This document shows, one piece after another, positions 1 to 64,000 of a DNA stretch of 64,000 bases; the first letter of the stretch is position 1; each line of letters opens with the position of its first letter. A program made the translations under genes and the position numbers. The notes below the pieces were generated by a model. The model was not told the DNA's origin. It did no database searches and saw only the letters and a program-made list of their open reading frames with translations. Origin of the DNA: Eubacteriales bacterium (GTDB lineage Bacteria; Bacillota; Clostridia; Oscillospirales; CAG-272). Location of the stretch: the NCBI GenBank assembly GCA_034086705.1, contig JAXDZV010000030.1, positions 82,933 through 146,932 on the forward strand. The letters run 5' to 3'.

Positions 1-524
1 CGAATATGCCGTGCAGCATACTCGCAAAATGCACGCAACCTGATCTGTTCCGCTCCCTTTGCAGCACGGCCAAACATCCAAACAAGCTCTTTTTCGTATG
101 GCTCGAGCTCTCCCACAATCGGCTGTGCCGGCAGTACCAGCACTGCTTCATTTTGCTCGATGCGAATACGCATAACCCCACGACGATCTAAATCCAACAG
201 CATCGCACTGATTGCTCCTCGTCTGGCATTTCTTTCTCCGAGCAAACCCGCCCCCTCAAAAAGTCTGGCAACCTCCCCGCTGCTCAAATCCGACGGGCGA
301 ACCGGAATTCTCTCCTCCAAACGCGGCGGTCGCCCGCTATGCAAAACATACCGACACCGCTCTGCCAAAATTCTCTCCGTTCGAAGTGCAGGCCGCGCAA
401 ACAGAATACCCATACTAAGCAATATTCCAATAATGACTGCTGCGGGAACTGACCACAAAGCGGTCAGAACAACAACTGCACACGATGCAACTGTCTCGCC
501 GATCAGTATCAGCCAATACAGCAT
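1..524 (-). CDS. hypothetical membrane protein (3' end cut by window edge)
   Basis: My own minus-strand translation from the ATG at 524 (GGGGGGAAGGA just upstream) stays open to position 1: MLYWLILIGETVASCAVVVLTALWSVPAAVIIGILLSMGILFARP..., i.e. two hydrophobic helices then a soluble part. It is absent from the ORF track because there is no stop inside the window. Confidence 0.5.
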   Translation of the reverse strand, partial: MLYWLILIGETVASCAVVVLTALWSVPAAVIIGILLSMGILFARPALRTERILAERCRYVLHSGRPPRLEERIPVRPSDLSSGEVARLFEGAGLLGERNARRGAISAMLLDLDRRGVMRIRIEQNEAVLVLPAQPIVGELEPYEKELVWMFGRAAKGAEQIRLRAFCEYAARHI

Positions 525-820
525 ATCCTTCCCCCCGCAATATTGTTTTTTATTTGGTTCAGCCGGAGCGAACCTTTCTAAAACAGAAACACTTCACACA
601 ATTTCTACAAACATGTGTAGTATAGCATACATAAAACCATTTTGCAAGTGCAGCATATCTGTATAGCAGATACACGTTTTCTCTCCGTTCACAAATTCTT
701 TCTGATTTTCGGTTGATTTTTCCGAAAAATGATGTTAGCATGAGCGCAAGTGTACGCAGGATTACGCAGAATATTTAGAGGGTACTTCTCATACAAACCC
801 TTTCAGAAAGGAATAATTCT

Positions 821-2632
821 ATGAATGAAGTCAAAAAGCCAAAAAAACCTTTGATCTTTTACTATTGCATCGCTTTGGCGGTAATTCTTGCATTGAATCT
901 GCTCGTAGTACCCGCATTGCAGCAATTACGCATCAGAGAAGTTGATTACGGCACCTTTATGTCAATGACGGAAAACGGGGAAATCAGTGAAGTGCAAGTG
1001 GAAAGCAACCGCATTCTTTTTACGGACAAAGACGGAAAAATTATTTATAAAACTGGGCTGATGGACGATCCGAACCTCACGCAGCGTCTGTACGATTCCG
1101 GGGCAAAGTTCTCCAGCGAAATTGTGGAACAGATGTCTCCCATTCTCTCTTTTTTGCTTAGTTGGGTTGTGCCTATTCTGATCTTTTTTCTGCTGGGGCA
1201 GTTCCTTTCCAAAAAACTGATGCGGCGTGCCGGCGGCGACAACTCCATGATGTTTAATCTGGGTAAAAGCAATGCTAAAGTCTATGTGAAATCTTCCGAC
1301 GGAATCAAATTTGACGATGTGGCCGGAGAAGACGAAGCGAAAGAAAATCTGGCGGAAATTGTCAGCTATCTGCATAATCCGAAAAAATATGAAAGTATCG
1401 GTGCTTCCATGCCAAAAGGTGTTTTACTCGTCGGCCCTCCCGGCACCGGTAAAACCATGCTTGCAAAAGCAGTAGCAGGTGAAGCAGATGTTCCCTTCTT
1501 TTCCATGTCCGGTTCCGAATTCGTTGAAATGTTTGTCGGCATGGGCGCTTCTAAGGTTCGAGATTTATTCAAACAGGCAAAAGAAAAAGCCCCCTGTATC
1601 GTATTCATCGATGAAATTGACGCCATCGGGCAAAAGCGTGACGGACGTTTAGGCGGCAACGATGAACGCGAACAAACCCTGAATCAACTTTTAACAGAAA
1701 TGGACGGTTTCGGCGGTAATACCGGTGTTATCATTCTGGCTGCTACAAATCGCCCGGAATCTTTAGACCCTGCACTGACACGTCCCGGTCGCTTTGACCG
1801 ACGCGTCCCCGTGGATTTGCCCGATCTCAAAGGCAGAGAAGCCATTTTACGCGTGCACGCAAAAAAAATCAAGCTGGAAAAAAATATTGATTTTGAGCGA
1901 ATCGCGAGAATGGCATCCGGTGCATCCGGTGCAGAACTTGCCAACATTATCAACGAAGCAGCGCTGCGCGCTGTACGCGATGGCAGATCCGAAGCTACAC
2001 AAGCTGATCTTGAAGAAAGCATTGAGGTCGTCATCGCAGGATATCAAAAGAAAAATGCTATCCTGACAGATCGTGAAAAGATGATTGTCGCCTATCACGA
2101 AATCGGTCACGCGCTGGTCGCAGCGAAACAAACCAGCTCTGCACCGGTGCAAAAAATCACAATTATTCCACGCACTTCCGGGGCACTTGGATACACATTG
2201 CAGGTTGAGGAAGGAAACCACTATCTTATGAGCCATGAAGAGCTGGTCAATAAAATTGCAACGCTGACAGCGGGCCGAGCAGCGGAGGAACTTGCGTGCA
2301 AAACGGTAACAACCGGTGCCTCCAATGATATTGAGCAGGCGACCAAACTCGCTCGTGCAATGATCACCCGGTACGGTATGAGTGAAAGCTTTGGTATGGT
2401 TGCTTTGGAAACCGTAACCAATCAGTATCTCGGCGCAGATACTTCCCTTGCCTGCTCCGCTAAAACGCAGGATGAAATCGATACACAAGTCATTGCGCTC
2501 ATCAAACAGCAGCATGAAAAAGCAACTGAAATTCTAACACAGAATCGGCAAAAACTGGACCTCTTGGCACAACACTTGTATGAAAAAGAAACCATCACAG
2601 GAGAAGAATTCATGCAAATTCTCCTTTCGTAA
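821..2632 (+). CDS. ftsH: ATP-dependent zinc metalloprotease FtsH
   Basis: 603 aa with an N-terminal TM region, Walker A GPPGTGKT, an AAA module and the zinc motif [19 protein letters not shown] lies upstream of the ATG. Confidence 0.95.
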
Positions 2633-2710
2633 GTTCCAGATACTCTTTTCTGCGTTTGTTCTCCGCGCGAATCCGAAGAATCCGCAAACGACATACTCAA
2701 CAAATTCCCT

Positions 2711-2775
2711 AAGGCGGCTTGCTTACCGTCCAAGCGGTTGCATTTGCCCATAGCAGTGCAGCCGCCTTTTTGTTT
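2711..2775 (+). terminator. putative intrinsic terminator after ftsH
   Basis: AAGGCGGCT (2711-2719) pairs with AGCCGCCTT (2760-2768) and is followed by TTTTTGTTTTGTTT. The loop is large (about 40 nt), so this is tentative. Confidence 0.35.
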
Positions 2776-3261
2776 TGTTTCTTTCCTTTTCAGCAGCCGA
2801 TATTTTTCCCCTTTGTAAATTGATTTACATTGATTGCAGCCAAACTACTTACCCCCCTTCTTGTGCTTGCAGACTCAATTTGCGATACGTGGAAGAACAG
2901 CCCGCCCGTCTGCAAAACGTATCCGTTATAAAATCGTGCCTTGAAATTATTTATCTCCCCTGCGGTCAGACGGAGCACGTGGGAAACATGTTCTGTGTTA
3001 CAAATCAATGGTATCACATAGTCACAACCCAGATGTATACAACAGACATTTCCGATGCTGCTCCATACCGATACTTTATGATCTCGGATGCGGCATAATA
3101 TAGACCACAAAAAGCCGGAATATGATAAAGTGACAGGCACTATAAAACATTGTTCCCCAAGCAACGAAAACCGCATTTTGCATATTGCTACATCAATTCT
3201 TTGCTTGGGTCACATAGCCATGTGATACATGCAAAATTTTTACCGTTTTTTCAAAAAAATC

Positions 3262-3290
3262 TTGACAGGAGCAAGTCAGCGTGCTAAAAT
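3262..3290 (+). promoter_or_regulatory. sigma-70-type promoter of T-box unit 1
   Basis: TTGACA at 3262-3267, a 17-nt spacer, then TAAAAT at 3285-3290. Confidence 0.6.
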
Positions 3291-3297
3291 GTAGAAA

Positions 3298-3564
3298 ATC
3301 GAACAAATAATAACGGCAATGACGAAGACGGTCGAAGCGTTTTGTTTGCAGAGAGTCGGCGGTAGGTGCAAGCCGATAGCGATCCCTTCACAGACCCATC
3401 CCTTCCGAGCCGGGAGGCTGAAGTACATACAGTAGGCTCTCTCCGTGAGGCTGCGTTAAAGCACAGGGCTTGTTAGAGCTCGATGAGCGGCGTTTTTTTA
3501 CGCAATTTTGAGTGGTACCGCGGGTTACACCCGTCTCAAAGAATTTTGAGACGGGTGTTTTTTA
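3298..3564 (+). promoter_or_regulatory. T-box leader 1 (tentative specifier AUC, Ile) with terminator
   Basis: Stem I elements: GA/K-turn TGACGAAG...CTTCCGAGCC, AG bulge AGAGAG and distal loop GGTAGGTGCAA. The T-box sequence TTGAGTGGTACCGCGGG lies at about 3508-3524. The terminator ACACCCGTCTCAAA/TTTGAGACGGGTGT plus a T-run lies at 3527-3564. The triplet just 5' of the basal CUUC helix is AUC (3398-3400). Confidence 0.85.
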
Positions 3565-3598
3565 TTTGTCCGACACAAAAAGAAGGAGATTCAGCAAA

Positions 3599-5875
3599 AT
3601 GAAGCAAGATGCATGGCAGCAGCAGGAAATTGCAAAGCGGATCAAAGAGATGCGCGAGGTAGCCGGCCTCTCCGTAGAAGCAGCAGCACAGGCATGTGAT
3701 ATGGCACCACTCGAGTATCTTGCCTATGAAAGCGGACAGACAGATTTTCCGTTTTCTTTTCTGCACAAATGTGCACACATGTTTGACATTTCCATCACAG
3801 ACCTTTTGCAGGGAGACAGCCCGCGTTTGTCATCCTACACCGTCACACGGAAAAACTGTGGGCAGTTAACCGCGCATGAAGATGGCATCACGATCAGTAA
3901 TCTGGCACCAAAATTTCGTGACAAGCTTGCAGAACCATACTGGGTTCGTTACGAATACCGGGAAGAAATGCAACATCGTCCGATTGAACTGGATACACAC
4001 TCCGGGCAGGAATTTGATTTGGTTTTGCATGGTTCGCTGCGTGTTTGTGTCGGTGGGCATGAAGAAATTTTGCAAGAAGGTGACAGCATCTTCTACAATT
4101 CTTCCACGCCGCACGGCATGATCGCAATCGGTGGAGAAGACTGTCTTTTCCTTGCTGTGGTACTACCGGGCGAAAAAACAGAAGAACCCATCGTTCGCCA
4201 GAGCGTAGTGTCTGCTGCACGTACGGAGGAACTGACAATCGGCCGTTTTGTCAGCTGCACAGAAGACGAAAACGGTACCCTCACAAAACTTACTTTTCAA
4301 AATGAAAATCGCTTTAACTTTGCCTTTGACATTGTCGACGCTATCGCAGACAAAACACCAGATAAACTTGCGTTGCTGCATCTGGACCGTGAAAAGCGAG
4401 AACAACATTTTAGCTTTTCCGATATGAAAAAGCGCTCTGCGCAAGCGGCAAACTATTTTAAATCTTTGGGGATTCGACCAGGAGACCGGGTCATGCTTGT
4501 GCTGCGACGGCAAGCACAGTTTTGGCCGGTCATTCTCGGATTACATAAGCTTGGCGCAGTCGCTATCCCAGCAACAGACCAGCTATTGGAAAAAGATTAT
4601 GCCTACCGCTTTGCCGCCGGAGAAATCGGTGCAATTGTATGTACAGCATTCGGTCATGCAGCTGCAGAAGTTGACAAAGCGCAAGATGCAACAGGGCACT
4701 CCCTTCAGAAAATATTAGTTGGGGAAGGAACTGACAGCGCCGTGCGCGCCGGCTGGCACGATTTCAACACAGAATCCATTTTGTTCAGCACGCATTACGC
4801 ACGTACCGAACAAACCCCCTGTGGCGATGCCCCAATGCTGATGTTTTTCACATCCGGCACCACCGGTTATCCGAAAATTGCCCAACATTCTTACAAATAT
4901 GCGCTGGGACACTATGTAACTGCAAAATACTGGCACGGTATCCGTCCAGGCGGTTTACACCTGACGGTCTCCGATACCGGATGGGGAAAAGCACTTTGGG
5001 GCAAGCTGTATGGGCAATGGATGTGTGAAGCAGCGGTCTTCGCGTATGACTTTGACCGTTTTTCTGCCGAAGAACTACTTCCGATGTTTGCAAAATACCA
5101 CATCACTACCTTCTGTGCTCCCCCCACCATCCTGCGGATGATGATTCGCGACAATTTAAAAGATTACGATTTTTCTTCTGTGCAGCGTGCAACCGTTGCC
5201 GGGGAAGCGCTGAATCCGGAAGTATTTCGTATTTTTCTGGAACAAACCGGGCTTTCTCTGGCGGAGGGGTTCGGGCAAACGGAAACAACATTGACAGTAG
5301 CCAATCTGGTTGGGCAACCCTGCAAAATCGGCTCTATGGGACGCCCCGTTCCCGGCTGGAGCCTTGCATTATTGGACTCGGATGGCAAGCCGGTTGCTGT
5401 TGGTGAAACAGGAGAAATCGTTGTAGATGTTTCAAACAGCCGTCCCTGCGGCCTGTTTTTAGGGTATTACAACGATTCGGAAGCAACAGAACGTGTCTGT
5501 CACGACGGATTCTATCACACGGGGGATCTTGCATGGCAAGATGAAGACGGCAATTTGTTTTATGTTGGACGCGCTGACGATGTGATTAAATCTTCAGGGT
5601 ACCGCATCGGGCCATTTGAAATTGAGAGCGTAATCATGGAATTACCTTATGTTTTAGAATGCGGTGTAACTGCAGCCCCCGACCCGCTGCGTGGGCAAGT
5701 TGTTAAGGCATGTGTGGTGTTAACTGCAGGCAGACAGCCATCGGAAGAATTGAAAAAGGAAATTCAAAACTACGTCAAGGCACGCACCGCTCCCTATAAA
5801 TATCCCCGGATTGTGGAATTTCGTTCAGAACTGCCAAAAACGATCAGCGGAAAAATCAAGCGAAATGTGCTATAA
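3599..5875 (+). CDS. XRE-HTH + cupin domain fused to AMP-forming (medium/short-chain type) acyl-CoA synthetase, paralog 1
   Basis: Start moved to the ATG at 3599 (RBS AAGGAGA), because the ORF-track start at 3512 lies inside the T-box terminator. The N-terminus has an HTH (IAKRIKEMREVAGLSVEAAAQAC...) and a cupin (HSGQEFDLVLHGSL...GDSIFYNSSTPHGM). The C-terminal ANL enzyme has FTSGTTGYPK, GFGQTETT, YHTGD and a terminal SGKIKR. Confidence 0.9.
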   Translation: MKQDAWQQQEIAKRIKEMREVAGLSVEAAAQACDMAPLEYLAYESGQTDFPFSFLHKCAHMFDISITDLLQGDSPRLSSYTVTRKNCGQLTAHEDGITISNLAPKFRDKLAEPYWVRYEYREEMQHRPIELDTHSGQEFDLVLHGSLRVCVGGHEEILQEGDSIFYNSSTPHGMIAIGGEDCLFLAVVLPGEKTEEPIVRQSVVSAARTEELTIGRFVSCTEDENGTLTKLTFQNENRFNFAFDIVDAIADKTPDKLALLHLDREKREQHFSFSDMKKRSAQAANYFKSLGIRPGDRVMLVLRRQAQFWPVILGLHKLGAVAIPATDQLLEKDYAYRFAAGEIGAIVCTAFGHAAAEVDKAQDATGHSLQKILVGEGTDSAVRAGWHDFNTESILFSTHYARTEQTPCGDAPMLMFFTSGTTGYPKIAQHSYKYALGHYVTAKYWHGIRPGGLHLTVSDTGWGKALWGKLYGQWMCEAAVFAYDFDRFSAEELLPMFAKYHITTFCAPPTILRMMIRDNLKDYDFSSVQRATVAGEALNPEVFRIFLEQTGLSLAEGFGQTETTLTVANLVGQPCKIGSMGRPVPGWSLALLDSDGKPVAVGETGEIVVDVSNSRPCGLFLGYYNDSEATERVCHDGFYHTGDLAWQDEDGNLFYVGRADDVIKSSGYRIGPFEIESVIMELPYVLECGVTAAPDPLRGQVVKACVVLTAGRQPSEELKKEIQNYVKARTAPYKYPRIVEFRSELPKTISGKIKRNVL

Positions 5876-5931
5876 GATGACGCTGTTGCCTGCGAAGATT
5901 TCTCCATTTTCTCTAAAAAGTAATTTTCCAG

Positions 5932-5960
5932 TTGACAATTTAAAATCTATGTGATATACT
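5932..5960 (+). promoter_or_regulatory. sigma-70-type promoter of T-box unit 2
   Basis: TTGACA at 5932-5937, a 17-nt spacer, then TATACT at 5955-5960. Confidence 0.6.
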
Positions 5961-5966
5961 CTTTGA

Positions 5967-6258
5967 AAACTACCATAAAGGCGTTGAAGGAGAGGGCGTT
6001 TGTCTTTTCACCCCTAACAGAGAGATGGCGGTTGGTGCGAGTCATCACGGCGGTGGCGGTAAATGCTGTAGCTTCTGAGCCGGGAGAAAGAAAGCGTTTT
6101 GCGCCGTAGAATCTCCCCGTGCAGGCCACGTAAGTTGCCAAGGGCTTGTTTGAGCCCGCTAAGAGGCGTCCACAAGGCGCAATTTGAGTGGTACCGCGGG
6201 TAATCGGATGTTCGATGCTCGTCTCAAAGAGAAATCTTTGGGGCGGGCTTTGTTTTTT
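5967..6258 (+). promoter_or_regulatory. T-box leader 2 (tentative specifier GUA, Val) with terminator
   Basis: Alignable with leader 1: GAAG...AGAGAG...GGTTGGTGCGA...GUAG-CUUC-UGAGCCGGGAG. The T-box sequence TTGAGTGGTACCGCGGG lies at about 6184-6200. A 14-bp G-U-containing terminator stem (6217-6230 with 6235-6248) is followed by TTTGTTTTTT. Confidence 0.85.
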
Positions 6259-6281
6259 GCCCCGGATAGAATAAGGGAGAG

Positions 6282-8576
6282 ATGGATATGTCAACAAAAA
6301 AACTCGATCAGCAAATCATGGAAATGGCGCACCGTATTCGCGAACTGCGTCAAATTGTCGGTTTATCGACAGAGCAGATGGCAAAATTTGCAGATATTTC
6401 ACACACGGAATACCTTGCATGTGAATCCGGCACACACGATTTGACATTTGCGTTTTTGTATCGTTGTGCACAGGCACTTGGCGTTGATGTCACGGATTTA
6501 ATCGAAGGAGCTAGCCCTCGCCTGCGTTCTTATACGGTCACACGCAGCGGAAAAGGGCAAAAAATCGAACAGGCACACGGTATGACATACTACAATCTTG
6601 CCGCCGCATTTCAGAACCGTATTGCGGAGCCTTTATACGTTGTTACGCAGTACAGTGAACAAGCACTTACAAAGCCAATTGCCCTGACAACGCACGAAGG
6701 GCAGGAATGCGATATTGTTCTGCGCGGACAACTGAAAGTGCAAATCGGTTCTCATACCGAAATTCTCGGTGAGGGAGACAGCGTGTACTATGACAGCAGC
6801 ACACCACACGGTATGGTTGCTCTGGGAGGACAAGATTGTCTTTTCTATGCAATCGTGCTCAATCCGCAGCCTGATGAATCCCCTGCACAGGTGTCAACTT
6901 CGAGCACGACTGCCCCGGCAATGCAACCAACACCTTTGCCACAACAGCAACAGGTTTGGCAAAAACACATCTGTGTCACCGAAGATACACACGGTACATT
7001 GACCTCCATTTCTTTTCCAAATGCCGACACATTTAACTTTGCTTTCGATATTGTAGACCGTTTGGGCACAGAAAAGCCTGACAAACTGGCAATGTTGCAC
7101 ATTGGTAAAGATCTTACAGAACGCCGGTTTACCTTTGCCGATATCAAACGAGCATCTGCGCAAACTGCAAACTATTTCCGATCCCTTGGCATTCAGCGCG
7201 GGGATCGTGTACTGCTGATTTTGAAACGGCACTATCAGTTTTGGTTTTCTGTGCTCGCTTTGCATAAACTTGGCGCTATTGCAATTCCCGCAACCAATCA
7301 ACTCAAGGAGCATGACATCACATACCGCCTGGAAAAAGCCGGCATCAGCGCCGTCATTTGTACGGCTGATGACGAAATCCCACAGCAAATGGAGCGTGCT
7401 GCAGCAGCGTATCCGTCTCTTTGCAAAATTCTGGTCGGTGCAAGCCGCGCAGGATGGCACAATTTTGACGCCGAATATCCTTTGTTCAGCGGGCGTTTTC
7501 CGCGACCTGCAGATGCTCCGTGCGGTGAAGACCCGATGCTGATGTATTTCACCTCCGGTACCACCGGCAATCCGAAAGTTGCTATGCATTGTTATAAATA
7601 TCCTTTAGGACATTTTGTGACGGCGCGCTATTGGCACAATGTCAATCCTGAGGGGCTACATTTGAGTATTGCCGATACCGGCTGGGCAAAAGCTGCATGG
7701 GGAAAGCTATATGGGCAATGGCTATGTGAGGCAGCCGTGTTTGTTTATGACTTTGACCGCTTTGACGCCTCGGTCATTTTGCCAATGTTTGCAAAGTACC
7801 ACATTACCACTTTTTGTGCCCCGCCAACGATTCTGCGTATGATGGTAAAACAAGACCTTTCCCGCTACGATCTGTCCAGTGTGCAGCATATGAGTACAGC
7901 AGGAGAAGCATTAAACCCGGAAGTCTTCCGACAATTTGAAGCTGCTACAGGGCTGCAAATTATGGAAGGCTTCGGACAGTCTGAAACCACAGTTGCACTT
8001 GCCAATCTCCGCGGTACAAAAATCCGGCCGGGGTCAATGGGCAAGCCGGTTGCGCTGTACGATATCGACCTTGTAGATGATGCCGGGAATTCTGTTCCCT
8101 GTGGCGAAGTAGGAGAAATTGTCATCCGAGTTGCAAACGGCGCGCCTTGTGGTTTGTTTCGCGGATATTACCGTGACCCGGAAAAAACCGCAGAATGCTG
8201 GCATGACGGATTGTACCACACAGGCGATACCGCATGGCGCGATGAAGAAGGATATTTCTGGTACGTCGGCAGAACAGATGATGTTATTAAATCCTCCGGC
8301 TATCGCATCGGTCCCTTCGAAATTGAAAACATCATCATGGAGCTTCCATACGTACTGGAATGCGGCGTAACCGCTGTGCCTGATGCACTGCGCGGACAAA
8401 TTGTGAAAGCCTGCATCGTATTAACAGCGGACCGCTCTCCCAGTGAAGCACTGGCAAAGGAAATACAAAATTATGTCAAGGCGCACACTGCGCCGTATAA
8501 ATATCCACGGCTGGTAGAATTCCGTTCGGAACTGCCGAAAACCGCCAGCGGAAAGATTATGAGAAATAAATTATGA
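6282..8576 (+). CDS. XRE-HTH + cupin domain fused to AMP-forming acyl-CoA synthetase, paralog 2
   Basis: Same architecture as 3599..5875, with long identical runs such as LPMFAKYHITTFCAPPTILRMM, DDVIKSSGYRIGPFEIE and ELPYVLECGVTA. A P/Q/S/T-rich linker separates the cupin from the enzyme. The start could be the ATG at 6288 rather than 6282, since RBS GGGAGAG abuts 6282. Confidence 0.9.
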   Translation: MDMSTKKLDQQIMEMAHRIRELRQIVGLSTEQMAKFADISHTEYLACESGTHDLTFAFLYRCAQALGVDVTDLIEGASPRLRSYTVTRSGKGQKIEQAHGMTYYNLAAAFQNRIAEPLYVVTQYSEQALTKPIALTTHEGQECDIVLRGQLKVQIGSHTEILGEGDSVYYDSSTPHGMVALGGQDCLFYAIVLNPQPDESPAQVSTSSTTAPAMQPTPLPQQQQVWQKHICVTEDTHGTLTSISFPNADTFNFAFDIVDRLGTEKPDKLAMLHIGKDLTERRFTFADIKRASAQTANYFRSLGIQRGDRVLLILKRHYQFWFSVLALHKLGAIAIPATNQLKEHDITYRLEKAGISAVICTADDEIPQQMERAAAAYPSLCKILVGASRAGWHNFDAEYPLFSGRFPRPADAPCGEDPMLMYFTSGTTGNPKVAMHCYKYPLGHFVTARYWHNVNPEGLHLSIADTGWAKAAWGKLYGQWLCEAAVFVYDFDRFDASVILPMFAKYHITTFCAPPTILRMMVKQDLSRYDLSSVQHMSTAGEALNPEVFRQFEAATGLQIMEGFGQSETTVALANLRGTKIRPGSMGKPVALYDIDLVDDAGNSVPCGEVGEIVIRVANGAPCGLFRGYYRDPEKTAECWHDGLYHTGDTAWRDEEGYFWYVGRTDDVIKSSGYRIGPFEIENIIMELPYVLECGVTAVPDALRGQIVKACIVLTADRSPSEALAKEIQNYVKAHTAPYKYPRLVEFRSELPKTASGKIMRNKL

Positions 8577-9271
8577 TTTCAACACAAAAACGTATCAGTC
8601 TTTTTTGCGGACATTACGGAAGCGGCAAAACCAACATCGCCATCAACTATGCATGTATGTTACGTGCAGCAGGGCTTGCGGTCAGCGTAGCAGATATGGA
8701 TATTGTCAATCCCTACTTCCGCACGAGCGATAGCCGTGAAATGCTCCAACGCGCCGGAATTGGGCTAGTCTGCTCCCCATATGCAGGATCAAATGTTGAT
8801 CTTGCTGCGCTTCCAAAAGAGCTATATGATTTGGTGCGTTGCCGTGACGTATATGCCGTGATGGACGTGGGCGGAGACGAACGCGGTGCGCTGGCATTGG
8901 GTCGTTATGTTCCGGAAATATTGGAAGAAGATAATTATGCAATGTACTTTGTTGTCAATTTTGCGCGCCCTTTAACACGCACCGCAGACCAGGCCTTCGA
9001 TATTCTGCGTGAAATTGAGCAAGCTGCGGGTATGCGCTGTACCGCGATTGTGCATAATACCAATCTTGCCACGCAAACTACGCCACAGACCTTGCTGCAC
9101 TACATCGATGCACTGCAACAGCTGCGCCAAAAAAGCGGCCTTCCTGTTGCCTTTTGGTCAGCTGAGCACACATTAATACCGGCCTTGGCCGATGCACTTG
9201 CGGCACATACGGACAAAGCATTATACCACGAGCTTTTTCCCCTGCATTTGCAGGCAAAAATAACGGATTGA
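8573..9271 (+). CDS. P-loop NTPase of unknown role (MinD/ParA/CooC-like size, Walker A GHYGSGKT)
   Basis: 232 aa, with an ATGA overlap onto the stop of the upstream synthetase. The Walker A motif sits near the N-terminus, and DMDIVNPYF and VMDVGGDERG are Walker B/switch-like segments. Confidence 0.7.
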   Translation: MISTQKRISLFCGHYGSGKTNIAINYACMLRAAGLAVSVADMDIVNPYFRTSDSREMLQRAGIGLVCSPYAGSNVDLAALPKELYDLVRCRDVYAVMDVGGDERGALALGRYVPEILEEDNYAMYFVVNFARPLTRTADQAFDILREIEQAAGMRCTAIVHNTNLATQTTPQTLLHYIDALQQLRQKSGLPVAFWSAEHTLIPALADALAAHTDKALYHELFPLHLQAKITD

Positions 9272-9285
9272 AAGGACGAAAAACC

Positions 9286-9492
9286 ATGGCAAAACTAACA
9301 TTTGACACCGAGCGATGCAAGGGCTGCGGGCTATGCATTCACGCCTGTCCAAAACACCTACTCGCCTTGGAAAAGAAGCACATCAACAAAAAAGGACACA
9401 CTCCCGTCTGCATGACAGATGTAACACAGTGCATTGGCTGTGCTTTCTGTGCCATTATGTGTCCCGATTGCGTCATTACCGTGGAAAAATAA
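9286..9492 (+). CDS. 2x[4Fe-4S] ferredoxin-type delta subunit of 2-oxoacid:ferredoxin oxidoreductase
   Basis: Two CxxCxxCxxxCP motifs (CKGCGLCIHACP, CIGCAFCAIMCP). Start placed at the ATG at 9286, downstream of AAAGGA; the ORF track begins at a TTG at 9268. Confidence 0.85.
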   Translation: MAKLTFDTERCKGCGLCIHACPKHLLALEKKHINKKGHTPVCMTDVTQCIGCAFCAIMCPDCVITVEK

Positions 9493-9504
9493 GGAGGGTA
9501 GAAG

Positions 9505-10584
9505 ATGAGCGAAAAAGTATTGATGAAAGGAAACGAAGCCATTGCAGAAGCTGCTATTATGGCAGGCTGCCGCCATTACTTCGGGTATCCAATTACACCA
9601 CAAACTGAAATCGCCGCATATATGGCAAAACGTATGCCGCAGATCGGCGGGTGTTTTTTACAAGCAGAGAGCGAAATTGCAGCTATCAACATGGTATACG
9701 GCGTTTCCTCAGCGGGGTATCGCGTTATGACCTCTTCTTCCAGCCCTGGGATTGCATTGAAAAGCGAAGGCCTATCCTATCTGGCCGGTGCTGACCTGCC
9801 AGCACTGGTGGTCAATGTACAGCGCGGCGGACCGGGCCTTGGAGGAATTCAGCCCTCGCAATCAGATTATTTTCAGGCAACCAAAGCCGGCGGACACGGT
9901 GATTTTCGAATGATCGTACTTGCTCCTGCTTCCGTTCAGGAAATGGCGAATTTAACTTTGTGCGGCTTTGCACTGGCAGATCAATATCGTATGACAGCAA
10001 TGATTCTCGCCGATGGTACAATGGGCCAAATGATGGAGCCGGTGAGCTTCGAGCAACCCCCTCTGCAGGAAGTGGAAAAACCCTGGGCAGTCCGTGGTAC
10101 TGAAAATATGCGTCCGCATAATATCATCAATTCTCTGTATCTGGTGCCGGAAGAGCTGGAACGAAAAAATGTGGAACGCTTTGCGCGCTATGCGGAAATT
10201 GAAAAGAAGGAAGCTCGCTGTGAAGAATACCACGTAGAAGACGCAGACATCATCGTCGTTGGGTTCGGCATTGCCGCACGTGTTGCCAAAAGCGCCGTAG
10301 ACGCGGCGCGGGCTCAGGGAATCCGCGTTGGGTTGATTCGCCCGATCACGCTTTGGCCATTTCCCAAAGAGGCGCTGTACCGTGCCGCTACACACGCTAA
10401 ACGTTTCATTTCAGTTGAGCTTTCTATGGGACAAATGGTGGAAGATATTTCACTTGCTATTCACTGCAAGGCGCCCGTGGACCTTTGCTTCCGTACGGGG
10501 GGGATGATTCCGTCTCCTGAGCAAGTTCTCAACGCCATTACAGATGCAAAAACAAAAATTGACACAGAAAGGACGCCTTGCTGA
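9505..10584 (+). CDS. vorB: 2-oxoacid:ferredoxin oxidoreductase alpha subunit (VorB-like, 3-methyl-2-oxobutanoate type)
   Basis: 359 aa. The N-terminus MKGNEAIAEAAIMAGCRHYFGYPITPQTEI is typical of the short POR/VOR/KOR alpha subunits, and the gene sits in a four-subunit operon. Confidence 0.85.
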   Translation: MSEKVLMKGNEAIAEAAIMAGCRHYFGYPITPQTEIAAYMAKRMPQIGGCFLQAESEIAAINMVYGVSSAGYRVMTSSSSPGIALKSEGLSYLAGADLPALVVNVQRGGPGLGGIQPSQSDYFQATKAGGHGDFRMIVLAPASVQEMANLTLCGFALADQYRMTAMILADGTMGQMMEPVSFEQPPLQEVEKPWAVRGTENMRPHNIINSLYLVPEELERKNVERFARYAEIEKKEARCEEYHVEDADIIVVGFGIAARVAKSAVDAARAQGIRVGLIRPITLWPFPKEALYRAATHAKRFISVELSMGQMVEDISLAIHCKAPVDLCFRTGGMIPSPEQVLNAITDAKTKIDTERTPC

Positions 10585-10600
10585 AGGCCGGAACATATGT

Positions 10601-11350
10601 ATGATCGTATTTGAAAAACCGAAGGTGTTAACCGACAAGCCGCTGCATTATTGCCCCGGCTGTACACATGGAATTGTTCATCGTCTGGTTGCGCAGGCGA
10701 TTGAAGAGCTTTCCATCGAAGGAAAAACAATTGGCGTTGTGCCGGTTGGCTGTTCTGTTATGGCATATGACTATTTCAAAACCGATATGGTAGAGGCCTC
10801 GCATGGGCGGGCGCCTGCCGTTGCAACCGGTCTGCGCCGTGCGTTACCCGACCGTGTGATTTTTACATACCAAGGCGACGGCGATCTCGCCTCCATCGGC
10901 ACTGCAGAAACAGTACATGCCGCCGCACGCAATGAGAATATCACCGTTATTTTTATTAATAACGCCATCTACGGTATGACAGGCGGCCAAATGGCTCCGA
11001 CTTCCCTTCCCGGCCAGGTAACGCAAACTTCCCCCTATGGCAGAGATGTCAAACAATGTGGTTATCCTGTGAAAATCTGCGAAATGCTGGCGCAACTGGA
11101 GGGCCCGGCTTATCTGGAGCGTGTTGCCGTTAACAACGTCAAACACGTGTTGGCAGCAAAAAAAGCGATTCGCCGTGCATTTGAAAACCAACTTGCAGGT
11201 AAAGGCTTTTCGCTGATCGAAGTGCTTTCCTCCTGCCCCACGAACTGGGGAATGACACCGGAAAAAGCCTTGGACTGGATAGAAGAAAAAATGATTCCGT
11301 ATTATCCGCTCGGCGTGTTTAAGGACAGAGACAAGGAGGCAGTTCAATGA
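10601..11350 (+). CDS. 2-oxoacid:ferredoxin oxidoreductase beta subunit (TPP-binding)
   Basis: HYCPGCTHG cluster-ligand motif and TPP motif GDGDLASIG...NNAIYGMTGGQ. Start trimmed to the ATG at 10601, after the alpha-subunit stop at 10584. Confidence 0.85.
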   Translation: MIVFEKPKVLTDKPLHYCPGCTHGIVHRLVAQAIEELSIEGKTIGVVPVGCSVMAYDYFKTDMVEASHGRAPAVATGLRRALPDRVIFTYQGDGDLASIGTAETVHAAARNENITVIFINNAIYGMTGGQMAPTSLPGQVTQTSPYGRDVKQCGYPVKICEMLAQLEGPAYLERVAVNNVKHVLAAKKAIRRAFENQLAGKGFSLIEVLSSCPTNWGMTPEKALDWIEEKMIPYYPLGVFKDRDKEAVQ

Positions 11351-11886
11351 GCACTACCAAGATTCTGATTGCCGGATTCGGTGGGCAAGGCGTACTGTTT
11401 GCCGGCAAATATCTCGCATATCAGGGATTGCTGGAAGGCAGACAGCTTTCCTGGCTCCCTTCATACGGGCCCGAAATGCGCGGCGGAACTGCAAATTGCA
11501 GTGTCATTCTTTCTGACGAACCAGTCGGCTCACCGATTGTCACAGAACCGGACGTTCTGATCGTCATGAACCTCCCCTCCTATGATAAATATGAAAGCAG
11601 TGTAGTTTCCGGCGGCCTTATCCTGCTGGACAGCTCGTTGATTGACCGACCCACCGCGCGTTCTGATGTGCGCACCGTCCGTGTACCAGCCACAGCAATG
11701 GCCCGCGAACAGGGCATTCCAACACTTGCCAATATGATCTTGCTCGGCCAGTTTTTTGCTTGCAGCGGCGCCGCTGATTTTGCCAATACCGATGCGGTAT
11801 TGAAAAAAGTAATCTCACAAAAACATATGGATCTCTTTGCGCTGAATCGCAAAGCGCTGGAGCTCGGATATCATTATCAGGCGTAA
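11347..11886 (+). CDS. 2-oxoacid:ferredoxin oxidoreductase gamma subunit
   Basis: 179 aa with an ATGA overlap onto the beta subunit. [14 protein letters not shown] is the typical gamma-subunit N-terminus. Confidence 0.85.
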
Positions 11887-11899
11887 AGGAGAAAACGAC

Positions 11900-12976
11900 A
11901 TGGAAATTCGCTATATTGCCCCCACAGAGCTTCGTGCGCATCCGGATGAAAGTGCGCTTGGCTTCGGCAAATATTTTACCGACCATATGCTCACCGTAGA
12001 GTATGATCGAGAAAATGGTTGGCACGACGCCTGCATTGCGCCATTCGGTCCAATCGCACTGCATCCGGCCTCAACCGTTCTGCATTACGGCTCTGAAGTT
12101 TTTGAAGGGTTGAAAGCTTATCGCGCGGCAGACGGTTCTGTCCGCCTATTTCGCCCCATTGAAAATGTACGACGCATGAACCAATCAGCAGAGCGCTTGG
12201 GGCTGCCACAAATGGACGAACAGGAAATGCTCTCTCTCATCCTTGAGATTGTTCGCAAAGATGAAGATTGGGTACCGCATTTACCAGGTACCTCCCTGTA
12301 CATCCGCCCGTTTTTATTTGGGAATGATGCAAATCTTGGTGTCCATTCCATTCATCGTGCCACCTTTGTCATCATTCTCTCACCGGTCGGCGCCTACTAT
12401 GCAGAGGGGATCAATCCTGTGAAAATCCGCATTGAAACAGAAGATGTCCGTGCCGTGCGCGGCGGCACCGGCTATGCAAAGTGCGGAGGAAACTATGCTG
12501 CTTCCGTGCGCGCCGGAGAAAAAGCAGAAAAAGAGGGCTTTACCCAGGTATTATGGCTGGACGGCGTTCATCGCAAGTATATTGAAGAGGTGGGCGCAAT
12601 GAACGTTATGTTTAAAATCAACGGCACCATCATCACCCCGCAGCTCACCGGATCCGTTTTGCCCGGAATCACACGAAAATCCTGTATTACGCTGTTGCAC
12701 GATTGGGGGTATTCCGTCGAAGAACGACTGCTCAGCGCCGAAGAGTTGTTTGCTGCAGCGGAAAGCGGTGCTTTGGAAGAAGCATTCGGCACTGGGACGG
12801 CTGCCGTTGTCTCTCCCATCGGTCTTTTGCGCATGAATGAACGCTCATTCACCGTCAACCACGGCAAAATTGGGCCGCTAACGCAGCGTTTATATGACAC
12901 TCTGACAGGAATCCAATGGGGTACATGCCCCGATCCGCACAATTGGATCTGCCCGCTGCGGAATACACAAGCATAA
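11900..12976 (+). CDS. ilvE: branched-chain amino acid aminotransferase (fold type IV, long form)
   Basis: 358 aa with FGKYFTDHM, YGSEVFEGLKAY, LYIRPF and GGTGYAKCGGNYAAS, which are characteristic of BCAT. Confidence 0.9.
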   Translation: MEIRYIAPTELRAHPDESALGFGKYFTDHMLTVEYDRENGWHDACIAPFGPIALHPASTVLHYGSEVFEGLKAYRAADGSVRLFRPIENVRRMNQSAERLGLPQMDEQEMLSLILEIVRKDEDWVPHLPGTSLYIRPFLFGNDANLGVHSIHRATFVIILSPVGAYYAEGINPVKIRIETEDVRAVRGGTGYAKCGGNYAASVRAGEKAEKEGFTQVLWLDGVHRKYIEEVGAMNVMFKINGTIITPQLTGSVLPGITRKSCITLLHDWGYSVEERLLSAEELFAAAESGALEEAFGTGTAAVVSPIGLLRMNERSFTVNHGKIGPLTQRLYDTLTGIQWGTCPDPHNWICPLRNTQA

Positions 12977-13121
12977 TCATTCTTCGCAAAATGGGTGATA
13001 AATAAGCAAGGCGATCTTTTTGCTTTGCGTCTTTCCCTTCACACCTTGCCCATAGCATGCTCCAACACCACATGCCAAAATTTTCAATATGCATCCTGTA
13101 TTTTCCTTTATATTACAAAGG

Positions 13122-13160
13122 GCAGGCCGATCTGCTATTAAGCAGACCGGCCTGTCTTTT
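13122..13160 (+). terminator. intrinsic terminator at the end of the ilvE operon
   Basis: GCAGGCCGATCTGC ... GCAGACCGGCCTG hairpin (one A/C mismatch) followed by TCTTTTGCTG, between convergent gene ends. Confidence 0.55.
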
Positions 13161-13199
13161 GCTGCTACATTATTTTCCTTTTTCAAAGGAATGTTGCAC

Positions 13200-15503
13200 T
13201 CAGGAGTCACTCTGCGTTTCTGCACGGAGGTGCTCCAGCATTTCTTTTGCATCTACAAGCAGCTCCCTTGCCGCCTCCGCTGATGCCGCATCCGCAATTA
13301 AACGCAGCGCAGCCCGCCGCTCCGGTCGCAACAGAACCCAACCGCTGTCCCGACGAATCCGCAATACATCCGGTATATGCCATACTTCGTCTGGATGTGA
13401 GGGGGTGTGCAATTTTCCAAGTGCCCGCATCAAAGCAGCCTTTTCTGCCACAGGCATCAAAACAGTCATACGTCGTCTGACATGCTGCGGCTGTGCCGCA
13501 CATAGCGCAGACAGCGAAGTGCCTGTCTGTGAAAGGAGTGTCACCAGTGTCGCAGCCCCAAAAATCGGGTTGGAAATCGGTAAAACAGATGCATATAATT
13601 TGCGCGCTGCAATCGACGGATCATCCGGCCCCGGACAATGCGTAAATCGCTCAACAGTAAATCCCGCCTCTTCTCCCAACGACTCGAAAAAAGCAGGCGC
13701 TGCCGCAGGCAGCCCGACACGTGTTAGCTGCCATGTTCCAGCACAATAACGCAGCAGCGTACCGGCAATTGCCCATGTGTCAAACTCTTTTCCGTTTTCA
13801 AACGCGATCAACTCTCCCCATTCGTTCAAGCACAGTTGCAAAGCGGCTTCCCGATGCGGTAGCTTTCCGTATGCCGCAAAATAGGGGCCAAGTATGGCTT
13901 TGGCTGCAACACCGGCAAAGCAGAACGGATACGTTTGTGTGGTTGTACTGAAAAAAGGCAATAGAGCACGCCGCAGCAAATATCGCACATCTGTCGATGG
14001 CAAAACCGTACACGGCTCTGCAACACTGCCCCCTTGCGAGAGCCCTTGCTCTAAAAGGCGCTCCGTTGCGCGCACAGGGTACAATCCGTTTTCATCTAAG
14101 AGTACCGCTGTACAGCGTCTGCCGTCAAACCGGATAAACAAAGTCAACGCACAGCCGTAATGCAATGCAGCAAACGAGCTTTCCGGGCGTGAGAGCACAC
14201 CGAAATCAACCGTTTTACCGCCGGCAGCCGCACATGCGGCTGCTGCCAACGACACAGTCGCTGCGCTGACAGCATGCCCGTCACTGCTGAAGCCCACCGG
14301 CCCGGGCAATCCTGCCGCTGCAAACGCAAGCGCCGCTCCGAATCGCGCACAAAACACCGTATCCGGCTTTTCCTGCGCAAAGAGTTCTATCTCACTGTGG
14401 GAAAATCGATCCTGCACAACACGAAACCCGTCAAATACCGCGTCTGTTTCTTCCTGTGTTGCAGCCGGGGCAGACATTGTCTGCGCGGCACATGTTGTCC
14501 CCGCAGGTAAGTGCAGCCCTCGCTGCAGACAAATCCCGGGGGCAACCGTCACACCGCTGCCAAGCACGCATCCGGGCGTCACAAAGGCACGTGCACCGAT
14601 CCAAGCTCCCTGCGCAATCATAGCACCCTCAACATGCGCATGCGCACCAACTGTAACACTATCCAGCAAAATACTTTGCTGCAACTGTGCCGTTGGATCC
14701 AGGCGGCAACCGTCTGAAATAATACAACCATGTTGTAAGACACCCTCCCGCGGCTGAATCCCCTCAATCTCGCCACGTGCCAGCTGAAAATTGCAGGCAA
14801 AATACGCATCCAATGTTCCGATATCACACCAGTACCCGCGCATCTCTTCGCCACGTAGCAAAATACCGTCTCGCAATGCCGCAGGAAAAATATCTTTACC
14901 AAAATCACTCGGTCTGTCTTGCGGAATGCGCGCAATAAACCGTGGTGTGAGCAAATACATACCGGTGTTGACCGTATCCGGTGCTGCACTGAAGGCGCTC
15001 GGCTTTTCGGCAAAAGCACGTATACTGCCATCCGGTGCACACAGAACAACACCAAGCGAACTGACGTCTGCTGTGTGGCTTAGGAGCAAGGTTGCCTCTG
15101 CTCCCCCCGCGCGATGCCGCGCCAATGCCGCAGAAAGGTCAAAATTGCACAGCGCGTCTGCACTGATAACCAAAACTTCCCGCTGCGAAAAATCACCTAC
15201 CGACATTAACGCCGCACGCACACCGCCTGCTGTCCCCAGAGGTGTCTGCTCGACAGCATACCGTAGACGGATCCCCTCTGCCTGCTCCCCATAATACTGA
15301 CGAATTTGCTCCGCACGATAACATAAACTGACAATCGCCTCCGTGTATCCATGCCGGGCGAGCAACCTTAAAACATGCGTCATCGCCGGCTCTGCAGCAA
15401 TTGGCACCAAAGGCTTTGGAAGTGTATCTGTCAATGGGCGAAGCCGCCTGCCTTCTCCTCCCGCCATGATGATCGGAATCGGGCGATTTATTGTTTCGTT
15501 CAT
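13200..15503 (-). CDS. sugar-phosphate nucleotidyltransferase (NTP-transferase + left-handed beta-helix) with a long PGM/PMM-like C-terminal region
   Basis: IIMAGGEGRRLRPLTDTLPKPLVPI is the nucleotidyltransferase signature and is followed by hexapeptide-like repeats. The C-terminal ~400 aa resembles a phosphohexomutase scaffold, but I see no SHNP-type active-site loop. Start set at the ATG at 15503 (AAAGGAA about 11 nt upstream); the ORF track starts at 15542. Confidence 0.6.
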   Translation of the reverse strand: MNETINRPIPIIMAGGEGRRLRPLTDTLPKPLVPIAAEPAMTHVLRLLARHGYTEAIVSLCYRAEQIRQYYGEQAEGIRLRYAVEQTPLGTAGGVRAALMSVGDFSQREVLVISADALCNFDLSAALARHRAGGAEATLLLSHTADVSSLGVVLCAPDGSIRAFAEKPSAFSAAPDTVNTGMYLLTPRFIARIPQDRPSDFGKDIFPAALRDGILLRGEEMRGYWCDIGTLDAYFACNFQLARGEIEGIQPREGVLQHGCIISDGCRLDPTAQLQQSILLDSVTVGAHAHVEGAMIAQGAWIGARAFVTPGCVLGSGVTVAPGICLQRGLHLPAGTTCAAQTMSAPAATQEETDAVFDGFRVVQDRFSHSEIELFAQEKPDTVFCARFGAALAFAAAGLPGPVGFSSDGHAVSAATVSLAAAACAAAGGKTVDFGVLSRPESSFAALHYGCALTLFIRFDGRRCTAVLLDENGLYPVRATERLLEQGLSQGGSVAEPCTVLPSTDVRYLLRRALLPFFSTTTQTYPFCFAGVAAKAILGPYFAAYGKLPHREAALQLCLNEWGELIAFENGKEFDTWAIAGTLLRYCAGTWQLTRVGLPAAAPAFFESLGEEAGFTVERFTHCPGPDDPSIAARKLYASVLPISNPIFGAATLVTLLSQTGTSLSALCAAQPQHVRRRMTVLMPVAEKAALMRALGKLHTPSHPDEVWHIPDVLRIRRDSGWVLLRPERRAALRLIADAASAEAARELLVDAKEMLEHLRAETQSDS

Positions 15504-15806
15504 AAAAATCATATTCCTTTCTGCATGCGCGTATGGGGCCATGTTCGGCTGTTCGCACAGGTCCTATGCGCTTGCGTGCAGCATTCTGAACCTACTTGCC
15601 ATAAATGCAGCAGGTGGAGCTTTTTTCAAATATAAAAAATGCTCCGAAAACAGTTTTTGCCGCCGTATTTCAGAATATACGCTCCAAAATTCTCAAAAAA
15701 TTCACATCTATTTGTAAGAAACTATTCCATTTTTCAAGTATCCGTGGTAAAATAAAATGTTGTTGTATGAATTGATAATAATTTTGACAGGAGTTGCCCA
15801 AAAGCT

Positions 15807-17627
15807 ATGATCAGAAAAGATTTGCGGAATGTTGCAATTATCGCCCACGTCGACCATGGGAAAACCACTTTGGTAGATGAAATGCTCAAGCAGGGCGGTA
15901 TTTACCGAGAAAATCAAGCCACCGAAGAACGTGTTATGGACAGTAACGCACTGGAGCGTGAAAGAGGCATCACCATTTTGGCAAAAAATACTGCTGTCCA
16001 CTATAAAAACACAAAAATCAATATAGTTGATACACCCGGACATGCCGATTTCGGCGGCGAAGTTGAACGTATTTTAAAAATGGTCAACGGCGTTATTTTG
16101 CTGGTGGATGCAGCCGAAGGCCCCATGCCACAAACCCGCTTTGTGCTGCAAAAGGCCCTGGAACTGCAGCATCCCGTTATCGTTGTTGTCAATAAAATTG
16201 ACAGACCGGATGCCCGCTTGGATGAAGTAGGCGATGAAATTCTAGAATTGCTGTTGGAGCTCGATGCAACAGACGAGCAGTTGGACAGCCCTATGCTTTG
16301 GTGCTCCGGTAGAGCCGGCACTGCATCGTACTCTCCCTATGAAGCCGGAACAGACCTCACGCCGTTGTTTGACACCATTTTAAAACACATTCCCGCCCCT
16401 TGCGGTGATGAAACAGCCCCGTTACAAATGCTTGTTTCCTCCATTGACTATAACGACTATGTTGGGCGCATCGGCATCGGCAGAATCGACCGTGGTGTAC
16501 TACAGCAAAATGCCGATGTCGTCATTACAAACTACCACAACCCGCAAACCGTTCGGCGCACAAAGGTCGTCAGTCTGTATCAAATCGACGGGCTTAAGCG
16601 CGTTCCTGTGGAAAACGCTATGGTGGGAGATATTGTTTGCTTTTCCGGCTGTGAGGACATTACGATCGGAGATACTCTTTGCGCTCCGGAAAAACCGGAT
16701 CCACTGGAATTTGTCAAAGTGAGCGAACCAACATTAGAGATGACATTCTCTGTCAATGATAGCCCTTTTGCAGGTCGAGAAGGAAAGTTTGTCACGTCTC
16801 GGCAACTGCGTGATCGCCTGTACCGCGAGCTGTTGAAAGATGTCTCTCTGCGCGTCAGCGATGGAGACACTACAGACAGCTTCAAGGTATGCGGCAGAGG
16901 CGAAATGCACTTGTCAATTTTGATAGAAACGATGCGCCGCGAAGGCTATGAAATGGCGGTCAGCACACCACGCGTGATAATGAAACAAATCGACGGCGCT
17001 ACCTGCGAGCCGATGGAGCATGTATACATCGATGTACCGGAAGAATCTGTGGGCGCCGTGATGGAAAAAATGGGGGCACGCAAAGGAGAACTGCTCGAAA
17101 TGGGCCTACACGGTTCTCGCATGCGTATCGAATATTCCATACCGGCTCGTTGCTTGTTCGGATATCGCAGCGAATTTTTAACGGATACAAAAGGCGAGGG
17201 AATTCTGAATTCCGTATTCGATGGCTATCAGCCCTTTAAAGGTGAGATCGCGCGCCGCTATACCGGTTCTTTGATTGCCTCCGAAACCGGTGAATCTACC
17301 TCCTACGGTGTTTTCAACGCGCAGGACCGCGGCAGCATGTTTATCTCAAACCAATGCCCTGTATATGAGGGAATGATCGTTGGGGAATGCCCTAAGATGG
17401 TGGACATTGCCGTGAATGTGTGCAAACAAAAGCATTTAACCGCCATTCGGTCCTCCGGTGCTGATGAAGCACTTCGTTTGGTTACACCGAAAACCCTATC
17501 CTTGGAAGAAGCCATTGAATTCATTGCAGACGACGAGCTGATTGAAGTTACGCCGAAAAATATCCGCTTACGTAAGCGCATTCTCAATACCGCATTACGT
17601 CTCAAAGCACAAAATAAAAAAGCGTAA
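15807..17627 (+). CDS. typA: translational GTPase TypA/BipA
   Basis: 606 aa with AIIAHVDHGKTTLVD, DTPGHADFGGEVER and NKIDR G-motifs, and EF-G-like domains. Confidence 0.95.
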   Translation: MIRKDLRNVAIIAHVDHGKTTLVDEMLKQGGIYRENQATEERVMDSNALERERGITILAKNTAVHYKNTKINIVDTPGHADFGGEVERILKMVNGVILLVDAAEGPMPQTRFVLQKALELQHPVIVVVNKIDRPDARLDEVGDEILELLLELDATDEQLDSPMLWCSGRAGTASYSPYEAGTDLTPLFDTILKHIPAPCGDETAPLQMLVSSIDYNDYVGRIGIGRIDRGVLQQNADVVITNYHNPQTVRRTKVVSLYQIDGLKRVPVENAMVGDIVCFSGCEDITIGDTLCAPEKPDPLEFVKVSEPTLEMTFSVNDSPFAGREGKFVTSRQLRDRLYRELLKDVSLRVSDGDTTDSFKVCGRGEMHLSILIETMRREGYEMAVSTPRVIMKQIDGATCEPMEHVYIDVPEESVGAVMEKMGARKGELLEMGLHGSRMRIEYSIPARCLFGYRSEFLTDTKGEGILNSVFDGYQPFKGEIARRYTGSLIASETGESTSYGVFNAQDRGSMFISNQCPVYEGMIVGECPKMVDIAVNVCKQKHLTAIRSSGADEALRLVTPKTLSLEEAIEFIADDELIEVTPKNIRLRKRILNTALRLKAQNKKA

Positions 17628-17683
17628 GAGAATCATATTTGTCAGTTGCGTGACGGTATGCCTGTTTTTTCACAGCAAAAGGC

Positions 17684-17712
17684 TTGACAAAAAAAGCGTG
17701 CTCTGCTACAAT
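17684..17712 (+). promoter_or_regulatory. sigma-70-type promoter of T-box unit 3
   Basis: TTGACA at 17684-17689, a 17-nt spacer, then TACAAT at 17707-17712. Confidence 0.6.
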
Positions 17713-17718
17713 GTATGC

Positions 17719-18007
17719 ATAAAATCAATAAACAAATGCGCAGATGGAATTACGTGTTTCCACAAACATGCTCCAGAGAGGCAGCGGTAGGTGCGAGCTG
17801 CAGCATGGGGGAGAAACGGTCTCATTCCGGAGCAGGATCTCGGAAGGGCGCTACGGTAAGTGTTGCCATAGTATGAGATCCCGGAGGCCCCGTTACCATG
17901 GCTGTAGGATTGAAAGATCCTGAATAAGTGACCGTCTATGGACGGTAAGCAGGGTGGTACCGCGAATTTGTTTCGTCCCTGAGGTCTTTGACCTCAGGGA
18001 CTTTTTT
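17719..18007 (+). promoter_or_regulatory. T-box leader 3 (specifier CUC, Leu) with terminator
   Basis: AGAGAG bulge, distal loop GGTAGGTGCGA, and specifier context GAAACGGU-CUC-A-UUCC-GGAGCA pairing with a 5' GGAA. The T-box sequence AGGGTGGTACCGCG lies at 17951-17964. The terminator GTCCCTGAGGT/ACCTCAGGGAC plus TTTTTT lies at 17975-18007. Confidence 0.85.
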
Positions 18008-18037
18008 GATTACAAAAGAAAAATAAGGAGTAAAGAA

Positions 18038-19444
18038 ATGAAAAACATGCAGATATGCCAGATACAGGATGAAACGCTGTGTTGCCAGCAGCAGACACAA
18101 AAGGCCCTTTCTTTCCGTGCCCGTATGGAAATTATCGGAAAACTGATTGCTGCCGGCGTGAATCTTATTGCATTGCCGATACCTGAAAATGAAAAAGCAG
18201 ATGCCCTTTTGTTAGATACGGTGGCACCGCTTGGCGAAAATGTTTGTTATGTCATTTCCGTTTCCTCCGTAGCACAAGCCCAACGCGCAGCTGCCGTGCT
18301 TATGCACGCAGCCCACGCCCGGCTATGTGTAGAACTTCCTCTTTCTGCCATCGGTATGGAGTATTCTTTACACAAAAAAGAAAAAGACATGATCGGTTTT
18401 GTCACAGATTTAATCTCTTCCTGCCGTACTCTGTGCAATCAAGTCAGCTTTTGCGCCGCAGACGCCTTTCGGGCAGATGTTACTTTTCTGAAAAGTGCTG
18501 TACAGGCTGCCGTATCTGCAGGTGCTGATACTGTAATTCTCAAAGACAATGCCGGGATCGCTCTGCCGTGGACAACGCAAACGCTCTTCCAATCTGTTGC
18601 TCAGCAGTTGCCCGCATCTGTCTGTCTCGGCGCCGCTTTTTCAAATACTGCTTTCATGGCTTGCGCCAACAGCGCGTGTGCTGTCCGCAGCGGCGCTGTG
18701 ATACTGCTCAGCGCCATTGGCAGCAATACCTTACCGGATACTGCAGCGCTTGGGTACACTATGCAGAGTCTTTCGCATACAGAAAAATATACAACTGCTC
18801 TCGTTACAACAGAGCTTTCTCGCCTGTGCGATGCGGTGCGCGCACAGCTTTGCGGGGTAGAACGTACCACGCAGCAACAACGTACCCCCGAACAGTTTCG
18901 TTTGACCAAAGATGCCAGCGCCACAGAAGTCGCACAGGCAGCTCGCACGCTCGGATATGATCTTTGCGCAGAAGACGCCGATCGCCTGTATGAAGCATTT
19001 CGCCGCGTTTCGGAGAAAAAAACGGTTGACAGCCGCGAACTGGACGCATTGATCGCATCGGAAACAATGCAGGTGCGTCCCACCTATACATTGGAGAAAT
19101 ATCTTGTAAACGCAGGCAACGTGATGACTCCGGCCGCGCAAATCACATTGCGTCGCGGCGAAGACCGGTTACAGGGAATTTCGATGGGAGACGGCCCGAT
19201 TGATGCAGCATTTCTAACCATTGAACAAATAATTGGATGCCATTTCGAATTAGATGCATTCGAAATTCAAGCGGTAACGGAGGGCCGCGGCGCAATGGGG
19301 TCCGCCGTTGTCAGACTCCGGGCAGATGGAAAACTATATAGCGGTATGGGCAGTTCAACGGACATCATCGGCGCATCTATCCGCGCTTACTTAAACGCCA
19401 TCAACAAAATCGTGTATGATGAAATGCAGTCACAAACACTCTAA
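18038..19444 (+). CDS. 2-isopropylmalate synthase (LeuA)-like protein with degenerate active site and intact LeuA-dimer/regulatory C-terminal domain
   Basis: Start at the ATG at 18038 (RBS AAGGAG), because the ORF-track start lies in the T-box terminator. The N-terminal motif reads DETLCCQQQ where LeuA/CimA have DTTLRDGEQ. The HxH metal site is replaced by AAFSNTAF. The C-terminus GDGPIDAAF...AVTEGRGAMGSAVVRLRADGKLYSGMGSSTDIIGASIRAYLNAINK matches the LeuA allosteric domain. Confidence 0.75.
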   Translation: MKNMQICQIQDETLCCQQQTQKALSFRARMEIIGKLIAAGVNLIALPIPENEKADALLLDTVAPLGENVCYVISVSSVAQAQRAAAVLMHAAHARLCVELPLSAIGMEYSLHKKEKDMIGFVTDLISSCRTLCNQVSFCAADAFRADVTFLKSAVQAAVSAGADTVILKDNAGIALPWTTQTLFQSVAQQLPASVCLGAAFSNTAFMACANSACAVRSGAVILLSAIGSNTLPDTAALGYTMQSLSHTEKYTTALVTTELSRLCDAVRAQLCGVERTTQQQRTPEQFRLTKDASATEVAQAARTLGYDLCAEDADRLYEAFRRVSEKKTVDSRELDALIASETMQVRPTYTLEKYLVNAGNVMTPAAQITLRRGEDRLQGISMGDGPIDAAFLTIEQIIGCHFELDAFEIQAVTEGRGAMGSAVVRLRADGKLYSGMGSSTDIIGASIRAYLNAINKIVYDEMQSQTL

Positions 19445-19467
19445 AGATACAGAAAGGAGCACTCACC

Positions 19468-21969
19468 ATGAAATTATGCTTTTCTACCAAAGGGTGGCAC
19501 GGCGTGCTTTGGCAAGATTTTGTGAAAACGGCACACGCACTTGGCTTTTCCGGTATTGAGTTGCACAATTTGCACGACCCGGTATTCGCACGTACCGGTT
19601 CGCCGCGAGATCCGTATGCTGCAGGACAAATCAAACACGATTTGTTTTGTAAAGGCTTGGAAATTCCCTGTATCGATTCCATTACAGATTTGTTAGACGA
19701 TACATCTGCCGAAGAAAAATGTGAAGAAATCAGTGTTTGTTTGCGCACTGCCGCAGATCTTTCTGTTCCGTATGTACGTGTGCGTGCATACGATCATCCC
19801 GGCGCCCCACAGGCACAAGATGATACAGTGCTTTATCTGTTGCAACGGTTGCTGCCCGTAGCACAAGCAGCAAATTGCGAGCTATTGCTTGAAACAGCGG
19901 GGCCGTATGCAGACACGGCACGCCTGCGTCGTTTACTCGATCGACTCGCTTGCGACGGCATCGGTGTGCTATGGGACCTATATGCACCATGCATGGAAAA
20001 AGCAGAACCCCCGCAGCAAACTGTCACCAACCTCGGCGCATTTGTACGCCATGTGCACATCCGCGATTTTGCTCCGGAAAGCGGTACTTTTTGCCTCATG
20101 GGAGAAGGCGCCGTGCCCACACAGACACTGATCGGAGCATTGGAAAGCATCAACTACGCCGGCCATATTTGCTTTGAGTGGGACCCCACCTGGCTGCCGG
20201 AAGCAGCAGACATGCATTTGGTCTTTGCTCACTTTCGCAGTTATATGAGCCGTTACGAAAAAAAAGCTGTACAAGAAATTTACTATAACAAGTTGCACAC
20301 CGGCCGTAGAATTTGGCCCAAAGAGGTTTTAATCCGCGAAACATTTCCACAGGTTTTGGATCGCGTAGCAGAAGAGTTCCCAGACCAAATTGCTTTTAAA
20401 TATACAACTTTGGATTATACGCGCACCTATGCACAATTTCGGCGAGATGTGGATACGTTTGCGCGCGCGCTGGTTGCGTTGGGTGTTAAAAGCGGCACAA
20501 AAGTCGCCGTTTGGGCAACCAATGTTCCGGCATGGTACATTGCATTTTGGGCAACTGTCAAAATCGGTGCAGTGTTGGTTACTGTAAACACTGCATATAA
20601 AATCCACGAAGCAGAATACTTGTTGCGCCAATCTGATACACACACACTGATTTTGGTTGAACGCTGCCAAGACTCTGATTATGCGGAAATTATCCGTACC
20701 CTTTGTCCTGAACTTATCGGCAAACCAGCGCGTGATGTTTTGCATGCCGAGCGTCTTCCTTTTTTACGCCGCATCATCACCGTTGGATTTCAGATGGAAG
20801 GCTGCCTGCGCTTTGAGGATGCGATGGCATTGGCAGATTCTGTTTCCGAAGAACGGATTCGCCGCCTTGCAGCTGCTGTTCAACCGGAGGACGTATGCAA
20901 TATGCAATATACCTCCGGCACAACCGGATTTCCAAAAGGTGTCATGCTCACCCATCACGGTGTCGTAAACAACGGAAAATGTATCGGAGACCGCATGGAT
21001 CTTTCCACCGCTGATCGGATGCTGATTCAGGTACCTATGTTCCACTGTTTTGGTATGGTACTGGCAATGACTGCCGCTATGACACACGGCGCAACGCTAT
21101 GTCCTCTACCTTATTTCTCTGCTAAAAATTCACTTGCTTGCATCAACGCAGAGCATATCACAGTCTTTCACGGCGTTCCGACGATGTTCATCGCTATGTT
21201 CAATCACCCAGATTACAAAAAAACAGATTTTTCGTATATGCGCACCGGAATTATGGCCGGATCGGGCTGTCCTGCAGATTTGATGCGTCGCGCAGCACAG
21301 CCGGATGAAATGAATATGCGGGGCATTGTTTCCGTATACGGTCAGACCGAGGCTGCACCGGGTTGTACCATGAGTGAGCTGGACGACCCATTGGATGAGC
21401 GCTGCGAAACAGTCGGGCATGCTTTGCCGCACGTTGAATGTCGCATCATCGATCCCCAAACGGGCGCAGAATGCGCCGTCGGGGAAAACGGCGAATTTGT
21501 TGCACGCGGATATAATGTGATGAAAGGATATTACAAAATGCCGGATGCTACTGCCGCTGCGATTGATGCAGATGGCTGGTTGCATACGGGAGACCTTGCT
21601 TGTAAAACCCCACAGGGGAACTATAAAATCACCGGCAGGCTGAAAGACATGATTATCCGCGGCGGCGAAAACATTTATCCCAAAGAGATCGAAGAATTTA
21701 TATATACCTGTCCTAAAGTACGTGATGTGCAGGTGGTTGGCGTAAGCGATCGGCAATACGGAGAAGAGATCTGTGCTTGTGTGATTCTCAAAAAAGGAGA
21801 ACAAATGACACAAGAAGAATTGCAAAGTTTTGTGCGCAGCCATATGGCACGGCATAAGGTGCCACGGTATGTCGATTTCATGGACACCTTCCCCATGAAT
21901 GCAGCGGGGAAAATTCTAAAATATAAATTGCGCGAACAGGCAGAACAGCGTCATTGCCAAAATGACTAA
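19468..21969 (+). CDS. xylose-isomerase-like TIM-barrel domain fused to AMP-dependent acyl-CoA synthetase
   Basis: 833 aa. The first ~265 aa look like a sugar-phosphate isomerase/epimerase (AP-endonuclease-2 type) barrel (GFSGIELH..., LLLETAG, FEWDP). The remainder is an ANL enzyme with YTSGTTGFPKGVMLTH, YGQTEA, LHTGDL and GGENIYPKEIE. Confidence 0.85.
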   Translation: MKLCFSTKGWHGVLWQDFVKTAHALGFSGIELHNLHDPVFARTGSPRDPYAAGQIKHDLFCKGLEIPCIDSITDLLDDTSAEEKCEEISVCLRTAADLSVPYVRVRAYDHPGAPQAQDDTVLYLLQRLLPVAQAANCELLLETAGPYADTARLRRLLDRLACDGIGVLWDLYAPCMEKAEPPQQTVTNLGAFVRHVHIRDFAPESGTFCLMGEGAVPTQTLIGALESINYAGHICFEWDPTWLPEAADMHLVFAHFRSYMSRYEKKAVQEIYYNKLHTGRRIWPKEVLIRETFPQVLDRVAEEFPDQIAFKYTTLDYTRTYAQFRRDVDTFARALVALGVKSGTKVAVWATNVPAWYIAFWATVKIGAVLVTVNTAYKIHEAEYLLRQSDTHTLILVERCQDSDYAEIIRTLCPELIGKPARDVLHAERLPFLRRIITVGFQMEGCLRFEDAMALADSVSEERIRRLAAAVQPEDVCNMQYTSGTTGFPKGVMLTHHGVVNNGKCIGDRMDLSTADRMLIQVPMFHCFGMVLAMTAAMTHGATLCPLPYFSAKNSLACINAEHITVFHGVPTMFIAMFNHPDYKKTDFSYMRTGIMAGSGCPADLMRRAAQPDEMNMRGIVSVYGQTEAAPGCTMSELDDPLDERCETVGHALPHVECRIIDPQTGAECAVGENGEFVARGYNVMKGYYKMPDATAAAIDADGWLHTGDLACKTPQGNYKITGRLKDMIIRGGENIYPKEIEEFIYTCPKVRDVQVVGVSDRQYGEEICACVILKKGEQMTQEELQSFVRSHMARHKVPRYVDFMDTFPMNAAGKILKYKLREQAEQRHCQND

Positions 21970-22044
21970 TTGGTAAACTTTCCGCTCCTTTGTTGCATCC
22001 TGTCGAATTATGTGATATGATGATGGTAACAGGGCATAGGGAGC

Positions 22045-22929
22045 GTGCGCATGACAAGATATAACATTTTAAATCTTGCCGCCGGTCAAGGACTTGCCGG
22101 TAAGGAAAAAACCCCCCAAGGCATTGATTATTATACAAAATGCATCGGAGATGCACGGCTGTATGTAAAAGACCGCTGTTTGGCACATGCGGATGATCTT
22201 TGCTTTTGTGTGTATGGCGGAGACGGCACTATCAATGAAGTTGTCAGCGGGATTTTAGACGCAAATGCAGCAGATCGTGCCAGCGTTGGTGTCGTCCCGT
22301 ACGGTACGGGGAATGATTTTGCAAGAATTTTACAGCATATGCAGCAAGGGGATTCCTTGTGGTCCGATGTGATCCACTGGAATGATGCTTATGCCGTCAA
22401 TATGTTGAACATCGGCTTTGACTGTAGTGTAGTTGAAAAAACTGCACACATGAAAACGCTGCCGCTGATCAGCGGAAGTTTTGCATATATTTTAGGGGTC
22501 GCCGATGTACTGTTTCACAAAATCTCCCGCTCTCTGTACATCCGCTATACAGATGCAAATGGGAAGCAAGGCAGTTATGACGGGCAGGTGCTACTATGTG
22601 CCGTAGCCAATGCACCGTATTGCGGCGGCGGCTTTTGTGCTGCGCCGGTCGCGCAATATGATGATGGTCTTTTAGATCTCATGATTATCCGAAAGGTTTC
22701 GCGCGCACGGTTTTTGTCGTTGGTTTCCGCATATCGCAGCGGTACCCACGTCAATTCCGATGGCGATGTAACTCGACGCTTTGCAGACATTATTTCCTAT
22801 CACCGTTGTAAGTCCATCCGCATAGAAGGCATGGAACATGTCTGCGCAGACGGTGAAATATTTCCATGTACTGCAGCCGACATTGGCGTTTTTCCGCATG
22901 CCATACGCTTCTTGCGTGTGCATGCATAG
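22045..22929 (+). CDS. diacylglycerol/lipid kinase family protein (YegS/BmrU-like)
   Basis: 294 aa with the GGDGTINEV motif and GTGNDFAR. Confidence 0.75.
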   Translation: MRMTRYNILNLAAGQGLAGKEKTPQGIDYYTKCIGDARLYVKDRCLAHADDLCFCVYGGDGTINEVVSGILDANAADRASVGVVPYGTGNDFARILQHMQQGDSLWSDVIHWNDAYAVNMLNIGFDCSVVEKTAHMKTLPLISGSFAYILGVADVLFHKISRSLYIRYTDANGKQGSYDGQVLLCAVANAPYCGGGFCAAPVAQYDDGLLDLMIIRKVSRARFLSLVSAYRSGTHVNSDGDVTRRFADIISYHRCKSIRIEGMEHVCADGEIFPCTAADIGVFPHAIRFLRVHA

Positions 22930-22957
22930 ATTTGCAACAAATATAGGAGGAAATAGA

Positions 22958-23830
22958 ATGAATCGATTTAAAATTGGTGTAATGGCAGACTGGTTAGGCG
23001 GCACGTTCCGTCAAAACATCGAGACAACCGCAGCCATGGGCGCACAAGGCGTGCAACTATATGCAACAGGAGAATTCAGCGATTTCACACCGGACACCGT
23101 AAAAGGAGAGCGTCTGCGAGAAACAAAACGAATTCTTGCCGCAAACGGGATCGAAGTTAGCGCCTTGTGCGGCGACCTCGGCGGGCACGGATTTCAAATC
23201 CCGAAGGACAATGTTTGGAAAATTGAAAAATCCAAGCGCATCATCGATCTGGCGCTGGAGCTTGGTGCAAACGTTGTAACCACGCATATCGGTGTTGTCC
23301 CTGACACGGTTAATGACACTTATCAAATTATGCAACAGGCTTGTAATGAGCTGGCTGAATATGCCCAAAGCGTCGGTGCATATTTTGCCGTAGAAACCGG
23401 GCCGGAGAAAGCCGCCATGCTCAAGGAGTTTTTAGACAGCCTTTCTGCCCGCGGCGTGCGTGTAAACTTTGACCCCGCCAATTTGGTAATGGTAACGCAA
23501 GACGATCCGGTTGCTGCTGTACCGCTCCTGGGGGATTACATTGTCCATACCCATGCCAAAGACGGTGTAAACCTCAAGCCCTGCGATCGACATGCGATTT
23601 ACAATAGCTTTGCTGAGGGCGGCGTAGACGGTTTTTCCGCAGGTGATTATATGAAAGAGCTCCCCCTCGGACAAGGCAATGTAGACTTTCCCGCCTATAT
23701 TGCAGCACTTGCTGCAATCGATTACCGTGGGTATCTCACCGTTGAGCGTGAGGTACGCGAAGACCCTCGGGCTGACATCGAAATGGCAGTCGGCTTTCTG
23801 AAAGAACTAACCGCATCTTATCAAATCTGA
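22958..23830 (+). CDS. sugar phosphate isomerase/epimerase (xylose-isomerase-like TIM barrel)
   Basis: Start at the ATG at 22958 after RBS AGGAGG. VVTTHIG, FAVETG, NFDPANL, HAKD and TVERE are typical barrel metal-site segments. Confidence 0.75.
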   Translation: MNRFKIGVMADWLGGTFRQNIETTAAMGAQGVQLYATGEFSDFTPDTVKGERLRETKRILAANGIEVSALCGDLGGHGFQIPKDNVWKIEKSKRIIDLALELGANVVTTHIGVVPDTVNDTYQIMQQACNELAEYAQSVGAYFAVETGPEKAAMLKEFLDSLSARGVRVNFDPANLVMVTQDDPVAAVPLLGDYIVHTHAKDGVNLKPCDRHAIYNSFAEGGVDGFSAGDYMKELPLGQGNVDFPAYIAALAAIDYRGYLTVEREVREDPRADIEMAVGFLKELTASYQI

Positions 23831-23879
23831 CAATAGCAAACAATCCGACAAATCCTCGCCGGTCAGACAATCTCTACGT

Positions 23880-23920
23880 AAAAAACAAATGCGCGGACAA
23901 CTGTCCGCGCATTTGTTTTC
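23880..23920. terminator. bidirectional intrinsic terminator
   Basis: Perfect hairpin ACAAATGCGCGGAC-aact-GTCCGCGCATTTGT, flanked by an A-run on the 5' side and a T-run on the 3' side, between convergent genes. Confidence 0.8.
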
Positions 23921-23921
23921 T

Positions 23922-26168
23922 TCAGGATGCTTGATAGGGAATTGTTACTGTATCCTGCACTGTGTATGTCATTCCGTTGCAAAGGAAGCGAATTTCTCCG
24001 TCCCCGGCGAGTCGTTTCACCGTCAGCGTTTCGTGATCGACAAAGAGCTCCATTTTTTGTCCGCCAAAGATAATCTTCGTGCGGGCAGAACGCCATGCAT
24101 CCGGCAAATTCGGTTGGATGCGCAAAGAGGTGCCATACAACCGTACCCCCATGAAGCCAAGCACGGCACATTGCCATAAACCACCTGCCGCCGCAGTATG
24201 AATACCGTCATCACAGTTTCTGCCGGATCCAAGATCTTCCTGCGATGCTTCACGGAATAACCGATATGCACATTCCTTTTCTCCGACATCCGCCGAAAGG
24301 ACACTGTAGGAAGAACGACTTAGAGAGGAACCATGCACGCACAGCGGCTCATAAAAATGGTAGTTCTTTACCTTTACCTCTTTGGAAAACAAATCCTCAA
24401 AGAGCAAAAACAAAACCATCACATCCGCCTGCTTGGACATGCCTAAATGCGGTTCGGTCTTTCGGCGCTCAAGTACCTTTTCCGCATCAGCAAGATAAGT
24501 ATCATCCTGCGGAACAATTCCATCTGCGTTTTCACGCGGCAAATACAGCTTGTCACGTACCTGAGCAAACCGCTCACGCATGCCCTGGGCATCGCTGCGC
24601 GCTAAAACCTGCTGCAGCTTCTCCGGATCACTTGCAGCAAGCTCATCGTAATACCGGACAGCATAATCCAAGTTCAAATGCGCAATATAGTTGGTAAACG
24701 CATTGTTATCAATATGCTCGCGCATTTCGTCAGGTCCGATGGTGTCAAGAATTTCATAGCGGTCCTTCTCTGCATGATAACTCACACGCGTTGTCCAATA
24801 TTTTGCTGTAGAGAAAATGATTTCATAGCCATACTGGTCTAAATAACTATGATCTCCCGTTACAGCGGTATAATAGAAAATTGCCTGCACCACATCCCCT
24901 GTGATATGATGTTCAAAACGACCGGTCTGTGCAAAAGACGGGCAACATTCTACATCCGTCATCCACGCAGCTTCCCAAGGATACATCGCGCCTTCATAGC
25001 CGCATTCTTTCGCCTTTGCTCTTGCACCTTCTAATCCGTAATACCGGTATTCCAGCAACTTACGCGCTGTTTGCGGTTCGGTGAATATGAAATACGGCAG
25101 CATATACACCTCTGTGTCCCAAAAAACATGGTTGTTATAGCCATGTCCCTGCAAACCGCGCGCCCCGATGTTCATACGTGAATCATGGCGCGGCGCAGTA
25201 ATGGTCAGATTGTAAATAGCATATCGCAGCGCCTGCTGCTCATACTCCCAATCTGCATCGATTTGCACATCTTTCTCTTGCCAAACCTTTTCCCAAGCGG
25301 CAGCGCTCTCACGATACAATGTTTCAAAACTTGGTGCGTTTTCAACTTCCTGCGTCGTCTTAGCTACGATCTGTGCAGTGGAAAGAGACTGATTCTCCAA
25401 ATCACGTGAAGTATGAATTGAACACAGTTTCTCAAAGACAAGTGTCTCACCTGCAGGCAAAGTGAAGGAAAAGTCCTCAAAAATACCGTTTTTCTCTTCT
25501 GCAACACCAATGCGCCGCAACTCCCGGCTCCCCAGGCTGACACGCGCATCCGTTGCCAGAGAGAAGGTTATACCACTTTCATCCGTTACACAAGTATATC
25601 CCACAGAACTTTCCGCACTGCGTGCCGTCATCTCCATGTAGCATTCCGGCTCTGTGTTAATGATACCGGAACGTATCTTCAGCTGAACATCCCGATCCGC
25701 GCTGACTGTGCAACGTACCGCCATCATATGCAACCGCTCCAGCGGCACGATGCGCTCAAATCGGAAAGAAATTTGTTTTCCACTCTCGGTATGCCATAAA
25801 AATGAACGCGTCAGCTTGGCATCCCGCAAATCAAAGCACTTGCAGAAATTTTCATACTTATCTGTGTGCTCTCCCTGTGCCACGGGCATCGGGCGCACTT
25901 CTTCGCCGTCTGCGGTAAAAACGGTGTTAGTAAAGTCCGGTGCGTTTTGAATCCATGTGACCTCTCTGTCGTGCAAATTGAACATACCGGCAACCAGCAT
26001 TAGCCGGTCAGACAGCCCCGGGATATACTCGTCCTCACAAGAACGAACACACATGTACCCATTTCCTAAGGTCATATTGACCTCGTTTTTACGCAGCTCT
26101 TCCTTCGTGAAATAATCATTTCCGAACATCCAAGTCCGCTGCGCACCTTCTCCGAATTCCCAAATCAT
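23922..26168 (-). CDS. glycoside hydrolase family 65 protein (kojibiose/maltose/trehalose phosphorylase-like)
   Basis: About 748 aa, with a three-domain GH65-like layout, e.g. GARGLQGHGYNNHVFWDTEVYMLPYF and a C-terminal beta-sandwich. Start at the ATG at 26168 after GAAGGGAG. Confidence 0.8.
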   Translation of the reverse strand: MIWEFGEGAQRTWMFGNDYFTKEELRKNEVNMTLGNGYMCVRSCEDEYIPGLSDRLMLVAGMFNLHDREVTWIQNAPDFTNTVFTADGEEVRPMPVAQGEHTDKYENFCKCFDLRDAKLTRSFLWHTESGKQISFRFERIVPLERLHMMAVRCTVSADRDVQLKIRSGIINTEPECYMEMTARSAESSVGYTCVTDESGITFSLATDARVSLGSRELRRIGVAEEKNGIFEDFSFTLPAGETLVFEKLCSIHTSRDLENQSLSTAQIVAKTTQEVENAPSFETLYRESAAAWEKVWQEKDVQIDADWEYEQQALRYAIYNLTITAPRHDSRMNIGARGLQGHGYNNHVFWDTEVYMLPYFIFTEPQTARKLLEYRYYGLEGARAKAKECGYEGAMYPWEAAWMTDVECCPSFAQTGRFEHHITGDVVQAIFYYTAVTGDHSYLDQYGYEIIFSTAKYWTTRVSYHAEKDRYEILDTIGPDEMREHIDNNAFTNYIAHLNLDYAVRYYDELAASDPEKLQQVLARSDAQGMRERFAQVRDKLYLPRENADGIVPQDDTYLADAEKVLERRKTEPHLGMSKQADVMVLFLLFEDLFSKEVKVKNYHFYEPLCVHGSSLSRSSYSVLSADVGEKECAYRLFREASQEDLGSGRNCDDGIHTAAAGGLWQCAVLGFMGVRLYGTSLRIQPNLPDAWRSARTKIIFGGQKMELFVDHETLTVKRLAGDGEIRFLCNGMTYTVQDTVTIPYQAS

Positions 26169-26286
26169 TTTGCGATCTCCCTTCAGGAATATATTCAGCA
26201 AAATTAACCTTACATATTATACTGTATCCTTTGCCATTCGTCAACCCCATTTTCTCCTTCAGTGGGGAGAGTACTGCAAAAAATCC

Positions 26287-26315
26287 TTGCAAAAGCGGCT
26301 TTAGTGTGATAGAAT
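26287..26315 (+). promoter_or_regulatory. putative extended -10 promoter for the radical SAM operon
   Basis: TTGCAA at 26287-26292, a 17-nt spacer ending in TGa, then TAGAAT at 26310-26315. Confidence 0.45.
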
Positions 26316-26368
26316 GATGCCATAATCACGATGCTGAAAGGCTGCTCCATTTGTGAGCAAAATCATAC

Positions 26369-28225
26369 ATGATGAAAAAAGAACAGCTATTGCGCCTGGT
26401 GCAAAAGCCAGGCAGATATACCGGTGGGGAATTTGGACAAACCGTCAAAAACAAAGCTGATGTGGCATGCCGCATTGCGTTCTGCTTTCCGGATACTTAT
26501 GAGATTGGTATGTCCAATCTGGGCGTGCGTATTCTGTACAGTGCGCTCAATACACAACCGGATGTTTGGTGTGAACGTGCATACGCCCCTTGGACGGATA
26601 TGGAATCGCTGATGCGGCAGCACCATGTGCCCTTATGGGCACATGAAAGCGGAGATCCGCTGCGCCAATTTGACTTTGTTGCGTTTACTCTACAATATGA
26701 GCTATGCTATACAAATGTACTGAACATGTTGGAGCTGGCAGGTATTCCGTTGCGTGCCGAAGATCGAGATGAAAATGACCCCATTATCCTCGGCGGCGGG
26801 CCATGTGCGTATAACCCGGAACCCGTTGCAGACTTTTTTGACATCTTCTCCATTGGAGAGGGTGAACAGGCCCTGGTGGAATTGGCGCGGCTTTATATCT
26901 CTATGCGGCAAACGGGCACATATTCCAAGAGAAACTTTTTGCGCCGCGCCGCGCAGTTGGATGGCTTTTATGTTCCCAGCTTATATACCGTCAGCTATCA
27001 TCCAGACGGAACCATTGCCGCCTTTACGCCAAAATACGACGATGTGCCGCATACCATCCGCAAACGGATCGTTACAAATATGGACCAAGCACATTTTCCG
27101 CAAAGTTATGTCATGCCGTATATTGAGACGGTACATGACCGTATCATGCTGGAAGTTGCCCGCGGGTGTCCGCGCGGGTGCCGCTTTTGCCAGGCTGGTA
27201 TGATTTTTCGTCCCGTTCGCGAAAAATCGCCTCAAGTTCTCTGCGATCAAGCAATCTGTCAATTTCAACATACCGGCTTTGATGAAATATCTCTTTCTTC
27301 TCTATCGATCAGCGATTACTCACAGCTAACTGTATTAACCGACGCTCTACTCGATTGGACGAATGACCGAAAAGTCAGTCTTTCATTACCCTCTTTGCGC
27401 GCAGATAGCTTTACGGATGAACTGATGCACAAGGTCAGCAGTGTGCGAACCTCCACACTGACCTTTGCACCGGAAGCCGGTACACAGCGGCTACGTGACG
27501 TTATCAACAAAAATGTAACCGAACAGGAAATATTAGATGCCTGTGCCATTGCCTTCCGTGGCGGTAAAACACAGGTGAAACTGTATTTTATGATTGGACA
27601 CCCGACAGAACGTGATGAGGATCTTGCCGGTATCGCCTCGTTGTGTCAGGCAGTAATTTCTTCCTTTTACCGTTTACCTGATCGGCCGAAAGGACGTGGG
27701 CCGAGCGTGACCATGAGTGTTGCTTCATTTATTCCCAAGCCCTTTACCCCCTTTCAATGGGAACCGCAGGATACGCTGCAAACGACCTTGGAAAAGCAAC
27801 AACAAATCGGTACAATGCTCACTGACCGCCGTATTCGCTATCATTATCACGATGCAAAAGTCAGTCGTTTGGAGGCTGTTTTCGCTCGTGGCGATAGGCA
27901 GCTGGCAAAGGCGCTCTTAGAAGCACGACGACGCGGTGTCTGTTTTGACAGTTGGACGGAACATTTTGACTACGACCGTTGGTGCGATATTTTCGACACA
28001 GTTGGATTGTCGATGGATTTTTATACAACACGCGGCTTTGCGGAGGATGAAATTTTGCCTTGGGATATGATTGATATTGGGGTCAGCAAATCGTTTTTAC
28101 TACGCGAAAAACACCGTGCATATGCGGGAAAAACCACGCCCAACTGCATGGAGCAATGCAGCGGCTGCGGGGCGGATTGTCTGGGAGGTGAGAAAACATG
28201 GTGCAAGGGCAAACTGAAACGGTAA
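26369..28225 (+). CDS. B12-binding-domain radical SAM protein (TIGR03960-like)
   Basis: 618 aa with the radical SAM cluster motif CPRGCRFCQAG. The N-terminal region FCFPDTYEIGMSNLG is typical of this conserved family. Confidence 0.8.
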   Translation: MMKKEQLLRLVQKPGRYTGGEFGQTVKNKADVACRIAFCFPDTYEIGMSNLGVRILYSALNTQPDVWCERAYAPWTDMESLMRQHHVPLWAHESGDPLRQFDFVAFTLQYELCYTNVLNMLELAGIPLRAEDRDENDPIILGGGPCAYNPEPVADFFDIFSIGEGEQALVELARLYISMRQTGTYSKRNFLRRAAQLDGFYVPSLYTVSYHPDGTIAAFTPKYDDVPHTIRKRIVTNMDQAHFPQSYVMPYIETVHDRIMLEVARGCPRGCRFCQAGMIFRPVREKSPQVLCDQAICQFQHTGFDEISLSSLSISDYSQLTVLTDALLDWTNDRKVSLSLPSLRADSFTDELMHKVSSVRTSTLTFAPEAGTQRLRDVINKNVTEQEILDACAIAFRGGKTQVKLYFMIGHPTERDEDLAGIASLCQAVISSFYRLPDRPKGRGPSVTMSVASFIPKPFTPFQWEPQDTLQTTLEKQQQIGTMLTDRRIRYHYHDAKVSRLEAVFARGDRQLAKALLEARRRGVCFDSWTEHFDYDRWCDIFDTVGLSMDFYTTRGFAEDEILPWDMIDIGVSKSFLLREKHRAYAGKTTPNCMEQCSGCGADCLGGEKTWCKGKLKR

Positions 28226-28905
28226 ACGGCACTGCTGCAACACTGCGTTTCCGCCTGCGCAAGACAGGCATGCTGCGTTTTATTTCCCATTTAGATTTTT
28301 TGCGCACCATGGAACACGCAGTTGTGCGAGCCGGACTGCCCGTGCGATATTCTGAGGGGTTCAATCCGCATGTAAAGCTCTCCTTCGGTATGCCGCTCTC
28401 TGTCGGTGCAGAAAGCGTTGCTGAGTACATGGATGTTCAGCTTCTACGCCCAATGGACACTGCACAGGCTATGGCATGTATGAATGCACAATTGCCGGAC
28501 GGGCTGCAAATTCTTGCAGCCGCACCGCCGGTGCACCGTTTTTCAGAAATATCCTGTGCAGAATACCTACTCCGGCTTTCTTATCCGGGGGCCAATGCGG
28601 CAGATGCAGCACGCATACAAACTCTGTGGAGCGGCCCGCTAACCGTGCTAAAACGCACAAAAAAAGGAGAAATGCAAGTTGACATTTCTCCTCTGATCCG
28701 TAAGGTACATCTTGTTGCAAGGCAAGAAGCGTTGGAAGCCACTGTGCTCCTGAGCGCAGCAAGTGACTCTTATCTCAATCCGGAATATTTGCTGCGTGCA
28801 GCTACGCAGGCACTTTCTATCCCAATGGAGGATCCGACACAAACGGACATATACGTGCTGCGACGTGCTGTGTTTTTGGCAGACGGTGTCACACCGTTTT
28901 CTTGA
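28198..28905 (+). CDS. radical-SAM-associated protein (DUF2344/TIGR03936-like)
   Basis: 235 aa, overlapping the end of the upstream radical SAM gene. FISHLDFLRTMEHAVVRAGLPVRYSEGFNPH is the family hallmark. Confidence 0.75.
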   Translation: MVQGQTETVNGTAATLRFRLRKTGMLRFISHLDFLRTMEHAVVRAGLPVRYSEGFNPHVKLSFGMPLSVGAESVAEYMDVQLLRPMDTAQAMACMNAQLPDGLQILAAAPPVHRFSEISCAEYLLRLSYPGANAADAARIQTLWSGPLTVLKRTKKGEMQVDISPLIRKVHLVARQEALEATVLLSAASDSYLNPEYLLRAATQALSIPMEDPTQTDIYVLRRAVFLADGVTPFS

Positions 28906-29001
28906 TTTTTGTGAGTGCCCTTTTTCGTTGCCCGCCTGTAGTTGTTTACATATGCCGCAGCGCATAATCGCTGCAAGCATAGCGGCATATAGAATGATTT
29001 C

Positions 29002-29050
29002 AAAAGCCCGGCTTTCCCATGTACCGTATCGTTGGGAAAGCCGGGTTTTC
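29002..29050. terminator. bidirectional intrinsic terminator
   Basis: AAAAGCCCGGCTTTCCCA ... TGGGAAAGCCGGGTTTT hairpin between convergent genes. Confidence 0.75.
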
Positions 29051-29118
29051 CATTGCGGCTATACAAACAAAGCACGAAAATTCATCATGCAAGTGCATCC
29101 GCCTCTTACTGGGGCTTT

Positions 29119-30810
29119 TTATTCACCGATAGCCTGCGCATAATATGCAGGCGTTGGATTACCGTGATAATTCGGCGCATATTCATCAAGATACTCGCGG
29201 AACTGATAAACATGCACATAGTCAATTACAAAAGTACTCTTGCCTTCTTCATCAAAATCCTCCCGGATACATTCCCCGTTATACTGCTTTTCGTTGGTTG
29301 TGTTCCAATAATACAAATTCAGCCGCAGCACTGCCTCCATATCGCTCAAAACAGCCCGCTCAAAATTCCCCATATAATTGCCGTCATAGTACACGGCGTA
29401 TCCATCTTTGTCCCATAAAAACCCAATTGTATGATAAGCACCGTCAAACAGGCTCCAATCTGGCAGATAGGTGCCTGCATTCGTCTTCACGCCTTCATTT
29501 TCCCGCTCTACCAATGCATATTGATGCGCAAATCTTCCCTGGTCTCCATCAGTATTCCAATGGTTCCAGTGCAATGTTGTAGTCAGCTTATCCGTCTTTG
29601 CTCCGATTCCCTGTGGGCTGCGGGTAGTTTCAAAAATATCCATTTCCACAAAGTTTTCATAGGGATCGCTTGTAGGTGGATTATTATAATCCACACCGGG
29701 GCCTTCCCAGGTGGGATACGGCTGTGCGCCGCCATTGGTGGTCAGCCACCATGCGGAACAAATAGCACGCGCCTGCGCAGGCTTAAAGCGAATTTCATAA
29801 TATCCAAACGCTTGTGAAAATTGCGTTGGCAAATCATGGCCGGAAATCAGGCCGCAAATACCGTTATCATCCGTATTATGATCTGCGGGATAGTATGCCG
29901 TCATATACAGCGCTCCGTCTTCGGTATACATTCTTTCGCTGGAATAATTGATATCTACATCCTGCCCCTTCGCCGGATTGTATACCGTTACAGATGCATC
30001 TTTGGCCGGCAAAAATGGTGCATCTGAACTGTCGGCTGGCAGCCAAAAGTTGTGATTCCACCCATCTTTCCCCGCTCCGTCAAAATCCTCCAACATCGTC
30101 GGCACTAAATCTATGTCCCCCAAAAAACATTGGTAGGTTCTGCCGTAATATCTGTAAAAACGTTGAATTAGGGCAGCTGCTTCCGCGCGGGTGGAAGCAC
30201 CTGCAGGATCAAATTTGCCACCGCTCTTGCCGTACAACAGTTCTGCGCCGACAACTGCCGCTACAGCCTCTTTTGCCCACGGTGCAATGCTGTCTCGGTC
30301 AACAAATTGGTCCAAAATAGATAAATCCACCGGCAACTCTATACCAAAGTAGTTCTCTATCAGACTGCGGTACAGCACAGCCATCTGCTGCCGTGTGATA
30401 TTCTCCATCGGGGCAAAACGACCGCCTCCCATTCCGCTGACAATGCCGTTTTCATAGGCAAAGGAAACAGCATCACAGAACCAGCTGCTTTGCTTTACAT
30501 CCGTAAAAGGCGCAATAGCGTCGTATGCAACATTTCTGCCGAGCCCTTTAGAAAGAAAATTGTAGCAAATTTGTGTAAACATAGCACGGTTCAATGTTGT
30601 CTGCGGTTCAAACTTGGTAGGGTCTCCGTTGTTCTTCATTATACCGCTGCGCACCGCCCATTCCACATCATCATAATACCATGCTTTTTTGGGTATGTCC
30701 GTAAAACGATCCATCGCCACCGTATTCGGCGCGGAAGACCAAGCTGCACATGGTAAAATTACGGCTGCCAGCAGCGCAAACAAAAGTGCAGTTGCAATAC
30801 TTTTTTTCAT
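29119..30810 (-). CDS. secreted SLH-domain glycoside hydrolase family 16 protein
   Basis: Start at the ATG at 30810 (RBS AAGGGAGA), giving the signal peptide MKKSIATALLFALLAAVILPCAAWS. SLH-like repeats follow (F.D....WYYDDVEWAVRSGIM; FTDV..SSWFCDAVSFAYENGIVSG; F.D.DSIAPWAKEAVAAVVGAELLYG). The C-terminal GH16 domain carries the catalytic ExDxxE as EMDIFE. Confidence 0.8.
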   Translation of the reverse strand: MKKSIATALLFALLAAVILPCAAWSSAPNTVAMDRFTDIPKKAWYYDDVEWAVRSGIMKNNGDPTKFEPQTTLNRAMFTQICYNFLSKGLGRNVAYDAIAPFTDVKQSSWFCDAVSFAYENGIVSGMGGGRFAPMENITRQQMAVLYRSLIENYFGIELPVDLSILDQFVDRDSIAPWAKEAVAAVVGAELLYGKSGGKFDPAGASTRAEAAALIQRFYRYYGRTYQCFLGDIDLVPTMLEDFDGAGKDGWNHNFWLPADSSDAPFLPAKDASVTVYNPAKGQDVDINYSSERMYTEDGALYMTAYYPADHNTDDNGICGLISGHDLPTQFSQAFGYYEIRFKPAQARAICSAWWLTTNGGAQPYPTWEGPGVDYNNPPTSDPYENFVEMDIFETTRSPQGIGAKTDKLTTTLHWNHWNTDGDQGRFAHQYALVERENEGVKTNAGTYLPDWSLFDGAYHTIGFLWDKDGYAVYYDGNYMGNFERAVLSDMEAVLRLNLYYWNTTNEKQYNGECIREDFDEEGKSTFVIDYVHVYQFREYLDEYAPNYHGNPTPAYYAQAIGE

Positions 30811-31220
30811 GTTAATCTCCCTTCCGGTCGCTGAAGCGTCCACACAAATAGAAATGAAAGAGTGGCGAACAACCGCAATTTTGGTTGTATCATGGTTTTG
30901 CGGAGAAAGACACCCTACAGGAGAAGTCATAGATGTACTCTTTCTGAAAACAGCACATGAATCCGTCTTCATACTCTTAGCTTCTTGCAGGGTGCTTTCA
31001 GATATCGATCGAACGGTCCGGCTCATCGTATTTTTCACGCCATTCTCCTTGCATGACAGAAGCACTCTTCCATCAGCAGCACTACATCCGCCGCCAAAAA
31101 CCACTTGCTCCGGTCACATTATAACATGCAGGATTTGGTTTGTCAACAATGCGCCCTTTTTTCTTGCATTTCCCAAGAAAATGTGTTAAAATGCCCAAAA
31201 CAAACAGTGTGAGGCTCTAT

Positions 31221-31964
31221 ATGCAAAACAAACTACCACAACCAAACGACACTTTTTATGATTTTCCCATGTATGCCTTCCCCTTTGAACAAACCACCGC
31301 GCAACTCATTTTACCGCAGACTGCGGCAAACGGAAGATGGTTGTTTAAAACAGAATATCTCGGTGCATTCCCGGCAGCGGAGCTTGCTCTGTTGCAAGAG
31401 GGCTTTTGTGTAGCTCATGTAGACAATGAAAGCCGCTGGGGACGTCGGCAAGATACAGAACGGCAAATTCGATTTGCGTCCTATATAACGAACGCCTTTG
31501 GGCTTGCCCCGCAGTGTGGGCTTGTCGGAATGTCTTGCGGAGGTATGCAGGCCATTCTACTCGCGGCGGCCGCACCGCAAGCGGTTAGCGCCATATATCT
31601 GGATGCACCTGTTGTAGACCTGTGCAGTTGTCCGATGGACTTTGCGCAGACACATCAGCGTGATCCGGAAATGATAGCGCAATGCCTGCAAGACCATGGA
31701 AAAACAGCAGCGCAAATGTTGAAATACCGCTCGCATCCATATGACTATTTGAAACAGCTTGCCGCATACGCAATCCCCACCTTGCTGGTTGCAGCTGACA
31801 GCGACAGTGTCGTTCCTTTTTCGGAAAACGGCGTCTATCTGCAACAGGCATACCATGCCGCAGGTACCCCGCTCCAGATCATTCTGAAGCCGGGCGCGGA
31901 TCATCATCCGCACGGCCTGCCGGATCCTACACCGATTATTTCTTTTTTGCGAGAATATGCATAA
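31221..31964 (+). CDS. alpha/beta hydrolase
   Basis: GxSxG nucleophile elbow GMSCGG, plus a later D and H (ADSDSVVP, GADHHPHG). Start at the ATG at 31221 after GAGG; the alternative ATG at 31191 is possible. Confidence 0.6.
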   Translation: MQNKLPQPNDTFYDFPMYAFPFEQTTAQLILPQTAANGRWLFKTEYLGAFPAAELALLQEGFCVAHVDNESRWGRRQDTERQIRFASYITNAFGLAPQCGLVGMSCGGMQAILLAAAAPQAVSAIYLDAPVVDLCSCPMDFAQTHQRDPEMIAQCLQDHGKTAAQMLKYRSHPYDYLKQLAAYAIPTLLVAADSDSVVPFSENGVYLQQAYHAAGTPLQIILKPGADHHPHGLPDPTPIISFLREYA

Positions 31965-32024
31965 AAAAACAAGTAGCGCGGAAATAACCCCGCGCCGCTT
32001 GCTTTTGCGCACAATGCGTGCAGT

Positions 32025-33239
32025 CTACTGCAACACAACTTTCTTGAAATTCTTCTTACCACGACGCAAAACAACACCCTCTTGCAGCGCCACGGATGAA
32101 AAAGACGCATGGATATCCGCAATTTTTTCTCCGTCCGCACTGACACCCCCCTGTTCCACCGCACGCCGTGCCTCCGAACGCGATGCACAAAGGCCCGCGG
32201 CACAAAGCAACGTCAAAATATCTGCCTGATTATTTGTAAGAATGTCCGTGCCAATAAAAATTTGGGGAGCATCTGCACCGCCACTGAAAACGGAACGTGC
32301 TGCCGCACGTGCCTGCTCTGCCTGTGCCGTTCCATGTACCAAAGCAGTAAGCTCATATGCCAGAATTTCTTTTTTCTCATTGATACGGGTGTCCGGCCAA
32401 TTTTCCATTTGTGCAATGTCCGAAAGCGGCAAAAACGTCAGCATGCGCAAGCATTTCATCACATCTGTATCTGCAACATTGCGCCAATACTGATAAAACT
32501 CAAACGGTGTGGTTTTTTTCGGGTCAAGCCATACCGCCCCCTTTTGCGTTTTGCCCATTTTTTTACCCTCTGAATTCAGCAGAAGCGTGATCGTCATCGC
32601 GTGTGCATCTTTGCCAAGCTTACGGCGTATGAGCTCCGTGCCGCCAAGCATATTGCTCCATTGATCGTCACCGCCAAATTGCAGATTACAGCCGTATTTT
32701 TCATACAGTTCCAGAAAATCATAGCTCTGCATCAGCATATAATTAAATTCCAAGAAAGACAGCCCTTTTTCCAAACGCTGTTTATAGCATTCCGCACGTA
32801 GCATCTGATTCACAGAGAAACATGCTCCCACTTCGCGTAAAAAGGCAACATAATTCAGCTGCATCAGCCAGTCTGCGTTGTTCACAAGCAACGCTTTTCC
32901 TTCGGAAAAATCAATAAATCTGCTCATCTGTTCCCTAAAGCAGGCAACGTTATGTGCAATGTTCTCAACCGTCAGCATAGAACGCATATCGGTCCGTCCG
33001 GAAGGATCTCCCACCATAGCGGTACCGCCGCCGAGCAAAGCAATCGGGCGGTTGCCCGCCATTTGTAGCCGCTTCATCAGGCAAAGTGCCATAAAATGTC
33101 CAACATGCAGACTGTCTGCCGTCGGGTCAAATCCGATATAAAACACCGCACGCCCCGTATTGATCAATTCTGCAACTTTTTCTTCATTGGTAACTTGCGC
33201 AATCAAGCCGCGCGCTTTCAGCTCTTCGTATACTGTCAT
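32025..33239 (-). CDS. tyrS: tyrosine--tRNA ligase
   Basis: 404 aa from the ATG at 33239 (RBS AGGAAGGAA). It has a HIGH-type motif (DSLHVGH), KMGKT (KMSKS variant) and a C-terminal S4-like domain. The upstream part of the track ORF is the T-box leader. Confidence 0.95.
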   Translation of the reverse strand: MTVYEELKARGLIAQVTNEEKVAELINTGRAVFYIGFDPTADSLHVGHFMALCLMKRLQMAGNRPIALLGGGTAMVGDPSGRTDMRSMLTVENIAHNVACFREQMSRFIDFSEGKALLVNNADWLMQLNYVAFLREVGACFSVNQMLRAECYKQRLEKGLSFLEFNYMLMQSYDFLELYEKYGCNLQFGGDDQWSNMLGGTELIRRKLGKDAHAMTITLLLNSEGKKMGKTQKGAVWLDPKKTTPFEFYQYWRNVADTDVMKCLRMLTFLPLSDIAQMENWPDTRINEKKEILAYELTALVHGTAQAEQARAAARSVFSGGADAPQIFIGTDILTNNQADILTLLCAAGLCASRSEARRAVEQGGVSADGEKIADIHASFSSVALQEGVVLRRGKKNFKKVVLQ

Positions 33240-33290
33240 TGTTCCGTTCCTTCCTAACAAAACTTTTATTGAAGAATTTTTTCTCCCGAT

Positions 33291-33535
33291 AAAAAACGCC
33301 CTCTGCCACACGCAGAGGGCGTTACAAACGCGGTACCACCTCAGTTCGTGTTCGCCAACACGAACACCTCTTCTCCCGATATAACGGTCGAACCGGCGCA
33401 GCCTACACAAAAAACTTTTTCTCTTCGGTGCGCAGCTCCCACGGTGTATTTCCAAAGTGCTCTGCCTCCGCCTTGCATCTTCCGGCGTCTTTCTGCACAC
33501 ATAACAGCTTTGTACTTCTCCGCGATCTTTGCTTT
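33291..33535 (-). promoter_or_regulatory. T-box leader 4 (specifier UAC, Tyr) with terminator
   Basis: Read on the minus strand: GGTGGTACCGCG (33329-33340), the terminator AACGCCCTCTGCGTGTGGCAGAGGGCGTTTTTT (33291-33323), and the specifier context GGAAA-UAC-A (UAC = 33446-33448). Confidence 0.9.
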
Positions 33536-33540
33536 TTTAC

Positions 33541-33569
33541 AGTATAACAAATTTCGCCATGCTTGTCAA
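33541..33569 (-). promoter_or_regulatory. sigma-70-type promoter of the tyrS leader
   Basis: On the minus strand: TTGACA (33569-33564), a 17-nt spacer, then TATACT (33546-33541). Confidence 0.6.
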
Positions 33570-33746
33570 GAGGCGGATATATTCCAAAGCCCTCTAAATG
33601 CAGGGCAACAACAGATTGTTGTACTTGCGGCAAAAAAACAGGGGCAACAATCAAAACGATAGTTGACATTTGTTCACTTTTATGATATACTGTCTACACA
33701 CATTGGAAACATGTGTGTAATCATCAATTTTTGGAGGATTTGTTTT

Positions 33747-34103
33747 ATGGAACAAAACAATGGAAAAGGCATGTCCATTGCCGCACTCATTCTCGGTATT
33801 GCCGCCTGCGTTCTGGCATGGGTTTACATGTGGAACATCGCTGCAATCGTCTGCGGTATTGTTGGCTTAGTTCTTGCTGTTCTTGGCAGAAAGAATGCAG
33901 CTGCTGCGAACGCATCAAAGGGCCTGGGAACAGCGGGTCTGGTTCTCTCCATCATCGGCTTAGTTCTTGCTGTTATCGGTTTCTTTACCTGCACCCTGTG
34001 CATTGCCTGCGCAAGCTCCGCTGTGAATGATTTGTCAGGATCCGATTTAGAGGGCTTAGAGGGCGCGCTGCAGGGCGCACTCGATAGTGCCTTCGGTAAT
34101 TAA
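33747..34103 (+). CDS. small integral membrane protein (DUF4190-like)
   Basis: 118 aa from the ATG at 33747 (RBS GGAGG). It has three or four hydrophobic helices, and the G/A/I/L-rich repeats IIGLVLAVIG and IVGLVLAVLG. Confidence 0.6.
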   Translation: MEQNNGKGMSIAALILGIAACVLAWVYMWNIAAIVCGIVGLVLAVLGRKNAAAANASKGLGTAGLVLSIIGLVLAVIGFFTCTLCIACASSAVNDLSGSDLEGLEGALQGALDSAFGN

Positions 34104-34141
34104 GCACGTATTTTTGCGACAAAACAATTCCTAATGATACA

Positions 34142-34178
34142 AAAAGCGGTATTTGCATAGGTCAAGTACCGCTTTTTT
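34142..34178 (+). terminator. intrinsic terminator
   Basis: AAAAGCGGTA ... TACCGCTTTTTT hairpin followed by a T-run. Confidence 0.7.
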
Positions 34179-34190
34179 CATGGAGGTCAT

Positions 34191-34991
34191 ATGCTGCCCG
34201 ATTTTGAGCTATTCGGTAAAACAATCGGTACCTACGGTCTATGCAGTATCATTGGTATCGTACTGTGCGTATGCGTTGCCACATACGCCGGCAAACGATA
34301 TCGTCTCAGCTTTGACGATATTCTGCTCCTTACTCTTTCTATCTGCGGCGGCCTTTTGCTCGGCGGGCACCTGCTGTATGCACTAACACAGCAGGAACAG
34401 CTGCGCACTGTTGTGCAAGCCATTGGAAAAGCCCCATTTCAGGCGATTCTGCGCACCCTGGCAAGCTGCTTTGGCGGTATGGTATTTTACGGTGGTTTTC
34501 TCGGCGGCATTGCGGGTGCGTGGCTTTTCGGCAAATACTATCGCCCGCTCACATCTGCCATCGCCCTCGATCTGTATGCGCTTGTCATACCGCTTTTTCA
34601 TGCATTCGGACGTATCGGCTGTTTTTTGGGAGGATGCTGCTACGGCAAACCCTGGCAAAGCGGTGTACAATTTCCATACAACCCCCTGGTGCCACAACTT
34701 TCTGAGGTGCCGCGTTTTCCCGTACAGCTGGTGGAAGCGGGTTGTAACCTTGTCATTTTCGGTGTTTTATTGCTGCTGTGGTCTCGCCGCAAAACGCAAG
34801 AGAAACTGCTGTTTGTGTATATGCTTATTTATCCACCTGTGCGTTTCACGCTGGAATTCTTTCGCGGCGACTCCGTGCGCGGTTTCCTTTGGGGCCTTTC
34901 AACCTCCCAATGGATTAGCATTATCCTATTTTGCATTGCTTTACTGTATTATATGTTGCGCAACATCCGGCGCAAACAGCGTACTTCCTAA
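34191..34991 (+). CDS. lgt: prolipoprotein diacylglyceryl transferase
   Basis: 266 aa polytopic membrane protein with GRIGCFLGGCCYG and the FPVQLVEA motif. Confidence 0.9.
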   Translation: MLPDFELFGKTIGTYGLCSIIGIVLCVCVATYAGKRYRLSFDDILLLTLSICGGLLLGGHLLYALTQQEQLRTVVQAIGKAPFQAILRTLASCFGGMVFYGGFLGGIAGAWLFGKYYRPLTSAIALDLYALVIPLFHAFGRIGCFLGGCCYGKPWQSGVQFPYNPLVPQLSEVPRFPVQLVEAGCNLVIFGVLLLLWSRRKTQEKLLFVYMLIYPPVRFTLEFFRGDSVRGFLWGLSTSQWISIILFCIALLYYMLRNIRRKQRTS

Positions 34992-34999
34992 AAAAGTCG

Positions 35000-35035
35000 G
35001 ACCGTACAGCTCTTTGAGACTGTACGGTCTTTTTG
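35000..35035. terminator. bidirectional intrinsic terminator
   Basis: GACCGTACAG-ctctttgaga-CTGTACGGTC with AAAAAG on the 5' side and TTTTTG on the 3' side, between convergent genes. Confidence 0.75.
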
Positions 35036-35043
35036 CACAATAG

Positions 35044-36162
35044 CTAAGTGCGAAAGAAAGCAATGTTCGCTTGCTCCAGATTGAAAGAATCCAACACAGA
35101 ACGGTTTTCCCGAATTTGCGAGATGATCTGTGCTGTATATGCAGCAAAATCGTCGCTCTGCAAATACTCGATAAATCGATTTAGCATGGTGCAGTAAATA
35201 GAATCTTGCCAGGGCTTGTCAACCAGTTGACACTTTTGCAAGAAATGAACACCTGCGTCTGTCTCTACACGCACCGTATCACCAATCTCCGCCAATCCAA
35301 GTGCAGCGGATGTAAACGTTTTATCAAACCCAGAGAAGGAAGCTACCAGGTAGCCACTTTGATATGTCTTTGCCGTACTATCCTCGTTGTATTGCTCCAT
35401 CAATGCATCAAAATCCGCACCTTCTGCCAGCGCCTTTTCCACAACAGCTACCTTCTCTTCTTTTGCAGTCTGTTCTGCTTCGCTCAATGGCTCTGTCAGG
35501 GGTTTGCCCTGCTCATCAGTCAGTGCATATCCGTCAGAATCAATTATATTCTTGTAGTGGGTTCGAATTAAAAGATGTTTAACACACACATAATTGTTTT
35601 CATAAAACGTCTGATATGCTTCTTGCGAGATTTCACGCGCTCCGGAAATCCCCTGCGATGCGTCTCCGTACAGATACGTATATAACTGTGCGATTTTCTC
35701 TTCTGCAAGCAAGACCTTTTCGTATCGTTCTGTATTCAGCCCCATGATTGCCAGTTTCTCATTCAACGCCGCACGACCACCTGCCTGTGCCATTTCTGAG
35801 GATATTTTTTGTGAGACGGCCGTTGTTGCAGAAGAGGCAAGCTGCAAGTTGAACTGGTCATACAGATACAATGAAGCGACATTGTTTTTAATCATCGCAT
35901 CAATTCTTTCACGATACATATCACCAATTGTTTCTCCCTGCTTTGTGCCCGCCAGAGCAAAATACGCAACGCTGTCTTCCCCATCCAAACTGTTCAGCAA
36001 ATAGTTTTTATAGCTGGAATACCAATACGCATACATACTTTTTGTTACCTTTGCTCCGCCGAAAGACATTGCAATCGGATCCCCTGCGCCGCACCCCGTC
36101 GTCCCCCACAAAGCAAGCGCCGCCAAAAGCATGCAACAAACATATCGTACTCCTAATTTCAT
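35044..36162 (-). CDS. lipoprotein, PrsA/SurA-like foldase (parvulin-type PPIase family, tentative)
   Basis: Signal peptide plus lipobox (LALWGTTGC). The overall layout resembles PrsA-like chaperones and contains a VKHLLI segment. The family assignment is made by eye only. Confidence 0.5.
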   Translation of the reverse strand: MKLGVRYVCCMLLAALALWGTTGCGAGDPIAMSFGGAKVTKSMYAYWYSSYKNYLLNSLDGEDSVAYFALAGTKQGETIGDMYRERIDAMIKNNVASLYLYDQFNLQLASSATTAVSQKISSEMAQAGGRAALNEKLAIMGLNTERYEKVLLAEEKIAQLYTYLYGDASQGISGAREISQEAYQTFYENNYVCVKHLLIRTHYKNIIDSDGYALTDEQGKPLTEPLSEAEQTAKEEKVAVVEKALAEGADFDALMEQYNEDSTAKTYQSGYLVASFSGFDKTFTSAALGLAEIGDTVRVETDAGVHFLQKCQLVDKPWQDSIYCTMLNRFIEYLQSDDFAAYTAQIISQIRENRSVLDSFNLEQANIAFFRT

Positions 36163-36405
36163 ATATCTTCATTCTCCTTCGTTTTCTCTGTATTTTTAAG
36201 GGTTTTGGAATTTGGGGCTTTCGGTGTCTACTCCATTTTTACGCCATTGGCATATGGATCCGCAGTGAAAACCGGTGGGTTTTATTCTGCCCGGTCTTTT
36301 ATAAAAGTCAATGTTTTCAAGCGTCAGCGGCTTTCATCACAGAGGCGGAGATCCTTATGAAACCGGCTCGGATACGCCGATACCTCGTTTCATCATTCTC
36401 TTCTC

Positions 36406-39400
36406 CTATTCTGATTTTGCCGATATCGCCTGCAGCTCATTCGCATACGTCTGCAAAACAGACAGCACCTGTGAAATCAAATGCGCCTGCCGCTGTGGGC
36501 GAAAGGTAATGTGCGGCTCCTTTCCCATTGTCAAGAAAAGCTTTCCCATCGCATTCTTATCATGATTGATCTGTGCTGTAAATGCGCTCCAAAAAGCTTC
36601 GTCTACCGTGTGCGGCACAAAAATCACAGCATTTTCGCGTTGTTCAATACGTGAAAAGCCAAGAGCTGTTCCAAGTGCACGTAACGCGGAAAGCTGTACC
36701 AGCGAACGTGTCTGCACAGGCAACTTTCCAAATCGGTCGCGCAACTCCTGCTCAATATCATGTGCATCCTCCACCGTTTCGATGCTTGCGATCTTGCGGT
36801 ACAAATCAATACGGTCTGCCGCCTGCGAAACATAAGAAGAAGGTAGGTTTGCATCACACCGGAAAGTGACCGTACATTTTTCGATGGGGCGTACCTGTTC
36901 ACCCTTTTCCGTTAAAATCGCTTCATTGAGCAACTTAATATACAAATCATACCCAACTGCCTCCATGTGCCCGTGTTGCTGCGCACCGAGCACATTGCCG
37001 GCTCCCCGTATTTCAAGATCCCGCATAGCAATTTTGAAACCTGCACCGAATTGCGTATATTCCCGAATTGCCTGCAAACGCTTTGTTGCAACTTCGGAAA
37101 GCACCTTTCCTTTGGGAAAAGTAAAGTACGCGTAGGCACGCCGTCCGGAGCGGCCGATTCTACCGCGAAGCTGATGTAACTGAGAAAGACCCATACAGTC
37201 TGCGTTCTCAATGATAAGCGTATTCGCGTTTGGAATATCTACACCTGTCTCTATGATTGTGGTGCATACAAGAATGTCAATTTCGCCATCAATCATTTGC
37301 TGCCAGATGCGCTCCATCGCATCGCGATCTGTTTTTCCGTGCGCCACAGCTATCCGTGCCTGCGGAATAGCAGCATGAATGCGCGCCGCACACCGATCAA
37401 TATCCTCCACGCGATTATGCAGCCAAAACACTTGCCCGGCGCGGCGCATTTCTTTTTTGAGCGCCTCCGCAAGAATTTGCGCGTCATATTCCAGCACATA
37501 CGTCTGCACCGGCACGCGATCCTGCGGCGCCTCCTCCAAAATACTCATATCGCGAATTCCTGTCATAGACATATGCAAGGTGCGCGGAATAGGTGTTGCA
37601 GTCAACGTGAGAACATCTACGCCCCGCACCAGCTGTTTCAGTTTCTCTTTCTGTGCCACACCAAAGCGTTGTTCCTCATCCACAATAACAAGCCCAAGAT
37701 CATGAAATTGTACGTCTGCACTAAGCAGCCGATGCGTCCCCACAGAGATATCCACTTCTCCCCGGCGAATTCTCCGCAGTGCCTGCTGCATCTGCTTTTG
37801 TGTGCGAAAACGGGAGAGCACCTCCACATTCACCGGGAATCCGCGCATACGCGCCTGCACCGTTTGGAAATGCTGCATTGCAAGAATCGTAGTCGGGCAA
37901 AGCAGGGCAACCTGCTTGCCGTTTTCTACTGCTTTAAAGGCGGCGCGCAGCGCAACCTCTGTTTTGCCATAGCCAACATCGCCGCAAAGCAATCGCTCCA
38001 TAGGAACATTCAGTTCCATGTCTTCCTTGATCTCCTGTGCTGCCTGTAGCTGCCCTGCCGTTTCTTCATATGGAAAGGTCTGCTCAAAATCGCGCTGCAT
38101 CGCATCATCCGGACCAAAAGCAAAGCCAGGTAAACGGCGACGCGCTGCATATAATGCAATTAGTTCTTTTGCCATTTCTCTTGTAGCAGTGCGTACACGA
38201 TTTTTTGTTTTCGTCCACTCACTGCCACCCATCTTGGACAAACGTACCGTGCCATCCTCTGTTCGTGCTCCAATATACTTTGAAACCATGTCCAGCTGAT
38301 CACACGGCACAAAGAGACTATCTCCCCCTGCATACTGCAGCGTTATAAAATCCCTGGTGCACCCGTCGATATCCGTGATGGAACGTAGTCCTTCATAGCG
38401 AGCAATTCCGTGCGTTTCATGCACAACATAATCGCCGACTTGCAAATCCGCGTAGGATGCAATGCGTTCTGCTGCCGTCTTTTTTGAACGGCGTTTGCAC
38501 TGCTGTGCTCCGGCATGCTTTGTTACATACCCGTTGCGTCCTCGGTACAACGAAAGCAATGCAAAACGATCGCGTATCAATAAAAATCCGGCACTATCCA
38601 GCCCTGCAATTAAATACGGAGTTCCTGACTGCAATGTGGAAGGGTCAACCTCAGCAACGGTATCCGGTGCGATTAGATCGTGTTGTTGCAACAGCTCCCG
38701 CACAGTGCGCCTTTGTGTTTCATTTTCGCATAGCAACACAACTCGGTAGCCAGTCGCAGTATATTGCTGTACATCCTCCGCCAAAAGCTCCGGCGACGAA
38801 AGATATCGCACGGACTGTTGCACATCAAAATGAAAGCTGCCGCCCAGGCGCATGCCCGTACTCGTTGTTGCAAAGGCATCCGCAATTACGGCAACCGTCT
38901 TCTCTAAAAACTTCGTGAGTGTGACACGGTTCTTTGCATATACAGCATACTTTCCGCAGAGTACCCCTTGCTCGCACAGAGATGTTGCCGTTTCATTCAT
39001 CTGCCATTCAAAAGCATCCAAACGTGCGCGGCATGCAGCACTATCCAGCAGCAGCACCGCCGCCGTGTTGGAAAAATAGTCCAAAAGAGAGCTACTGTTT
39101 GGATATATCAAAGCACTGTATTTGTCATAAAAAAAATCTTCGGTTCCCGTTTGTAAAGCTGTCAACTCCCTCGAAAGTAGCTGGCGCTGCTCCGTCTGTG
39201 ACGGTTCCAACCGTTTTTCCGCAGACACAATGGCATCTGCAATCCGCTTTTTCGCAGCGGCATCCGGCAACAATTCCCTAGCGGGAAAAACCGAAAAAAC
39301 CGGGATGGCTTCCCCCCGGCGTTGAGATAAAAGGTCAAACGGCGCAATTGTCTCGATTTCGTCTCCAAAAAACTCAATGCGCACCGGCAATTGGCTTTGC

Positions 39401-39981
39401 GGTGAAAAAACATCCACAATGCCGCCACGTCGTGCAAATTGCCCCACACCGTCTACCTGGGTGCACGGCGTATATCCACAGGCCAACAACTGCTGCGTAA
39501 AGGCCTGCGGCTCTATGCTGTCTTTCGGATGCAATGTACAACAAAGCTGTGTGAAATTTTCCCGCGGCATGGTAAACTGCAGGGCTGCATCCGGCGTACT
39601 CAGCACAACATCCGCCTCTGCGTTGCACAACGCAGCAAGTGTGCGCAACCTTTCCTGCTCAAATTCCAAAGAAGCCGTTACCTGCCCGAAATGCAAATCC
39701 CGCAGCGGATATTGAAACACACGCAATCCGCGTGCTGCAAATGCCCGCGCAAAAACTGCTGCATCGCGTTCCTCAGGCAACAACACCAGCATCGGCATCT
39801 CTGCTCCGACTCGCTCAAGCCCCGCTCGCAACGCCACCGCAAATGCCTCGCGTGCCCCTTCGCATAATCCTGTCACAAGCAAAGGATGGGAAATGCTCTT
39901 GCGGCGCTGTGCAGTATAGCATGTCAGCAATTCGGAAAACTCTCCAAGCTGCGCAAAGATATGCTCAGGTAGCAACATCAT
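36406..39981 (-). CDS. mfd: transcription-repair coupling factor
   Basis: 1191 aa with a UvrB-like N-terminus, the CarD-like segment [16 protein letters not shown], superfamily-2 helicase motifs ([18 protein letters not shown]) and a TRCF C-terminal domain. Confidence 0.95.
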
Positions 39982-40619
39982 GCTCTATCCCCCGCATTAA
40001 CTATAGCAACTGCCGCATCAAATGATCCGCTTACTACCAACTCACACCCGCGAATTAAGTCCTGATACCGGGCAGCTGTTGCGTCCAGTTCCTGCTGCGT
40101 CATTTTCCCAAGCACATACTCTGCCATGGGATACGCCTGGTCCGGCTTTTGCCCAACACCGATCCGTAGCCGCAAATAGGACTGGGTGCCAAGCCTTTCT
40201 GCCACAGAGCGTAACCCTTTTTGGCCGCCATCTGAACCGCCGTGCCGCAAACGCATCCGGCCAATGTCCAAATGCACATCATCGCTGAGAATCAAAATCT
40301 GCTCCGCAGACAGCGTATAATACCGTGCCGCCTGCGCAACAGCATCACCGGAACAGTTCATATATGTTTGCGGTTTCATCAGCAGTACACCCTTTCCCCC
40401 TATCTCTGCACGGCCGACCAATGCACTGAATTTGGCGCGATTGATCTGACAATTCAGAGAAGCTGCCAGCGCATCCAACGCGCGAAAGCCCGCATTATGC
40501 CGTGTTTTTTCATACTGGACACCGGGGTTTCCAAGCCCTGCAATTAAAAAAGAAACACCCAAAGAGGCAGGTGCAGCGTGCTGCCCCTGCAACTTAGCAA
40601 AACAATCCCAAATTGACAC
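39978..40619 (-). CDS. pth: peptidyl-tRNA hydrolase
   Basis: LIAGLGNPGVQYEKTRHNAGF is the signature. There is no in-frame ATG near it, so I place the start at the GTG at 40619, which is 6 nt after GGGGGA. The stop overlaps the mfd start (ATGA). Confidence 0.85.
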   Translation of the reverse strand: MSIWDCFAKLQGQHAAPASLGVSFLIAGLGNPGVQYEKTRHNAGFRALDALAASLNCQINRAKFSALVGRAEIGGKGVLLMKPQTYMNCSGDAVAQAARYYTLSAEQILILSDDVHLDIGRMRLRHGGSDGGQKGLRSVAERLGTQSYLRLRIGVGQKPDQAYPMAEYVLGKMTQQELDATAARYQDLIRGCELVVSGSFDAAVAIVNAGDRA

Positions 40620-40633
40620 TGCGTTTCCCCCGT

Positions 40634-41638
40634 TTATAGTAAAGCAATTCCCGCAGCCGCACAGACAGCACGATCCGCATCGCTCCAAAGAGAAGCCTGG
40701 ACCTCGCCCACGTGTGCTTTTCGAAGGAAAAACATACACATGCGCGATTGACCGATGCCTCCTCCCACAGTCAGCGGCAACTCCCCGCGCAACAACGCAG
40801 CATGAAAGGGTAGCTGTGCACGCTCCGGACATCCTGCTGCCGCTAGTTGTTGTTGCAAAGCAGCCTGGTCAACGCGAATCCCCATAGAAGACAATTCCAA
40901 TGCCGTGTCCAAAATAGGATAATATACTAAAATGTCCCCGTTCAGCGTCCAATCATCATAATCCGGCGCCCGGCCGTCGTGCGGCTTGCCGTCAGAAAGC
41001 ACACCGCCGATTCCTTGCAAGAAGACTGCCCCATATTCGCGACATACTCTGTATTCCCGTTCTTTTGGCGTAAGATCGGGATACATCCGGCATAGTTGTT
41101 CCGCATGTATAAACGTTATATCCTCCGGCAAAAGCGATGCGCCGAAATCATAGTCTTCGTCCACATATCGTCCGGTATGCCGCAAAGCCCGATACACACG
41201 GCGCACCATATGATGCAGCCCTTCCTCGTTTCGTTCTTGCGGGGTGATGATGCGTTCCCAATCCCACTGGTCGACAAAAAGCGAATGAAGATTGTCTCGC
41301 TGCTCGTCACGACGGATTGCGTTCATATCCGCATACAGCCCTTGCCCCGGAGCAAATCCGTATTGCCGTAATGCATACCGCTTCCATTTTGCCAGCGAAT
41401 GCACAACCTCACACCGCTCTGTTTCTCCAGGCACGTCAAAACTGACAGGACGCTCCGTGCCATTCAAATCATCATTTAAGCCGGAGTCATGTGTTACAAA
41501 CAGTGGCGCGGAAACACGCGTCAGATTCAGCTGAATCGCAAGATCCCGTTCAAAAAAATCTTTCACTTTTTTAATTGCCAGTTCCGTATGACGCAAATCC
41601 AGCTTGGAGATATACTCTGAAGGAATTATTACACTCAT
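40634..41638 (-). CDS. asnA: aspartate--ammonia ligase
   Basis: 334 aa. The N-terminus ...LDLRHTELAIKKVKDFFERDLAIQLNLTRVSAPLFV and the class-II aaRS-like core are typical of AsnA. Confidence 0.9.
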   Translation of the reverse strand: MSVIIPSEYISKLDLRHTELAIKKVKDFFERDLAIQLNLTRVSAPLFVTHDSGLNDDLNGTERPVSFDVPGETERCEVVHSLAKWKRYALRQYGFAPGQGLYADMNAIRRDEQRDNLHSLFVDQWDWERIITPQERNEEGLHHMVRRVYRALRHTGRYVDEDYDFGASLLPEDITFIHAEQLCRMYPDLTPKEREYRVCREYGAVFLQGIGGVLSDGKPHDGRAPDYDDWTLNGDILVYYPILDTALELSSMGIRVDQAALQQQLAAAGCPERAQLPFHAALLRGELPLTVGGGIGQSRMCMFFLRKAHVGEVQASLWSDADRAVCAAAGIALL

Positions 41639-41710
41639 TGTTTCTTCTCTTTTCGTTTCTTAAATTTTTGTGCAGACTAGTGCCCCAGTTGTCATTGAAT
41701 ATTCGCATGT

Positions 41711-42433
41711 TTATTTATATTCCGCCCCGGCATCTCGGTGTAAATCGCCGCGCAGCACACGAACAGCACGCTCCGGTGCATCCTTGGCGTCATACCAAGG
41801 CTCCTCTTGATAACGATAATCAAATTTCTTGCAATACCAATCAACATCCTTTTGCAGCTTATCCAAATATGCAATTTCTTGCACGGAAATCGCATCATAA
41901 AACTCCGCCATGCGTTTTTTGGAAAGCCCACGACGTGCTGCTGTCAAAAAAGCCTCATAGTGCGGCAGACAAAAATATGGCTGTTTTTCCGTTTTTTTGC
42001 GAAATTCTGCATCTGTATCCCACAAATATACAGCTGTATCAAGCATATGCTCCATCCAGTTGGTAAGACGATCACACACATAACAGCTCTGCAGCACGGT
42101 TTGCAGTTTTTCCTGCTGCACCGTACCGGGTGCACGTAAAGGACTACGCTGCTTTTGCCCCTGAATGAGCCGCTCAAGGTGTGTTTGTAGCGTCAGCATC
42201 ATCGGTAGCCGCTTACGCCGATGCAACATCATATCGTAATGTGTACGGCAAAAACCCTTTGCGTTGGTAATCATACGGATATCCTCTTCCATCATAGAAG
42301 CCCCTAAAATCGTATCGACTTCGGTATCCTCCAAGCGATTAAACAGCGCGCAAAATGGACAGCCGCAGCCCGCATCCGCCGCAGATGCATCAAACACCTC
42401 GTTAATTGGTATGGTATACAGTTTTTCTGCCAT
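41711..42433 (-). CDS. conserved Cys-rich hypothetical protein
   Basis: 240 aa with GCGCPFC near the N-terminus, a later CYVCD, and FCRTH/FCLPH pairs. No enzymatic motif recognised. Confidence 0.55.
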   Translation of the reverse strand: MAEKLYTIPINEVFDASAADAGCGCPFCALFNRLEDTEVDTILGASMMEEDIRMITNAKGFCRTHYDMMLHRRKRLPMMLTLQTHLERLIQGQKQRSPLRAPGTVQQEKLQTVLQSCYVCDRLTNWMEHMLDTAVYLWDTDAEFRKKTEKQPYFCLPHYEAFLTAARRGLSKKRMAEFYDAISVQEIAYLDKLQKDVDWYCKKFDYRYQEEPWYDAKDAPERAVRVLRGDLHRDAGAEYK

Positions 42434-42531
42434 TTTTCGTGGGTCCTTTCTTGCATTTTTTTATGCTGCACGGTATAATAATAGAAGGCGCCTATGCGCA
42501 ATTTTCGGTAAAATGGAATCGAGGGTCTCAC

Positions 42532-43230
42532 ATGGTATTGGATCATACACAAACCACCGTCGGATACCGCTGTCCCGCATGCGGAACCGGTGTCATCAGC
42601 ATTGTCGGTATCTTCAAGCTCAGCGGAGATCTGATCCGGCTGAAATGTCCCTGCGGCGGCAGCGAACTGCAGCTTTGCTATACAAAGGACAGAAAGATTC
42701 GGCTGACGGTGCCGTGCCTTGTCTGCCCGCGTCCGCACGTCGCGGTGCTGTCACAGAATACCTTTTTCGAAAATAAACTCTTCACATTGCCGTGCTCACT
42801 TTCCGGCCTGGATATCTGCTTTATCGGGGACAAAGATCAGGTGTGTGCAGCAATGGACCGTGCGGAAGAAGAATTGCTGAATGTTCTGCGACAAGCCGGC
42901 CTTGAGCCGGGAGATTCCCTGCAAAACGTCGCCGCACAGCAGACAGACGCGGAGCAAAACCTCAATCAGGAGCAAACAGACTTCTCACCAGAATTGAATT
43001 TTCCGGATAATCACATTCATGATCTTGTGCATTTTGTAGTGCGAGATTTGGAAGCAGAAGGAAAAATCTATTGCGGCTGTGCAGCAGGGCAAGGATCTTA
43101 TTTGCTGATACCGCAAGGCGATCATGTCACCGTTCACTGTGAAAAGTGCGGCAGAGAACGGCAAATTCCCTGCAACAATTCTTTATTTGCCAACGCGTTT
43201 TTGGAATATGATTCCTTAACGCTGGAATAA
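42532..43230 (+). CDS. zinc-ribbon-containing hypothetical protein
   Basis: 232 aa from the ATG at 42532 (RBS GAGGG). CPACG...CPCGG at the N-terminus and CGC...CEKCG at the C-terminus suggest two zinc-ribbon modules. Confidence 0.5.
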   Translation: MVLDHTQTTVGYRCPACGTGVISIVGIFKLSGDLIRLKCPCGGSELQLCYTKDRKIRLTVPCLVCPRPHVAVLSQNTFFENKLFTLPCSLSGLDICFIGDKDQVCAAMDRAEEELLNVLRQAGLEPGDSLQNVAAQQTDAEQNLNQEQTDFSPELNFPDNHIHDLVHFVVRDLEAEGKIYCGCAAGQGSYLLIPQGDHVTVHCEKCGRERQIPCNNSLFANAFLEYDSLTLE

Positions 43231-43245
43231 CTCTTTGCCCGGTTT

Positions 43246-43278
43246 CAAGCCGAGATAAGCGTTGCTTATCTCGGCTTG
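43246..43278. terminator. strong hairpin at convergent gene ends (possible terminator)
   Basis: Perfect 15-bp stem CAAGCCGAGATAAGC-gtt-GCTTATCTCGGCTTG. There is no clear T-run on either side, and the 3' arm contains the stop codon of the minus-strand gene. Confidence 0.4.
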
Positions 43279-44312
43279 GTCTGTTGATAGCCAATTAAAA
43301 GCAAGATCAAGCTGGCAAGCAGCGCGATACCAAGTAACACTAAAACAATCGTACGCTGTGAGATTTCATACCGTTCAAAAAAGCTTTGCTGCGTCTGGTA
43401 GACAGGCTCTTCACTTTCCGCATCGGCAGCGCTTTGCATAGCATCCTGCTTCGCAGCTCCCAAATTAGCGGTACTTTCCGGAACATTCTCCGTAACTTCT
43501 TCCGGCGCTGCAAGTGACAGCGCCCACTGCAAGAGAGCATCGTCAGCGAAGACTTTGGTATACAGCATCTGCTCCGATGCAATAACCTCCGTCACCGACG
43601 CAGTCTTGCTGTCTGTTAGCGCCGTCTGTAGCATGCGAAGCGCCGCTACCTTTACAGTGTCGGTATCCTCCGAAGCATAATATGCCCGCAAATTCTGCGC
43701 GGCATATTGCTTTGCCAAAGATGCATCTGCCGCACCGCCAACAGATATGCCTGCCATAAAAGTATCTGCATATCTGCCAAGCAAGTCAAAAACCATTGTG
43801 CCCCCTTCGCCAACACCAAGCAAAGAAATATGTGTGCTGTCAATGCTGTATTTTTGCAGAATTTGTTGCTGCAAAAGCTCCATGAAAATTTCCTGTGCCG
43901 GCGTCTGCCCATCTGTATAAAAGGTATATTTCCCACTGGAGGGATCTGGTCTGACCCAGCTTTCCTCCGATGGACACTGCGGAATCAGAACAAAAACGTC
44001 CGAATAAGCTTTAGATTGCGTCAGCTGTTGTAAAAGACGCAGTTTTTCAGAATACGCAACGGACGCAGTATTATCGCTGCCACGTCCCTCTGTATCGTGA
44101 AAATATACAAGCAAATTGTAGCTACGGCTTTTGTCATAATTCTCCGGTACAAGCAGCCGATAACTCATTTGGCGTAAAGAAGTCGTCGTGCTTTCATAGA
44201 CCTCAGCTTGCGTGCATGTGGTCAAATCTACACCGTTGACATGCAGCGGCACGTAGCAAACCAGCAGTAGTGCTATAAAGAAAACAACAATATACGTATT
44301 ACATTTTCTCAT
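43266..44312 (-). CDS. membrane-anchored esterase/peptidase-like alpha/beta hydrolase
   Basis: Start at the ATG at 44312 (RBS AAAGGAA), giving an N-terminal TM/signal helix. A hydrolase-like core follows (LLVYFHD..., LLGVGEGG), then a C-terminal TM helix (VLVLLGIALLASLILLLIG). Confidence 0.5.
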   Translation of the reverse strand: MRKCNTYIVVFFIALLLVCYVPLHVNGVDLTTCTQAEVYESTTTSLRQMSYRLLVPENYDKSRSYNLLVYFHDTEGRGSDNTASVAYSEKLRLLQQLTQSKAYSDVFVLIPQCPSEESWVRPDPSSGKYTFYTDGQTPAQEIFMELLQQQILQKYSIDSTHISLLGVGEGGTMVFDLLGRYADTFMAGISVGGAADASLAKQYAAQNLRAYYASEDTDTVKVAALRMLQTALTDSKTASVTEVIASEQMLYTKVFADDALLQWALSLAAPEEVTENVPESTANLGAAKQDAMQSAADAESEEPVYQTQQSFFERYEISQRTIVLVLLGIALLASLILLLIGYQQTKPR

Positions 44313-45486
44313 GTTGACTGTTCCTTTCGCGTGAATTAGGATTCGCCTTGCTCCCATCGGGCTCGTTTTTGAAATACTGATACAGTGTACAGCGCAGCAT
44401 ACCGTTATATAGTCGTCTGCGTTTATCAGCCTTTCTGCCATAAATTCGCTCAAATTCCGCATCTGCTGTCAAAATATAGATCTGCCAGCGATCCAACGTG
44501 CGAAAATGCGCCCCCATCTTCCGATACAGTATCTGCGCCTGGACAGAATCCAGCATTCGCTCACCGTAGGGTGGATTGCAAACAACGGTGCCACGCCGCC
44601 CCTGTGTTTGAATTGTCAGCGCATCCTGACAAAAGCAGTGAAGTTGTCCGGCAACGCCCGCACGTGCTGCGTTTGCACCAGCAAGTGCCACCATATCCGG
44701 GTCAATATCGCTCGCATATACGGTAAAATCACTGGAACACCGCGCTGCGCGCGCCTCTTCCCGCGCACGGGGAAACAACGTATGCGGCAGCGCATCAAAC
44801 GACTCCGCCGCAAAACTGCGGCCAAGCCCCGGCGCTGTATTGGTCATCAAAAGTGCAGCTTCGATTGCAATTGTACCACTCCCGCAAAAAGGATCCCAAA
44901 ACAACACCTCCGCACGTGGCCTTGCCAGGCGGGCAATGGCTGCTGCCAGCGTTTCCCGCAGCGGTGCCTCCCCCGCGTGTTGACGCCAACCACGTTTGTG
45001 CAACGGCGTACCGGATAGATCAATCATCAAATCTGCCTGATCACGCAAAATAAAAAACACTATCTGATATTTTGCATGCTCTTCAGGAAACCATTGTATC
45101 CCATAATGCGCACCTAATCGATCCACAACCGCTTTTTTGACTATCTTTTGACAGTCCGGCAAACTGAACAAGCGGCTCTTGAGAGCATGTCCGCTGACCG
45201 GAAATGCGTCCTCAGGCCCGATCCAATCTTCCCAGGGCAGCGCGCGACAGCCATCATATAGCTGTGTAAAACTTTCCGCTGTAAAAGTACCAAGCAGCAA
45301 ATACAGCCGTTCCGCATACCGTAACCAAATATTGCACCTTGCTATTGCTTCCAAAGAACCGCGAAAGGTAACCCTGCCGTCAATCGTGGAAAGCCGCTCA
45401 TATCCCAGCGCATCGATTTCCGCGCCAAGCAGGCTTTCCAGTCCAAACAGACAAGTTGCTACCAAAGTAACCATTGTCTGTGCCAT
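44299..45486 (-). CDS. THUMP-domain class I SAM-dependent RNA methyltransferase (RlmL/YpsC-like)
   Basis: 395 aa with an N-terminal THUMP-like region, DPFCGSGT (SAM motif I) and NPPYGERM (motif IV). Confidence 0.8.
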   Translation of the reverse strand: MAQTMVTLVATCLFGLESLLGAEIDALGYERLSTIDGRVTFRGSLEAIARCNIWLRYAERLYLLLGTFTAESFTQLYDGCRALPWEDWIGPEDAFPVSGHALKSRLFSLPDCQKIVKKAVVDRLGAHYGIQWFPEEHAKYQIVFFILRDQADLMIDLSGTPLHKRGWRQHAGEAPLRETLAAAIARLARPRAEVLFWDPFCGSGTIAIEAALLMTNTAPGLGRSFAAESFDALPHTLFPRAREEARAARCSSDFTVYASDIDPDMVALAGANAARAGVAGQLHCFCQDALTIQTQGRRGTVVCNPPYGERMLDSVQAQILYRKMGAHFRTLDRWQIYILTADAEFERIYGRKADKRRRLYNGMLRCTLYQYFKNEPDGSKANPNSRERNSQHEKM

Positions 45487-45489
45487 TTT

Positions 45490-46584
45490 TTATCCCTGCT
45501 CCAAAATATCTGCAATTCTGCGGCACGCATATCCGTCTCCATAAGGATTGGACGCCGTTGCCATCGCATGGTACGCCTGTGAGTCCTCCAAAAGCGTTTT
45601 AAAGTTCCGATATATAGTTTGCTCATCGGTTCCGACCAGCTTTAGTGTCCCTGCCTGTATCCCTTCCGGTCGTTCCGTGGTGTCCCGCATAACGAGTACC
45701 GGTTTCCCAAGCGAAGGCGCCTCCTCCTGAATTCCACCGGAATCCGTCAGAATCAGATAGCTTCGCGCCATAATATTATGGCAATCTAAAACCTCCAGCG
45801 GATCAATTATATGAATCCGGTCACAATTTCCAAGCTCTTCTGCAGCTGCGGCCCGTACAACGGGATTCATATGAATTGGATAAAGCGCTTTCACATCCGG
45901 ATGTTCTTCCATCACGCGACGGATCGCACGAAACATATGATGCATCGGTTCTCCTAAATTTTCCCGCCGGTGTGCGGTAATCAAAATCAGCCGCGCCCCT
46001 TCTGCCCAGCGCAATTCCGGATGTGTATAATCGTCGCGCACGGTTGTACGCAACGCGTCAATTGCCGTATTTCCCGTTACATAAATACTGTCTGCTTTTT
46101 TCCCTTCTTTGAGCAAATGTTCACGTGCCAGCGCCGTCGGTGCAAAATGATATTTCGCCACAATGGAAACAGCCTGCCGGTTAAACTCCTCCGGATACGG
46201 AGAATAGATATCGTAAGTACGCAAACCGGCCTCCACGTGTCCTACTGGAATTTGCAGATAAAAACATGCAAGCGCCGTCGCAAACGTGGTAGAAGTGTCT
46301 CCATGCACAAGCACTACATCCGGTTTTTCCTTTTCCAATACAGCACGGATGCTGTTTAATATTCCAACGGTAATATCAAACAGCGTCTGCTTTTCCTTCA
46401 TAATCGACAAATCATAATCCGGTTCAACCGCAAACGCATGCAAAACCTGATCCAGCATTTGCCGATGCTGACCGGTTACACAGACAAGCGTTCGCAGCGA
46501 AGCACGGCTTTTCAGCTCTTGTACCAACGGGCACATTTTTATGGCCTCCGGGCGGGTGCCAAATACAAGCATAATAGTTTTCAT
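45490..46584 (-). CDS. wecB: UDP-N-acetylglucosamine 2-epimerase (non-hydrolysing)
   Basis: Start at the ATG at 46584 (RBS GAGAGGGAAAA). VFGTRPEAIKM, HGDTSTT, HVEAGLRT and TDSGGIQEE are the family motifs. Confidence 0.9.
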   Translation of the reverse strand: MKTIMLVFGTRPEAIKMCPLVQELKSRASLRTLVCVTGQHRQMLDQVLHAFAVEPDYDLSIMKEKQTLFDITVGILNSIRAVLEKEKPDVVLVHGDTSTTFATALACFYLQIPVGHVEAGLRTYDIYSPYPEEFNRQAVSIVAKYHFAPTALAREHLLKEGKKADSIYVTGNTAIDALRTTVRDDYTHPELRWAEGARLILITAHRRENLGEPMHHMFRAIRRVMEEHPDVKALYPIHMNPVVRAAAAEELGNCDRIHIIDPLEVLDCHNIMARSYLILTDSGGIQEEAPSLGKPVLVMRDTTERPEGIQAGTLKLVGTDEQTIYRNFKTLLEDSQAYHAMATASNPYGDGYACRRIADILEQG

Positions 46585-46606
46585 CCAATTTTCCCTCTCT
46601 TTTTTC

Positions 46607-47698
46607 TTAAGTTGTAGCACCGTTGCCCGGTGCAATCGCACACAGTATCCGCTCCAGCAACAACTGTTTTGGAAGCATAGTATATTTCATTTGATAATCG
46701 ATTTTTGCAGCATACGAAACCAGCTCCTGCAGTTCCTCTATACGATAATTGACAAGCCCGCGCTGCAAAATGGCAACCCTGCCCGGTTTCATATGAAACA
46801 TTTTCGCAATCTGTGCAGGTGCATATCCGTCTGCCACAGCACAAGCAACGCGATGCAAATCCAGCAGCACGCCAAGCACCTGTGCAAATATCTGAATTTC
46901 ATCTGCTCGGTCGCGTCTTGCCAAACGATACTCCATAAACGCTTGGTCTACACGTCGGCGCAAAATTGCATCTGAAAGACCAAATGCCTGCCCTTGCAGA
47001 TTATACGGGCAAATAAACTGTACCGACTGCGGCGTTGCTTCCTTGTTTCCCGTCGCCTTGACATAGGCGCAAACCTTGCCGATTTCGCCGTCTAATGCAT
47101 CCATATGCCGCCCAACTCTGTCAAGCAACATTGTCACAGTCTGCACATCGGCTTCTATTCCCTGCTTTTGAAAGTGTCTTCGACACCACGGAATCAGTTT
47201 TTCCCGCGGCTGTAAAGAAAACACATACGGTGTACAAACAGCGCAAAGTGCTTTCCATAATGGCGACTGTAAAGCACGATAATCCTGTGTGGGAAGCTCT
47301 TCTTCGCTCAAAAGCATGACAAACGCTGTATCTTGCTGCTGCATAATATCGGAAAGCAGCGTGCAAAAAGCATCCAACTCTGTACGACGCATCTCACGCA
47401 ACATAGGCTCCGAGAGCTCTACCAACTTCACCGGGCCACATACCGGTAAACTTGCAAAGGCGCGCTCCAGCCGCCTAAGCAGCGGTTCTTCCGTTTTATC
47501 ACTTCCACGCAAACGAATATGGTCAAACATTCGTGCGCTTTCATCCGGCACCAGGCGATCTCGCAACCGTTCCAAATAATATCGCTTGAGATACTCCTCC
47601 TCGCCACACAGGAAAAAGCAGCCGCATGGCATCTGCTCTGCCCGCAGTTGCCTTTGAAGACGTGCAGAAGCGTCTTCTTCTTTCTTGTAAGCAGCCAA
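46607..47698 (-). CDS. holA: DNA polymerase III delta subunit
   Basis: 363 aa. Size, the N-terminal FFLCGEEEYL motif and the helical C-terminal region are typical of HolA. The assignment is by eye. Confidence 0.7.
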   Translation of the reverse strand: MAAYKKEEDASARLQRQLRAEQMPCGCFFLCGEEEYLKRYYLERLRDRLVPDESARMFDHIRLRGSDKTEEPLLRRLERAFASLPVCGPVKLVELSEPMLREMRRTELDAFCTLLSDIMQQQDTAFVMLLSEEELPTQDYRALQSPLWKALCAVCTPYVFSLQPREKLIPWCRRHFQKQGIEADVQTVTMLLDRVGRHMDALDGEIGKVCAYVKATGNKEATPQSVQFICPYNLQGQAFGLSDAILRRRVDQAFMEYRLARRDRADEIQIFAQVLGVLLDLHRVACAVADGYAPAQIAKMFHMKPGRVAILQRGLVNYRIEELQELVSYAAKIDYQMKYTMLPKQLLLERILCAIAPGNGATT

Positions 47699-47704
47699 GC
47701 ACCC

Positions 47705-48859
47705 TCACCTCCTGATACGAAGCCGTCGCTGTTTGCCTGCGCGGCACTGTCGCATCACATTCCACACAGCCCCCATCATCCAAAGCAGCGAGAGCATAGA
47801 AGAACCACCATAACTGAGAAATGGCAGTGTTATCCCAACCACAGGTAAAAGACCTACACACATACCGATATTTTCAACCGCTTGAAAAACCAGCACCGCA
47901 CCAATGCCAACCAGCAACAGCATCTGCCTGTTTTCCTCAGCACGCCGTGCCGCTCTGAAAATCAACACCAGCAACAGACAAAGCAAAACTAAATACACCA
48001 TCACTGCAACAAATCCGCCTTCTTCTCCTACAACGGCAAATATCATATCTGTATGGCGTGCCGGCAATGCACTGTCCCGCGTGCTTTGTGATACTGCTCC
48101 GTGCAAATATCCCTGGCCTAACAATCCACCGGATGCAATTGCACTTTTTGAACAAAGAACCTGATATCCATACCCGCGTGCATCGGATTCCGGATGAAAT
48201 CCGACCAAGATCCTCTGCCGCTGATATGTGGAAAGCATATTCCAAAGGAACGGGGAAATTGCCCCTACTGTGACAGCAGCCGCCAGAAAATACCACAGAG
48301 AAATGCCGCCCGCCAGTAACATACAGGCGAAAACAAACAAGAAAACCAATGCAGACCCCAAATCTCCCTGTAACACAACCAGAGCAATTATCACACCGCC
48401 ATGCCCAAGCAGCGTCAAAACCGATAGCGGATGGTTTCGTTTATTCGATATAAAAGACAAATGGGCTGCCAAAGAACAAATGAATCCAAGCTTTACAAAC
48501 TCCGAGGGCTGTACACTGATCCCGATCACGGGCAAATCAATCCAGTTTCGGTTGCCCTCGCCTCGACCGAGTATAAGCGTTGCCAGTAACAGCACAATCG
48601 ATAAAGCAAACAATCCCACAGAAAGTTTTTTTCGGTATTTTTGAAAATCAAGCAGCGCTATGCAAAACATACCCATCAGACCAAGCAGCACTGCAACACC
48701 TTGTACAAGCATTGGCTTGTTCGTTTCCAAATACCGCGTTGCGGAATAGACCCAGAGCAGCCCATACAGGCAAAGTGCAAGCACGACTGCAAAAAAGAAC
48801 CATGGCAGCGCTTCAAAGCGCGCCGATACAGACGGCTCCCCGTAGCTTCTTTTCCGCAC
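47705..48859 (-). CDS. rodA: SEDS-family peptidoglycan polymerase (FtsW/RodA/SpoVE)
   Basis: 384 aa polytopic membrane protein. DLGSALV, HTDMIFAVVGEEGGF, PVVGITLPFLSYGGSS are SEDS signatures. Confidence 0.85.
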   Translation of the reverse strand: MRKRSYGEPSVSARFEALPWFFFAVVLALCLYGLLWVYSATRYLETNKPMLVQGVAVLLGLMGMFCIALLDFQKYRKKLSVGLFALSIVLLLATLILGRGEGNRNWIDLPVIGISVQPSEFVKLGFICSLAAHLSFISNKRNHPLSVLTLLGHGGVIIALVVLQGDLGSALVFLFVFACMLLAGGISLWYFLAAAVTVGAISPFLWNMLSTYQRQRILVGFHPESDARGYGYQVLCSKSAIASGGLLGQGYLHGAVSQSTRDSALPARHTDMIFAVVGEEGGFVAVMVYLVLLCLLLVLIFRAARRAEENRQMLLLVGIGAVLVFQAVENIGMCVGLLPVVGITLPFLSYGGSSMLSLLWMMGAVWNVMRQCRAGKQRRLRIRR

Positions 48860-48889
48860 GCATTTCCCTCCCCTCGGTATGCCCTGGCT

Positions 48890-50071
48890 TTATGGGTTCT
48901 CCGTTTTGACTGTTACGGTATACAGCGTTGCAAACGCCTCATCACACAATGCCTGAACATCTACCTTTGCTTCTTCGCGTTCCACCTTCAAAAGCTCTGG
49001 CTTTGTACGCGGATGCCGAGGTGTAAACACGGTACAACAATCCTCGTAGGGTAAAATGGAAAGTTCAAAAGTGTCGATTTTTCTTGCCAGTGTGATAATT
49101 TCTTCTTTATCCATTCCAATCAACGGACGAAAAACAGGCATATCTGCCAATACTTCCGTCACACCGATTGCCTCCATGGTTTGACTTGCAACCTGTCCAA
49201 GGCTTTCTCCGGTAATAAGGCATTTAGCACCGTTTTTGTGCGCAGTTCGCAACGCGAGACGCATCATAAATCGCCGCAGCAACAGCGTAAAATAATCCTC
49301 TTCGCAACATGCACGTAGTTGCTCTTGAATGTGCGTCAGAGAAATAATATGTATGCGTAACGTCCCGCAATAAGCCGAAAGTTTCTCTGCTAACTCCAAT
49401 ACCTTTTCTCTGGCACGTTCTGAAGTATACGGGAAGCTCTCAAAATGCACCGCATCCAAACGAACGCCACGCTTTGCCATCATGTACCCGGCGACAGGAC
49501 TGTCGATACCGCCGGAAAGAAGTAAAAGCCCTTGCCCGGAAGACCCAATGGGGATGCCTCCTGCTCCGCGCTGCTCCCCGGCATGGATAAACGCCTCTTC
49601 GTCCCGTATTTCTACACGTACCGTAATCTGCGGCGCGTGCACATTCACACAAATCTGGGGGCAAACAGATAAGATTACTTCTCCGCACATGGCACAAAGC
49701 TGCGGAGATGTCATGGGAAATGCCTTGTCACTGCGCTTTGCTTCTACCTTAAAAGTTCGATACCCCTGCAAAAGCGTGGGTGCCAACTCGCGCAACGCAT
49801 CAGAAATCGCCTGTGGATCCTTTGCGACACTGTAAGCCACAGAAACTGCAGTAATCCCAAATACGCGGCGCACCGCTGCAAACGCTCCTTGCACCTCGCA
49901 ATCGGGTGAAAGCGGACGCAGCATGGCAGTGCTTTGCGCGTGCGTAATATGAAACACACCGTATGGCTTACTGACGCGTGTCAGTTCACGCACCAGCTGT
50001 GTCTCAAAGAAACCGCGGTTGGCCCCTTTGAGTGCAATTTCTCCGTATTTGCATAAGATGATTTGTTCCAT
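48890..50071 (-). CDS. thiI: tRNA uracil 4-sulfurtransferase ThiI
   Basis: 393 aa with an N-terminal ferredoxin-like/THUMP region (KYGEIALKG) and the PP-loop SGGIDSPVA. Confidence 0.9.
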   Translation of the reverse strand: MEQIILCKYGEIALKGANRGFFETQLVRELTRVSKPYGVFHITHAQSTAMLRPLSPDCEVQGAFAAVRRVFGITAVSVAYSVAKDPQAISDALRELAPTLLQGYRTFKVEAKRSDKAFPMTSPQLCAMCGEVILSVCPQICVNVHAPQITVRVEIRDEEAFIHAGEQRGAGGIPIGSSGQGLLLLSGGIDSPVAGYMMAKRGVRLDAVHFESFPYTSERAREKVLELAEKLSAYCGTLRIHIISLTHIQEQLRACCEEDYFTLLLRRFMMRLALRTAHKNGAKCLITGESLGQVASQTMEAIGVTEVLADMPVFRPLIGMDKEEIITLARKIDTFELSILPYEDCCTVFTPRHPRTKPELLKVEREEAKVDVQALCDEAFATLYTVTVKTENP

Positions 50072-50096
50072 TTTGTGATCCTTTCACTTGGATATT

Positions 50097-50996
50097 CTAT
50101 GGGGTTTGCGCTGTACCGTCTTCTGCCGGCGCAGTAACAGAGGTGCTTGTATACGAGGTCAGCACCATAACACGATAAATGTCATTCACCGCCTGCCCAA
50201 GTTCAATAACTGCATAAACCTGCAGCGTTTGTGCGTCGGCGCACAGCTCACGTACGGTTCCGATATACAGGCCCGCAGGATAAATGCTGCTTCCGCCCGC
50301 AGTTTGAACAATCTCTCCCGGCTGTAGCTGTGTCTCCGTTAACAACCGGTTCATACGACACAGCCCTTGTGCATTTAGAGTCATGTCTCCCTCCAAAAGA
50401 CCTGTCTGACCGCTTTGTGGTGCAGAAACAGCAACCACAGTACGACTGTCTGTCAGGGCACGAACCCGACAATAATCCGGTGCAACATCAAATACGTATC
50501 CAACCAAGCCAAGATCCGTCAAAACCGGCATGTTGATATCAATACCGGCGTTTGTTCCGCGATCCAACGTATAAACCACGCTGTAATTTTCATTCTCTAC
50601 CGAAGCAACCGTGGCAACCGTAAAACTCCAATCCTGGTGTGCCTGTTTCAGCTCCAACAGCTTGGATAGTGCTTCGTTTTCTTGCTGCAATCCCCGCGCT
50701 CGCGCTAATTCAGCGTCACTTCGTATTTTCTCCGCCTGTAACATACGAATTTGTGCAAGCAAATTTTCGCGATCTGTAAACAAATCCCCCACTTGCAGTA
50801 ACTTTTGCTTACAAAAGGAAAGCCCCTTTTGCGCTCCCAATAGCGCGCTTTGCAGGCCCTGCCGTATATATCCGCCGCTGCCCGTTAGATAAAACACAGA
50901 GGGCACAGCACACACAAGTGAAGCAATGATCAAAAGACTCAAAAAAGTTTTTGTGGCGGTCCTTTTTCTACCGGCAAATTTATGCCTACGCCGCAT
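50097..50996 (-). CDS. mreC: rod shape-determining protein MreC
   Basis: N-terminal TM helix, a coiled coil (LAQIRMLQAEKIRSDAELARARGLQQENEAL) and beta-barrel domains. Start at the ATG at 50996 after GAGGAGGCGGAG; the alternative ATG at 51023 overlaps the mreB stop (ATGA). Confidence 0.8.
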   Translation of the reverse strand: MRRRHKFAGRKRTATKTFLSLLIIASLVCAVPSVFYLTGSGGYIRQGLQSALLGAQKGLSFCKQKLLQVGDLFTDRENLLAQIRMLQAEKIRSDAELARARGLQQENEALSKLLELKQAHQDWSFTVATVASVENENYSVVYTLDRGTNAGIDINMPVLTDLGLVGYVFDVAPDYCRVRALTDSRTVVAVSAPQSGQTGLLEGDMTLNAQGLCRMNRLLTETQLQPGEIVQTAGGSSIYPAGLYIGTVRELCADAQTLQVYAVIELGQAVNDIYRVMVLTSYTSTSVTAPAEDGTAQTP

Positions 50997-51019
50997 TCGT
51001 TCTCCGCCTCCTCGGTTCT

Positions 51020-52024
51020 TCATTTGGCCTGCAGGTGAAACAAGCGCTGCAAATCTCCCTTGTAAGAGAGCATTTTGGCAAGCCCCGCTGCCGTGCAGTC
51101 CGCTGCCGCCGATGCAATCTGTACCGGCGTATGACAGCGTGTTGCCAAGTAGCTGTCGATGCCGCGCAGTAATGCGCCACCGCCACTGAGACAAATGCCA
51201 TCCTGCAAGATGTCTGCCACCATTTCAGGCGGTGTATCTTCCAGTACTCTGCATGCTCCTTCTGCAATCGTCGAGGCAACTTCCTGCAGCGGCGTAACCA
51301 GCTCCGCGGTGCGGAGCAGCTGCATCATCGGCAAGCCACTAACCGCATTTCTGCCATACAATTCTGTTTGTATATCTTCCGCCGCCATGTCAACTGCGCC
51401 GATCTTCTCCTTAAGTTGTCTTGCCATTCCGGCATCCACAACCATTCCGTAAGTGCGCCGCAAATATCCTTCCAACTCCGCGTCAAACGCGTCTCCCGCC
51501 GTACGCAAAGATTCTGAAGCAACTACACAGCCCATACTGATAACAGCAATTTCTGTCGTGCCTGCACCGATATCGATAATCATATTTCCGCGCGCCTGCG
51601 TCACCTTCATGCCTGCCCCGGCGGCAGCCAACAGTGCTTGCTCAACAAAAAGAACATCTTTTGCGCCTGCGTCGCAGATGATCTCTTCCAAAGCAAGCCG
51701 CTCAATTTCTGTCGTACGACCAGCAACACCGCAAAGAACGCTCTTTTTACCTGGCAAAGTGCCGGCCGCACGATTGAGATATTCATACAGCATTGCACAC
51801 GCTTCATCGCAGTGCACAACAGAACCGTACCGAACAGGATAACATATACTCAGTTCTTCCGGCGTTTTACCAATCATCTGCGCCGCCTTTTCACCCACGG
51901 CAACCATTTCCTCTTCCTCTTCATTCAGCAATACAACCGTCGGCTCGCATAGCACAGTTCCCCTGCCACGCAACACAATCGCGGTTCTGCTTGAGCCAAG
52001 ATCCAGTCCGATATTTCTTGCCAT
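51020..52024 (-). CDS. mreB: rod shape-determining protein MreB (actin homologue)
   Basis: 334 aa from the ATG at 52024 (RBS GAGG). IGLDLGSSRT, IIDIGAGTTE and LSGGGALLRG are actin-fold phosphate/adenosine motifs. Confidence 0.9.
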   Translation of the reverse strand: MARNIGLDLGSSRTAIVLRGRGTVLCEPTVVLLNEEEEEMVAVGEKAAQMIGKTPEELSICYPVRYGSVVHCDEACAMLYEYLNRAAGTLPGKKSVLCGVAGRTTEIERLALEEIICDAGAKDVLFVEQALLAAAGAGMKVTQARGNMIIDIGAGTTEIAVISMGCVVASESLRTAGDAFDAELEGYLRRTYGMVVDAGMARQLKEKIGAVDMAAEDIQTELYGRNAVSGLPMMQLLRTAELVTPLQEVASTIAEGACRVLEDTPPEMVADILQDGICLSGGGALLRGIDSYLATRCHTPVQIASAAADCTAAGLAKMLSYKGDLQRLFHLQAK

Positions 52025-52028
52025 TGCT

Positions 52029-52664
52029 CTACCTCGCTCCGTTTTCTGCCGGTACCCGGCTCTGCCACGCCGACAAACGCACACCAAACTGCTGCTGCAG
52101 CATCTGCTGCAGCAGTGTGATCGGCAAGCCAATCACATTGTAAAAGTCACCCTCGATCCTGTCTACAAAAAGACTCCCCCGGCCCTGAATTGCATAAGCG
52201 CCTGCTTTGTCTATCGGTTCTCCCGCGGCAACATAAAATTTTCTTTCCTGCTCAGTGATCGCACGCATGTGTACAACCGTACAGGCAGCCTCGCTGATAG
52301 AACGATCTGCATGTAATACAGTCAGCCCGGTATACACTTGGTGTGCACGCCCGCTCAAAACCCGCAGCATATCAGACGCTTCTGCAAGATCTCGCGGTTT
52401 GCCAAGGATTCGGTCATCCACACTAACCACCGTGTCAGCGCCCAATACATACGCATCATCCGGCCACACTACTCCGTGATACAGTTTCTGCGCAACCGCT
52501 TGCGCCTTTTGGGCAGAAAGCAAGCAAACCGTCTCACGGGGTGGTGTTCCCTGCGGAACAAATTCAGGAGTATCCTGCGTCACAATCTCAAAAGGAACGC
52601 CAAGCATCGTCAAAATCTCACGACGGCGCGGAGATTTGGAAGCAAGTATCAGACGCATGCGCAT
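52029..52664 (-). CDS. maf: Maf-like nucleoside triphosphate pyrophosphatase
   Basis: LILASKSPRRREIL, GADTVV and DKAGAYAIQG motifs. Confidence 0.9.
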   Translation of the reverse strand: MRMRLILASKSPRRREILTMLGVPFEIVTQDTPEFVPQGTPPRETVCLLSAQKAQAVAQKLYHGVVWPDDAYVLGADTVVSVDDRILGKPRDLAEASDMLRVLSGRAHQVYTGLTVLHADRSISEAACTVVHMRAITEQERKFYVAAGEPIDKAGAYAIQGRGSLFVDRIEGDFYNVIGLPITLLQQMLQQQFGVRLSAWQSRVPAENGAR

Positions 52665-53110
52665 CCCCCCGTTCCAGTCGAGCCAAATCCACCACCACCG
52701 CGCTCCGTTGACGGCAAACTGTCACATTCTTTAAAAGCAACTGTATAATACGGGAAGAAACCAATCTGCGCAAATCGCTCGCCTGGTATCAAAGTCAAAG
52801 GTGCCTTTCCCAGGTTAACAACTGCAACAAGCACCTCTCCCCGATAATCGCTATCGATAACACCCACACCGTTAGATAACGCCAACCCCTCTCGATGCGC
52901 CAAACCGCTGCGGGCAAACACCAAACACACCATCCCCTGCGGCATAGCAAGTGCAAAACCGGTGGGGACCCGTACACGTTCCCCAGGCTGTATGGTCAAC
53001 GGTGCATCTATACATGCACATACATCCATGCCACATGCGCCTGGGGTCGCATATGCCGGAAGATTCACTGCTGGATGCAGTCGCTGAATTTTGACTTCAC
53101 TTTCCCTCAT
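52649..53110 (-). CDS. dut: dUTP diphosphatase
   Basis: AYATPGACGMD, ARSGLA, GVIDSDYRGE and a C-terminal RGGGGFGSTG. The start is uncertain: ATG at 53110 or 53128. Confidence 0.85.
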   Translation of the reverse strand: MRESEVKIQRLHPAVNLPAYATPGACGMDVCACIDAPLTIQPGERVRVPTGFALAMPQGMVCLVFARSGLAHREGLALSNGVGVIDSDYRGEVLVAVVNLGKAPLTLIPGERFAQIGFFPYYTVAFKECDSLPSTERGGGGFGSTGTGGCACV

Positions 53111-55292
53111 TTTTTTCTCTTTCCGCATTCGCCTTGCCTGCATTTATAGCGGGCACGCGGTGCACTTTGTTGATATTTTTAACTGGTTGAGCACTCTTTC
53201 GAATCCCCATCCGCCGAAAGTTGCCTACAGGAGGTGCCTGTGTTTGCAATGCGAGCAAAATTTGTTCGCAAACATCGCGATTTTCTGTTGTAAACAAAAG
53301 AGAAAATACGCTGGCACCGGCTCGCCGCAGCGCCTGCTGCTGATCCAGCAAATACGTAGGCACACTGTTACACAACAAATTTCGGTGCGGTGCAACACGA
53401 AATATAGGAAATGCAGCACCGTGCCGGTCACGCAAGATACCATACGGCTGTTTGTCGCACCGGGTACAATGCGCAGCCTTCGAACGCATAATGCAACGCT
53501 CCAGCAACATCAATGGCAAAGCTCCATACAGGGTAACACCTTTGGGAATCGAAAAGTCCACCGCAGCAAAGGCCTGTTCGGAAAGCTCCGGGCTCAGTAT
53601 GCAATCACAAAGCCCCAATGCACCGTATGCAGCAAGTGCACCGCTGTTTGTTACGCCGAGGATAGAAGCTCCGTGCGGAATCAGTCCCGCTTCGCGGCAT
53701 ACGGAGAGCGCAGAAAGACTGGTAACCAATCCATGAACCGCCCCCATTTCCTTGGCGCGACGCAAACGACGCAAAAGCGGCTCTGCTTGTGCATCAAACA
53801 GCACCGGCGGTAATATAACACCGTTTCCGCCGACGGCTGCGGCCTCATCCGTTTCAAAAGCCTCCACCGGTAAAAAACGGATGGCAAGTAATCGGCATGC
53901 CGATGGTGGAACTTGTGATACCCTATAAAAAACACCATAGTAGAGAGGCGTGGCAGTGCCTGCTGCATTATCCGCCGTGCTCTTTGCCTGCGGAAACGTA
54001 AAGGGCACCAACGGTGCAACTTGTGCAGGCCGTGAAAAAGCCAACAACTTTGCCTGCAGATTTTCCAGCGCGCCACGCCGCAAAGAACTCAACGCCGCAG
54101 GCGGCACTGACAAATCCGAGGCAAGCTGAATTTGCACCTTTTCAGCACGATACCACGTGCCCCCAAAAGCGCACAACTTTTCTTGCACAAATGCCGGCTG
54201 CAAAGGTGCTGTTCGCGCTTTTTGTGGCACTTGACCGATACTGCTTCCCTGTATGCCGTCCGACTGCAGTGTCAGTGTCATCGCTTCGTCAGACACAATT
54301 CGTGCCTGTACCGTCAAAGGGATCCGCGGCGGATTCCAACCGGCAGCCGGCTGCGACTGTGCCATTCTTGAAGCTGCTTTATCTGCCTCAGTGCGAACAC
54401 CGCCCATATCTGCGTATGACTTGCCGGTATAATATGCATCGGTAAAACCACTACGGGAAAACAGTTTTGCAAGAGATGCAACCTCCTCGGGCGTTGCGTC
54501 TCTGCGTTCATCCAAAAGAGTGCGATACAAACGTGTGACACCGTATACATACGCCGGGCTCTTCATCCGACCCTCAATCTTCAACGCAGCTGCCCCGCTC
54601 TTTGAAAGTGCCCGCATATGCCCCGCAAGACAAAGGTCTTTCAAAGAAAGCGCATATGCGTCACTGCACCCCACCACACGGCAAGGCAGTCGGCAAGGCT
54701 GTGCACATTGCCCACGATTGCCGCTTCTGCCGCCAACCATGGCACTGAACAAGCAACTGCCGGATCGTGCAACGCAAAGCGCACCGTGCACAAAGATCTC
54801 CGTCTCTATCGGACTTTCTTGACAAAGCCGTGCAAGCGACGTCCACGGCAACTCACGTGCTGCAACCATACGGGAGAAACCAAGACTCGCTAAAAGCGAA
54901 GCACAGCGCACAGAATGGCCACCGCATTGTGTGCTTGCATGTAGTACGGCATGGGGAAAAGCCCGATGCACAGCCGCAGCTACACCAAGGTCAGCAATAA
55001 TCAGTGCATCCGCGCCGGCCAAAAGCAATCGCTCCGCGCAACGCAACTGCTCCGAAAGGTCCCTCTCTTCGGCAAGCGTGTTCAGCGTTATGTTGCTTTG
55101 CACGCCAAACGCACGACATTTTGCAATGGCATCCGTCAGTTCCGCATCTGCAAAATTTCCGGCAAACATGCGGGCATTAAATGTTTGTGCACCGAAATAT
55201 ACCGCGTCTGCTCCCCCCGCAATCGCCGCATCCAGTGCTGCCGGCGAACCTGCAGGCGCCAACAGCGCCGGTAAATGTCTGCCTCCGTTCAT
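53097..55292 (-). CDS. U32-family peptidase-like protein (long form)
   Basis: 731 aa. The N-terminal LLAPAGS...AGADAVYFG, E.FVHGALC and the CxxxC-rich segment (GQCAQPCRLPC) are typical of the U32 family. Confidence 0.8.
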   Translation of the reverse strand: MNGGRHLPALLAPAGSPAALDAAIAGGADAVYFGAQTFNARMFAGNFADAELTDAIAKCRAFGVQSNITLNTLAEERDLSEQLRCAERLLLAGADALIIADLGVAAAVHRAFPHAVLHASTQCGGHSVRCASLLASLGFSRMVAARELPWTSLARLCQESPIETEIFVHGALCVARSGSCLFSAMVGGRSGNRGQCAQPCRLPCRVVGCSDAYALSLKDLCLAGHMRALSKSGAAALKIEGRMKSPAYVYGVTRLYRTLLDERRDATPEEVASLAKLFSRSGFTDAYYTGKSYADMGGVRTEADKAASRMAQSQPAAGWNPPRIPLTVQARIVSDEAMTLTLQSDGIQGSSIGQVPQKARTAPLQPAFVQEKLCAFGGTWYRAEKVQIQLASDLSVPPAALSSLRRGALENLQAKLLAFSRPAQVAPLVPFTFPQAKSTADNAAGTATPLYYGVFYRVSQVPPSACRLLAIRFLPVEAFETDEAAAVGGNGVILPPVLFDAQAEPLLRRLRRAKEMGAVHGLVTSLSALSVCREAGLIPHGASILGVTNSGALAAYGALGLCDCILSPELSEQAFAAVDFSIPKGVTLYGALPLMLLERCIMRSKAAHCTRCDKQPYGILRDRHGAAFPIFRVAPHRNLLCNSVPTYLLDQQQALRRAGASVFSLLFTTENRDVCEQILLALQTQAPPVGNFRRMGIRKSAQPVKNINKVHRVPAINAGKANAEREKNEGK

Positions 55293-55594
55293 TGCCTGCT
55301 TTTTTTGCCGGCAAGCTTTTCGTTTTCTATGCGCAGAATCTCCAAATCCAGCCTGTCCGTTTCTATCTGCTTATGCAACGCCGCAAGTTCCATGGTTGCC
55401 TTCTCACGCTGGTCAAACTGATCCAGCAAACACAGCAGCGCCGCCTGTAATTTGCTGCAAGCGGGTGCCTGACTGAGCATTTGCGCCAATGTATTGTTGA
55501 TACGCTGTGCCAAAGCCTCCACGTATGCGGGCTCGTAATCTGTGCCGAAGCGCAGCGTAACACCGGCAATACTAACCTGACAGGTATTTTTCAT
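55289..55594 (-). CDS. zapA: cell division protein ZapA
   Basis: 101 aa. The N-terminus V.I.G..L.F and a C-terminal coiled coil are as in ZapA. The stop overlaps the U32 start. Confidence 0.75.
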   Translation of the reverse strand: MKNTCQVSIAGVTLRFGTDYEPAYVEALAQRINNTLAQMLSQAPACSKLQAALLCLLDQFDQREKATMELAALHKQIETDRLDLEILRIENEKLAGKKSRQ

Positions 55595-55766
55595 ATGGTA
55601 TTCAGTCCTTTCCCAAAAGGCTCTGCTTTTTGCGCAAAGAGGCGCATGAACCCATTTACGCTATATTATACAACATTCTTCTTGGATTGAAAAGCCCTTT
55701 TGACAAAAAAACGCCCCTGTGCGGCGGTTTTGTGCCGCATCAGGGGCAATTTCGAGCATACCGTAC

Positions 55767-56462
55767 TTATACAAGCTTGATCTGCAGAGATCCGAGATTG
55801 TTTTCACCTACAATTGTTAAAGCAGGTGCGTCTTGGGCAGGCGGCGTCTGCGGCTTTGCTTGCTGTACACTGCCCATGGAGTTTTCCACGGAGGTTGTGA
55901 TCTGCCATTGCGCAGGAACATATAAAACCATGGAACCCATATTGTTATCCACATGTAATATACCGCCGCCCGCATACTCTTGCGTATTTGTAAAATAGAC
56001 CGCACACATCCCCATATTATTTTCTGCAAAAAATTCTCCACCGTTGAAGGAACGGCAATCGATATACTTTTTTGTATTTCCGAAATGTCCACCGTCCAAC
56101 ACATGCCCTGAGCCACTACGGTGCTTGCCGCGTCTGCGAAGCATACCAACTCCCCAAGTCAACAATAGCGCACAAAGCAACAACAACCACGGAGAAATCA
56201 ACTGCTCTGTCGGCGCATGGCAAGCTCGGGCAATTGGCACTTCAAACAGCCAAAAAAGAATTGCCAGCGGGAAAAAAATTCCTTCGGGATGCCGTTTGCA
56301 TAAAGCGCTCACTGCAAAAAACAGACAAGCTGCGCCCAGAATCATCTGCCATGCACCAATTCCGGCAAAATCCAACAACCCATAGCTTCCGGCAACAGCA
56401 CACCCAAAAATCAAAATCGCCAAAAAAATCAGCAAAATAGCGTTTACAATTCTCTTTTTCAT
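55767..56462 (-). CDS. membrane protein with LiaF-like (DUF2154-type) C-terminal domain
   Basis: Start at the ATG at 56462 (RBS AAAGGAG). Four N-terminal TM helices are followed by a repetitive NNMG/ENSMG/ENNLG beta-rich C-terminus resembling the LiaF cell-envelope stress domain. Confidence 0.6.
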   Translation of the reverse strand: MKKRIVNAILLIFLAILIFGCAVAGSYGLLDFAGIGAWQMILGAACLFFAVSALCKRHPEGIFFPLAILFWLFEVPIARACHAPTEQLISPWLLLLCALLLTWGVGMLRRRGKHRSGSGHVLDGGHFGNTKKYIDCRSFNGGEFFAENNMGMCAVYFTNTQEYAGGGILHVDNNMGSMVLYVPAQWQITTSVENSMGSVQQAKPQTPPAQDAPALTIVGENNLGSLQIKLV

Positions 56463-56479
56463 GTTTGTTTTCTCCTTTC

Positions 56480-56932
56480 TCAAAAGCGCACCGCGTCAAT
56501 GCGCTCCATCATCGCTTTATAATACATACGGGATGCAAATGCCTTCTTCTCACTGTTGCAAAAAGAAATCTCTGCTCCTCCACTGAGAGATCTTGTCACG
56601 GCACTGATTGCGCTGACATTTAAAATGCATGCCTTGGCACAACGTACAAAAGTGTGTGGCAATAGCTGTTCCAGTTCATACAGGCGTAGCTCCGTTGTGT
56701 ATATCTGCATCGCCGTATGCACCGCTGTGCGGTGCTCGCCGCTTTCAAAAAAAAGAATCGTCTCAAACGGCACGTAATACTCCGTATCCCCTCTGTACAG
56801 CTTCATCTCTGCCTTTTCCACAAGCAAATCCGATGCCCATTTTTGCAGCCGGAGCGCTTGCGCATTCAACTCCCGCACGCGCAGCACCAATTCCTCCTCT
56901 GCCCCAGGATCAACCTCAAGACGAAACTTCAT
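56480..56932 (-). CDS. stand-alone LytTR-family DNA-binding protein
   Basis: 150 aa from the ATG at 56932. The C-terminal part (YVPFETILFFES..HRTAVHT...YTTELRLYELEQLLP..FVRCAKACILNVSAI) matches the LytTR fold pattern. There is no receiver domain. Confidence 0.7.
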   Translation of the reverse strand: MKFRLEVDPGAEEELVLRVRELNAQALRLQKWASDLLVEKAEMKLYRGDTEYYVPFETILFFESGEHRTAVHTAMQIYTTELRLYELEQLLPHTFVRCAKACILNVSAISAVTRSLSGGAEISFCNSEKKAFASRMYYKAMMERIDAVRF

Positions 56933-57472
56933 CGCCGTGCTGTCTCCTTTCCTCTGCGTTATGTTGATTGTAACAAAGTGTGTGCAAAATTGCAATATAA
57001 TTTTCCAAGTGGTCGTTTTTTGGCGCTGAGCGGTCAAAAAAACGCCTACAATGTACGAAGGAAACAAGAACGTAATCGTCTGCTTGATACTCGCCGGATG
57101 AATATTACAAAACCGCTTACTTTTCAAGCGGCGTTTCCCTCCGCTTTGGGTCGTCTGTGCAAATTGTATAAATCTTGAATCTGACCGGATCGGATGCTTC
57201 GTTTATTCCAGTCATTGCCGAACGCAAACAGCCATATTGACATTTTGGCGATACCGAGTGATCATTTCCGGGATCAAGCTACTGATACTCCCCGCTTTTT
57301 TATCCGGTAGAGTTGATCTCTTTTGGGCCCCAGCTTTATAATCTGCATCCGCCCGTTTGCTTAAAACTCTGTCTGTTCAGGGCTGTTTGTTCGATCCTTC
57401 GTAATGCAGAACGGCTCGAATTTTTCTGCAATTTGCATTGTTCTACCTGCTTTGAAAAGAAGTATAAAAAAC

Positions 57473-57518
57473 AGAAAAAAATAACGGGTGCTCGGCTTTG
57501 TCTCCGAATACCCGTTAT
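57473..57518 (-). terminator. intrinsic terminator downstream of the MORN-repeat gene
   Basis: Minus strand: ATAACGGGT-(20-nt loop with inner TCGG/CCGA)-ACCCGTTAT followed by TTTTTTT. Confidence 0.7.
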
Positions 57519-57621
57519 CTTGCGTATTAACCACGCTTGATAGATGTAAAGTCTGCGTTTTCGAAATCTTTCCGGTAGGCACCTTGGTAAAAGGCCTGCT
57601 CTTTCCTTGTAATAAACAAAC

Positions 57622-58479
57622 TCAAGCCGCAGTGTCCGCAGTTGATGCATCTTTTACAATTTCATTATTTTCGAACTGTCCGGTATAGGTTCTGCCGCTG
57701 GCAAAACGATAGGTTCCCTGCCCGCTGATCGCGTTGTCACGGAATTCCCCTTCGTATTCGTCCCCTGCAGCCCAGGTGTATTTTCCCTGACCGGTTCGAG
57801 CATCATCTACAAAAGTGCCGACATAGATATCGCCGTTGGCATACCGAAACGTTCCTTGACCGTTTTTCAGATCATCAACAAAAGTACCAACGTACGAGGA
57901 ACCATCTGCCCAATGATATTCTCCTTGGCCGTTTTTCTTATCATTTGAAAATTCTCCCTCATAATAAGAACCGTCCGCCCAGGTAATTTTTCCGGTACCC
58001 TGTTTCTTTCCTTCAGAAAACGTTCCTTCGTATCTGTCTCCGTTGGCATAGGTGTATACCCCCATTCCGGAGAACAATCCGTCTTTAAAACCGCCAACAT
58101 AGGTGTCCCCATTCGCACAGCACAGCGTGCCATCTCCCTCCATGCGCAAAGAAGAAGATAAAGCACCCGTGTATACGGCACCGTCCGAAAACGTCACTTC
58201 GTTCTTTTCACGGTCCACTTTTGCAGTTGTTCCGTCAGAGTAGAACAAGTCCCCTTTAGTCGGTGTTTTGTTATCGTCCACATAGCCAAAAAACTTCACA
58301 TATCCGCCGATCTGTGTATTGATCTTTACATAGGTCAAACCAAGACCGTAATGAAAAAAAGCAAACACCAGCACAACGCAAAGCGCCGCAGCACCAACCG
58401 TTATCAAAACGATATTACTCGTGCTCATTCGCTTTTTCCGCCTGGCAGGCTTTCGGTTGGGATCATATTCGTAGGTCAT
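57622..58479 (-). CDS. membrane-anchored MORN-repeat protein
   Basis: Start at the ATG at 58479 (RBS GGAAAGGAG). A basic N-terminus and one TM helix are followed by at least 8 tandem YxGxFxxGxxxGxG MORN repeats. Confidence 0.75.
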   Translation of the reverse strand: MTYEYDPNRKPARRKKRMSTSNIVLITVGAAALCVVLVFAFFHYGLGLTYVKINTQIGGYVKFFGYVDDNKTPTKGDLFYSDGTTAKVDREKNEVTFSDGAVYTGALSSSLRMEGDGTLCCANGDTYVGGFKDGLFSGMGVYTYANGDRYEGTFSEGKKQGTGKITWADGSYYEGEFSNDKKNGQGEYHWADGSSYVGTFVDDLKNGQGTFRYANGDIYVGTFVDDARTGQGKYTWAAGDEYEGEFRDNAISGQGTYRFASGRTYTGQFENNEIVKDASTADTAA

Positions 58480-58509
58480 CCTGCTTCTCCTTTCCCTCTG
58501 CCGCACGCC

Positions 58510-59019
58510 TCAGCGGCTCTGCAGCGCCTCGAAAACATCTTTACCATATTGCACAAGATACGGCTCTATAAACAGCAACAATGCTACGAAAAGCAATACC
58601 AGCACAATCGTTAAAAGTACCGCGCCAAGCCCGCTGCCCTTTCCCCGGTACGCATGCTGTGCGCGCTGCACATGCTCAGGCGGGATATATAGTTGCCTAT
58701 CGGCAAGACAATTTCCTTCCCCAGTGCAAGCCACCGACGACACCACATACCAAAGCGGACTGCGGCGCCGTAACGCAAAACGGCAAAGGGGACTGCCCGC
58801 AAGCCCCGCACTTTTTAATGTTTGTGCACTGTCCGGATCCGTTGCACCGCTTTGCAAAAGATAACGCACCAGTCTGCCTACGCCGTTTTTCTCTGCAAAA
58901 GCGGCAAACGCAGCTGCAATCGCACCAATGCCAAAGCATACGATGACAAAGCACATCGTATCGTTGCGTGTTTCAAAAAATACACGTAATGCATCTTTCC
59001 ACATTTCCCATTCGGCCAC
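58510..59019 (-). CDS. hypothetical membrane protein
   Basis: Two hydrophobic helices (FVIVCFGIGAIAAAFAAF; LGAVLLTIVLVLLFVALLLFI). The start is uncertain: GTG at 59019 is 8 nt after GGAAGGAG, and the ATG at 59004 is also possible. Confidence 0.45.
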   Translation of the reverse strand: MAEWEMWKDALRVFFETRNDTMCFVIVCFGIGAIAAAFAAFAEKNGVGRLVRYLLQSGATDPDSAQTLKSAGLAGSPLCRFALRRRSPLWYVVSSVACTGEGNCLADRQLYIPPEHVQRAQHAYRGKGSGLGAVLLTIVLVLLFVALLLFIEPYLVQYGKDVFEALQSR

Positions 59020-59059
59020 AAGCAATACTCCTTCCAAGATCTGTATTTATCCTAAGAAG

Positions 59060-60340
59060 TTATTTCCGAATGACGTCACACCCGATATATCGACGCAGCA
59101 CTTCCGGTACAGTTACACTGCCGTCACAGTTTTGATTTTGTTCGACCAATGCAGGCAGTATCCGCGAAGTTGCAAGGCCGGAACCATTGAGCGTATGCAC
59201 ATACTCAATTTGTCCACCCGCTCGCTTAACTCGCATCATGCCGCGGCGCGCTTGATAATCGCGGGCGTTGGAGACGGAAGAAACCTCTTTATAGCCATTC
59301 ATAGAGGGAATTTGAATTTCTATATCATATGTGCGAGCCATGGATGCAGAGCAATCTTCTGCTGCCAGCTTAACAGTACGAAAATGGAAACCCAGACCTT
59401 TGACAAGATTTTCCGCATTCTCTACCAACTGCTCAAAAGCTTCATCGGATTGCTCCGGCAAAGTATACTGCACCATCTCCACCTTGTTAAACTGATGCCC
59501 ACGCACCATACCTCGCTCATCTGCCCGGTAAGAACCTGCCTCACGGCGGAAGCAAGGAGTGTAAGATATATACTTCTTCGGCAGGTCTGCTTCGTTCAGA
59601 ATTTCATCACGGTGCAAGGAAACCAACGCCGTTTCTGCAGTCGGCAGCATAAAGCGCCGACGGTCATCTTCCGCCGTTTCCAACCAATACACCTCGTCTT
59701 GAAACTTCGGAAACTGCCCCGCCGTCAGGCCGCATTCGTATCCCAACATATGCGGTACCAGAACAAGCTCATAGCCGTTGGAGATGTGCGTGTCAATAAA
59801 GTAATTCAAAAGAGCCCATTCCAGACGCGCTCCCATGCCGCGATAAATCCAAAAACCGGAACCCGACAGCTTTGTTCCGCGCTTATAGTCAATTAACCCA
59901 AGCTCTGTGCAAAGTTCTACATGATTTTTCGGTACAAAATCGAACTGATGCGGCGTACCGAAATACCGCAGGGGCTGGTTGTTTTCCTTACCACCCGGCA
60001 AAAGATCATCATCCGGCAGGTTCGGCAACCCTAACATATACCCATCCAACTGCACCTGTACGGTCCGCAGCTCTTCATCTATTGCCTTGGTGCGCTCTCC
60101 AAGCTGCTTGAGCTGCGCAAATATCGGAGAAAGATCTCGTCCATCTTTTTTATACTGCGGAATTAATTTGTTCGTAGCATTCTGTTCTGTTTTCAGTGCC
60201 TGTCCCTGTGCAATCAGTGCACGGCGCTGCTCGTCCAGTTGCAAGATCGCAGCAATATCTTCCCGAGCGTCTTTCCCCTTTTTGGCAAGACGGGAGATGA
60301 CCTGCTCCGGATTGTCTTTAATATATTTTATGTCCAGCAT
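59060..60340 (-). CDS. serS: serine--tRNA ligase
   Basis: 426 aa from the ATG at 60340 (RBS AAGAGGTG). It has an N-terminal coiled-coil arm and class II motifs (FRREAGS, HQFNKVE, TLNGSGLA.SR). Confidence 0.95.
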   Translation of the reverse strand: MLDIKYIKDNPEQVISRLAKKGKDAREDIAAILQLDEQRRALIAQGQALKTEQNATNKLIPQYKKDGRDLSPIFAQLKQLGERTKAIDEELRTVQVQLDGYMLGLPNLPDDDLLPGGKENNQPLRYFGTPHQFDFVPKNHVELCTELGLIDYKRGTKLSGSGFWIYRGMGARLEWALLNYFIDTHISNGYELVLVPHMLGYECGLTAGQFPKFQDEVYWLETAEDDRRRFMLPTAETALVSLHRDEILNEADLPKKYISYTPCFRREAGSYRADERGMVRGHQFNKVEMVQYTLPEQSDEAFEQLVENAENLVKGLGFHFRTVKLAAEDCSASMARTYDIEIQIPSMNGYKEVSSVSNARDYQARRGMMRVKRAGGQIEYVHTLNGSGLATSRILPALVEQNQNCDGSVTVPEVLRRYIGCDVIRK

Positions 60341-60372
60341 ATTTGCACCTCTTATCCGTATTCGGCCTGTCA

Positions 60373-61290
60373 TTATCGGTTTTCACCGGCAAAAAAATCC
60401 GCGCCGCAAAGCTGCCGCAGCAGCGCTTCCAAATCATCCGTATTCTCATATGAAAGTGTCATAAAGCGACGCTTTCCCTGTTGCACAATGTGCACTTGTC
60501 TCTCCATGCGCTGTGACGCCCGCTGTGCGATTTCTCGCAAATAGGTCTGTGTCATACGCTGCTGTAAATCAACGGTTTTTGGCTGCTGGGCAGCCTCTTG
60601 TGCAGCACGATTACGCTTTTGAGCCAACGCCTTCGCAGCACTTTCCGCTGCACGCACTGAAAGCGAACGTGCCACAATAAGATCGGCAAGCGTTTGCCTG
60701 TCTTGCTCACATGCACAGGAAAGAATGGCACGTGCATGCCCCGGCGTGATAACACCTGTTTCCACAAGCGGCAGAAGCGTCGGCGGCAGTTCCAACAGCC
60801 GTAACGCATTAGCAACCGCGCTGCGGCTCTTTCCCACACGCTGTGCAATCTGTTGCTGCGTCATAGAAAACCGTTGCCCCAGCTCTGCATATGCCTGTGC
60901 CTCTTCCAACGGGTTTAAATCCTCTCGCTGTAAATTTTCGACCAATGCTGCCTGTGCTGCATGCGCATCATCCAGCTCCAAAATGACAACCGGAACTTCC
61001 GTCAGCCCCGCAAGGCGCGCAGCACGCCACCGCCTTTCGCCGGCCACAATTTGGTACCTTTCATCTCCCGGACGCAGAGAACGCACCGCTATCGGCTGAA
61101 TTACACCATTTTCACGAATTGAATCTGCCAACGCTTGCAGCGCGTCTTCGTCAAACACCCGCCGAGGCTGCGACGGATTCGGTTCAATACGTGCAATCGG
61201 CAAAAGAGTACTGCCGCTCGAAGCCTCTGTTTCATTCTCCAAGAAAACCGCATCCAGGCCCCTGCCAAGCGTCGACTTCTTTCCAGCCAT
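60373..61290 (-). CDS. parB: chromosome partitioning protein ParB/Spo0J
   Basis: 305 aa with NPSQPR, GVIQPI.VR, IVAGERRWRAA and the HTH segment QQQIAQRVGKSRSAVANALRLL. Confidence 0.9.
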   Translation of the reverse strand: MAGKKSTLGRGLDAVFLENETEASSGSTLLPIARIEPNPSQPRRVFDEDALQALADSIRENGVIQPIAVRSLRPGDERYQIVAGERRWRAARLAGLTEVPVVILELDDAHAAQAALVENLQREDLNPLEEAQAYAELGQRFSMTQQQIAQRVGKSRSAVANALRLLELPPTLLPLVETGVITPGHARAILSCACEQDRQTLADLIVARSLSVRAAESAAKALAQKRNRAAQEAAQQPKTVDLQQRMTQTYLREIAQRASQRMERQVHIVQQGKRRFMTLSYENTDDLEALLRQLCGADFFAGENR

Positions 61291-61303
61291 ACTTTCCCTC
61301 CAA

Positions 61304-62065
61304 TCAAATCCGTTCCATCAGCTCCTGCGCTACCTTCAAATACAGTTCCGCTCCTTTAGAATGGCGGTCATAATAATACACAGGCATCCCGAAACTCGGC
61401 GCCTCGCTGAGCTTTACGTTACGTGCAATCGGCGTTGCAAAAAGCTTATCCTTGTAGTATCGTTTTAATTCGTCTAAAACGGACTGTGAGTGGTTCAGCC
61501 TGCCATTGTACATAGTAATCAAAATACCAACCAGATACAGCTGCGGATTATACAACGTACGAATCCGCTTCACCGTCATCATCAGCTGCCCAAGCCCCTC
61601 CAACGAATAGTATTCGCATTGCAAGGGCACCAGCACCCCGTCTGCAGCACAAAGCGCATTCATCGTCAAAATGCCAAGCGAAGGCGGACAATCCACAAAA
61701 ATGTAATCAAACTGATCCCGCACCCCCGCAAGCGCTTCCCGCAGCCGCGCTTCCCGGCCTTCCGCACTTACCAGTTCAAACTCGGCACCGGCAAGAGAAA
61801 TATTTGCCGGTGCAATCCAGAGATTGTCAAACTTTGTTTTATAAATCGCATTTTCCAAAGGACAGCGGTGAATGAGCACATCGTATACGGTACTGCCAAG
61901 CTCCTTTTTGAGTATGCCGAACCCCGTTGTGGTATTGCCCTGCGGGTCGACATCTACCATGAGCACCTTCTTGCCCAAAATTCCGACAGAGGCAGCAATA
62001 TTGACAGCAGAGGTCGTTTTACCGACACCGCCCTTTTGATTGGTAAATGCCACAATCTTCCCCAC
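61304..62065 (-). CDS. parA: ParA/Soj chromosome partitioning ATPase
   Basis: 253 aa with the deviant Walker A NQKGGVGKTT, plus DCPPSLG. Confidence 0.9.
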   Translation of the reverse strand: MGKIVAFTNQKGGVGKTTSAVNIAASVGILGKKVLMVDVDPQGNTTTGFGILKKELGSTVYDVLIHRCPLENAIYKTKFDNLWIAPANISLAGAEFELVSAEGREARLREALAGVRDQFDYIFVDCPPSLGILTMNALCAADGVLVPLQCEYYSLEGLGQLMMTVKRIRTLYNPQLYLVGILITMYNGRLNHSQSVLDELKRYYKDKLFATPIARNVKLSEAPSFGMPVYYYDRHSKGAELYLKVAQELMERI

Positions 62066-62143
62066 AAAGCCGCCCCCCTTTCCGTGTGGCTATGACAACA
62101 CACAGGCTGTCCCTTTCGGTTATGTTACAGTATGGTTACTTAT

Positions 62144-63007
62144 TTATGCTCTGTCTGCACTGCCAAACAGCGTAATCTTCTCGCACACCGTCTGCTCAAT
62201 CGCTTCTACACCGGGCGCTAGCAACTTTCTGGGATCAAATCCTTTGCCAACCAAATCTTTTCCTTGCTCAATATAGGCACGCGTTGCCGCGGCAAACGCA
62301 AGCTGACACTCCGTGTTCACATTGATTTTGGAAACACCCAAATCCACTGCTTTGCGAATCATATCGTCCGGAATACCTGTACCGCCGTGCAAAACAAGCG
62401 GCATACTGCCCACTTTCTCGGAAACGGCAGCAAGCGTTTCAAACGAAAGACCTTTCCAGTTTTCGGGATACTTACCGTGGATATTGCCAATACCGGCCGC
62501 TAGCATCGTTACACCCAGATCAGCAATCATTTTGCATTCATCCGGATCTGCGCATTCACCTGTGCCAATCACACCGTCTTCTTCGCCGCCGATAGCCCCG
62601 ACTTCCGCTTCCAAAGAAAGGCCTTTTTCCCGCGTGATGCGAACCAACTCCCGTGTTTTTTCAATATTTTCCGCAATCGGATAATGGGAACCATCAAACA
62701 TAACAGAAGAAAAACCGGCCTCAATGCAAGCCAGGCACCCCTCATAGGTCCCATGGTCTAAATGCAGCGCCACAGGAACGGTAATATGCAAAGACTCTAC
62801 CATTGCCTTTACCATATCCGCCACCGTTTTAAATCCGCACATATACTTGCCCGCCCCCTCGGATACACCGAGAATGACCGGAGAGCGCATTTGCTGCGCT
62901 GTCAGCAGAATGGCCTTGGTCCATTCCAGATTATTGATGTTAAACTGCCCAACGGCATAATGTCCCTGTTTTGCCCGGGTCAGCATTTCCTTCGCAGATA
63001 CCAACAT
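62144..63007 (-). CDS. fba: class II fructose-1,6-bisphosphate aldolase
   Basis: KEMLTRAKQGHYAVGQFNINNLEW, HLDHG, HGGTG and GVSKINV motifs. The start is either the ATG at 63007 or at 63019; the SD GAAGGA is 11 nt and 3 nt upstream respectively. Confidence 0.9.
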   Translation of the reverse strand: MLVSAKEMLTRAKQGHYAVGQFNINNLEWTKAILLTAQQMRSPVILGVSEGAGKYMCGFKTVADMVKAMVESLHITVPVALHLDHGTYEGCLACIEAGFSSVMFDGSHYPIAENIEKTRELVRITREKGLSLEAEVGAIGGEEDGVIGTGECADPDECKMIADLGVTMLAAGIGNIHGKYPENWKGLSFETLAAVSEKVGSMPLVLHGGTGIPDDMIRKAVDLGVSKINVNTECQLAFAAATRAYIEQGKDLVGKGFDPRKLLAPGVEAIEQTVCEKITLFGSADRA

Positions 63008-63272
63008 TGTTTCATCCATCCTTCTTTGTAATATAAAATCCGCTCTGCGGTTTTATTGTACCGCTTTTTTGCTGCATTGTGTGGCTTTGAAAAGAACGTT
63101 TTGCAAATTTTTCAAAAATGCCCCTTTGCAGCCGATACACAATATAGAATTATAGCATTTTTACAGGTGGATTGCAATACTTTTTTGCAATCTCCTCTCA
63201 CCGCTTCCAACCAAAAGCGTCCGCAACCCGCTGCATGCTCTGCAATCGGGCGCGGACACTCTGTCTTGTACC

Positions 63273-64000
63273 TTACGGCTTGATCATTTCAAGCGCATTC
63301 TCCCACAAAGGATACGGTGAAACAGGCACGTCGAAAACAGAAAGCCCAATATGGGCCGTTGTCTGTGCCGCAAAACCGGTTTTGCCGGCGCCGCCCAGCA
63401 CATCTCCCTTGCAAACCGTATCGCCAACTTGAACGCCGGTCGTAGAAAGATGACAATACCAACTCTTCAGGCCGAGCCCGTGATCGATCACAACAGTGTT
63501 TCCGGAAAGATCCGTAGCTCCAACAAACACCACAACGCCATCGTTCACAGCGCTCACAGGAGCCCCTTGGGAAAGCAAATAATCAACCCCTTGATGCCGG
63601 TAGGAAGCCCCGTTGTTAATCACTTTGGTCAACCCAAAACCTACATACAGCTGTGCATCCGCACCAACACCCTGTCCGAATAGCCCATAAAACATCGCCC
63701 CCTGCTTGACGGTGACATCCTTTGCGACGGGACGCATATCCGCCTCAAAGCGAGCCAATGTATTTTCCGTACGAGTGGCGCTGACAATGGAGGCATCCAT
63801 CGTCAAATTGACCGTTCGGAAAGTTTTGTCCTTTACGAGCACGTCAAAGCTTTGCGATACGCCGTCTGACTCCAGCGTCATAGTATATTTTCCTGCTGAT
63901 AACTCATAACTGATCGGTATCAGGGCACGGTAATACTCGCCATCCGGCAAAAACACGGGCGTATAATTGATTGCGGGCTCCGAGCGGAAAAAGATTTCGG
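63273..64000 (-). CDS. M23-family metallopeptidase (5' end beyond window)
   Basis: HQGVDY...GNTVVIDHGLGLKSWYCHLS is the HxxxD/HxH M23 signature. My translation shows the frame stays open upstream of 63956 to the window edge (EIFFRSEPAINYTPV...). Confidence 0.8.
   Translation of the reverse strand, partial: EIFFRSEPAINYTPVFLPDGEYYRALIPISYELSAGKYTMTLESDGVSQSFDVLVKDKTFRTVNLTMDASIVSATRTENTLARFEADMRPVAKDVTVKQGAMFYGLFGQGVGADAQLYVGFGLTKVINNGASYRHQGVDYLLSQGAPVSAVNDGVVVFVGATDLSGNTVVIDHGLGLKSWYCHLSTTGVQVGDTVCKGDVLGGAGKTGFAAQTTAHIGLSVFDVPVSPYPLWENALEMIKP

Follow-up and report, generated by a model that had tools for sequence, protein, structure and literature searches.

In the short-form ATP phosphoribosyltransferases the catalytic polypeptide HisG is made histidine-sensitive by HisZ, a dead HisRS paralog that serves as a non-catalytic subunit. 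A comparable division of labour is found in acetohydroxyacid synthase, whose catalytic subunit is under feedback control by IlvN/IlvH, an ACT-domain subunit that binds a branched-chain amino acid. The window analysed here (the whole 64,000-nucleotide stretch of clostridial DNA) contains a gene derived from leuA that is immediately followed by an acyl-CoA ligase fusion (Table 1), and HisZ is the closest functional analogy that we can offer for its product. Both are dead paralogs of an enzyme that recognises an end product; HisZ has been kept as the subunit that confers sensitivity on a committed-step enzyme, and the LeuA-like protein shares with it the marks of a selected, catalytically dead relative of a ligand-recognising enzyme whose gene is obligately coupled to that of a catalytic partner. 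The folds are nevertheless unrelated (a class II aminoacyl-tRNA synthetase in HisZ, a TIM barrel plus βββα units here), the partner of HisZ belongs to the canonical pathway whereas that of the LeuA-like protein would belong to a salvage route, and the complex and the allostery that have been demonstrated for HisZ/HisG are ones that we infer for the LeuA-like protein and its ligase. The likeness to IlvN/IlvH would lie in having a separate regulatory polypeptide that binds a branched-chain amino acid, but IlvN is not a dead enzyme, and both the domain type and the partner differ.

The evolutionary parent is LeuA itself (TIGR00973 / PRK00915), a DRE-TIM metallolyase with which the protein has in common the HMGL-like barrel, the subdomain II helices and the doubled βββα unit of LeuA_dimer with its GxGPxDA leucine loop. 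Leu T-boxes often stand 5' of the real leuA in Firmicutes and are likewise usual 5' of the LeuA-like gene. In contrast to LeuA, the LeuA-like protein has neither the catalytic and metal residues nor subdomain I, does not reach even half of any curated cut-off and is predicted to perform no Claisen condensation; its gene, moreover, is always paired with that of an acyl-CoA ligase and not with leuBCD. A precedent for dedicated AMP-forming ligases that scavenge branched short-chain acids is the MbcS of S. aureus (PMC10026030), which the two HTH-cupin ligases of the window resemble most. MbcS is, however, a stand-alone enzyme that feeds fatty-acid synthesis and has no sensor modules, LeuA-like partner or T-box, and the AP2-ligase paired with the LeuA-like protein falls into another subfamily (PRK12583-like).

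The physiology that this locus brings to mind is the carboxylation of isovalerate to leucine, long established in ruminococci (Allison 1962, 1966, cited in PMC7356843). As it is represented in that citing source, its chemistry is identical to the one proposed below (isovalerate to isovaleryl-CoA to 2-ketoisocaproate to leucine) and it shares habitat and taxa with the LeuA-like loci (ruminococci and other gut Clostridia); the carboxylation work was physiological. The literature searched assigned neither genes nor regulation to isovalerate carboxylation, and it contained nothing specific on LeuA pseudoenzymes, on T-box-controlled ligases or on the LeuA-like family, which is uncharacterised.

Table 1. 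Features of the LeuA-like locus and its branched-chain neighbourhood (window positions)
Feature	Coordinates	Strand	Basis and details
Two HTH-cupin-acyl-CoA-synthetase fusions (3512-5875, 6282-8576)	3512..8576	+	Pfam; ligase domains MbcS-like
CbiA/ParA-like P-loop protein	8573-9271	+	Pfam
2x[4Fe-4S] ferredoxin	9286-9492	+	Pfam
VOR (2-oxoisovalerate:ferredoxin oxidoreductase) alpha/beta/gamma	9505-11880	+	VorB 535 bits vs cut-off 399
Branched-chain aminotransferase (BCAT)	11900-12976	+	IlvE 462 bits vs cut-off 307
Sigma-70-type promoter: TTGACA, 17 nt spacer, TACAAT, extended -10 TG	17684..17712	+	11/12 consensus positions; best site in scanned region
T-box leader RF00230	17732..17983	+	109.2 bits vs gathering score 93; full-length model match
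Intrinsic terminator of T-box	17975..18007	+	Sequence; 12-bp stem, 8 GC pairs, then TTTTTT
LeuA-derived pseudoenzyme gene	18038..19444	+	Intact ORF, 468 aa
Parts of the LeuA-like protein: dead (β/α)8 barrel aa 1-272; subdomain II helices aa 295-343; regulatory βββα x2 aa 351-467			
Degenerate DRE motif DETLCCQQQ, aa 11-19	18068..18094	+	vs DTTLRDGEQ; HMMER and E. coli LeuA alignments
Degenerate metal site GAAFSNTAF, aa 198-206	18629..18655	+	vs S-x-H-x-H-D-D
Conserved leucine pocket of regulatory domain (putative): G384-D-G386-P387-I388-D389, L405, F408, A412, A419, G421	19187..19300	+	Homology mapping
Partner gene, 833 aa: xylose-isomerase-like TIM barrel (AP_endonuc_2, aa 1-270) and AMP-forming acyl-CoA ligase (aa 286-833)	19468..21969	+	Pfam

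The LeuA-like protein and its former active site

The LeuA-like gene has an AAGGAG ribosome-binding site 7 nt 5' of its ATG, and its start codon is called identically in independent assemblies. Pfam recognises HMGL-like (PF00682) at aa 17-221 (E 4e-20) and LeuA_dimer (PF08502) at aa 330-458 (E 1e-28). The original prediction of a C-terminal LeuA regulatory domain was thus correct as to the type of domain but not as to its length, put there at ~110 aa, since the Pfam bounds give ~129. The LeuA, CimA and HCS models of NCBIfam, on the other hand, all remain far below their cut-offs (the best, NF002086, reaches 211.5 bits against 532). An AF2 model (pLDDT 87.5) has a complete 8-stranded barrel and both βββα units; its top Foldseek matches are full-length MtLeuA, including the Leu-bound 3FIG, and its barrel superposes on 3eeg and 3ewb, catalytic domains of IPMS, with an rmsd of 2.2-2.4 Å and a TM of 0.89.

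DRE-TIM Claisen condensases hold the 2-oxo acid and the metal through the Arg and Asp of LRDGxQ, and in IPMS it is subdomain I, with its HxSGIH (Mtb H379, Y410), that closes the acetyl-CoA site. The first reading of the sequence had placed DETLCCQQQ where such enzymes carry DTTLRDGEQ, which is exact, and GAAFSNTAF in place of the metal site, which is likewise borne out, its end lying at 18655 rather than near 18660. In HMMER alignments with solved IPMS structures, DETLCCQQQT falls opposite DTTLRDGEQT and AAFSNT opposite SAHCHND / HCHDD, and an alignment with E. coli LeuA puts the motifs in the same places. The catalytic Glu of FSCEDAGR has become Ala and the metal Asn of GIGERAGN is gone, so that in E. 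coli numbering H202 is Ala, H204 is Ser, E141 is Ala and N238 is lost. Furthermore, ~32-50 residues of subdomain I are deleted, including the AFAHSSGIHQDG block (GxxAFxHxSGIHQDG; the region of Mtb H379 and Y410). The NCBIfam matches are split by this gap at model positions 271 and 326, the AF2 model has a disordered stump (aa 275-285) at the point of deletion, and the gap is common to every family member aligned. The idea that the catalytic residues are present and simply shifted in the alignment was rejected: three independent alignments agree with one another and with the HMM match in two segments.

These losses are not a private decay of the window's copy, since they are shared by a family of ~115 clusters (50% identity) found in at least 585 Clostridia species genomes, with most of its loci in rumen and gut Clostridia. 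R13, D14, E16, Q17, E141, H202, H204, N238 and AFAHSSGIHQDG are absent or deleted both in the window's protein and in the ~109 representatives (50% identity). Family-wide, the first of the two DRE positions (Arg, Asp) holds R, K or C and the second has no consensus. The former active-site columns are in fact the least conserved part of the family, with a mean top-residue frequency of 0.34, where the barrel has 0.47 and the regulatory domain 0.68. Both parts of the protein nevertheless evolve under purifying selection (the dN/dS from 32 independent ortholog pairs is ~0.1 in the barrel and ~0.05 in the regulatory domain), and the reading frame is intact in more than 150 loci. In the window's own species it is intact in 6 assemblies, which between them yield no more than 6 segregating sites, a number too small for selection on this divergent copy to be estimated. 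That copy is an outlier, with 42-45% identity to all other members, no Amidohydro_2 gene downstream and a Lys in place of the Cys of the TxCD motif (the position of E. coli P169), which ~63-70% of the family carry. The databases label the family 'alpha-isopropylmalate synthase regulatory domain-containing protein' or, wrongly, 2-isopropylmalate synthase.

With catalytic elements missing family-wide, the least conservation where the active site had been and strong purifying selection overall, the claim that this is a pseudoenzyme has become a strong one, and the protein is best explained as a descendant of 2-isopropylmalate synthase that no longer catalyses. It is predicted to be incapable of condensing acetyl-CoA with a 2-oxo acid. 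The subdomain I deletion, the large conserved family and the neighbourhood at 3512-12976 with its two MbcS-like ligases, VOR and BCAT all go beyond what had first been remarked in this DNA.

The leucine pocket and the T-box leader

Searches of the PDB with the regulatory domain were uninformative: the domain alone gave no useful sequence match, and the family profile gave nothing beyond a weak match to the LiCMS regulatory domain 3f6g. The leucine pocket was therefore mapped by way of E. coli LeuA and a verified fragment from M. tuberculosis, using the published Mtb leucine-contact and feedback residues (PMC2704214). The pocket residues of Table 1 have as their MtLeuA counterparts G531, G533, P534, L535, A536, V551, Y554, A558, A565 and A567, and they include the equivalent of E. 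coli G462. All 10 of the 10 pocket/feedback positions are kept, with at least 92% conservation of each across 109 representatives of the family (position 412 is Ala or Ser). Such conservation suggests that the regulatory domain may still bind leucine. In the real LeuA the leucine signal is transmitted by subdomain I (Mtb Y410), and, as this is deleted, any signalling must take a new route.

The Leu T-box under which the gene had been placed is real, as its Rfam score testifies (Table 1). In the cmscan alignment and in the sequence alike, its specifier reads CUC (Leu) at 17821-17823, followed by A, and the conserved T-box GGGTGGTACCGCG lies at 17952-17964, where UGGU pairs with the ACCA 3' end. 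Antitermination of the leader is predicted to depend on tRNA-Leu. Such a T-box precedes the LeuA-like gene in at least 61 of 81 loci, about a quarter having none directly upstream. The specifiers of orthologous leaders, collected by a loose pattern, read by eye and confirmed with Rfam, are Leu in all 56 of those read (CUC in 54, CUG in 2).

The paired ligase and the branched-chain genes

The coupling of the two genes is strict in both directions. The AP2-ligase fusion is directly 3' of the LeuA-like gene in 74/74 and 69/69 loci, the 74 having been found with the LeuA-like protein as seed; with the AP2 domain as an independent seed, the LeuA-like gene is directly 5' of the fusion in 67/67. The two genes lie in different reading frames, with a median gap of 9 nt across loci. 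All close homologues of the ligase have the identical AP2-ligase fusion. Rosetta-stone fusions joining a LeuA-like protein to the ligase or to AP2 were absent among the best 150 of 1.84 billion representatives. The closest NCBIfam model for the ligase is PRK12583-like (648 bits, cut-off 832), and comparisons of ligase, AP2 and Amidohydro_2 with the PDB and NCBIfam gave generic matches that revealed no substrate.

Upstream, the two HTH-cupin ligases, which many genomes keep in synteny with the LeuA-like/ligase pair, are closest to the MbcS model NF047394 (404 and 427 bits, under the cut-off of 850). The set that follows them at 8573-12976 (P-loop protein, ferredoxin, VOR and BCAT) adjoins the pair in 37 of 80 genome loci. 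MbcS activates 2-methylbutyrate and isobutyrate and isovalerate only poorly (PMC10026030), which leaves isovalerate for a third ligase. It is on account of this specificity and of the Leu T-box that we take isovalerate as the probable substrate of the partner ligase.

The proposed role and its alternatives

In view of these comparisons, we propose that the dead LeuA derivative is a leucine-sensing, non-catalytic subunit which makes the adjacent, probable isovalerate-CoA ligase leucine-sensitive within a route from isovalerate to leucine, and we give this reading a probability of roughly 0.5. The LeuA barrel would have been retained as a structural module and the regulatory domain as the leucine-binding module. 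The LeuA-like protein would most likely bind the AP2-ligase, with its degenerate TIM barrel and its acyl-CoA ligase, probably as a dimer formed through the regulatory domain; such a complex would confer sensitivity to free leucine on the ligase activity, much as HisZ confers histidine sensitivity on HisG. The ligase would convert isovalerate to isovaleryl-CoA, and the neighbouring VOR and BCAT would carry this through 2-ketoisocaproate to leucine. There would then be two tiers of control, as in a genuine leuA: the Leu T-box would turn the pair on when tRNA-Leu is uncharged, and bound leucine would shut off the committed step. The original suggestion of a Leu-sensing or scaffolding subunit for the adjacent fusion is the reading that the comparative data (obligate pairing, pocket conservation, 56/56 Leu specifiers) appear to support best. 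From the same data the physical complex between the two proteins is likely, the allosteric effect on the ligase would presumably be inhibitory, and the flux would presumably be anabolic, toward leucine. More tentatively, the leucine-sensed ligase pair with its T-box, together with the two MbcS-like ligases, VOR and BCAT, could possibly be the genetic basis of the isovalerate carboxylation described in the 1960s.

The gene pairing would be equally obligate if the protein were a pure scaffold or assembly factor that senses no ligand, a dead LeuA dimer that joins two AP2-ligases or tethers the ligase to VOR for the channelling of acyl-CoA, with the regulatory domain as a dimerisation module only. 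PF08502 is indeed also the dimerisation domain of LeuA, the barrel is under purifying selection with no conserved active site, and DRE-TIM barrels are known in channelling complexes with CoA-dependent partners (4-hydroxy-2-oxovalerate aldolase/dehydrogenase is among the fold matches). The best-kept residues, however, are those that line the leucine pocket or give feedback resistance when mutated (the GxGP loop, the E. coli G462 equivalent), which counts against a pure scaffold because dimerisation alone would not demand it, and constraint is stronger on the regulatory domain than on the barrel. We consider this arrangement unlikely, though less so than the alternatives that follow.

Sensor and partner could also keep the roles that we propose for them in a module that serves membrane lipid synthesis and not leucine synthesis. 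When leucine is scarce there would be no leucine-derived isovaleryl-CoA primers for iso-odd branched fatty acids, and a scavenging ligase would be induced, like S. aureus MbcS; ligases of the MbcS type are proven suppliers of FabH primers (PMC10026030; PMC11167679), and the window has a YegS/DAGK-type lipid kinase 3' of the pair with no strong terminator between. That kinase is nonetheless confined to the locus of the window's species, the conserved neighbours are VOR and BCAT, which take acyl-CoA to amino acid, and not fab genes, and feedback by leucine makes less sense for the supply of primers. All this makes a lipid role rather improbable.

More doubtful still is a new catalysis in the barrel, whether metal-independent and possibly Cys-based or exerted on a leucine-related metabolite jointly with the AP2 barrel and Amidohydro_2. 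Besides the selection on the barrel and the frequency of TxCD in the family, it can be said for this that a gene of the Amidohydro_2 (decarboxylase/hydrolase) superfamily lies 3' of the ligase in 35/49 and 24/43 loci. Yet the family as a whole conserves no residue at any of the former active-site positions, the subdomain with the acetyl-CoA site and the catalytic His is deleted, the E-D-H-E metal tetrad of the AP2 barrel is broken in 9 of 21 orthologues, and the window has neither Amidohydro_2 nor the TxCD Cys. The two adjacent Cys residues of the window (Cys15/Cys16), from which a metal-independent chemistry had at first been imagined, vary across the family, and Cys-based chemistry was rejected. 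The notion of a decaying, functionless duplicate of a T-box-regulated leuA, prompted by the loss of all catalytic residues under a Leu T-box of the kind typically 5' of leuA in Firmicutes, is refuted by the more than 150 intact reading frames, the dN/dS of 0.05-0.1, the occurrence in at least 585 species and the strict synteny with a partner that is itself highly conserved.

Among the classical growth factors of fibre-degrading rumen bacteria are the branched-chain volatile fatty acids, which also serve as feed additives. The locus provides a concrete candidate set of genes for their conversion to amino acids, and the LeuA-like protein is probably the leucine sensor of such a branched-chain fatty acid to amino acid route in gut and rumen Clostridia. 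With the database labels that the family bears, metabolic reconstructions from MAGs of the gut and rumen may assign to these organisms a LeuA that is absent at this locus. The protein is also a rare bacterial case of a metabolic pseudoenzyme kept as a probable allosteric subunit, and it illustrates the way in which a salvage route can come to be regulated by a sensor domain taken over from a canonical pathway enzyme. If our reading is true, the canonical first enzyme would have lent its regulatory domain, by exaptation, to the control of the alternative route's first enzyme, and the gene set would explain the requirement of rumen and gut Clostridia for branched-chain volatile fatty acids.

Lost catalytic features of the LeuA-like protein

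The ORF of the LeuA-like protein is intact, encoding 468 aa behind an AAGGAG ribosome-binding site 7 nt 5' of its ATG, and gene callers chose the same start on four independent assemblies of the species. HMMER alignments against solved IPMS structures bear out the original prediction that its LeuA/CimA motifs are ablated: DETLCCQQQT aligns with DTTLRDGEQT (DETLCCQQQ, in place of DTTLRDGEQ, was correctly positioned at 18068-18094) and AAFSNT with HCHND; the GAAFSNTAF reported in place of the metal site lies at 18629-18655. The C-terminal LeuA dimerisation/allosteric domain described there is likewise recovered by Pfam. Alignment with E. coli LeuA adds losses that the prediction had missed: Ala replaces the catalytic Glu of FSCEDAGR, GIGERAGN has lost its Asn and the whole subdomain-I block (the acetyl-CoA-site block of LeuA), with AFAHSSGIHQDG, is deleted. 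In M. tuberculosis LeuA this region holds H379, Y410, the acetyl-CoA groove and the leucine-signal relay (PMC2704214). The motifs are thus absent from the catalytic columns, whose HMM alignment had been proposed as a check, and all LeuA, CimA and HCS NCBIfam models score far under cut-off (at best 211 bits vs 532). Since four defining features were tested and none was found, the protein is not a LeuA.

Features of the window around the LeuA-like gene
Feature	Position	Strand	Remarks
Ligase/VOR/BCAT gene set	3512-12976
HTH-cupin ligases	3512-5875, 6282-8576	+	paralogous, ~770 aa; XRE-type HTH, cupin, MbcS-like short-chain acyl-CoA synthetase
Small P-loop NTPase	8573-9271	+	weak CbiA/ParA/NUBPL-like similarity
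Ferredoxin	among genes at 3512-12976
VOR alpha, beta, gamma	within 3512-12976		VorB over cut-off, 535 vs 399
Branched-chain aminotransferase	within 3512-12976		462 vs cut-off 307
780-aa fusion	13200-15542	-	nucleotidyl transferase, hexapeptide-repeat and phosphoglucomutase-like domains
typA	15807-17627
Promoter	17684-17712	+	near-consensus
T-box leader	17732-17983	+	RF00230, 109 bits vs gathering score 93
Specifier	17821-17824	+	CUC plus A, in T-box leader
Terminator	17975-18001	+	12-bp
LeuA-like ORF	18038-19444	+
HMGL-like barrel	aa 17-221 of LeuA-like protein		Pfam, E 4e-20
LeuA_dimer domain	aa 330-458 of LeuA-like protein		Pfam, E 1e-28
AP2-ligase gene	19468-21969	+	833 aa; xylose-isomerase-like TIM barrel (AP_endonuc_2) + AMP-forming acyl-CoA ligase
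AP2 domain	19468-20277	+
YegS/DAGK-like lipid kinase	22045-22929
Second AP_endonuc_2 protein	22956-23830
Tyrosyl-tRNA synthetase ORF	32025-33500		listed start overlaps second T-box leader
Second T-box leader	33312-33538	-	103 bits; upstream of tyrosyl-tRNA synthetase gene

Spread of the family and its leucine pocket

All of the best 120 database relatives are devoid of RDGEQ; they measure 455-468 aa and share 42-45% identity with the window copy. Profile searching across 1.84 billion cluster representatives recovers the same single-piece architecture in about 115 full-length clusters defined at 50% identity; real LeuAs rank below them, matching as two pieces because of the deletion in the LeuA-like family. 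The suggested survey of orthologs gives a uniform answer: H202, H204, N238 and the subdomain-I block are kept in none of 109 representatives, and the former active-site columns are variable (R, K or C at the Arg position, for example). Mean top-residue frequencies are 0.34 in the former active site, 0.47 in the barrel and 0.68 in the regulatory domain. Two adjacent Cys residues had been put forward as a possible new chemistry, but they are not conserved among these representatives, and a new catalytic activity fits the data poorly.

The gene occurs in at least 585 species-level genomes, all Clostridia and mostly from rumen or gut (Acutalibacteraceae, Oscillospiraceae, Ruminococcus, Lachnospiraceae, Christensenellaceae and Monoglobales). 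With dN/dS of ~0.1 in the barrel and ~0.05 in the regulatory domain (32 independent ortholog pairs), it is clearly maintained despite its lost active site; a decaying pseudogene is a poor fit. NCBI names family members only 'alpha-isopropylmalate synthase regulatory domain-containing protein', and JGI calls one '2-isopropylmalate synthase'.

A few of the representatives (P0266, P0271 and P0275) are full-length LeuA relatives of ~503-516 aa that keep the length of subdomain I and have partly degenerate motifs (e.g. TLCEGER with HQDN, TLCDGEQ with RYDC); LeuA may have degenerated independently in these, or they may be intermediates. The window copy is itself a divergent outlier: it shares only 42-45% identity with any other member, against 74-80% between its partner ligase domain and orthologues of that domain, and it has I-L-K-D instead of the family TxCD motif (Cys at the E. 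coli LeuA P169 position). In this lineage (MAG GCA_964317165.1) the putative sensor subunit is evolving at an unusually fast rate.

The AlphaFold2 model (pLDDT 87.5) has a complete eight-stranded barrel, three subdomain-II helices and two βββα units, with a disordered stump (aa 275-285) at the exact site of the missing subdomain I. Its top Foldseek matches are full-length M. tuberculosis LeuA, including leucine-bound 3FIG, and the barrel superposes at 2.2-2.4 A on IPMS catalytic domains. In M. tuberculosis LeuA, L535, A536, V551, Y554, A558, A565 and A567 contact leucine, and in yeast mutating positions G531, G533 and A536 abolishes feedback inhibition (PMC2704214). When a fragment of the M. 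tuberculosis enzyme, verified in sequence and numbering, was joined to the family alignment, these positions mapped to window G384, G386, P387, I388, D389, L405, F408, A412, A419 and G421, each at least 92% conserved except 412 (Ala or Ser). G421 is the equivalent of E. coli G462, a classical feedback-resistance site. On this conservation, the predicted leucine-binding part is therefore the best-kept part of the protein.

The T-box leader and the AP2-ligase partner

The leucine T-box predicted above the gene is genuine, and at least 61 of 81 loci have one directly upstream (56 by motif, with Rfam upholding 16 of 17 tested, plus 5 among 13 loci that failed the motif). The specifier is CUC in 54 leaders and CUG in 2, and therefore always a leucine codon.

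The AP2-ligase fusion follows in all 74 genome loci whose downstream DNA is long enough; conversely, when the AP2 domain served as the seed of an independent scan, each of the 67 loci with at least 1.5 kb of upstream sequence had the LeuA-like gene upstream, in the same orientation. Median spacing is 9 nt. All close ligase homologues are the same fusion, named only 'AMP-binding protein'. At 72-93%, the ligase domain is far better conserved than the AP2 domain fused to it or the LeuA-like protein (~40-80%). Of 21 orthologues, 9 have substitutions in the E-D-H-E metal tetrad of the AP2 domain (E to K/Q, D to N, E to V/R/D), which the window copy keeps intact, while the domain's GEG and HxH..D motifs are invariant; perhaps this domain too is a non-catalytic module, a second pseudoenzyme. 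No Rosetta-stone fusion of the LeuA-like protein was found among the best 150 of the 1.84 billion representatives. An Amidohydro_2 gene follows the ligase in 35/49 and 24/43 loci (at 11888-12697 in ortholog locus L001), its product structurally closest to the uncharacterised BB4693 and to ACMSD-type decarboxylases; in its place the window has the lipid kinase and the second AP_endonuc_2 protein.

The VOR/BCAT neighbourhood and a proposed role

Of 80 genome loci, 37 have a ligase/VOR/BCAT set (2-oxoisovalerate:ferredoxin oxidoreductase and branched-chain aminotransferase) adjoining the pair. In the window the 780-aa fusion and typA lie between this operon and that of the T-box and LeuA-like gene; in many other genomes the two operons directly adjoin each other. 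The set includes one or two HTH-cupin-acyl-CoA-synthetase fusions; among curated models these match MbcS of S. aureus best, and they look like a one-component regulator inside an enzyme. Many Clostridia keep this architecture beside VOR and BCAT, often in tandem ~400 nt apart, and no Rfam element was found in the tandem spacer. The small P-loop NTPase, which has no NCBIfam match, separates the ligases from the VOR ferredoxin in nearly all loci and might act in Fe-S or cofactor maturation for VOR.

MbcS activates 2-methylbutyrate and isobutyrate, isovalerate being a poor substrate (PMC10026030), and rumen ruminococci have, in the account that PMC7356843 takes from Allison (1962, 1966), long been known to make leucine via isovalerate carboxylation. 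The simplest reading would be that three ligases together feed VOR and BCAT, the AP2-ligase, under the leucine T-box, being the isovalerate enzyme. Our literature search found no description of the LeuA-like family and no gene assignment for this route; by its sequences, this is a new and widespread pseudoenzyme family derived from LeuA.

The nearest functional precedent is HisZ, the non-catalytic HisRS paralog that makes HisG histidine-sensitive. By this analogy a HisZ-like role is plausible, the complex, leucine binding and allostery all being predicted, but subdomain I, the normal leucine-signal relay of LeuA, is missing. Rival readings are purely a scaffold that senses nothing and the same module serving lipid-primer supply. 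In the proposed HisZ-like role, the LeuA-like protein would be a subunit of the AP2-ligase, non-catalytic and probably a dimer, through which the committed step of the isovalerate-to-leucine route would respond to free leucine, while transcription would respond, through the T-box, to tRNA-Leu charging: the same two-tier control as that of real LeuA.

Follow-up and report, generated by a model that had tools for sequence, protein, structure and literature searches.

Organization of the locus

The window, that is, the whole 64,000-nucleotide stretch of DNA that was analysed, encodes a xylose-isomerase-like barrel joined to an acyl-CoA synthetase. This gene lies behind a leucine-type T-box leader and a degenerate 2-isopropylmalate synthase gene, with the following features in and around it.

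3512..5875 and 6282..8576, + strand: two tandem HTH-Cupin-ANL genes with MbcS-like ligase domains (Pfam, MbcS model)
8573..9271, + strand: P-loop NTPase
9505..11886, + strand: alpha, beta and gamma subunits of VOR, ketoisovalerate:ferredoxin oxidoreductase (VorB model, 535 bits; cutoff 399)
11900..12976, + strand: branched-chain aminotransferase, BCAT (BCAT equivalog, 462 bits; cutoff 307)
17684..17712, + strand: putative sigma-70-like promoter, TTGACA-17 nt-TACAAT with extended TG (11 of 12 positions matched; consensus match only)
17732..17983, + strand: T-box leader (RF00230; 109.2 bits against a gathering score of 93, E 3e-23)
17821..17823, + strand: T-box specifier codon CUC (Leu), followed by a purine, A at 17824 (CUC-A; Rfam alignment)
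17952..17964, + strand: T-box core GGGUGGUACCGCG
17975..18007, + strand: T-box terminator hairpin, 12-bp stem plus T-run (hairpin to 18001)
18038..19444, + strand: pseudo-2-isopropylmalate synthase, 468 aa, with a degenerate HMGL-like barrel and an intact LeuA_dimer domain
19468..21969, + strand: barrel-ANL fusion, ATG start, 833 aa, zero internal stops
19468..20262, + strand: fusion residues 1-265, xylose-isomerase-like (AsbF/Art22-like) TIM barrel (Pfam, profile matches, structure model)
20263..20358, + strand: fusion residues 266-297, conserved linker LYxNxxHTGxYxWxKxxLIxxTFxQVL (alignments)
20359..21969, + strand: fusion residues 298-833, N- and C-terminal domains of an ANL acyl-CoA synthetase with intact core motifs (Pfam/NCBIfam)
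22958..23830: stand-alone barrel (PF01261, E 1e-33)

The barrel-ANL fusion is a conserved protein architecture

The initial annotation had described a single frame in which a barrel is joined to a complete ANL enzyme with no intervening stop. Both the open reading frame, preceded by an AGGAG ribosome-binding site 8 nt 5' of the ATG, and a Pfam scan of its product, which finds the three domains AP_endonuc_2, AMP-binding and AMP-binding_C, agree with this description. The best 120 database clusters share this architecture, all with proteins of 812-848 aa and an identical three-domain layout. Matching stretches were confirmed at least 580 times for the fusion in a species-representative genome collection, and at least 557 times in metagenomes for the second of the two deep clades, A and B, into which the fusion relatives split. 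Since architecture and length repeat in more than 120 protein clusters and in hundreds of independent assemblies, genomes and metagenomes alike, with a conserved linker and with an identical protein on 14 contigs from different samples, an assembly or sequencing error, the concern raised by the initial annotation, or a recent pseudogene-like joining of two adjacent genes retains practically no probability, and nothing speaks for it beyond one locus (L018) of one MAG, where the protein may be divided into parts of 320 aa and 504 aa. The barrel-ANL fusion is genuine, ancient and conserved.

The window belongs to clade A. For the most part, the carriers are Oscillospirales from the guts of ruminants and other animals, together with related Clostridia, whereas the second clade was met in metagenomes of the human gut, digesters and fermenters. 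The cluster members that were sampled were all MAG records, with no cultured carrier among them.

The linker is common to both clades and missing from unfused ANL enzymes. AF2 confidence drops across this region (pLDDT <50 for residues 266-317), so that the orientation of the domains is not readable from the model. A fold search with the full-length model returned matches for the ANL half alone and none for the barrel, with no solved two-domain homologue. At two loci (L144 and L149), an ANL enzyme of this subfamily and a barrel of this type are encoded by adjacent separate genes in reversed order, which supports the functional link between both activities that had been suspected from the fusion itself.

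The ANL half resembles CoA ligases

The AMP-binding domain (PF00501) covers residues 298-689 (E 1e-88; 298.2 bits against a gathering score of 29.9), and AMP-binding_C (PF13193) residues 740-815 (E 1e-17; 65.2 bits against 24.5). The characteristic ANL motifs are invariant in clade A, namely, TSGTTGFPKG at 482-491 (A3), GQTE at 625-628 (A5), including G625, D709 (A7), R724/D727/R731 (A8) and K815 (A10). Across 52 full-length clade-B fusions, R731 is replaced by S in one sequence and K815 falls at an alignment gap in two. The best NCBIfam model for this half is PRK12583 (NF009233), which scores 647.8 bits over the whole domain, below its cutoff of 832; the MbcS equivalog (NF047394, cutoff 850 bits) is missing from the 25 top-scoring models listed for this protein. 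CoA is the probable acyl acceptor, as suggested by the best similarity of this half to CoA-ligase families, and no recurring carrier-protein gene was found among the fusion neighbours.

The barrel resembles a metalloenzyme, with differing constraint in the two clades

The initial annotation made its reading conditional on profile support for the N-terminal barrel, and this support is clear: AP_endonuc_2 (PF01261) matches residues 20-240 with an E of 1.7e-19 and 70.9 bits against a gathering score of 31.1. Profile matches to solved relatives extend over the full length of the barrel (Art22, 1e-17; AsbF, 2e-17), and the similarity to AsbF becomes visible only with a profile. The AF2 model has a pLDDT of ~90-95 in the barrel, with confidently predicted alternating strands and helices, as in an eight-stranded barrel; prediction of the barrel by itself from a single sequence gave a pLDDT of 46.5. 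Curated models of specific barrel function were not matched, the hits being limited to weak ones to fructoselysine-3-epimerase and IolO, and no dehydratase model that would mark a 3-dehydroshikimate dehydratase of the AsbF/QuiC type matched the fused barrel. We agree, then, with the initial view that function could not be read from the domains, since neither one alone provides it.

Alignments point to E142, D170, H197 and E237 as a candidate divalent-metal tetrad in the window barrel. These residues, together with E31, E180 and D200, are unchanged in all 62 clade-B sequences. In ~20% of clade-A members one metal ligand is changed (E-to-K, H-to-R, D-to-N or E-to-V), and these members still keep the entire operon. 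The barrel thus looks like an active metalloenzyme in clade B, which has no partner gene, and looks to be under relaxed constraint in clade A, which has one.

The upstream partner is a degenerate 2-isopropylmalate synthase

The product of the gene preceding the fusion has the domain order of LeuA, with HMGL-like (72.6 bits) and LeuA_dimer (100 bits) domains both above their gathering scores. Against the LeuA equivalog, however, it reaches at best 211 bits, below the cutoff of 532, and most of this score comes from the C-terminal regulatory region, which scores as LeuA and not as citramalate synthase. Three lines of evidence indicate that the catalytic site has decayed. First, LRDGEQ, as aligned to authentic E. 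coli LeuA, reads LCCQQQ in the window. Second, the HxH metal site reads AAFSNT in the window, and neither position is His in any of 71 sequences. Third, the GIGERAGN segment is deleted in 71 of 71. Conservation is 0.76 in the regulatory domain versus 0.55 in the barrel. Judged by these alignments, the partner has lost its catalytic metal site family-wide while its regulatory domain is retained, and we propose that it is a leucine-sensing subunit.

The pairing with the fusion is close to invariable in clade A. In 72 of 73 loci the partner directly precedes the fusion, and none of the 53 loci of at least 12 kb lacks it; the median gap between both genes is 1 bp and the commonest arrangement is a 4-bp overlap, an organization that places the fusion for translational coupling to its partner. 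In clade B, the fusion and a T-box occur without any LeuA-like gene.

A leucine T-box precedes the operon

The putative promoter is the best-scoring site of the region and ends 20 nt 5' of the T-box, whose match spans the full Rfam model (positions 1-219). The terminator overlaps the 3' half of the antiterminator. The register of the specifier was verified with the T-box of tyrS in the same window, which reads UAC in the same alignment. CUC was the specifier in 48 of 51 clade-A leaders, in a context-anchored count, and in seven of the eight Rfam-confirmed leaders of clade B, where the fusion is monocistronic, alone behind its leucine T-box. According to PMC2494555, the CUC specifier is linked to leucine control in B. 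subtilis ilv-leu. By analogy with the known T-box mechanism, read-through of the leader should occur upon accumulation of uncharged tRNA-Leu. Control of this kind is frequent, not universal: about one third of the clade-A loci with sufficient upstream sequence have no T-box, and 17 clade-A loci without a match to the T-box motif yielded none in an Rfam scan either. The literature searched contained nothing on this architecture, or on a leucine T-box 5' of an acyl-CoA ligase gene.

The genomic neighbourhood points to leucine supply

Neighbours were counted by tblastn over 80 related loci. In 27 of 53 loci, a VOR or BCAT gene is found no more than 10 kb away from the fusion, and in clade A the partner-fusion pair often shares one tight, operon-like gene string with VOR, BCAT and MbcS-like genes; neither VOR nor BCAT was found near clade-B fusions. 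MbcS-like genes occur near the fusion in 24 of the 80 loci. In the window, the MbcS model is the best match of both upstream ligases, at 427 and 404 bits, below the cutoff of 850, and the fused ANL is ~26% identical to them; these two ligases would activate isobutyrate and 2-methylbutyrate as pathway neighbours. LeuB, LeuC and LeuD were not found in 2.18 Mb of flanks, comprising the window and the fetched loci.

The second barrel pointed out by the initial annotation, 1 kb downstream, does exist and does belong to the PF01261 superfamily, but we reject it as a component of the system: it shares just 23% identity with the fused barrel and, like the downstream YegS-like kinase, was present in none of the 80 loci.

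Three features that the initial annotation did not bring up, namely, the leucine T-box, the degenerate LeuA-like partner and the linkage to VOR, BCAT and MbcS-like genes, together place the fusion in leucine supply, and not in a generic metabolism of keto- or hydroxy-acids.

A tentative model: isovalerate activation for leucine synthesis

The interpretation that we favour, and hold tentatively, is that these genes form a leucine-supply module of Oscillospirales and related Clostridia, with the fusion as the catalytic component that takes an isovalerate-type acid toward leucine. Upon leucine starvation, read-through of the T-box would allow the fusion ligase to be made. Its ANL half would convert a short branched acid with the leucine skeleton, most likely isovalerate, together with ATP and CoA, into the acyl-CoA. 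VOR would then turn isovaleryl-CoA into 2-oxoisocaproate by reductive carboxylation, and BCAT would aminate the latter to leucine, as in the 'isovalerate carboxylation pathway' classically described from the rumen. The dead synthase would act as a leucine-binding allosteric subunit of the ligase, and the new committed step would thereby come under double control, by T-box and by feedback, as LeuA normally is.

Two pieces of background bear on this model. Carboxylation of isovalerate to leucine is established rumen physiology according to PMC7356843 (citing Allison 1962, 1966). The substrates of MbcS are 2-methylbutyrate and isobutyrate, isovalerate being poorly handled (PMC10026030), which would leave isovalerate for a third ligase. 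The fusion may thus be the missing first step of a 60-year-old 'isovalerate to leucine' route.

Some observations were counted against the model. The ANL half matches a generic family only, PRK12583, and below its cutoff. The T-box is missing from about a third of the clade-A loci that have sufficient upstream sequence, and VOR and BCAT are absent from the surroundings of clade-B fusions. Furthermore, since isovalerate could be activated as it is, the model leaves the strictly conserved clade-B barrel without a task. In a more elaborate version, which we regard as rather unlikely, the pseudo-LeuA and the fusion would form a new kind of leucine-feedback-regulated complex in which the dead LeuA senses leucine for a committed enzyme that is not its homologue and the barrel performs undescribed chemistry on an acid with the leucine skeleton or on the CoA ester of that acid, and which, with VOR and BCAT, would represent the genes of the isovalerate-carboxylation route, possibly in an undescribed variant.

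Alternative roles for the fusion

The fusion may instead be a two-step enzyme, a more specific form of the conversion hinted at by the initial annotation, to which we assign only a minor probability. The barrel would dehydrate, isomerise or epimerise a keto- or hydroxy-acid into an acid with the leucine skeleton, to be activated by the ANL half, or would act later on the CoA ester; the actual substrate would then not be free isovalerate. A full-length AsbF/Art22-like barrel with its tetrad, E31, E180 and D200 intact throughout clade B suits such chemistry, as do the occurrence of barrel and ANL as adjacent separate genes, the solitary clade-B fusion behind its leucine T-box, and an Amidohydro_2 gene often found directly 3' of the fusion. 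Petrobactin synthesis offers an analogy: AsbF, a 3-dehydroshikimate dehydratase, makes 3,4-dihydroxybenzoate, and the adenylating enzyme AsbC acts next. This is a precedent for an acid made by a barrel and then activated by an ANL enzyme, although AsbF and AsbC are separate proteins, unlike the fusion. AsbF and Art22 (PDB 8z1i) are also the closest solved relatives of the barrel, sharing the E, D, H and SLEW positions of the metal site, but the relation is remote and visible only with a profile (E ~1e-17), and regulation points to leucine rather than to aromatic or siderophore chemistry. Moreover, no candidate precursor is evident, no curated model of specific function matched the barrel, and the clade-A members with a substituted metal ligand have their operon intact nonetheless.

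Alternatively, the ligase may make isovaleryl-CoA from external isovalerate as a primer for iso-odd branched-chain fatty acids, thereby sparing leucine from breakdown. This reading involves the same chemistry as the isovalerate model with another fate for the product, and it fits the same data. In S. aureus, MbcS fulfils exactly this role with other branched acids (PMC10026030), induction through the T-box when leucine is limiting is compatible with it, and the clade-B fusions have no linkage to VOR or BCAT. We nevertheless consider it quite unlikely, given that in clade A the operon forms one gene string with BCAT and VOR, that the amino-acid biosynthesis genes MetA and MetY recur nearby, and that in published surveys the specifier agreed with the T-box-regulated genes, which were ligases, biosynthetic genes and transporters (PMC2494555).

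It is also conceivable, albeit very unlikely, that the fusion took over the condensation carried out by LeuA, by means of acyl activation and a metal-dependent condensation with 2-oxoisovalerate, leaving the dead LeuA as a sensing subunit only. Such a reading could draw on the obligate pairing, in which the LeuA homologue has lost its catalytic site and retained its regulatory domain, as well as on control by a leucine T-box, shared with genuine leuA, and on the adjacent VOR, which could provide 2-oxoisovalerate. Yet leuA usually clusters with the LeuB, LeuC and LeuD genes that are missing from the 2.18 Mb of flanks, and clade B does without a LeuA-like gene altogether. In addition, G625 occupies what we take to be the position of the pocket-closing Trp of acetate-specific synthetases, and the ATP cost of local acetyl-CoA brings no obvious gain.

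Relationship to known systems

Each component has relatives from which it departs. MbcS of S. aureus (NF047394), with homologues near the fusion, is likewise an ANL enzyme for external branched short-chain acids, but the fused ANL belongs to another, PRK12583-like subfamily, and MbcS comes without a barrel, without a LeuA-like partner and with no reported T-box. The ACSF2/YngI-type 'fatty acid CoA ligase family' (PRK12583), which provides the top curated model for the ANL half, consists of stand-alone proteins of ~550 aa, unlike the fusion, and its model defines no substrate. With LeuA and B. subtilis ilv-leu, the system shares the domain order and the LeuA-type regulatory domain of the partner, as well as the CUC specifier, whereas the partner has neither the metal ligands nor GIGERAGN, and the operon has no leuBCD.

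HisZ, a catalytically dead paralogue of histidyl-tRNA synthetase, is a regulatory subunit of ATP phosphoribosyltransferase. In concept, the pseudo-LeuA would be similar, namely, a pseudoenzyme whose parent enzyme binds the amino acid of the pathway and which is recruited as the allosteric subunit of a first committed step; the two belong to unrelated protein families.

Implications for leucine metabolism in gut Clostridia

It has been known since the 1960s that ruminococci of the rumen and gut depend on branched-chain volatile fatty acids and make leucine out of isovalerate. In the literature searched, no gene was found to be assigned to the activation of isovalerate or to its control. The locus described here is a testable candidate, and hundreds of uncultured Oscillospirales species, living in the guts of ruminants and other animals, carry it. 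The current labels are '2-isopropylmalate synthase' for the partner and 'AMP-binding protein' for the fusion, with the consequence that metabolic reconstructions from MAGs may wrongly assume a functional LeuA in these organisms and overlook the salvage route. If the isovalerate model is true, the committed enzyme of the isovalerate-to-leucine pathway would be named, an acyl-CoA ligase would join the repertoire of the T-box regulon, and the dead LeuA would become a new example of a pseudoenzyme reused as an allosteric sensor. It would also pose an enzymological question, namely, the role of a metal-dependent barrel of the xylose isomerase fold beside an ANL active site.

A widespread family of barrel-acyl-CoA synthetase fusions

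The initial annotation had described a single frame joining a xylose-isomerase-like TIM barrel to an ANL acyl-CoA synthetase, and this was borne out by an uninterrupted open reading frame (19468..21969, plus strand) of 833 residues. This frame starts with ATG, 8 nt downstream of an AGGAG ribosome-binding site, has no internal stops, and carries three Pfam domains, all well over their gathering scores:

aa 20-240, AP_endonuc_2, xylose-isomerase-like TIM barrel (E 1.7e-19)
aa 298-689, AMP-binding (E 1e-88)
aa 740-815, AMP-binding_C (E 1e-17)

The N-terminal barrel, for which a profile check had been proposed, is thus supported, with 70.9 bits against a gathering score of 31.1 bits. The ANL core motifs (TSGTTGFPKG, GQTE, D709, R724/D727/R731 and K815) are invariant across the alignment of clade A, which includes the window's fusion. 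In the second, deeply diverged clade B they are nearly always retained, with S at R731 in one sequence and an alignment gap at K815 in two.

A search for the domain architecture, also proposed earlier, found the same three domains in every one of the best 120 database clusters, at 812-848 aa and 62-69% identity. A protein identical to the window's fusion occurs on 14 contigs from separate samples, and scanning a single genome for each species gave at least 580 confirmed barrel matches. The hosts of these matches are mostly Oscillospirales MAGs (Acutalibacteraceae, Oscillospiraceae and Ruminococcaceae) from the guts of ruminants and other animals. Clade B adds at least 557 confirmed matches from digester, fermenter and human gut metagenomes; its identity to the window's protein rises from 38% for the barrel through 46% for the linker to 67% for the ANL half. 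This recurrence excludes an assembly or sequencing artefact. Named members are all MAG proteins labelled 'AMP-binding protein' or 'AMP-dependent synthetase'; our literature search found no characterised member and no publication on the architecture, and a fold search found no solved structure spanning both domains (best query-normalised TM-score about 0.53, ANL half only). The fusion family is real, widespread and uncharacterised.

In one locus from a Peptococcaceae-labelled MAG (L018, 138..2666), gene calling gave separate ORFs for barrel (320 aa) and ligase (504 aa) with 51 nt between them, which reflects either a genuine split or a frameshift error. The stand-alone barrel downstream of the fusion (22958..23830), which had been singled out as relevant context, proved not to be: it is 23% identical to the fused barrel, and both it and the YegS-like kinase preceding it occur in 0/80 related loci.

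Leucine-specific T-box leaders

The following features bear on the regulation of the fusion:

17684..17712, near-consensus promoter, 5' of the T-box leader
17732..17983, T-box leader (Rfam 109.2 bits; gathering score 93)
17821..17823, specifier codon CUC (leucine)
17975..18001, T-box terminator
18038..19444, plus strand, 2-isopropylmalate synthase (LeuA) homologue
33312..33538, minus strand, tyrS T-box (103.3 bits; specifier UAC, Tyr), with tyrS at 32025..33500, minus strand

The specifier was read as CUC because, in the Rfam alignment, the loop reads GGU-CUC-A ahead of the closing helix; this register is validated by the window's own tyrS T-box, an internal control with UAC at the equivalent position. 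In T-box surveys the specifier precedes a conserved GAG by 1-5 nt and agreed with gene function in every verified case (PMC2494555), and CUC is the triplet giving leucine control of B. subtilis ilv-leu, according to a passage of that paper citing earlier work. Of 51 clade-A leaders that possess a T-box core, 48 have CUC in this context; its distance to the core is constant at 96-139 nt, and the bases on either side vary. A core also lies upstream of 30/68 clade-B fusions, and the eight Rfam-confirmed clade-B leaders have CUC in seven cases and UUC in one. Leader control is not universal, as 17 clade-A loci scanned with Rfam gave no T-box. Nevertheless, CUC leaders occur in both clades, with the LeuA-like partner present or absent, and the fusion itself therefore very probably belongs to the leucine regulon.

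The clade-B exception (L108, 7594..7857) has a Phe specifier a single base off CUC, which may be a specificity switch or a mere mutation. Rumen bacteria make Phe from phenylacetate too.

A pseudo-isopropylmalate synthase precedes the fusion

The immediate upstream gene is a same-strand homologue of 18038..19444 in 72 of 73 loci with a callable upstream gene, with a median gap of 1 bp and a 4-bp ATGA-type overlap as the most frequent arrangement; tblastn detected it in all 53 loci that span 12 kb or more. Clade-B fusions have it in 0/80 cases, and have no conserved neighbours. Its domain order is that of LeuA, an HMGL-like barrel followed by LeuA_dimer, but its score of 211 bits, owed mostly to the C-terminal region, falls short of the LeuA cutoff of 532. 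Aligned to authentic E. coli LeuA and PDB 3rmj, the window's protein reads LCCQQQ at LRDGEQ and AAFSNT at HxHxD. None of 71 family members has His at either His position; they vary at the Asp and lack the GIGERAGN segment. Loss of these residues, which define the DRE-TIM metallolyase family, suggests that the protein is catalytically dead. The regulatory domain, which scores as LeuA-type and not citramalate-synthase-type, is better conserved than the barrel (means of 0.76 and 0.55, with 45 and 20 near-invariant positions), hence the name pseudo-isopropylmalate synthase, or pseudo-LeuA.

Gene neighbourhood

Further upstream lie two HTH-Cupin-ANL genes, a P-loop NTPase, three subunits of ketoisovalerate:ferredoxin oxidoreductase (VOR) and a branched-chain aminotransferase (BCAT), in this order, and then a minus-strand fusion protein:

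3512..5875, plus strand, XRE-type HTH + Cupin_2 + ANL ligase fusion, 787 aa
6282..8576, plus strand, same architecture in tandem, 764 aa
8573..9271, plus strand, P-loop NTPase (about 220-230 aa) with weak similarity to CbiA/ParA/NUBPL, directly upstream of the VOR genes
13200..15542, minus strand, 780-aa fusion of nucleotidyl transferase, hexapeptide-repeat region and weak phosphoglucomutase domain I

VOR alpha (535 bits) exceeds the curated VorB cutoff of 399, and BCAT (462 bits) its own of 307. In 27/53 well-covered loci the fusion has VOR or BCAT no more than 10 kb away, and independent database gene calls give tight one-strand strings, such as VOR-alpha/beta/gamma, BCAT, pseudo-LeuA, fusion, Amidohydro_2, or Fer4, VOR-alpha/beta/gamma, pseudo-LeuA, fusion, Amidohydro_2. 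The 780-aa protein parts the VOR/BCAT block from the leucine operon only in the window's species. The P-loop NTPase, with homologues in 28/80 related loci, may be a VOR Fe-S maturation factor. MetA and MetY are further recurrent neighbours.

The ligase domains of the tandem genes score best with the model of MbcS, the branched short-chain acyl-CoA synthetase of Staphylococcus aureus, which activates 2-methylbutyrate and isobutyrate, and isovalerate poorly (PMC10026030). Such a union of an acyl-CoA synthetase with a domain that binds DNA and senses a ligand is itself unusual; other genomes encode the HTH-cupin part (182 aa) and a 559-aa ligase in two adjacent genes. An Amidohydro_2 protein (PF04909, 267-268 aa), absent from the window and without an NCBIfam match, is encoded directly 3' of the fusion in about one third of clade-A loci, often starting 2-12 nt past its stop (L166, 6531..7334; L167, 6523..7326). 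A TIGR03960 B12-binding radical SAM protein (907 bits) and, after it, its TIGR03936 partner form an uncharacterised conserved pair (26369..28905, plus strand) with no relation to the fusion. The remaining window genes are housekeeping.

The fused barrel and its linker

The closest solved relatives of the barrel, both of which needed a profile search, are Art22 (8z1i, E 1e-17) and the 3-dehydroshikimate dehydratase AsbF (E 2e-17). The alignment with AsbF is full-length, and the two have the metal-site positions E, D, H and SLEW in common; no specific family among curated models was matched. In clade B, E31, E142, D170, E180, H197, D200 and E237 are each retained in 62/62 sequences, 10 of them stand-alone barrels, which argues for an active metalloenzyme. 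About 20% of clade-A members, dispersed across lineages, carry a single E142K, H197R, D170N or E237V substitution and retain the whole operon; here the barrel may have turned into a docking or regulatory module.

Independent evidence that both activities belong together comes from two loci (L144, 2879..5517; L149, 6169..8807) in which a same-subfamily ANL (573 aa) comes first and a clade-B-type barrel that stands alone (268 aa) begins 111 nt after its end, reversing the domain order of the fusion. Neither pair has an Rfam T-box. The linker motif LYxNxxHTGxYVWxKDxLIxxTFxQVLDR (aa 271-299; 20278..20364), conserved in both fusion clades and missing from the unfused L144 ligase, may serve to dock the two domains onto each other. 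The AF2 model has a confident barrel (pLDDT about 90-95) and a disordered, low-confidence linker.

A candidate route from isovalerate to leucine

Rumen bacteria carboxylate isovalerate and aminate the product to leucine, according to a passage of PMC7356843 citing Allison (1962, 1966). In the simplest reading, the fused ANL would be a leucine-controlled ligase with isovalerate as its putative substrate; VOR would reductively carboxylate the product to 2-oxoisocaproate, and BCAT would aminate this to leucine. Pseudo-LeuA, as putative sensor in a putative complex, would subject the new committed step to feedback by leucine through its LeuA-type regulatory domain. HisZ on HisG is a precedent for a dead paralogue as feedback partner.

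The main gap of this model is the barrel, since isovalerate needs no pre-processing. In a two-step conversion, the barrel may act on another precursor or on the thioester. Alternatively, the same chemistry could serve a leucine-sparing supply of lipid primer. We disfavour a takeover of LeuA's condensing function by the barrel-ANL protein: LeuB, LeuC and LeuD homologues are never nearby, with none in the 2.18 Mb searched (window and fetched loci), clade B does without any LeuA-like gene, and the fusion has an invariant Gly625 at the position that Trp occupies in acetate-specific enzymes.

The full model of isovalerate ligase plus leucine sensor is put forward as plausible but tentative. The context of leucine T-box, pseudo-LeuA and VOR/BCAT module nonetheless makes the fusion a strong candidate for the enzyme that carries out the activation step in the isovalerate-to-leucine pathway.
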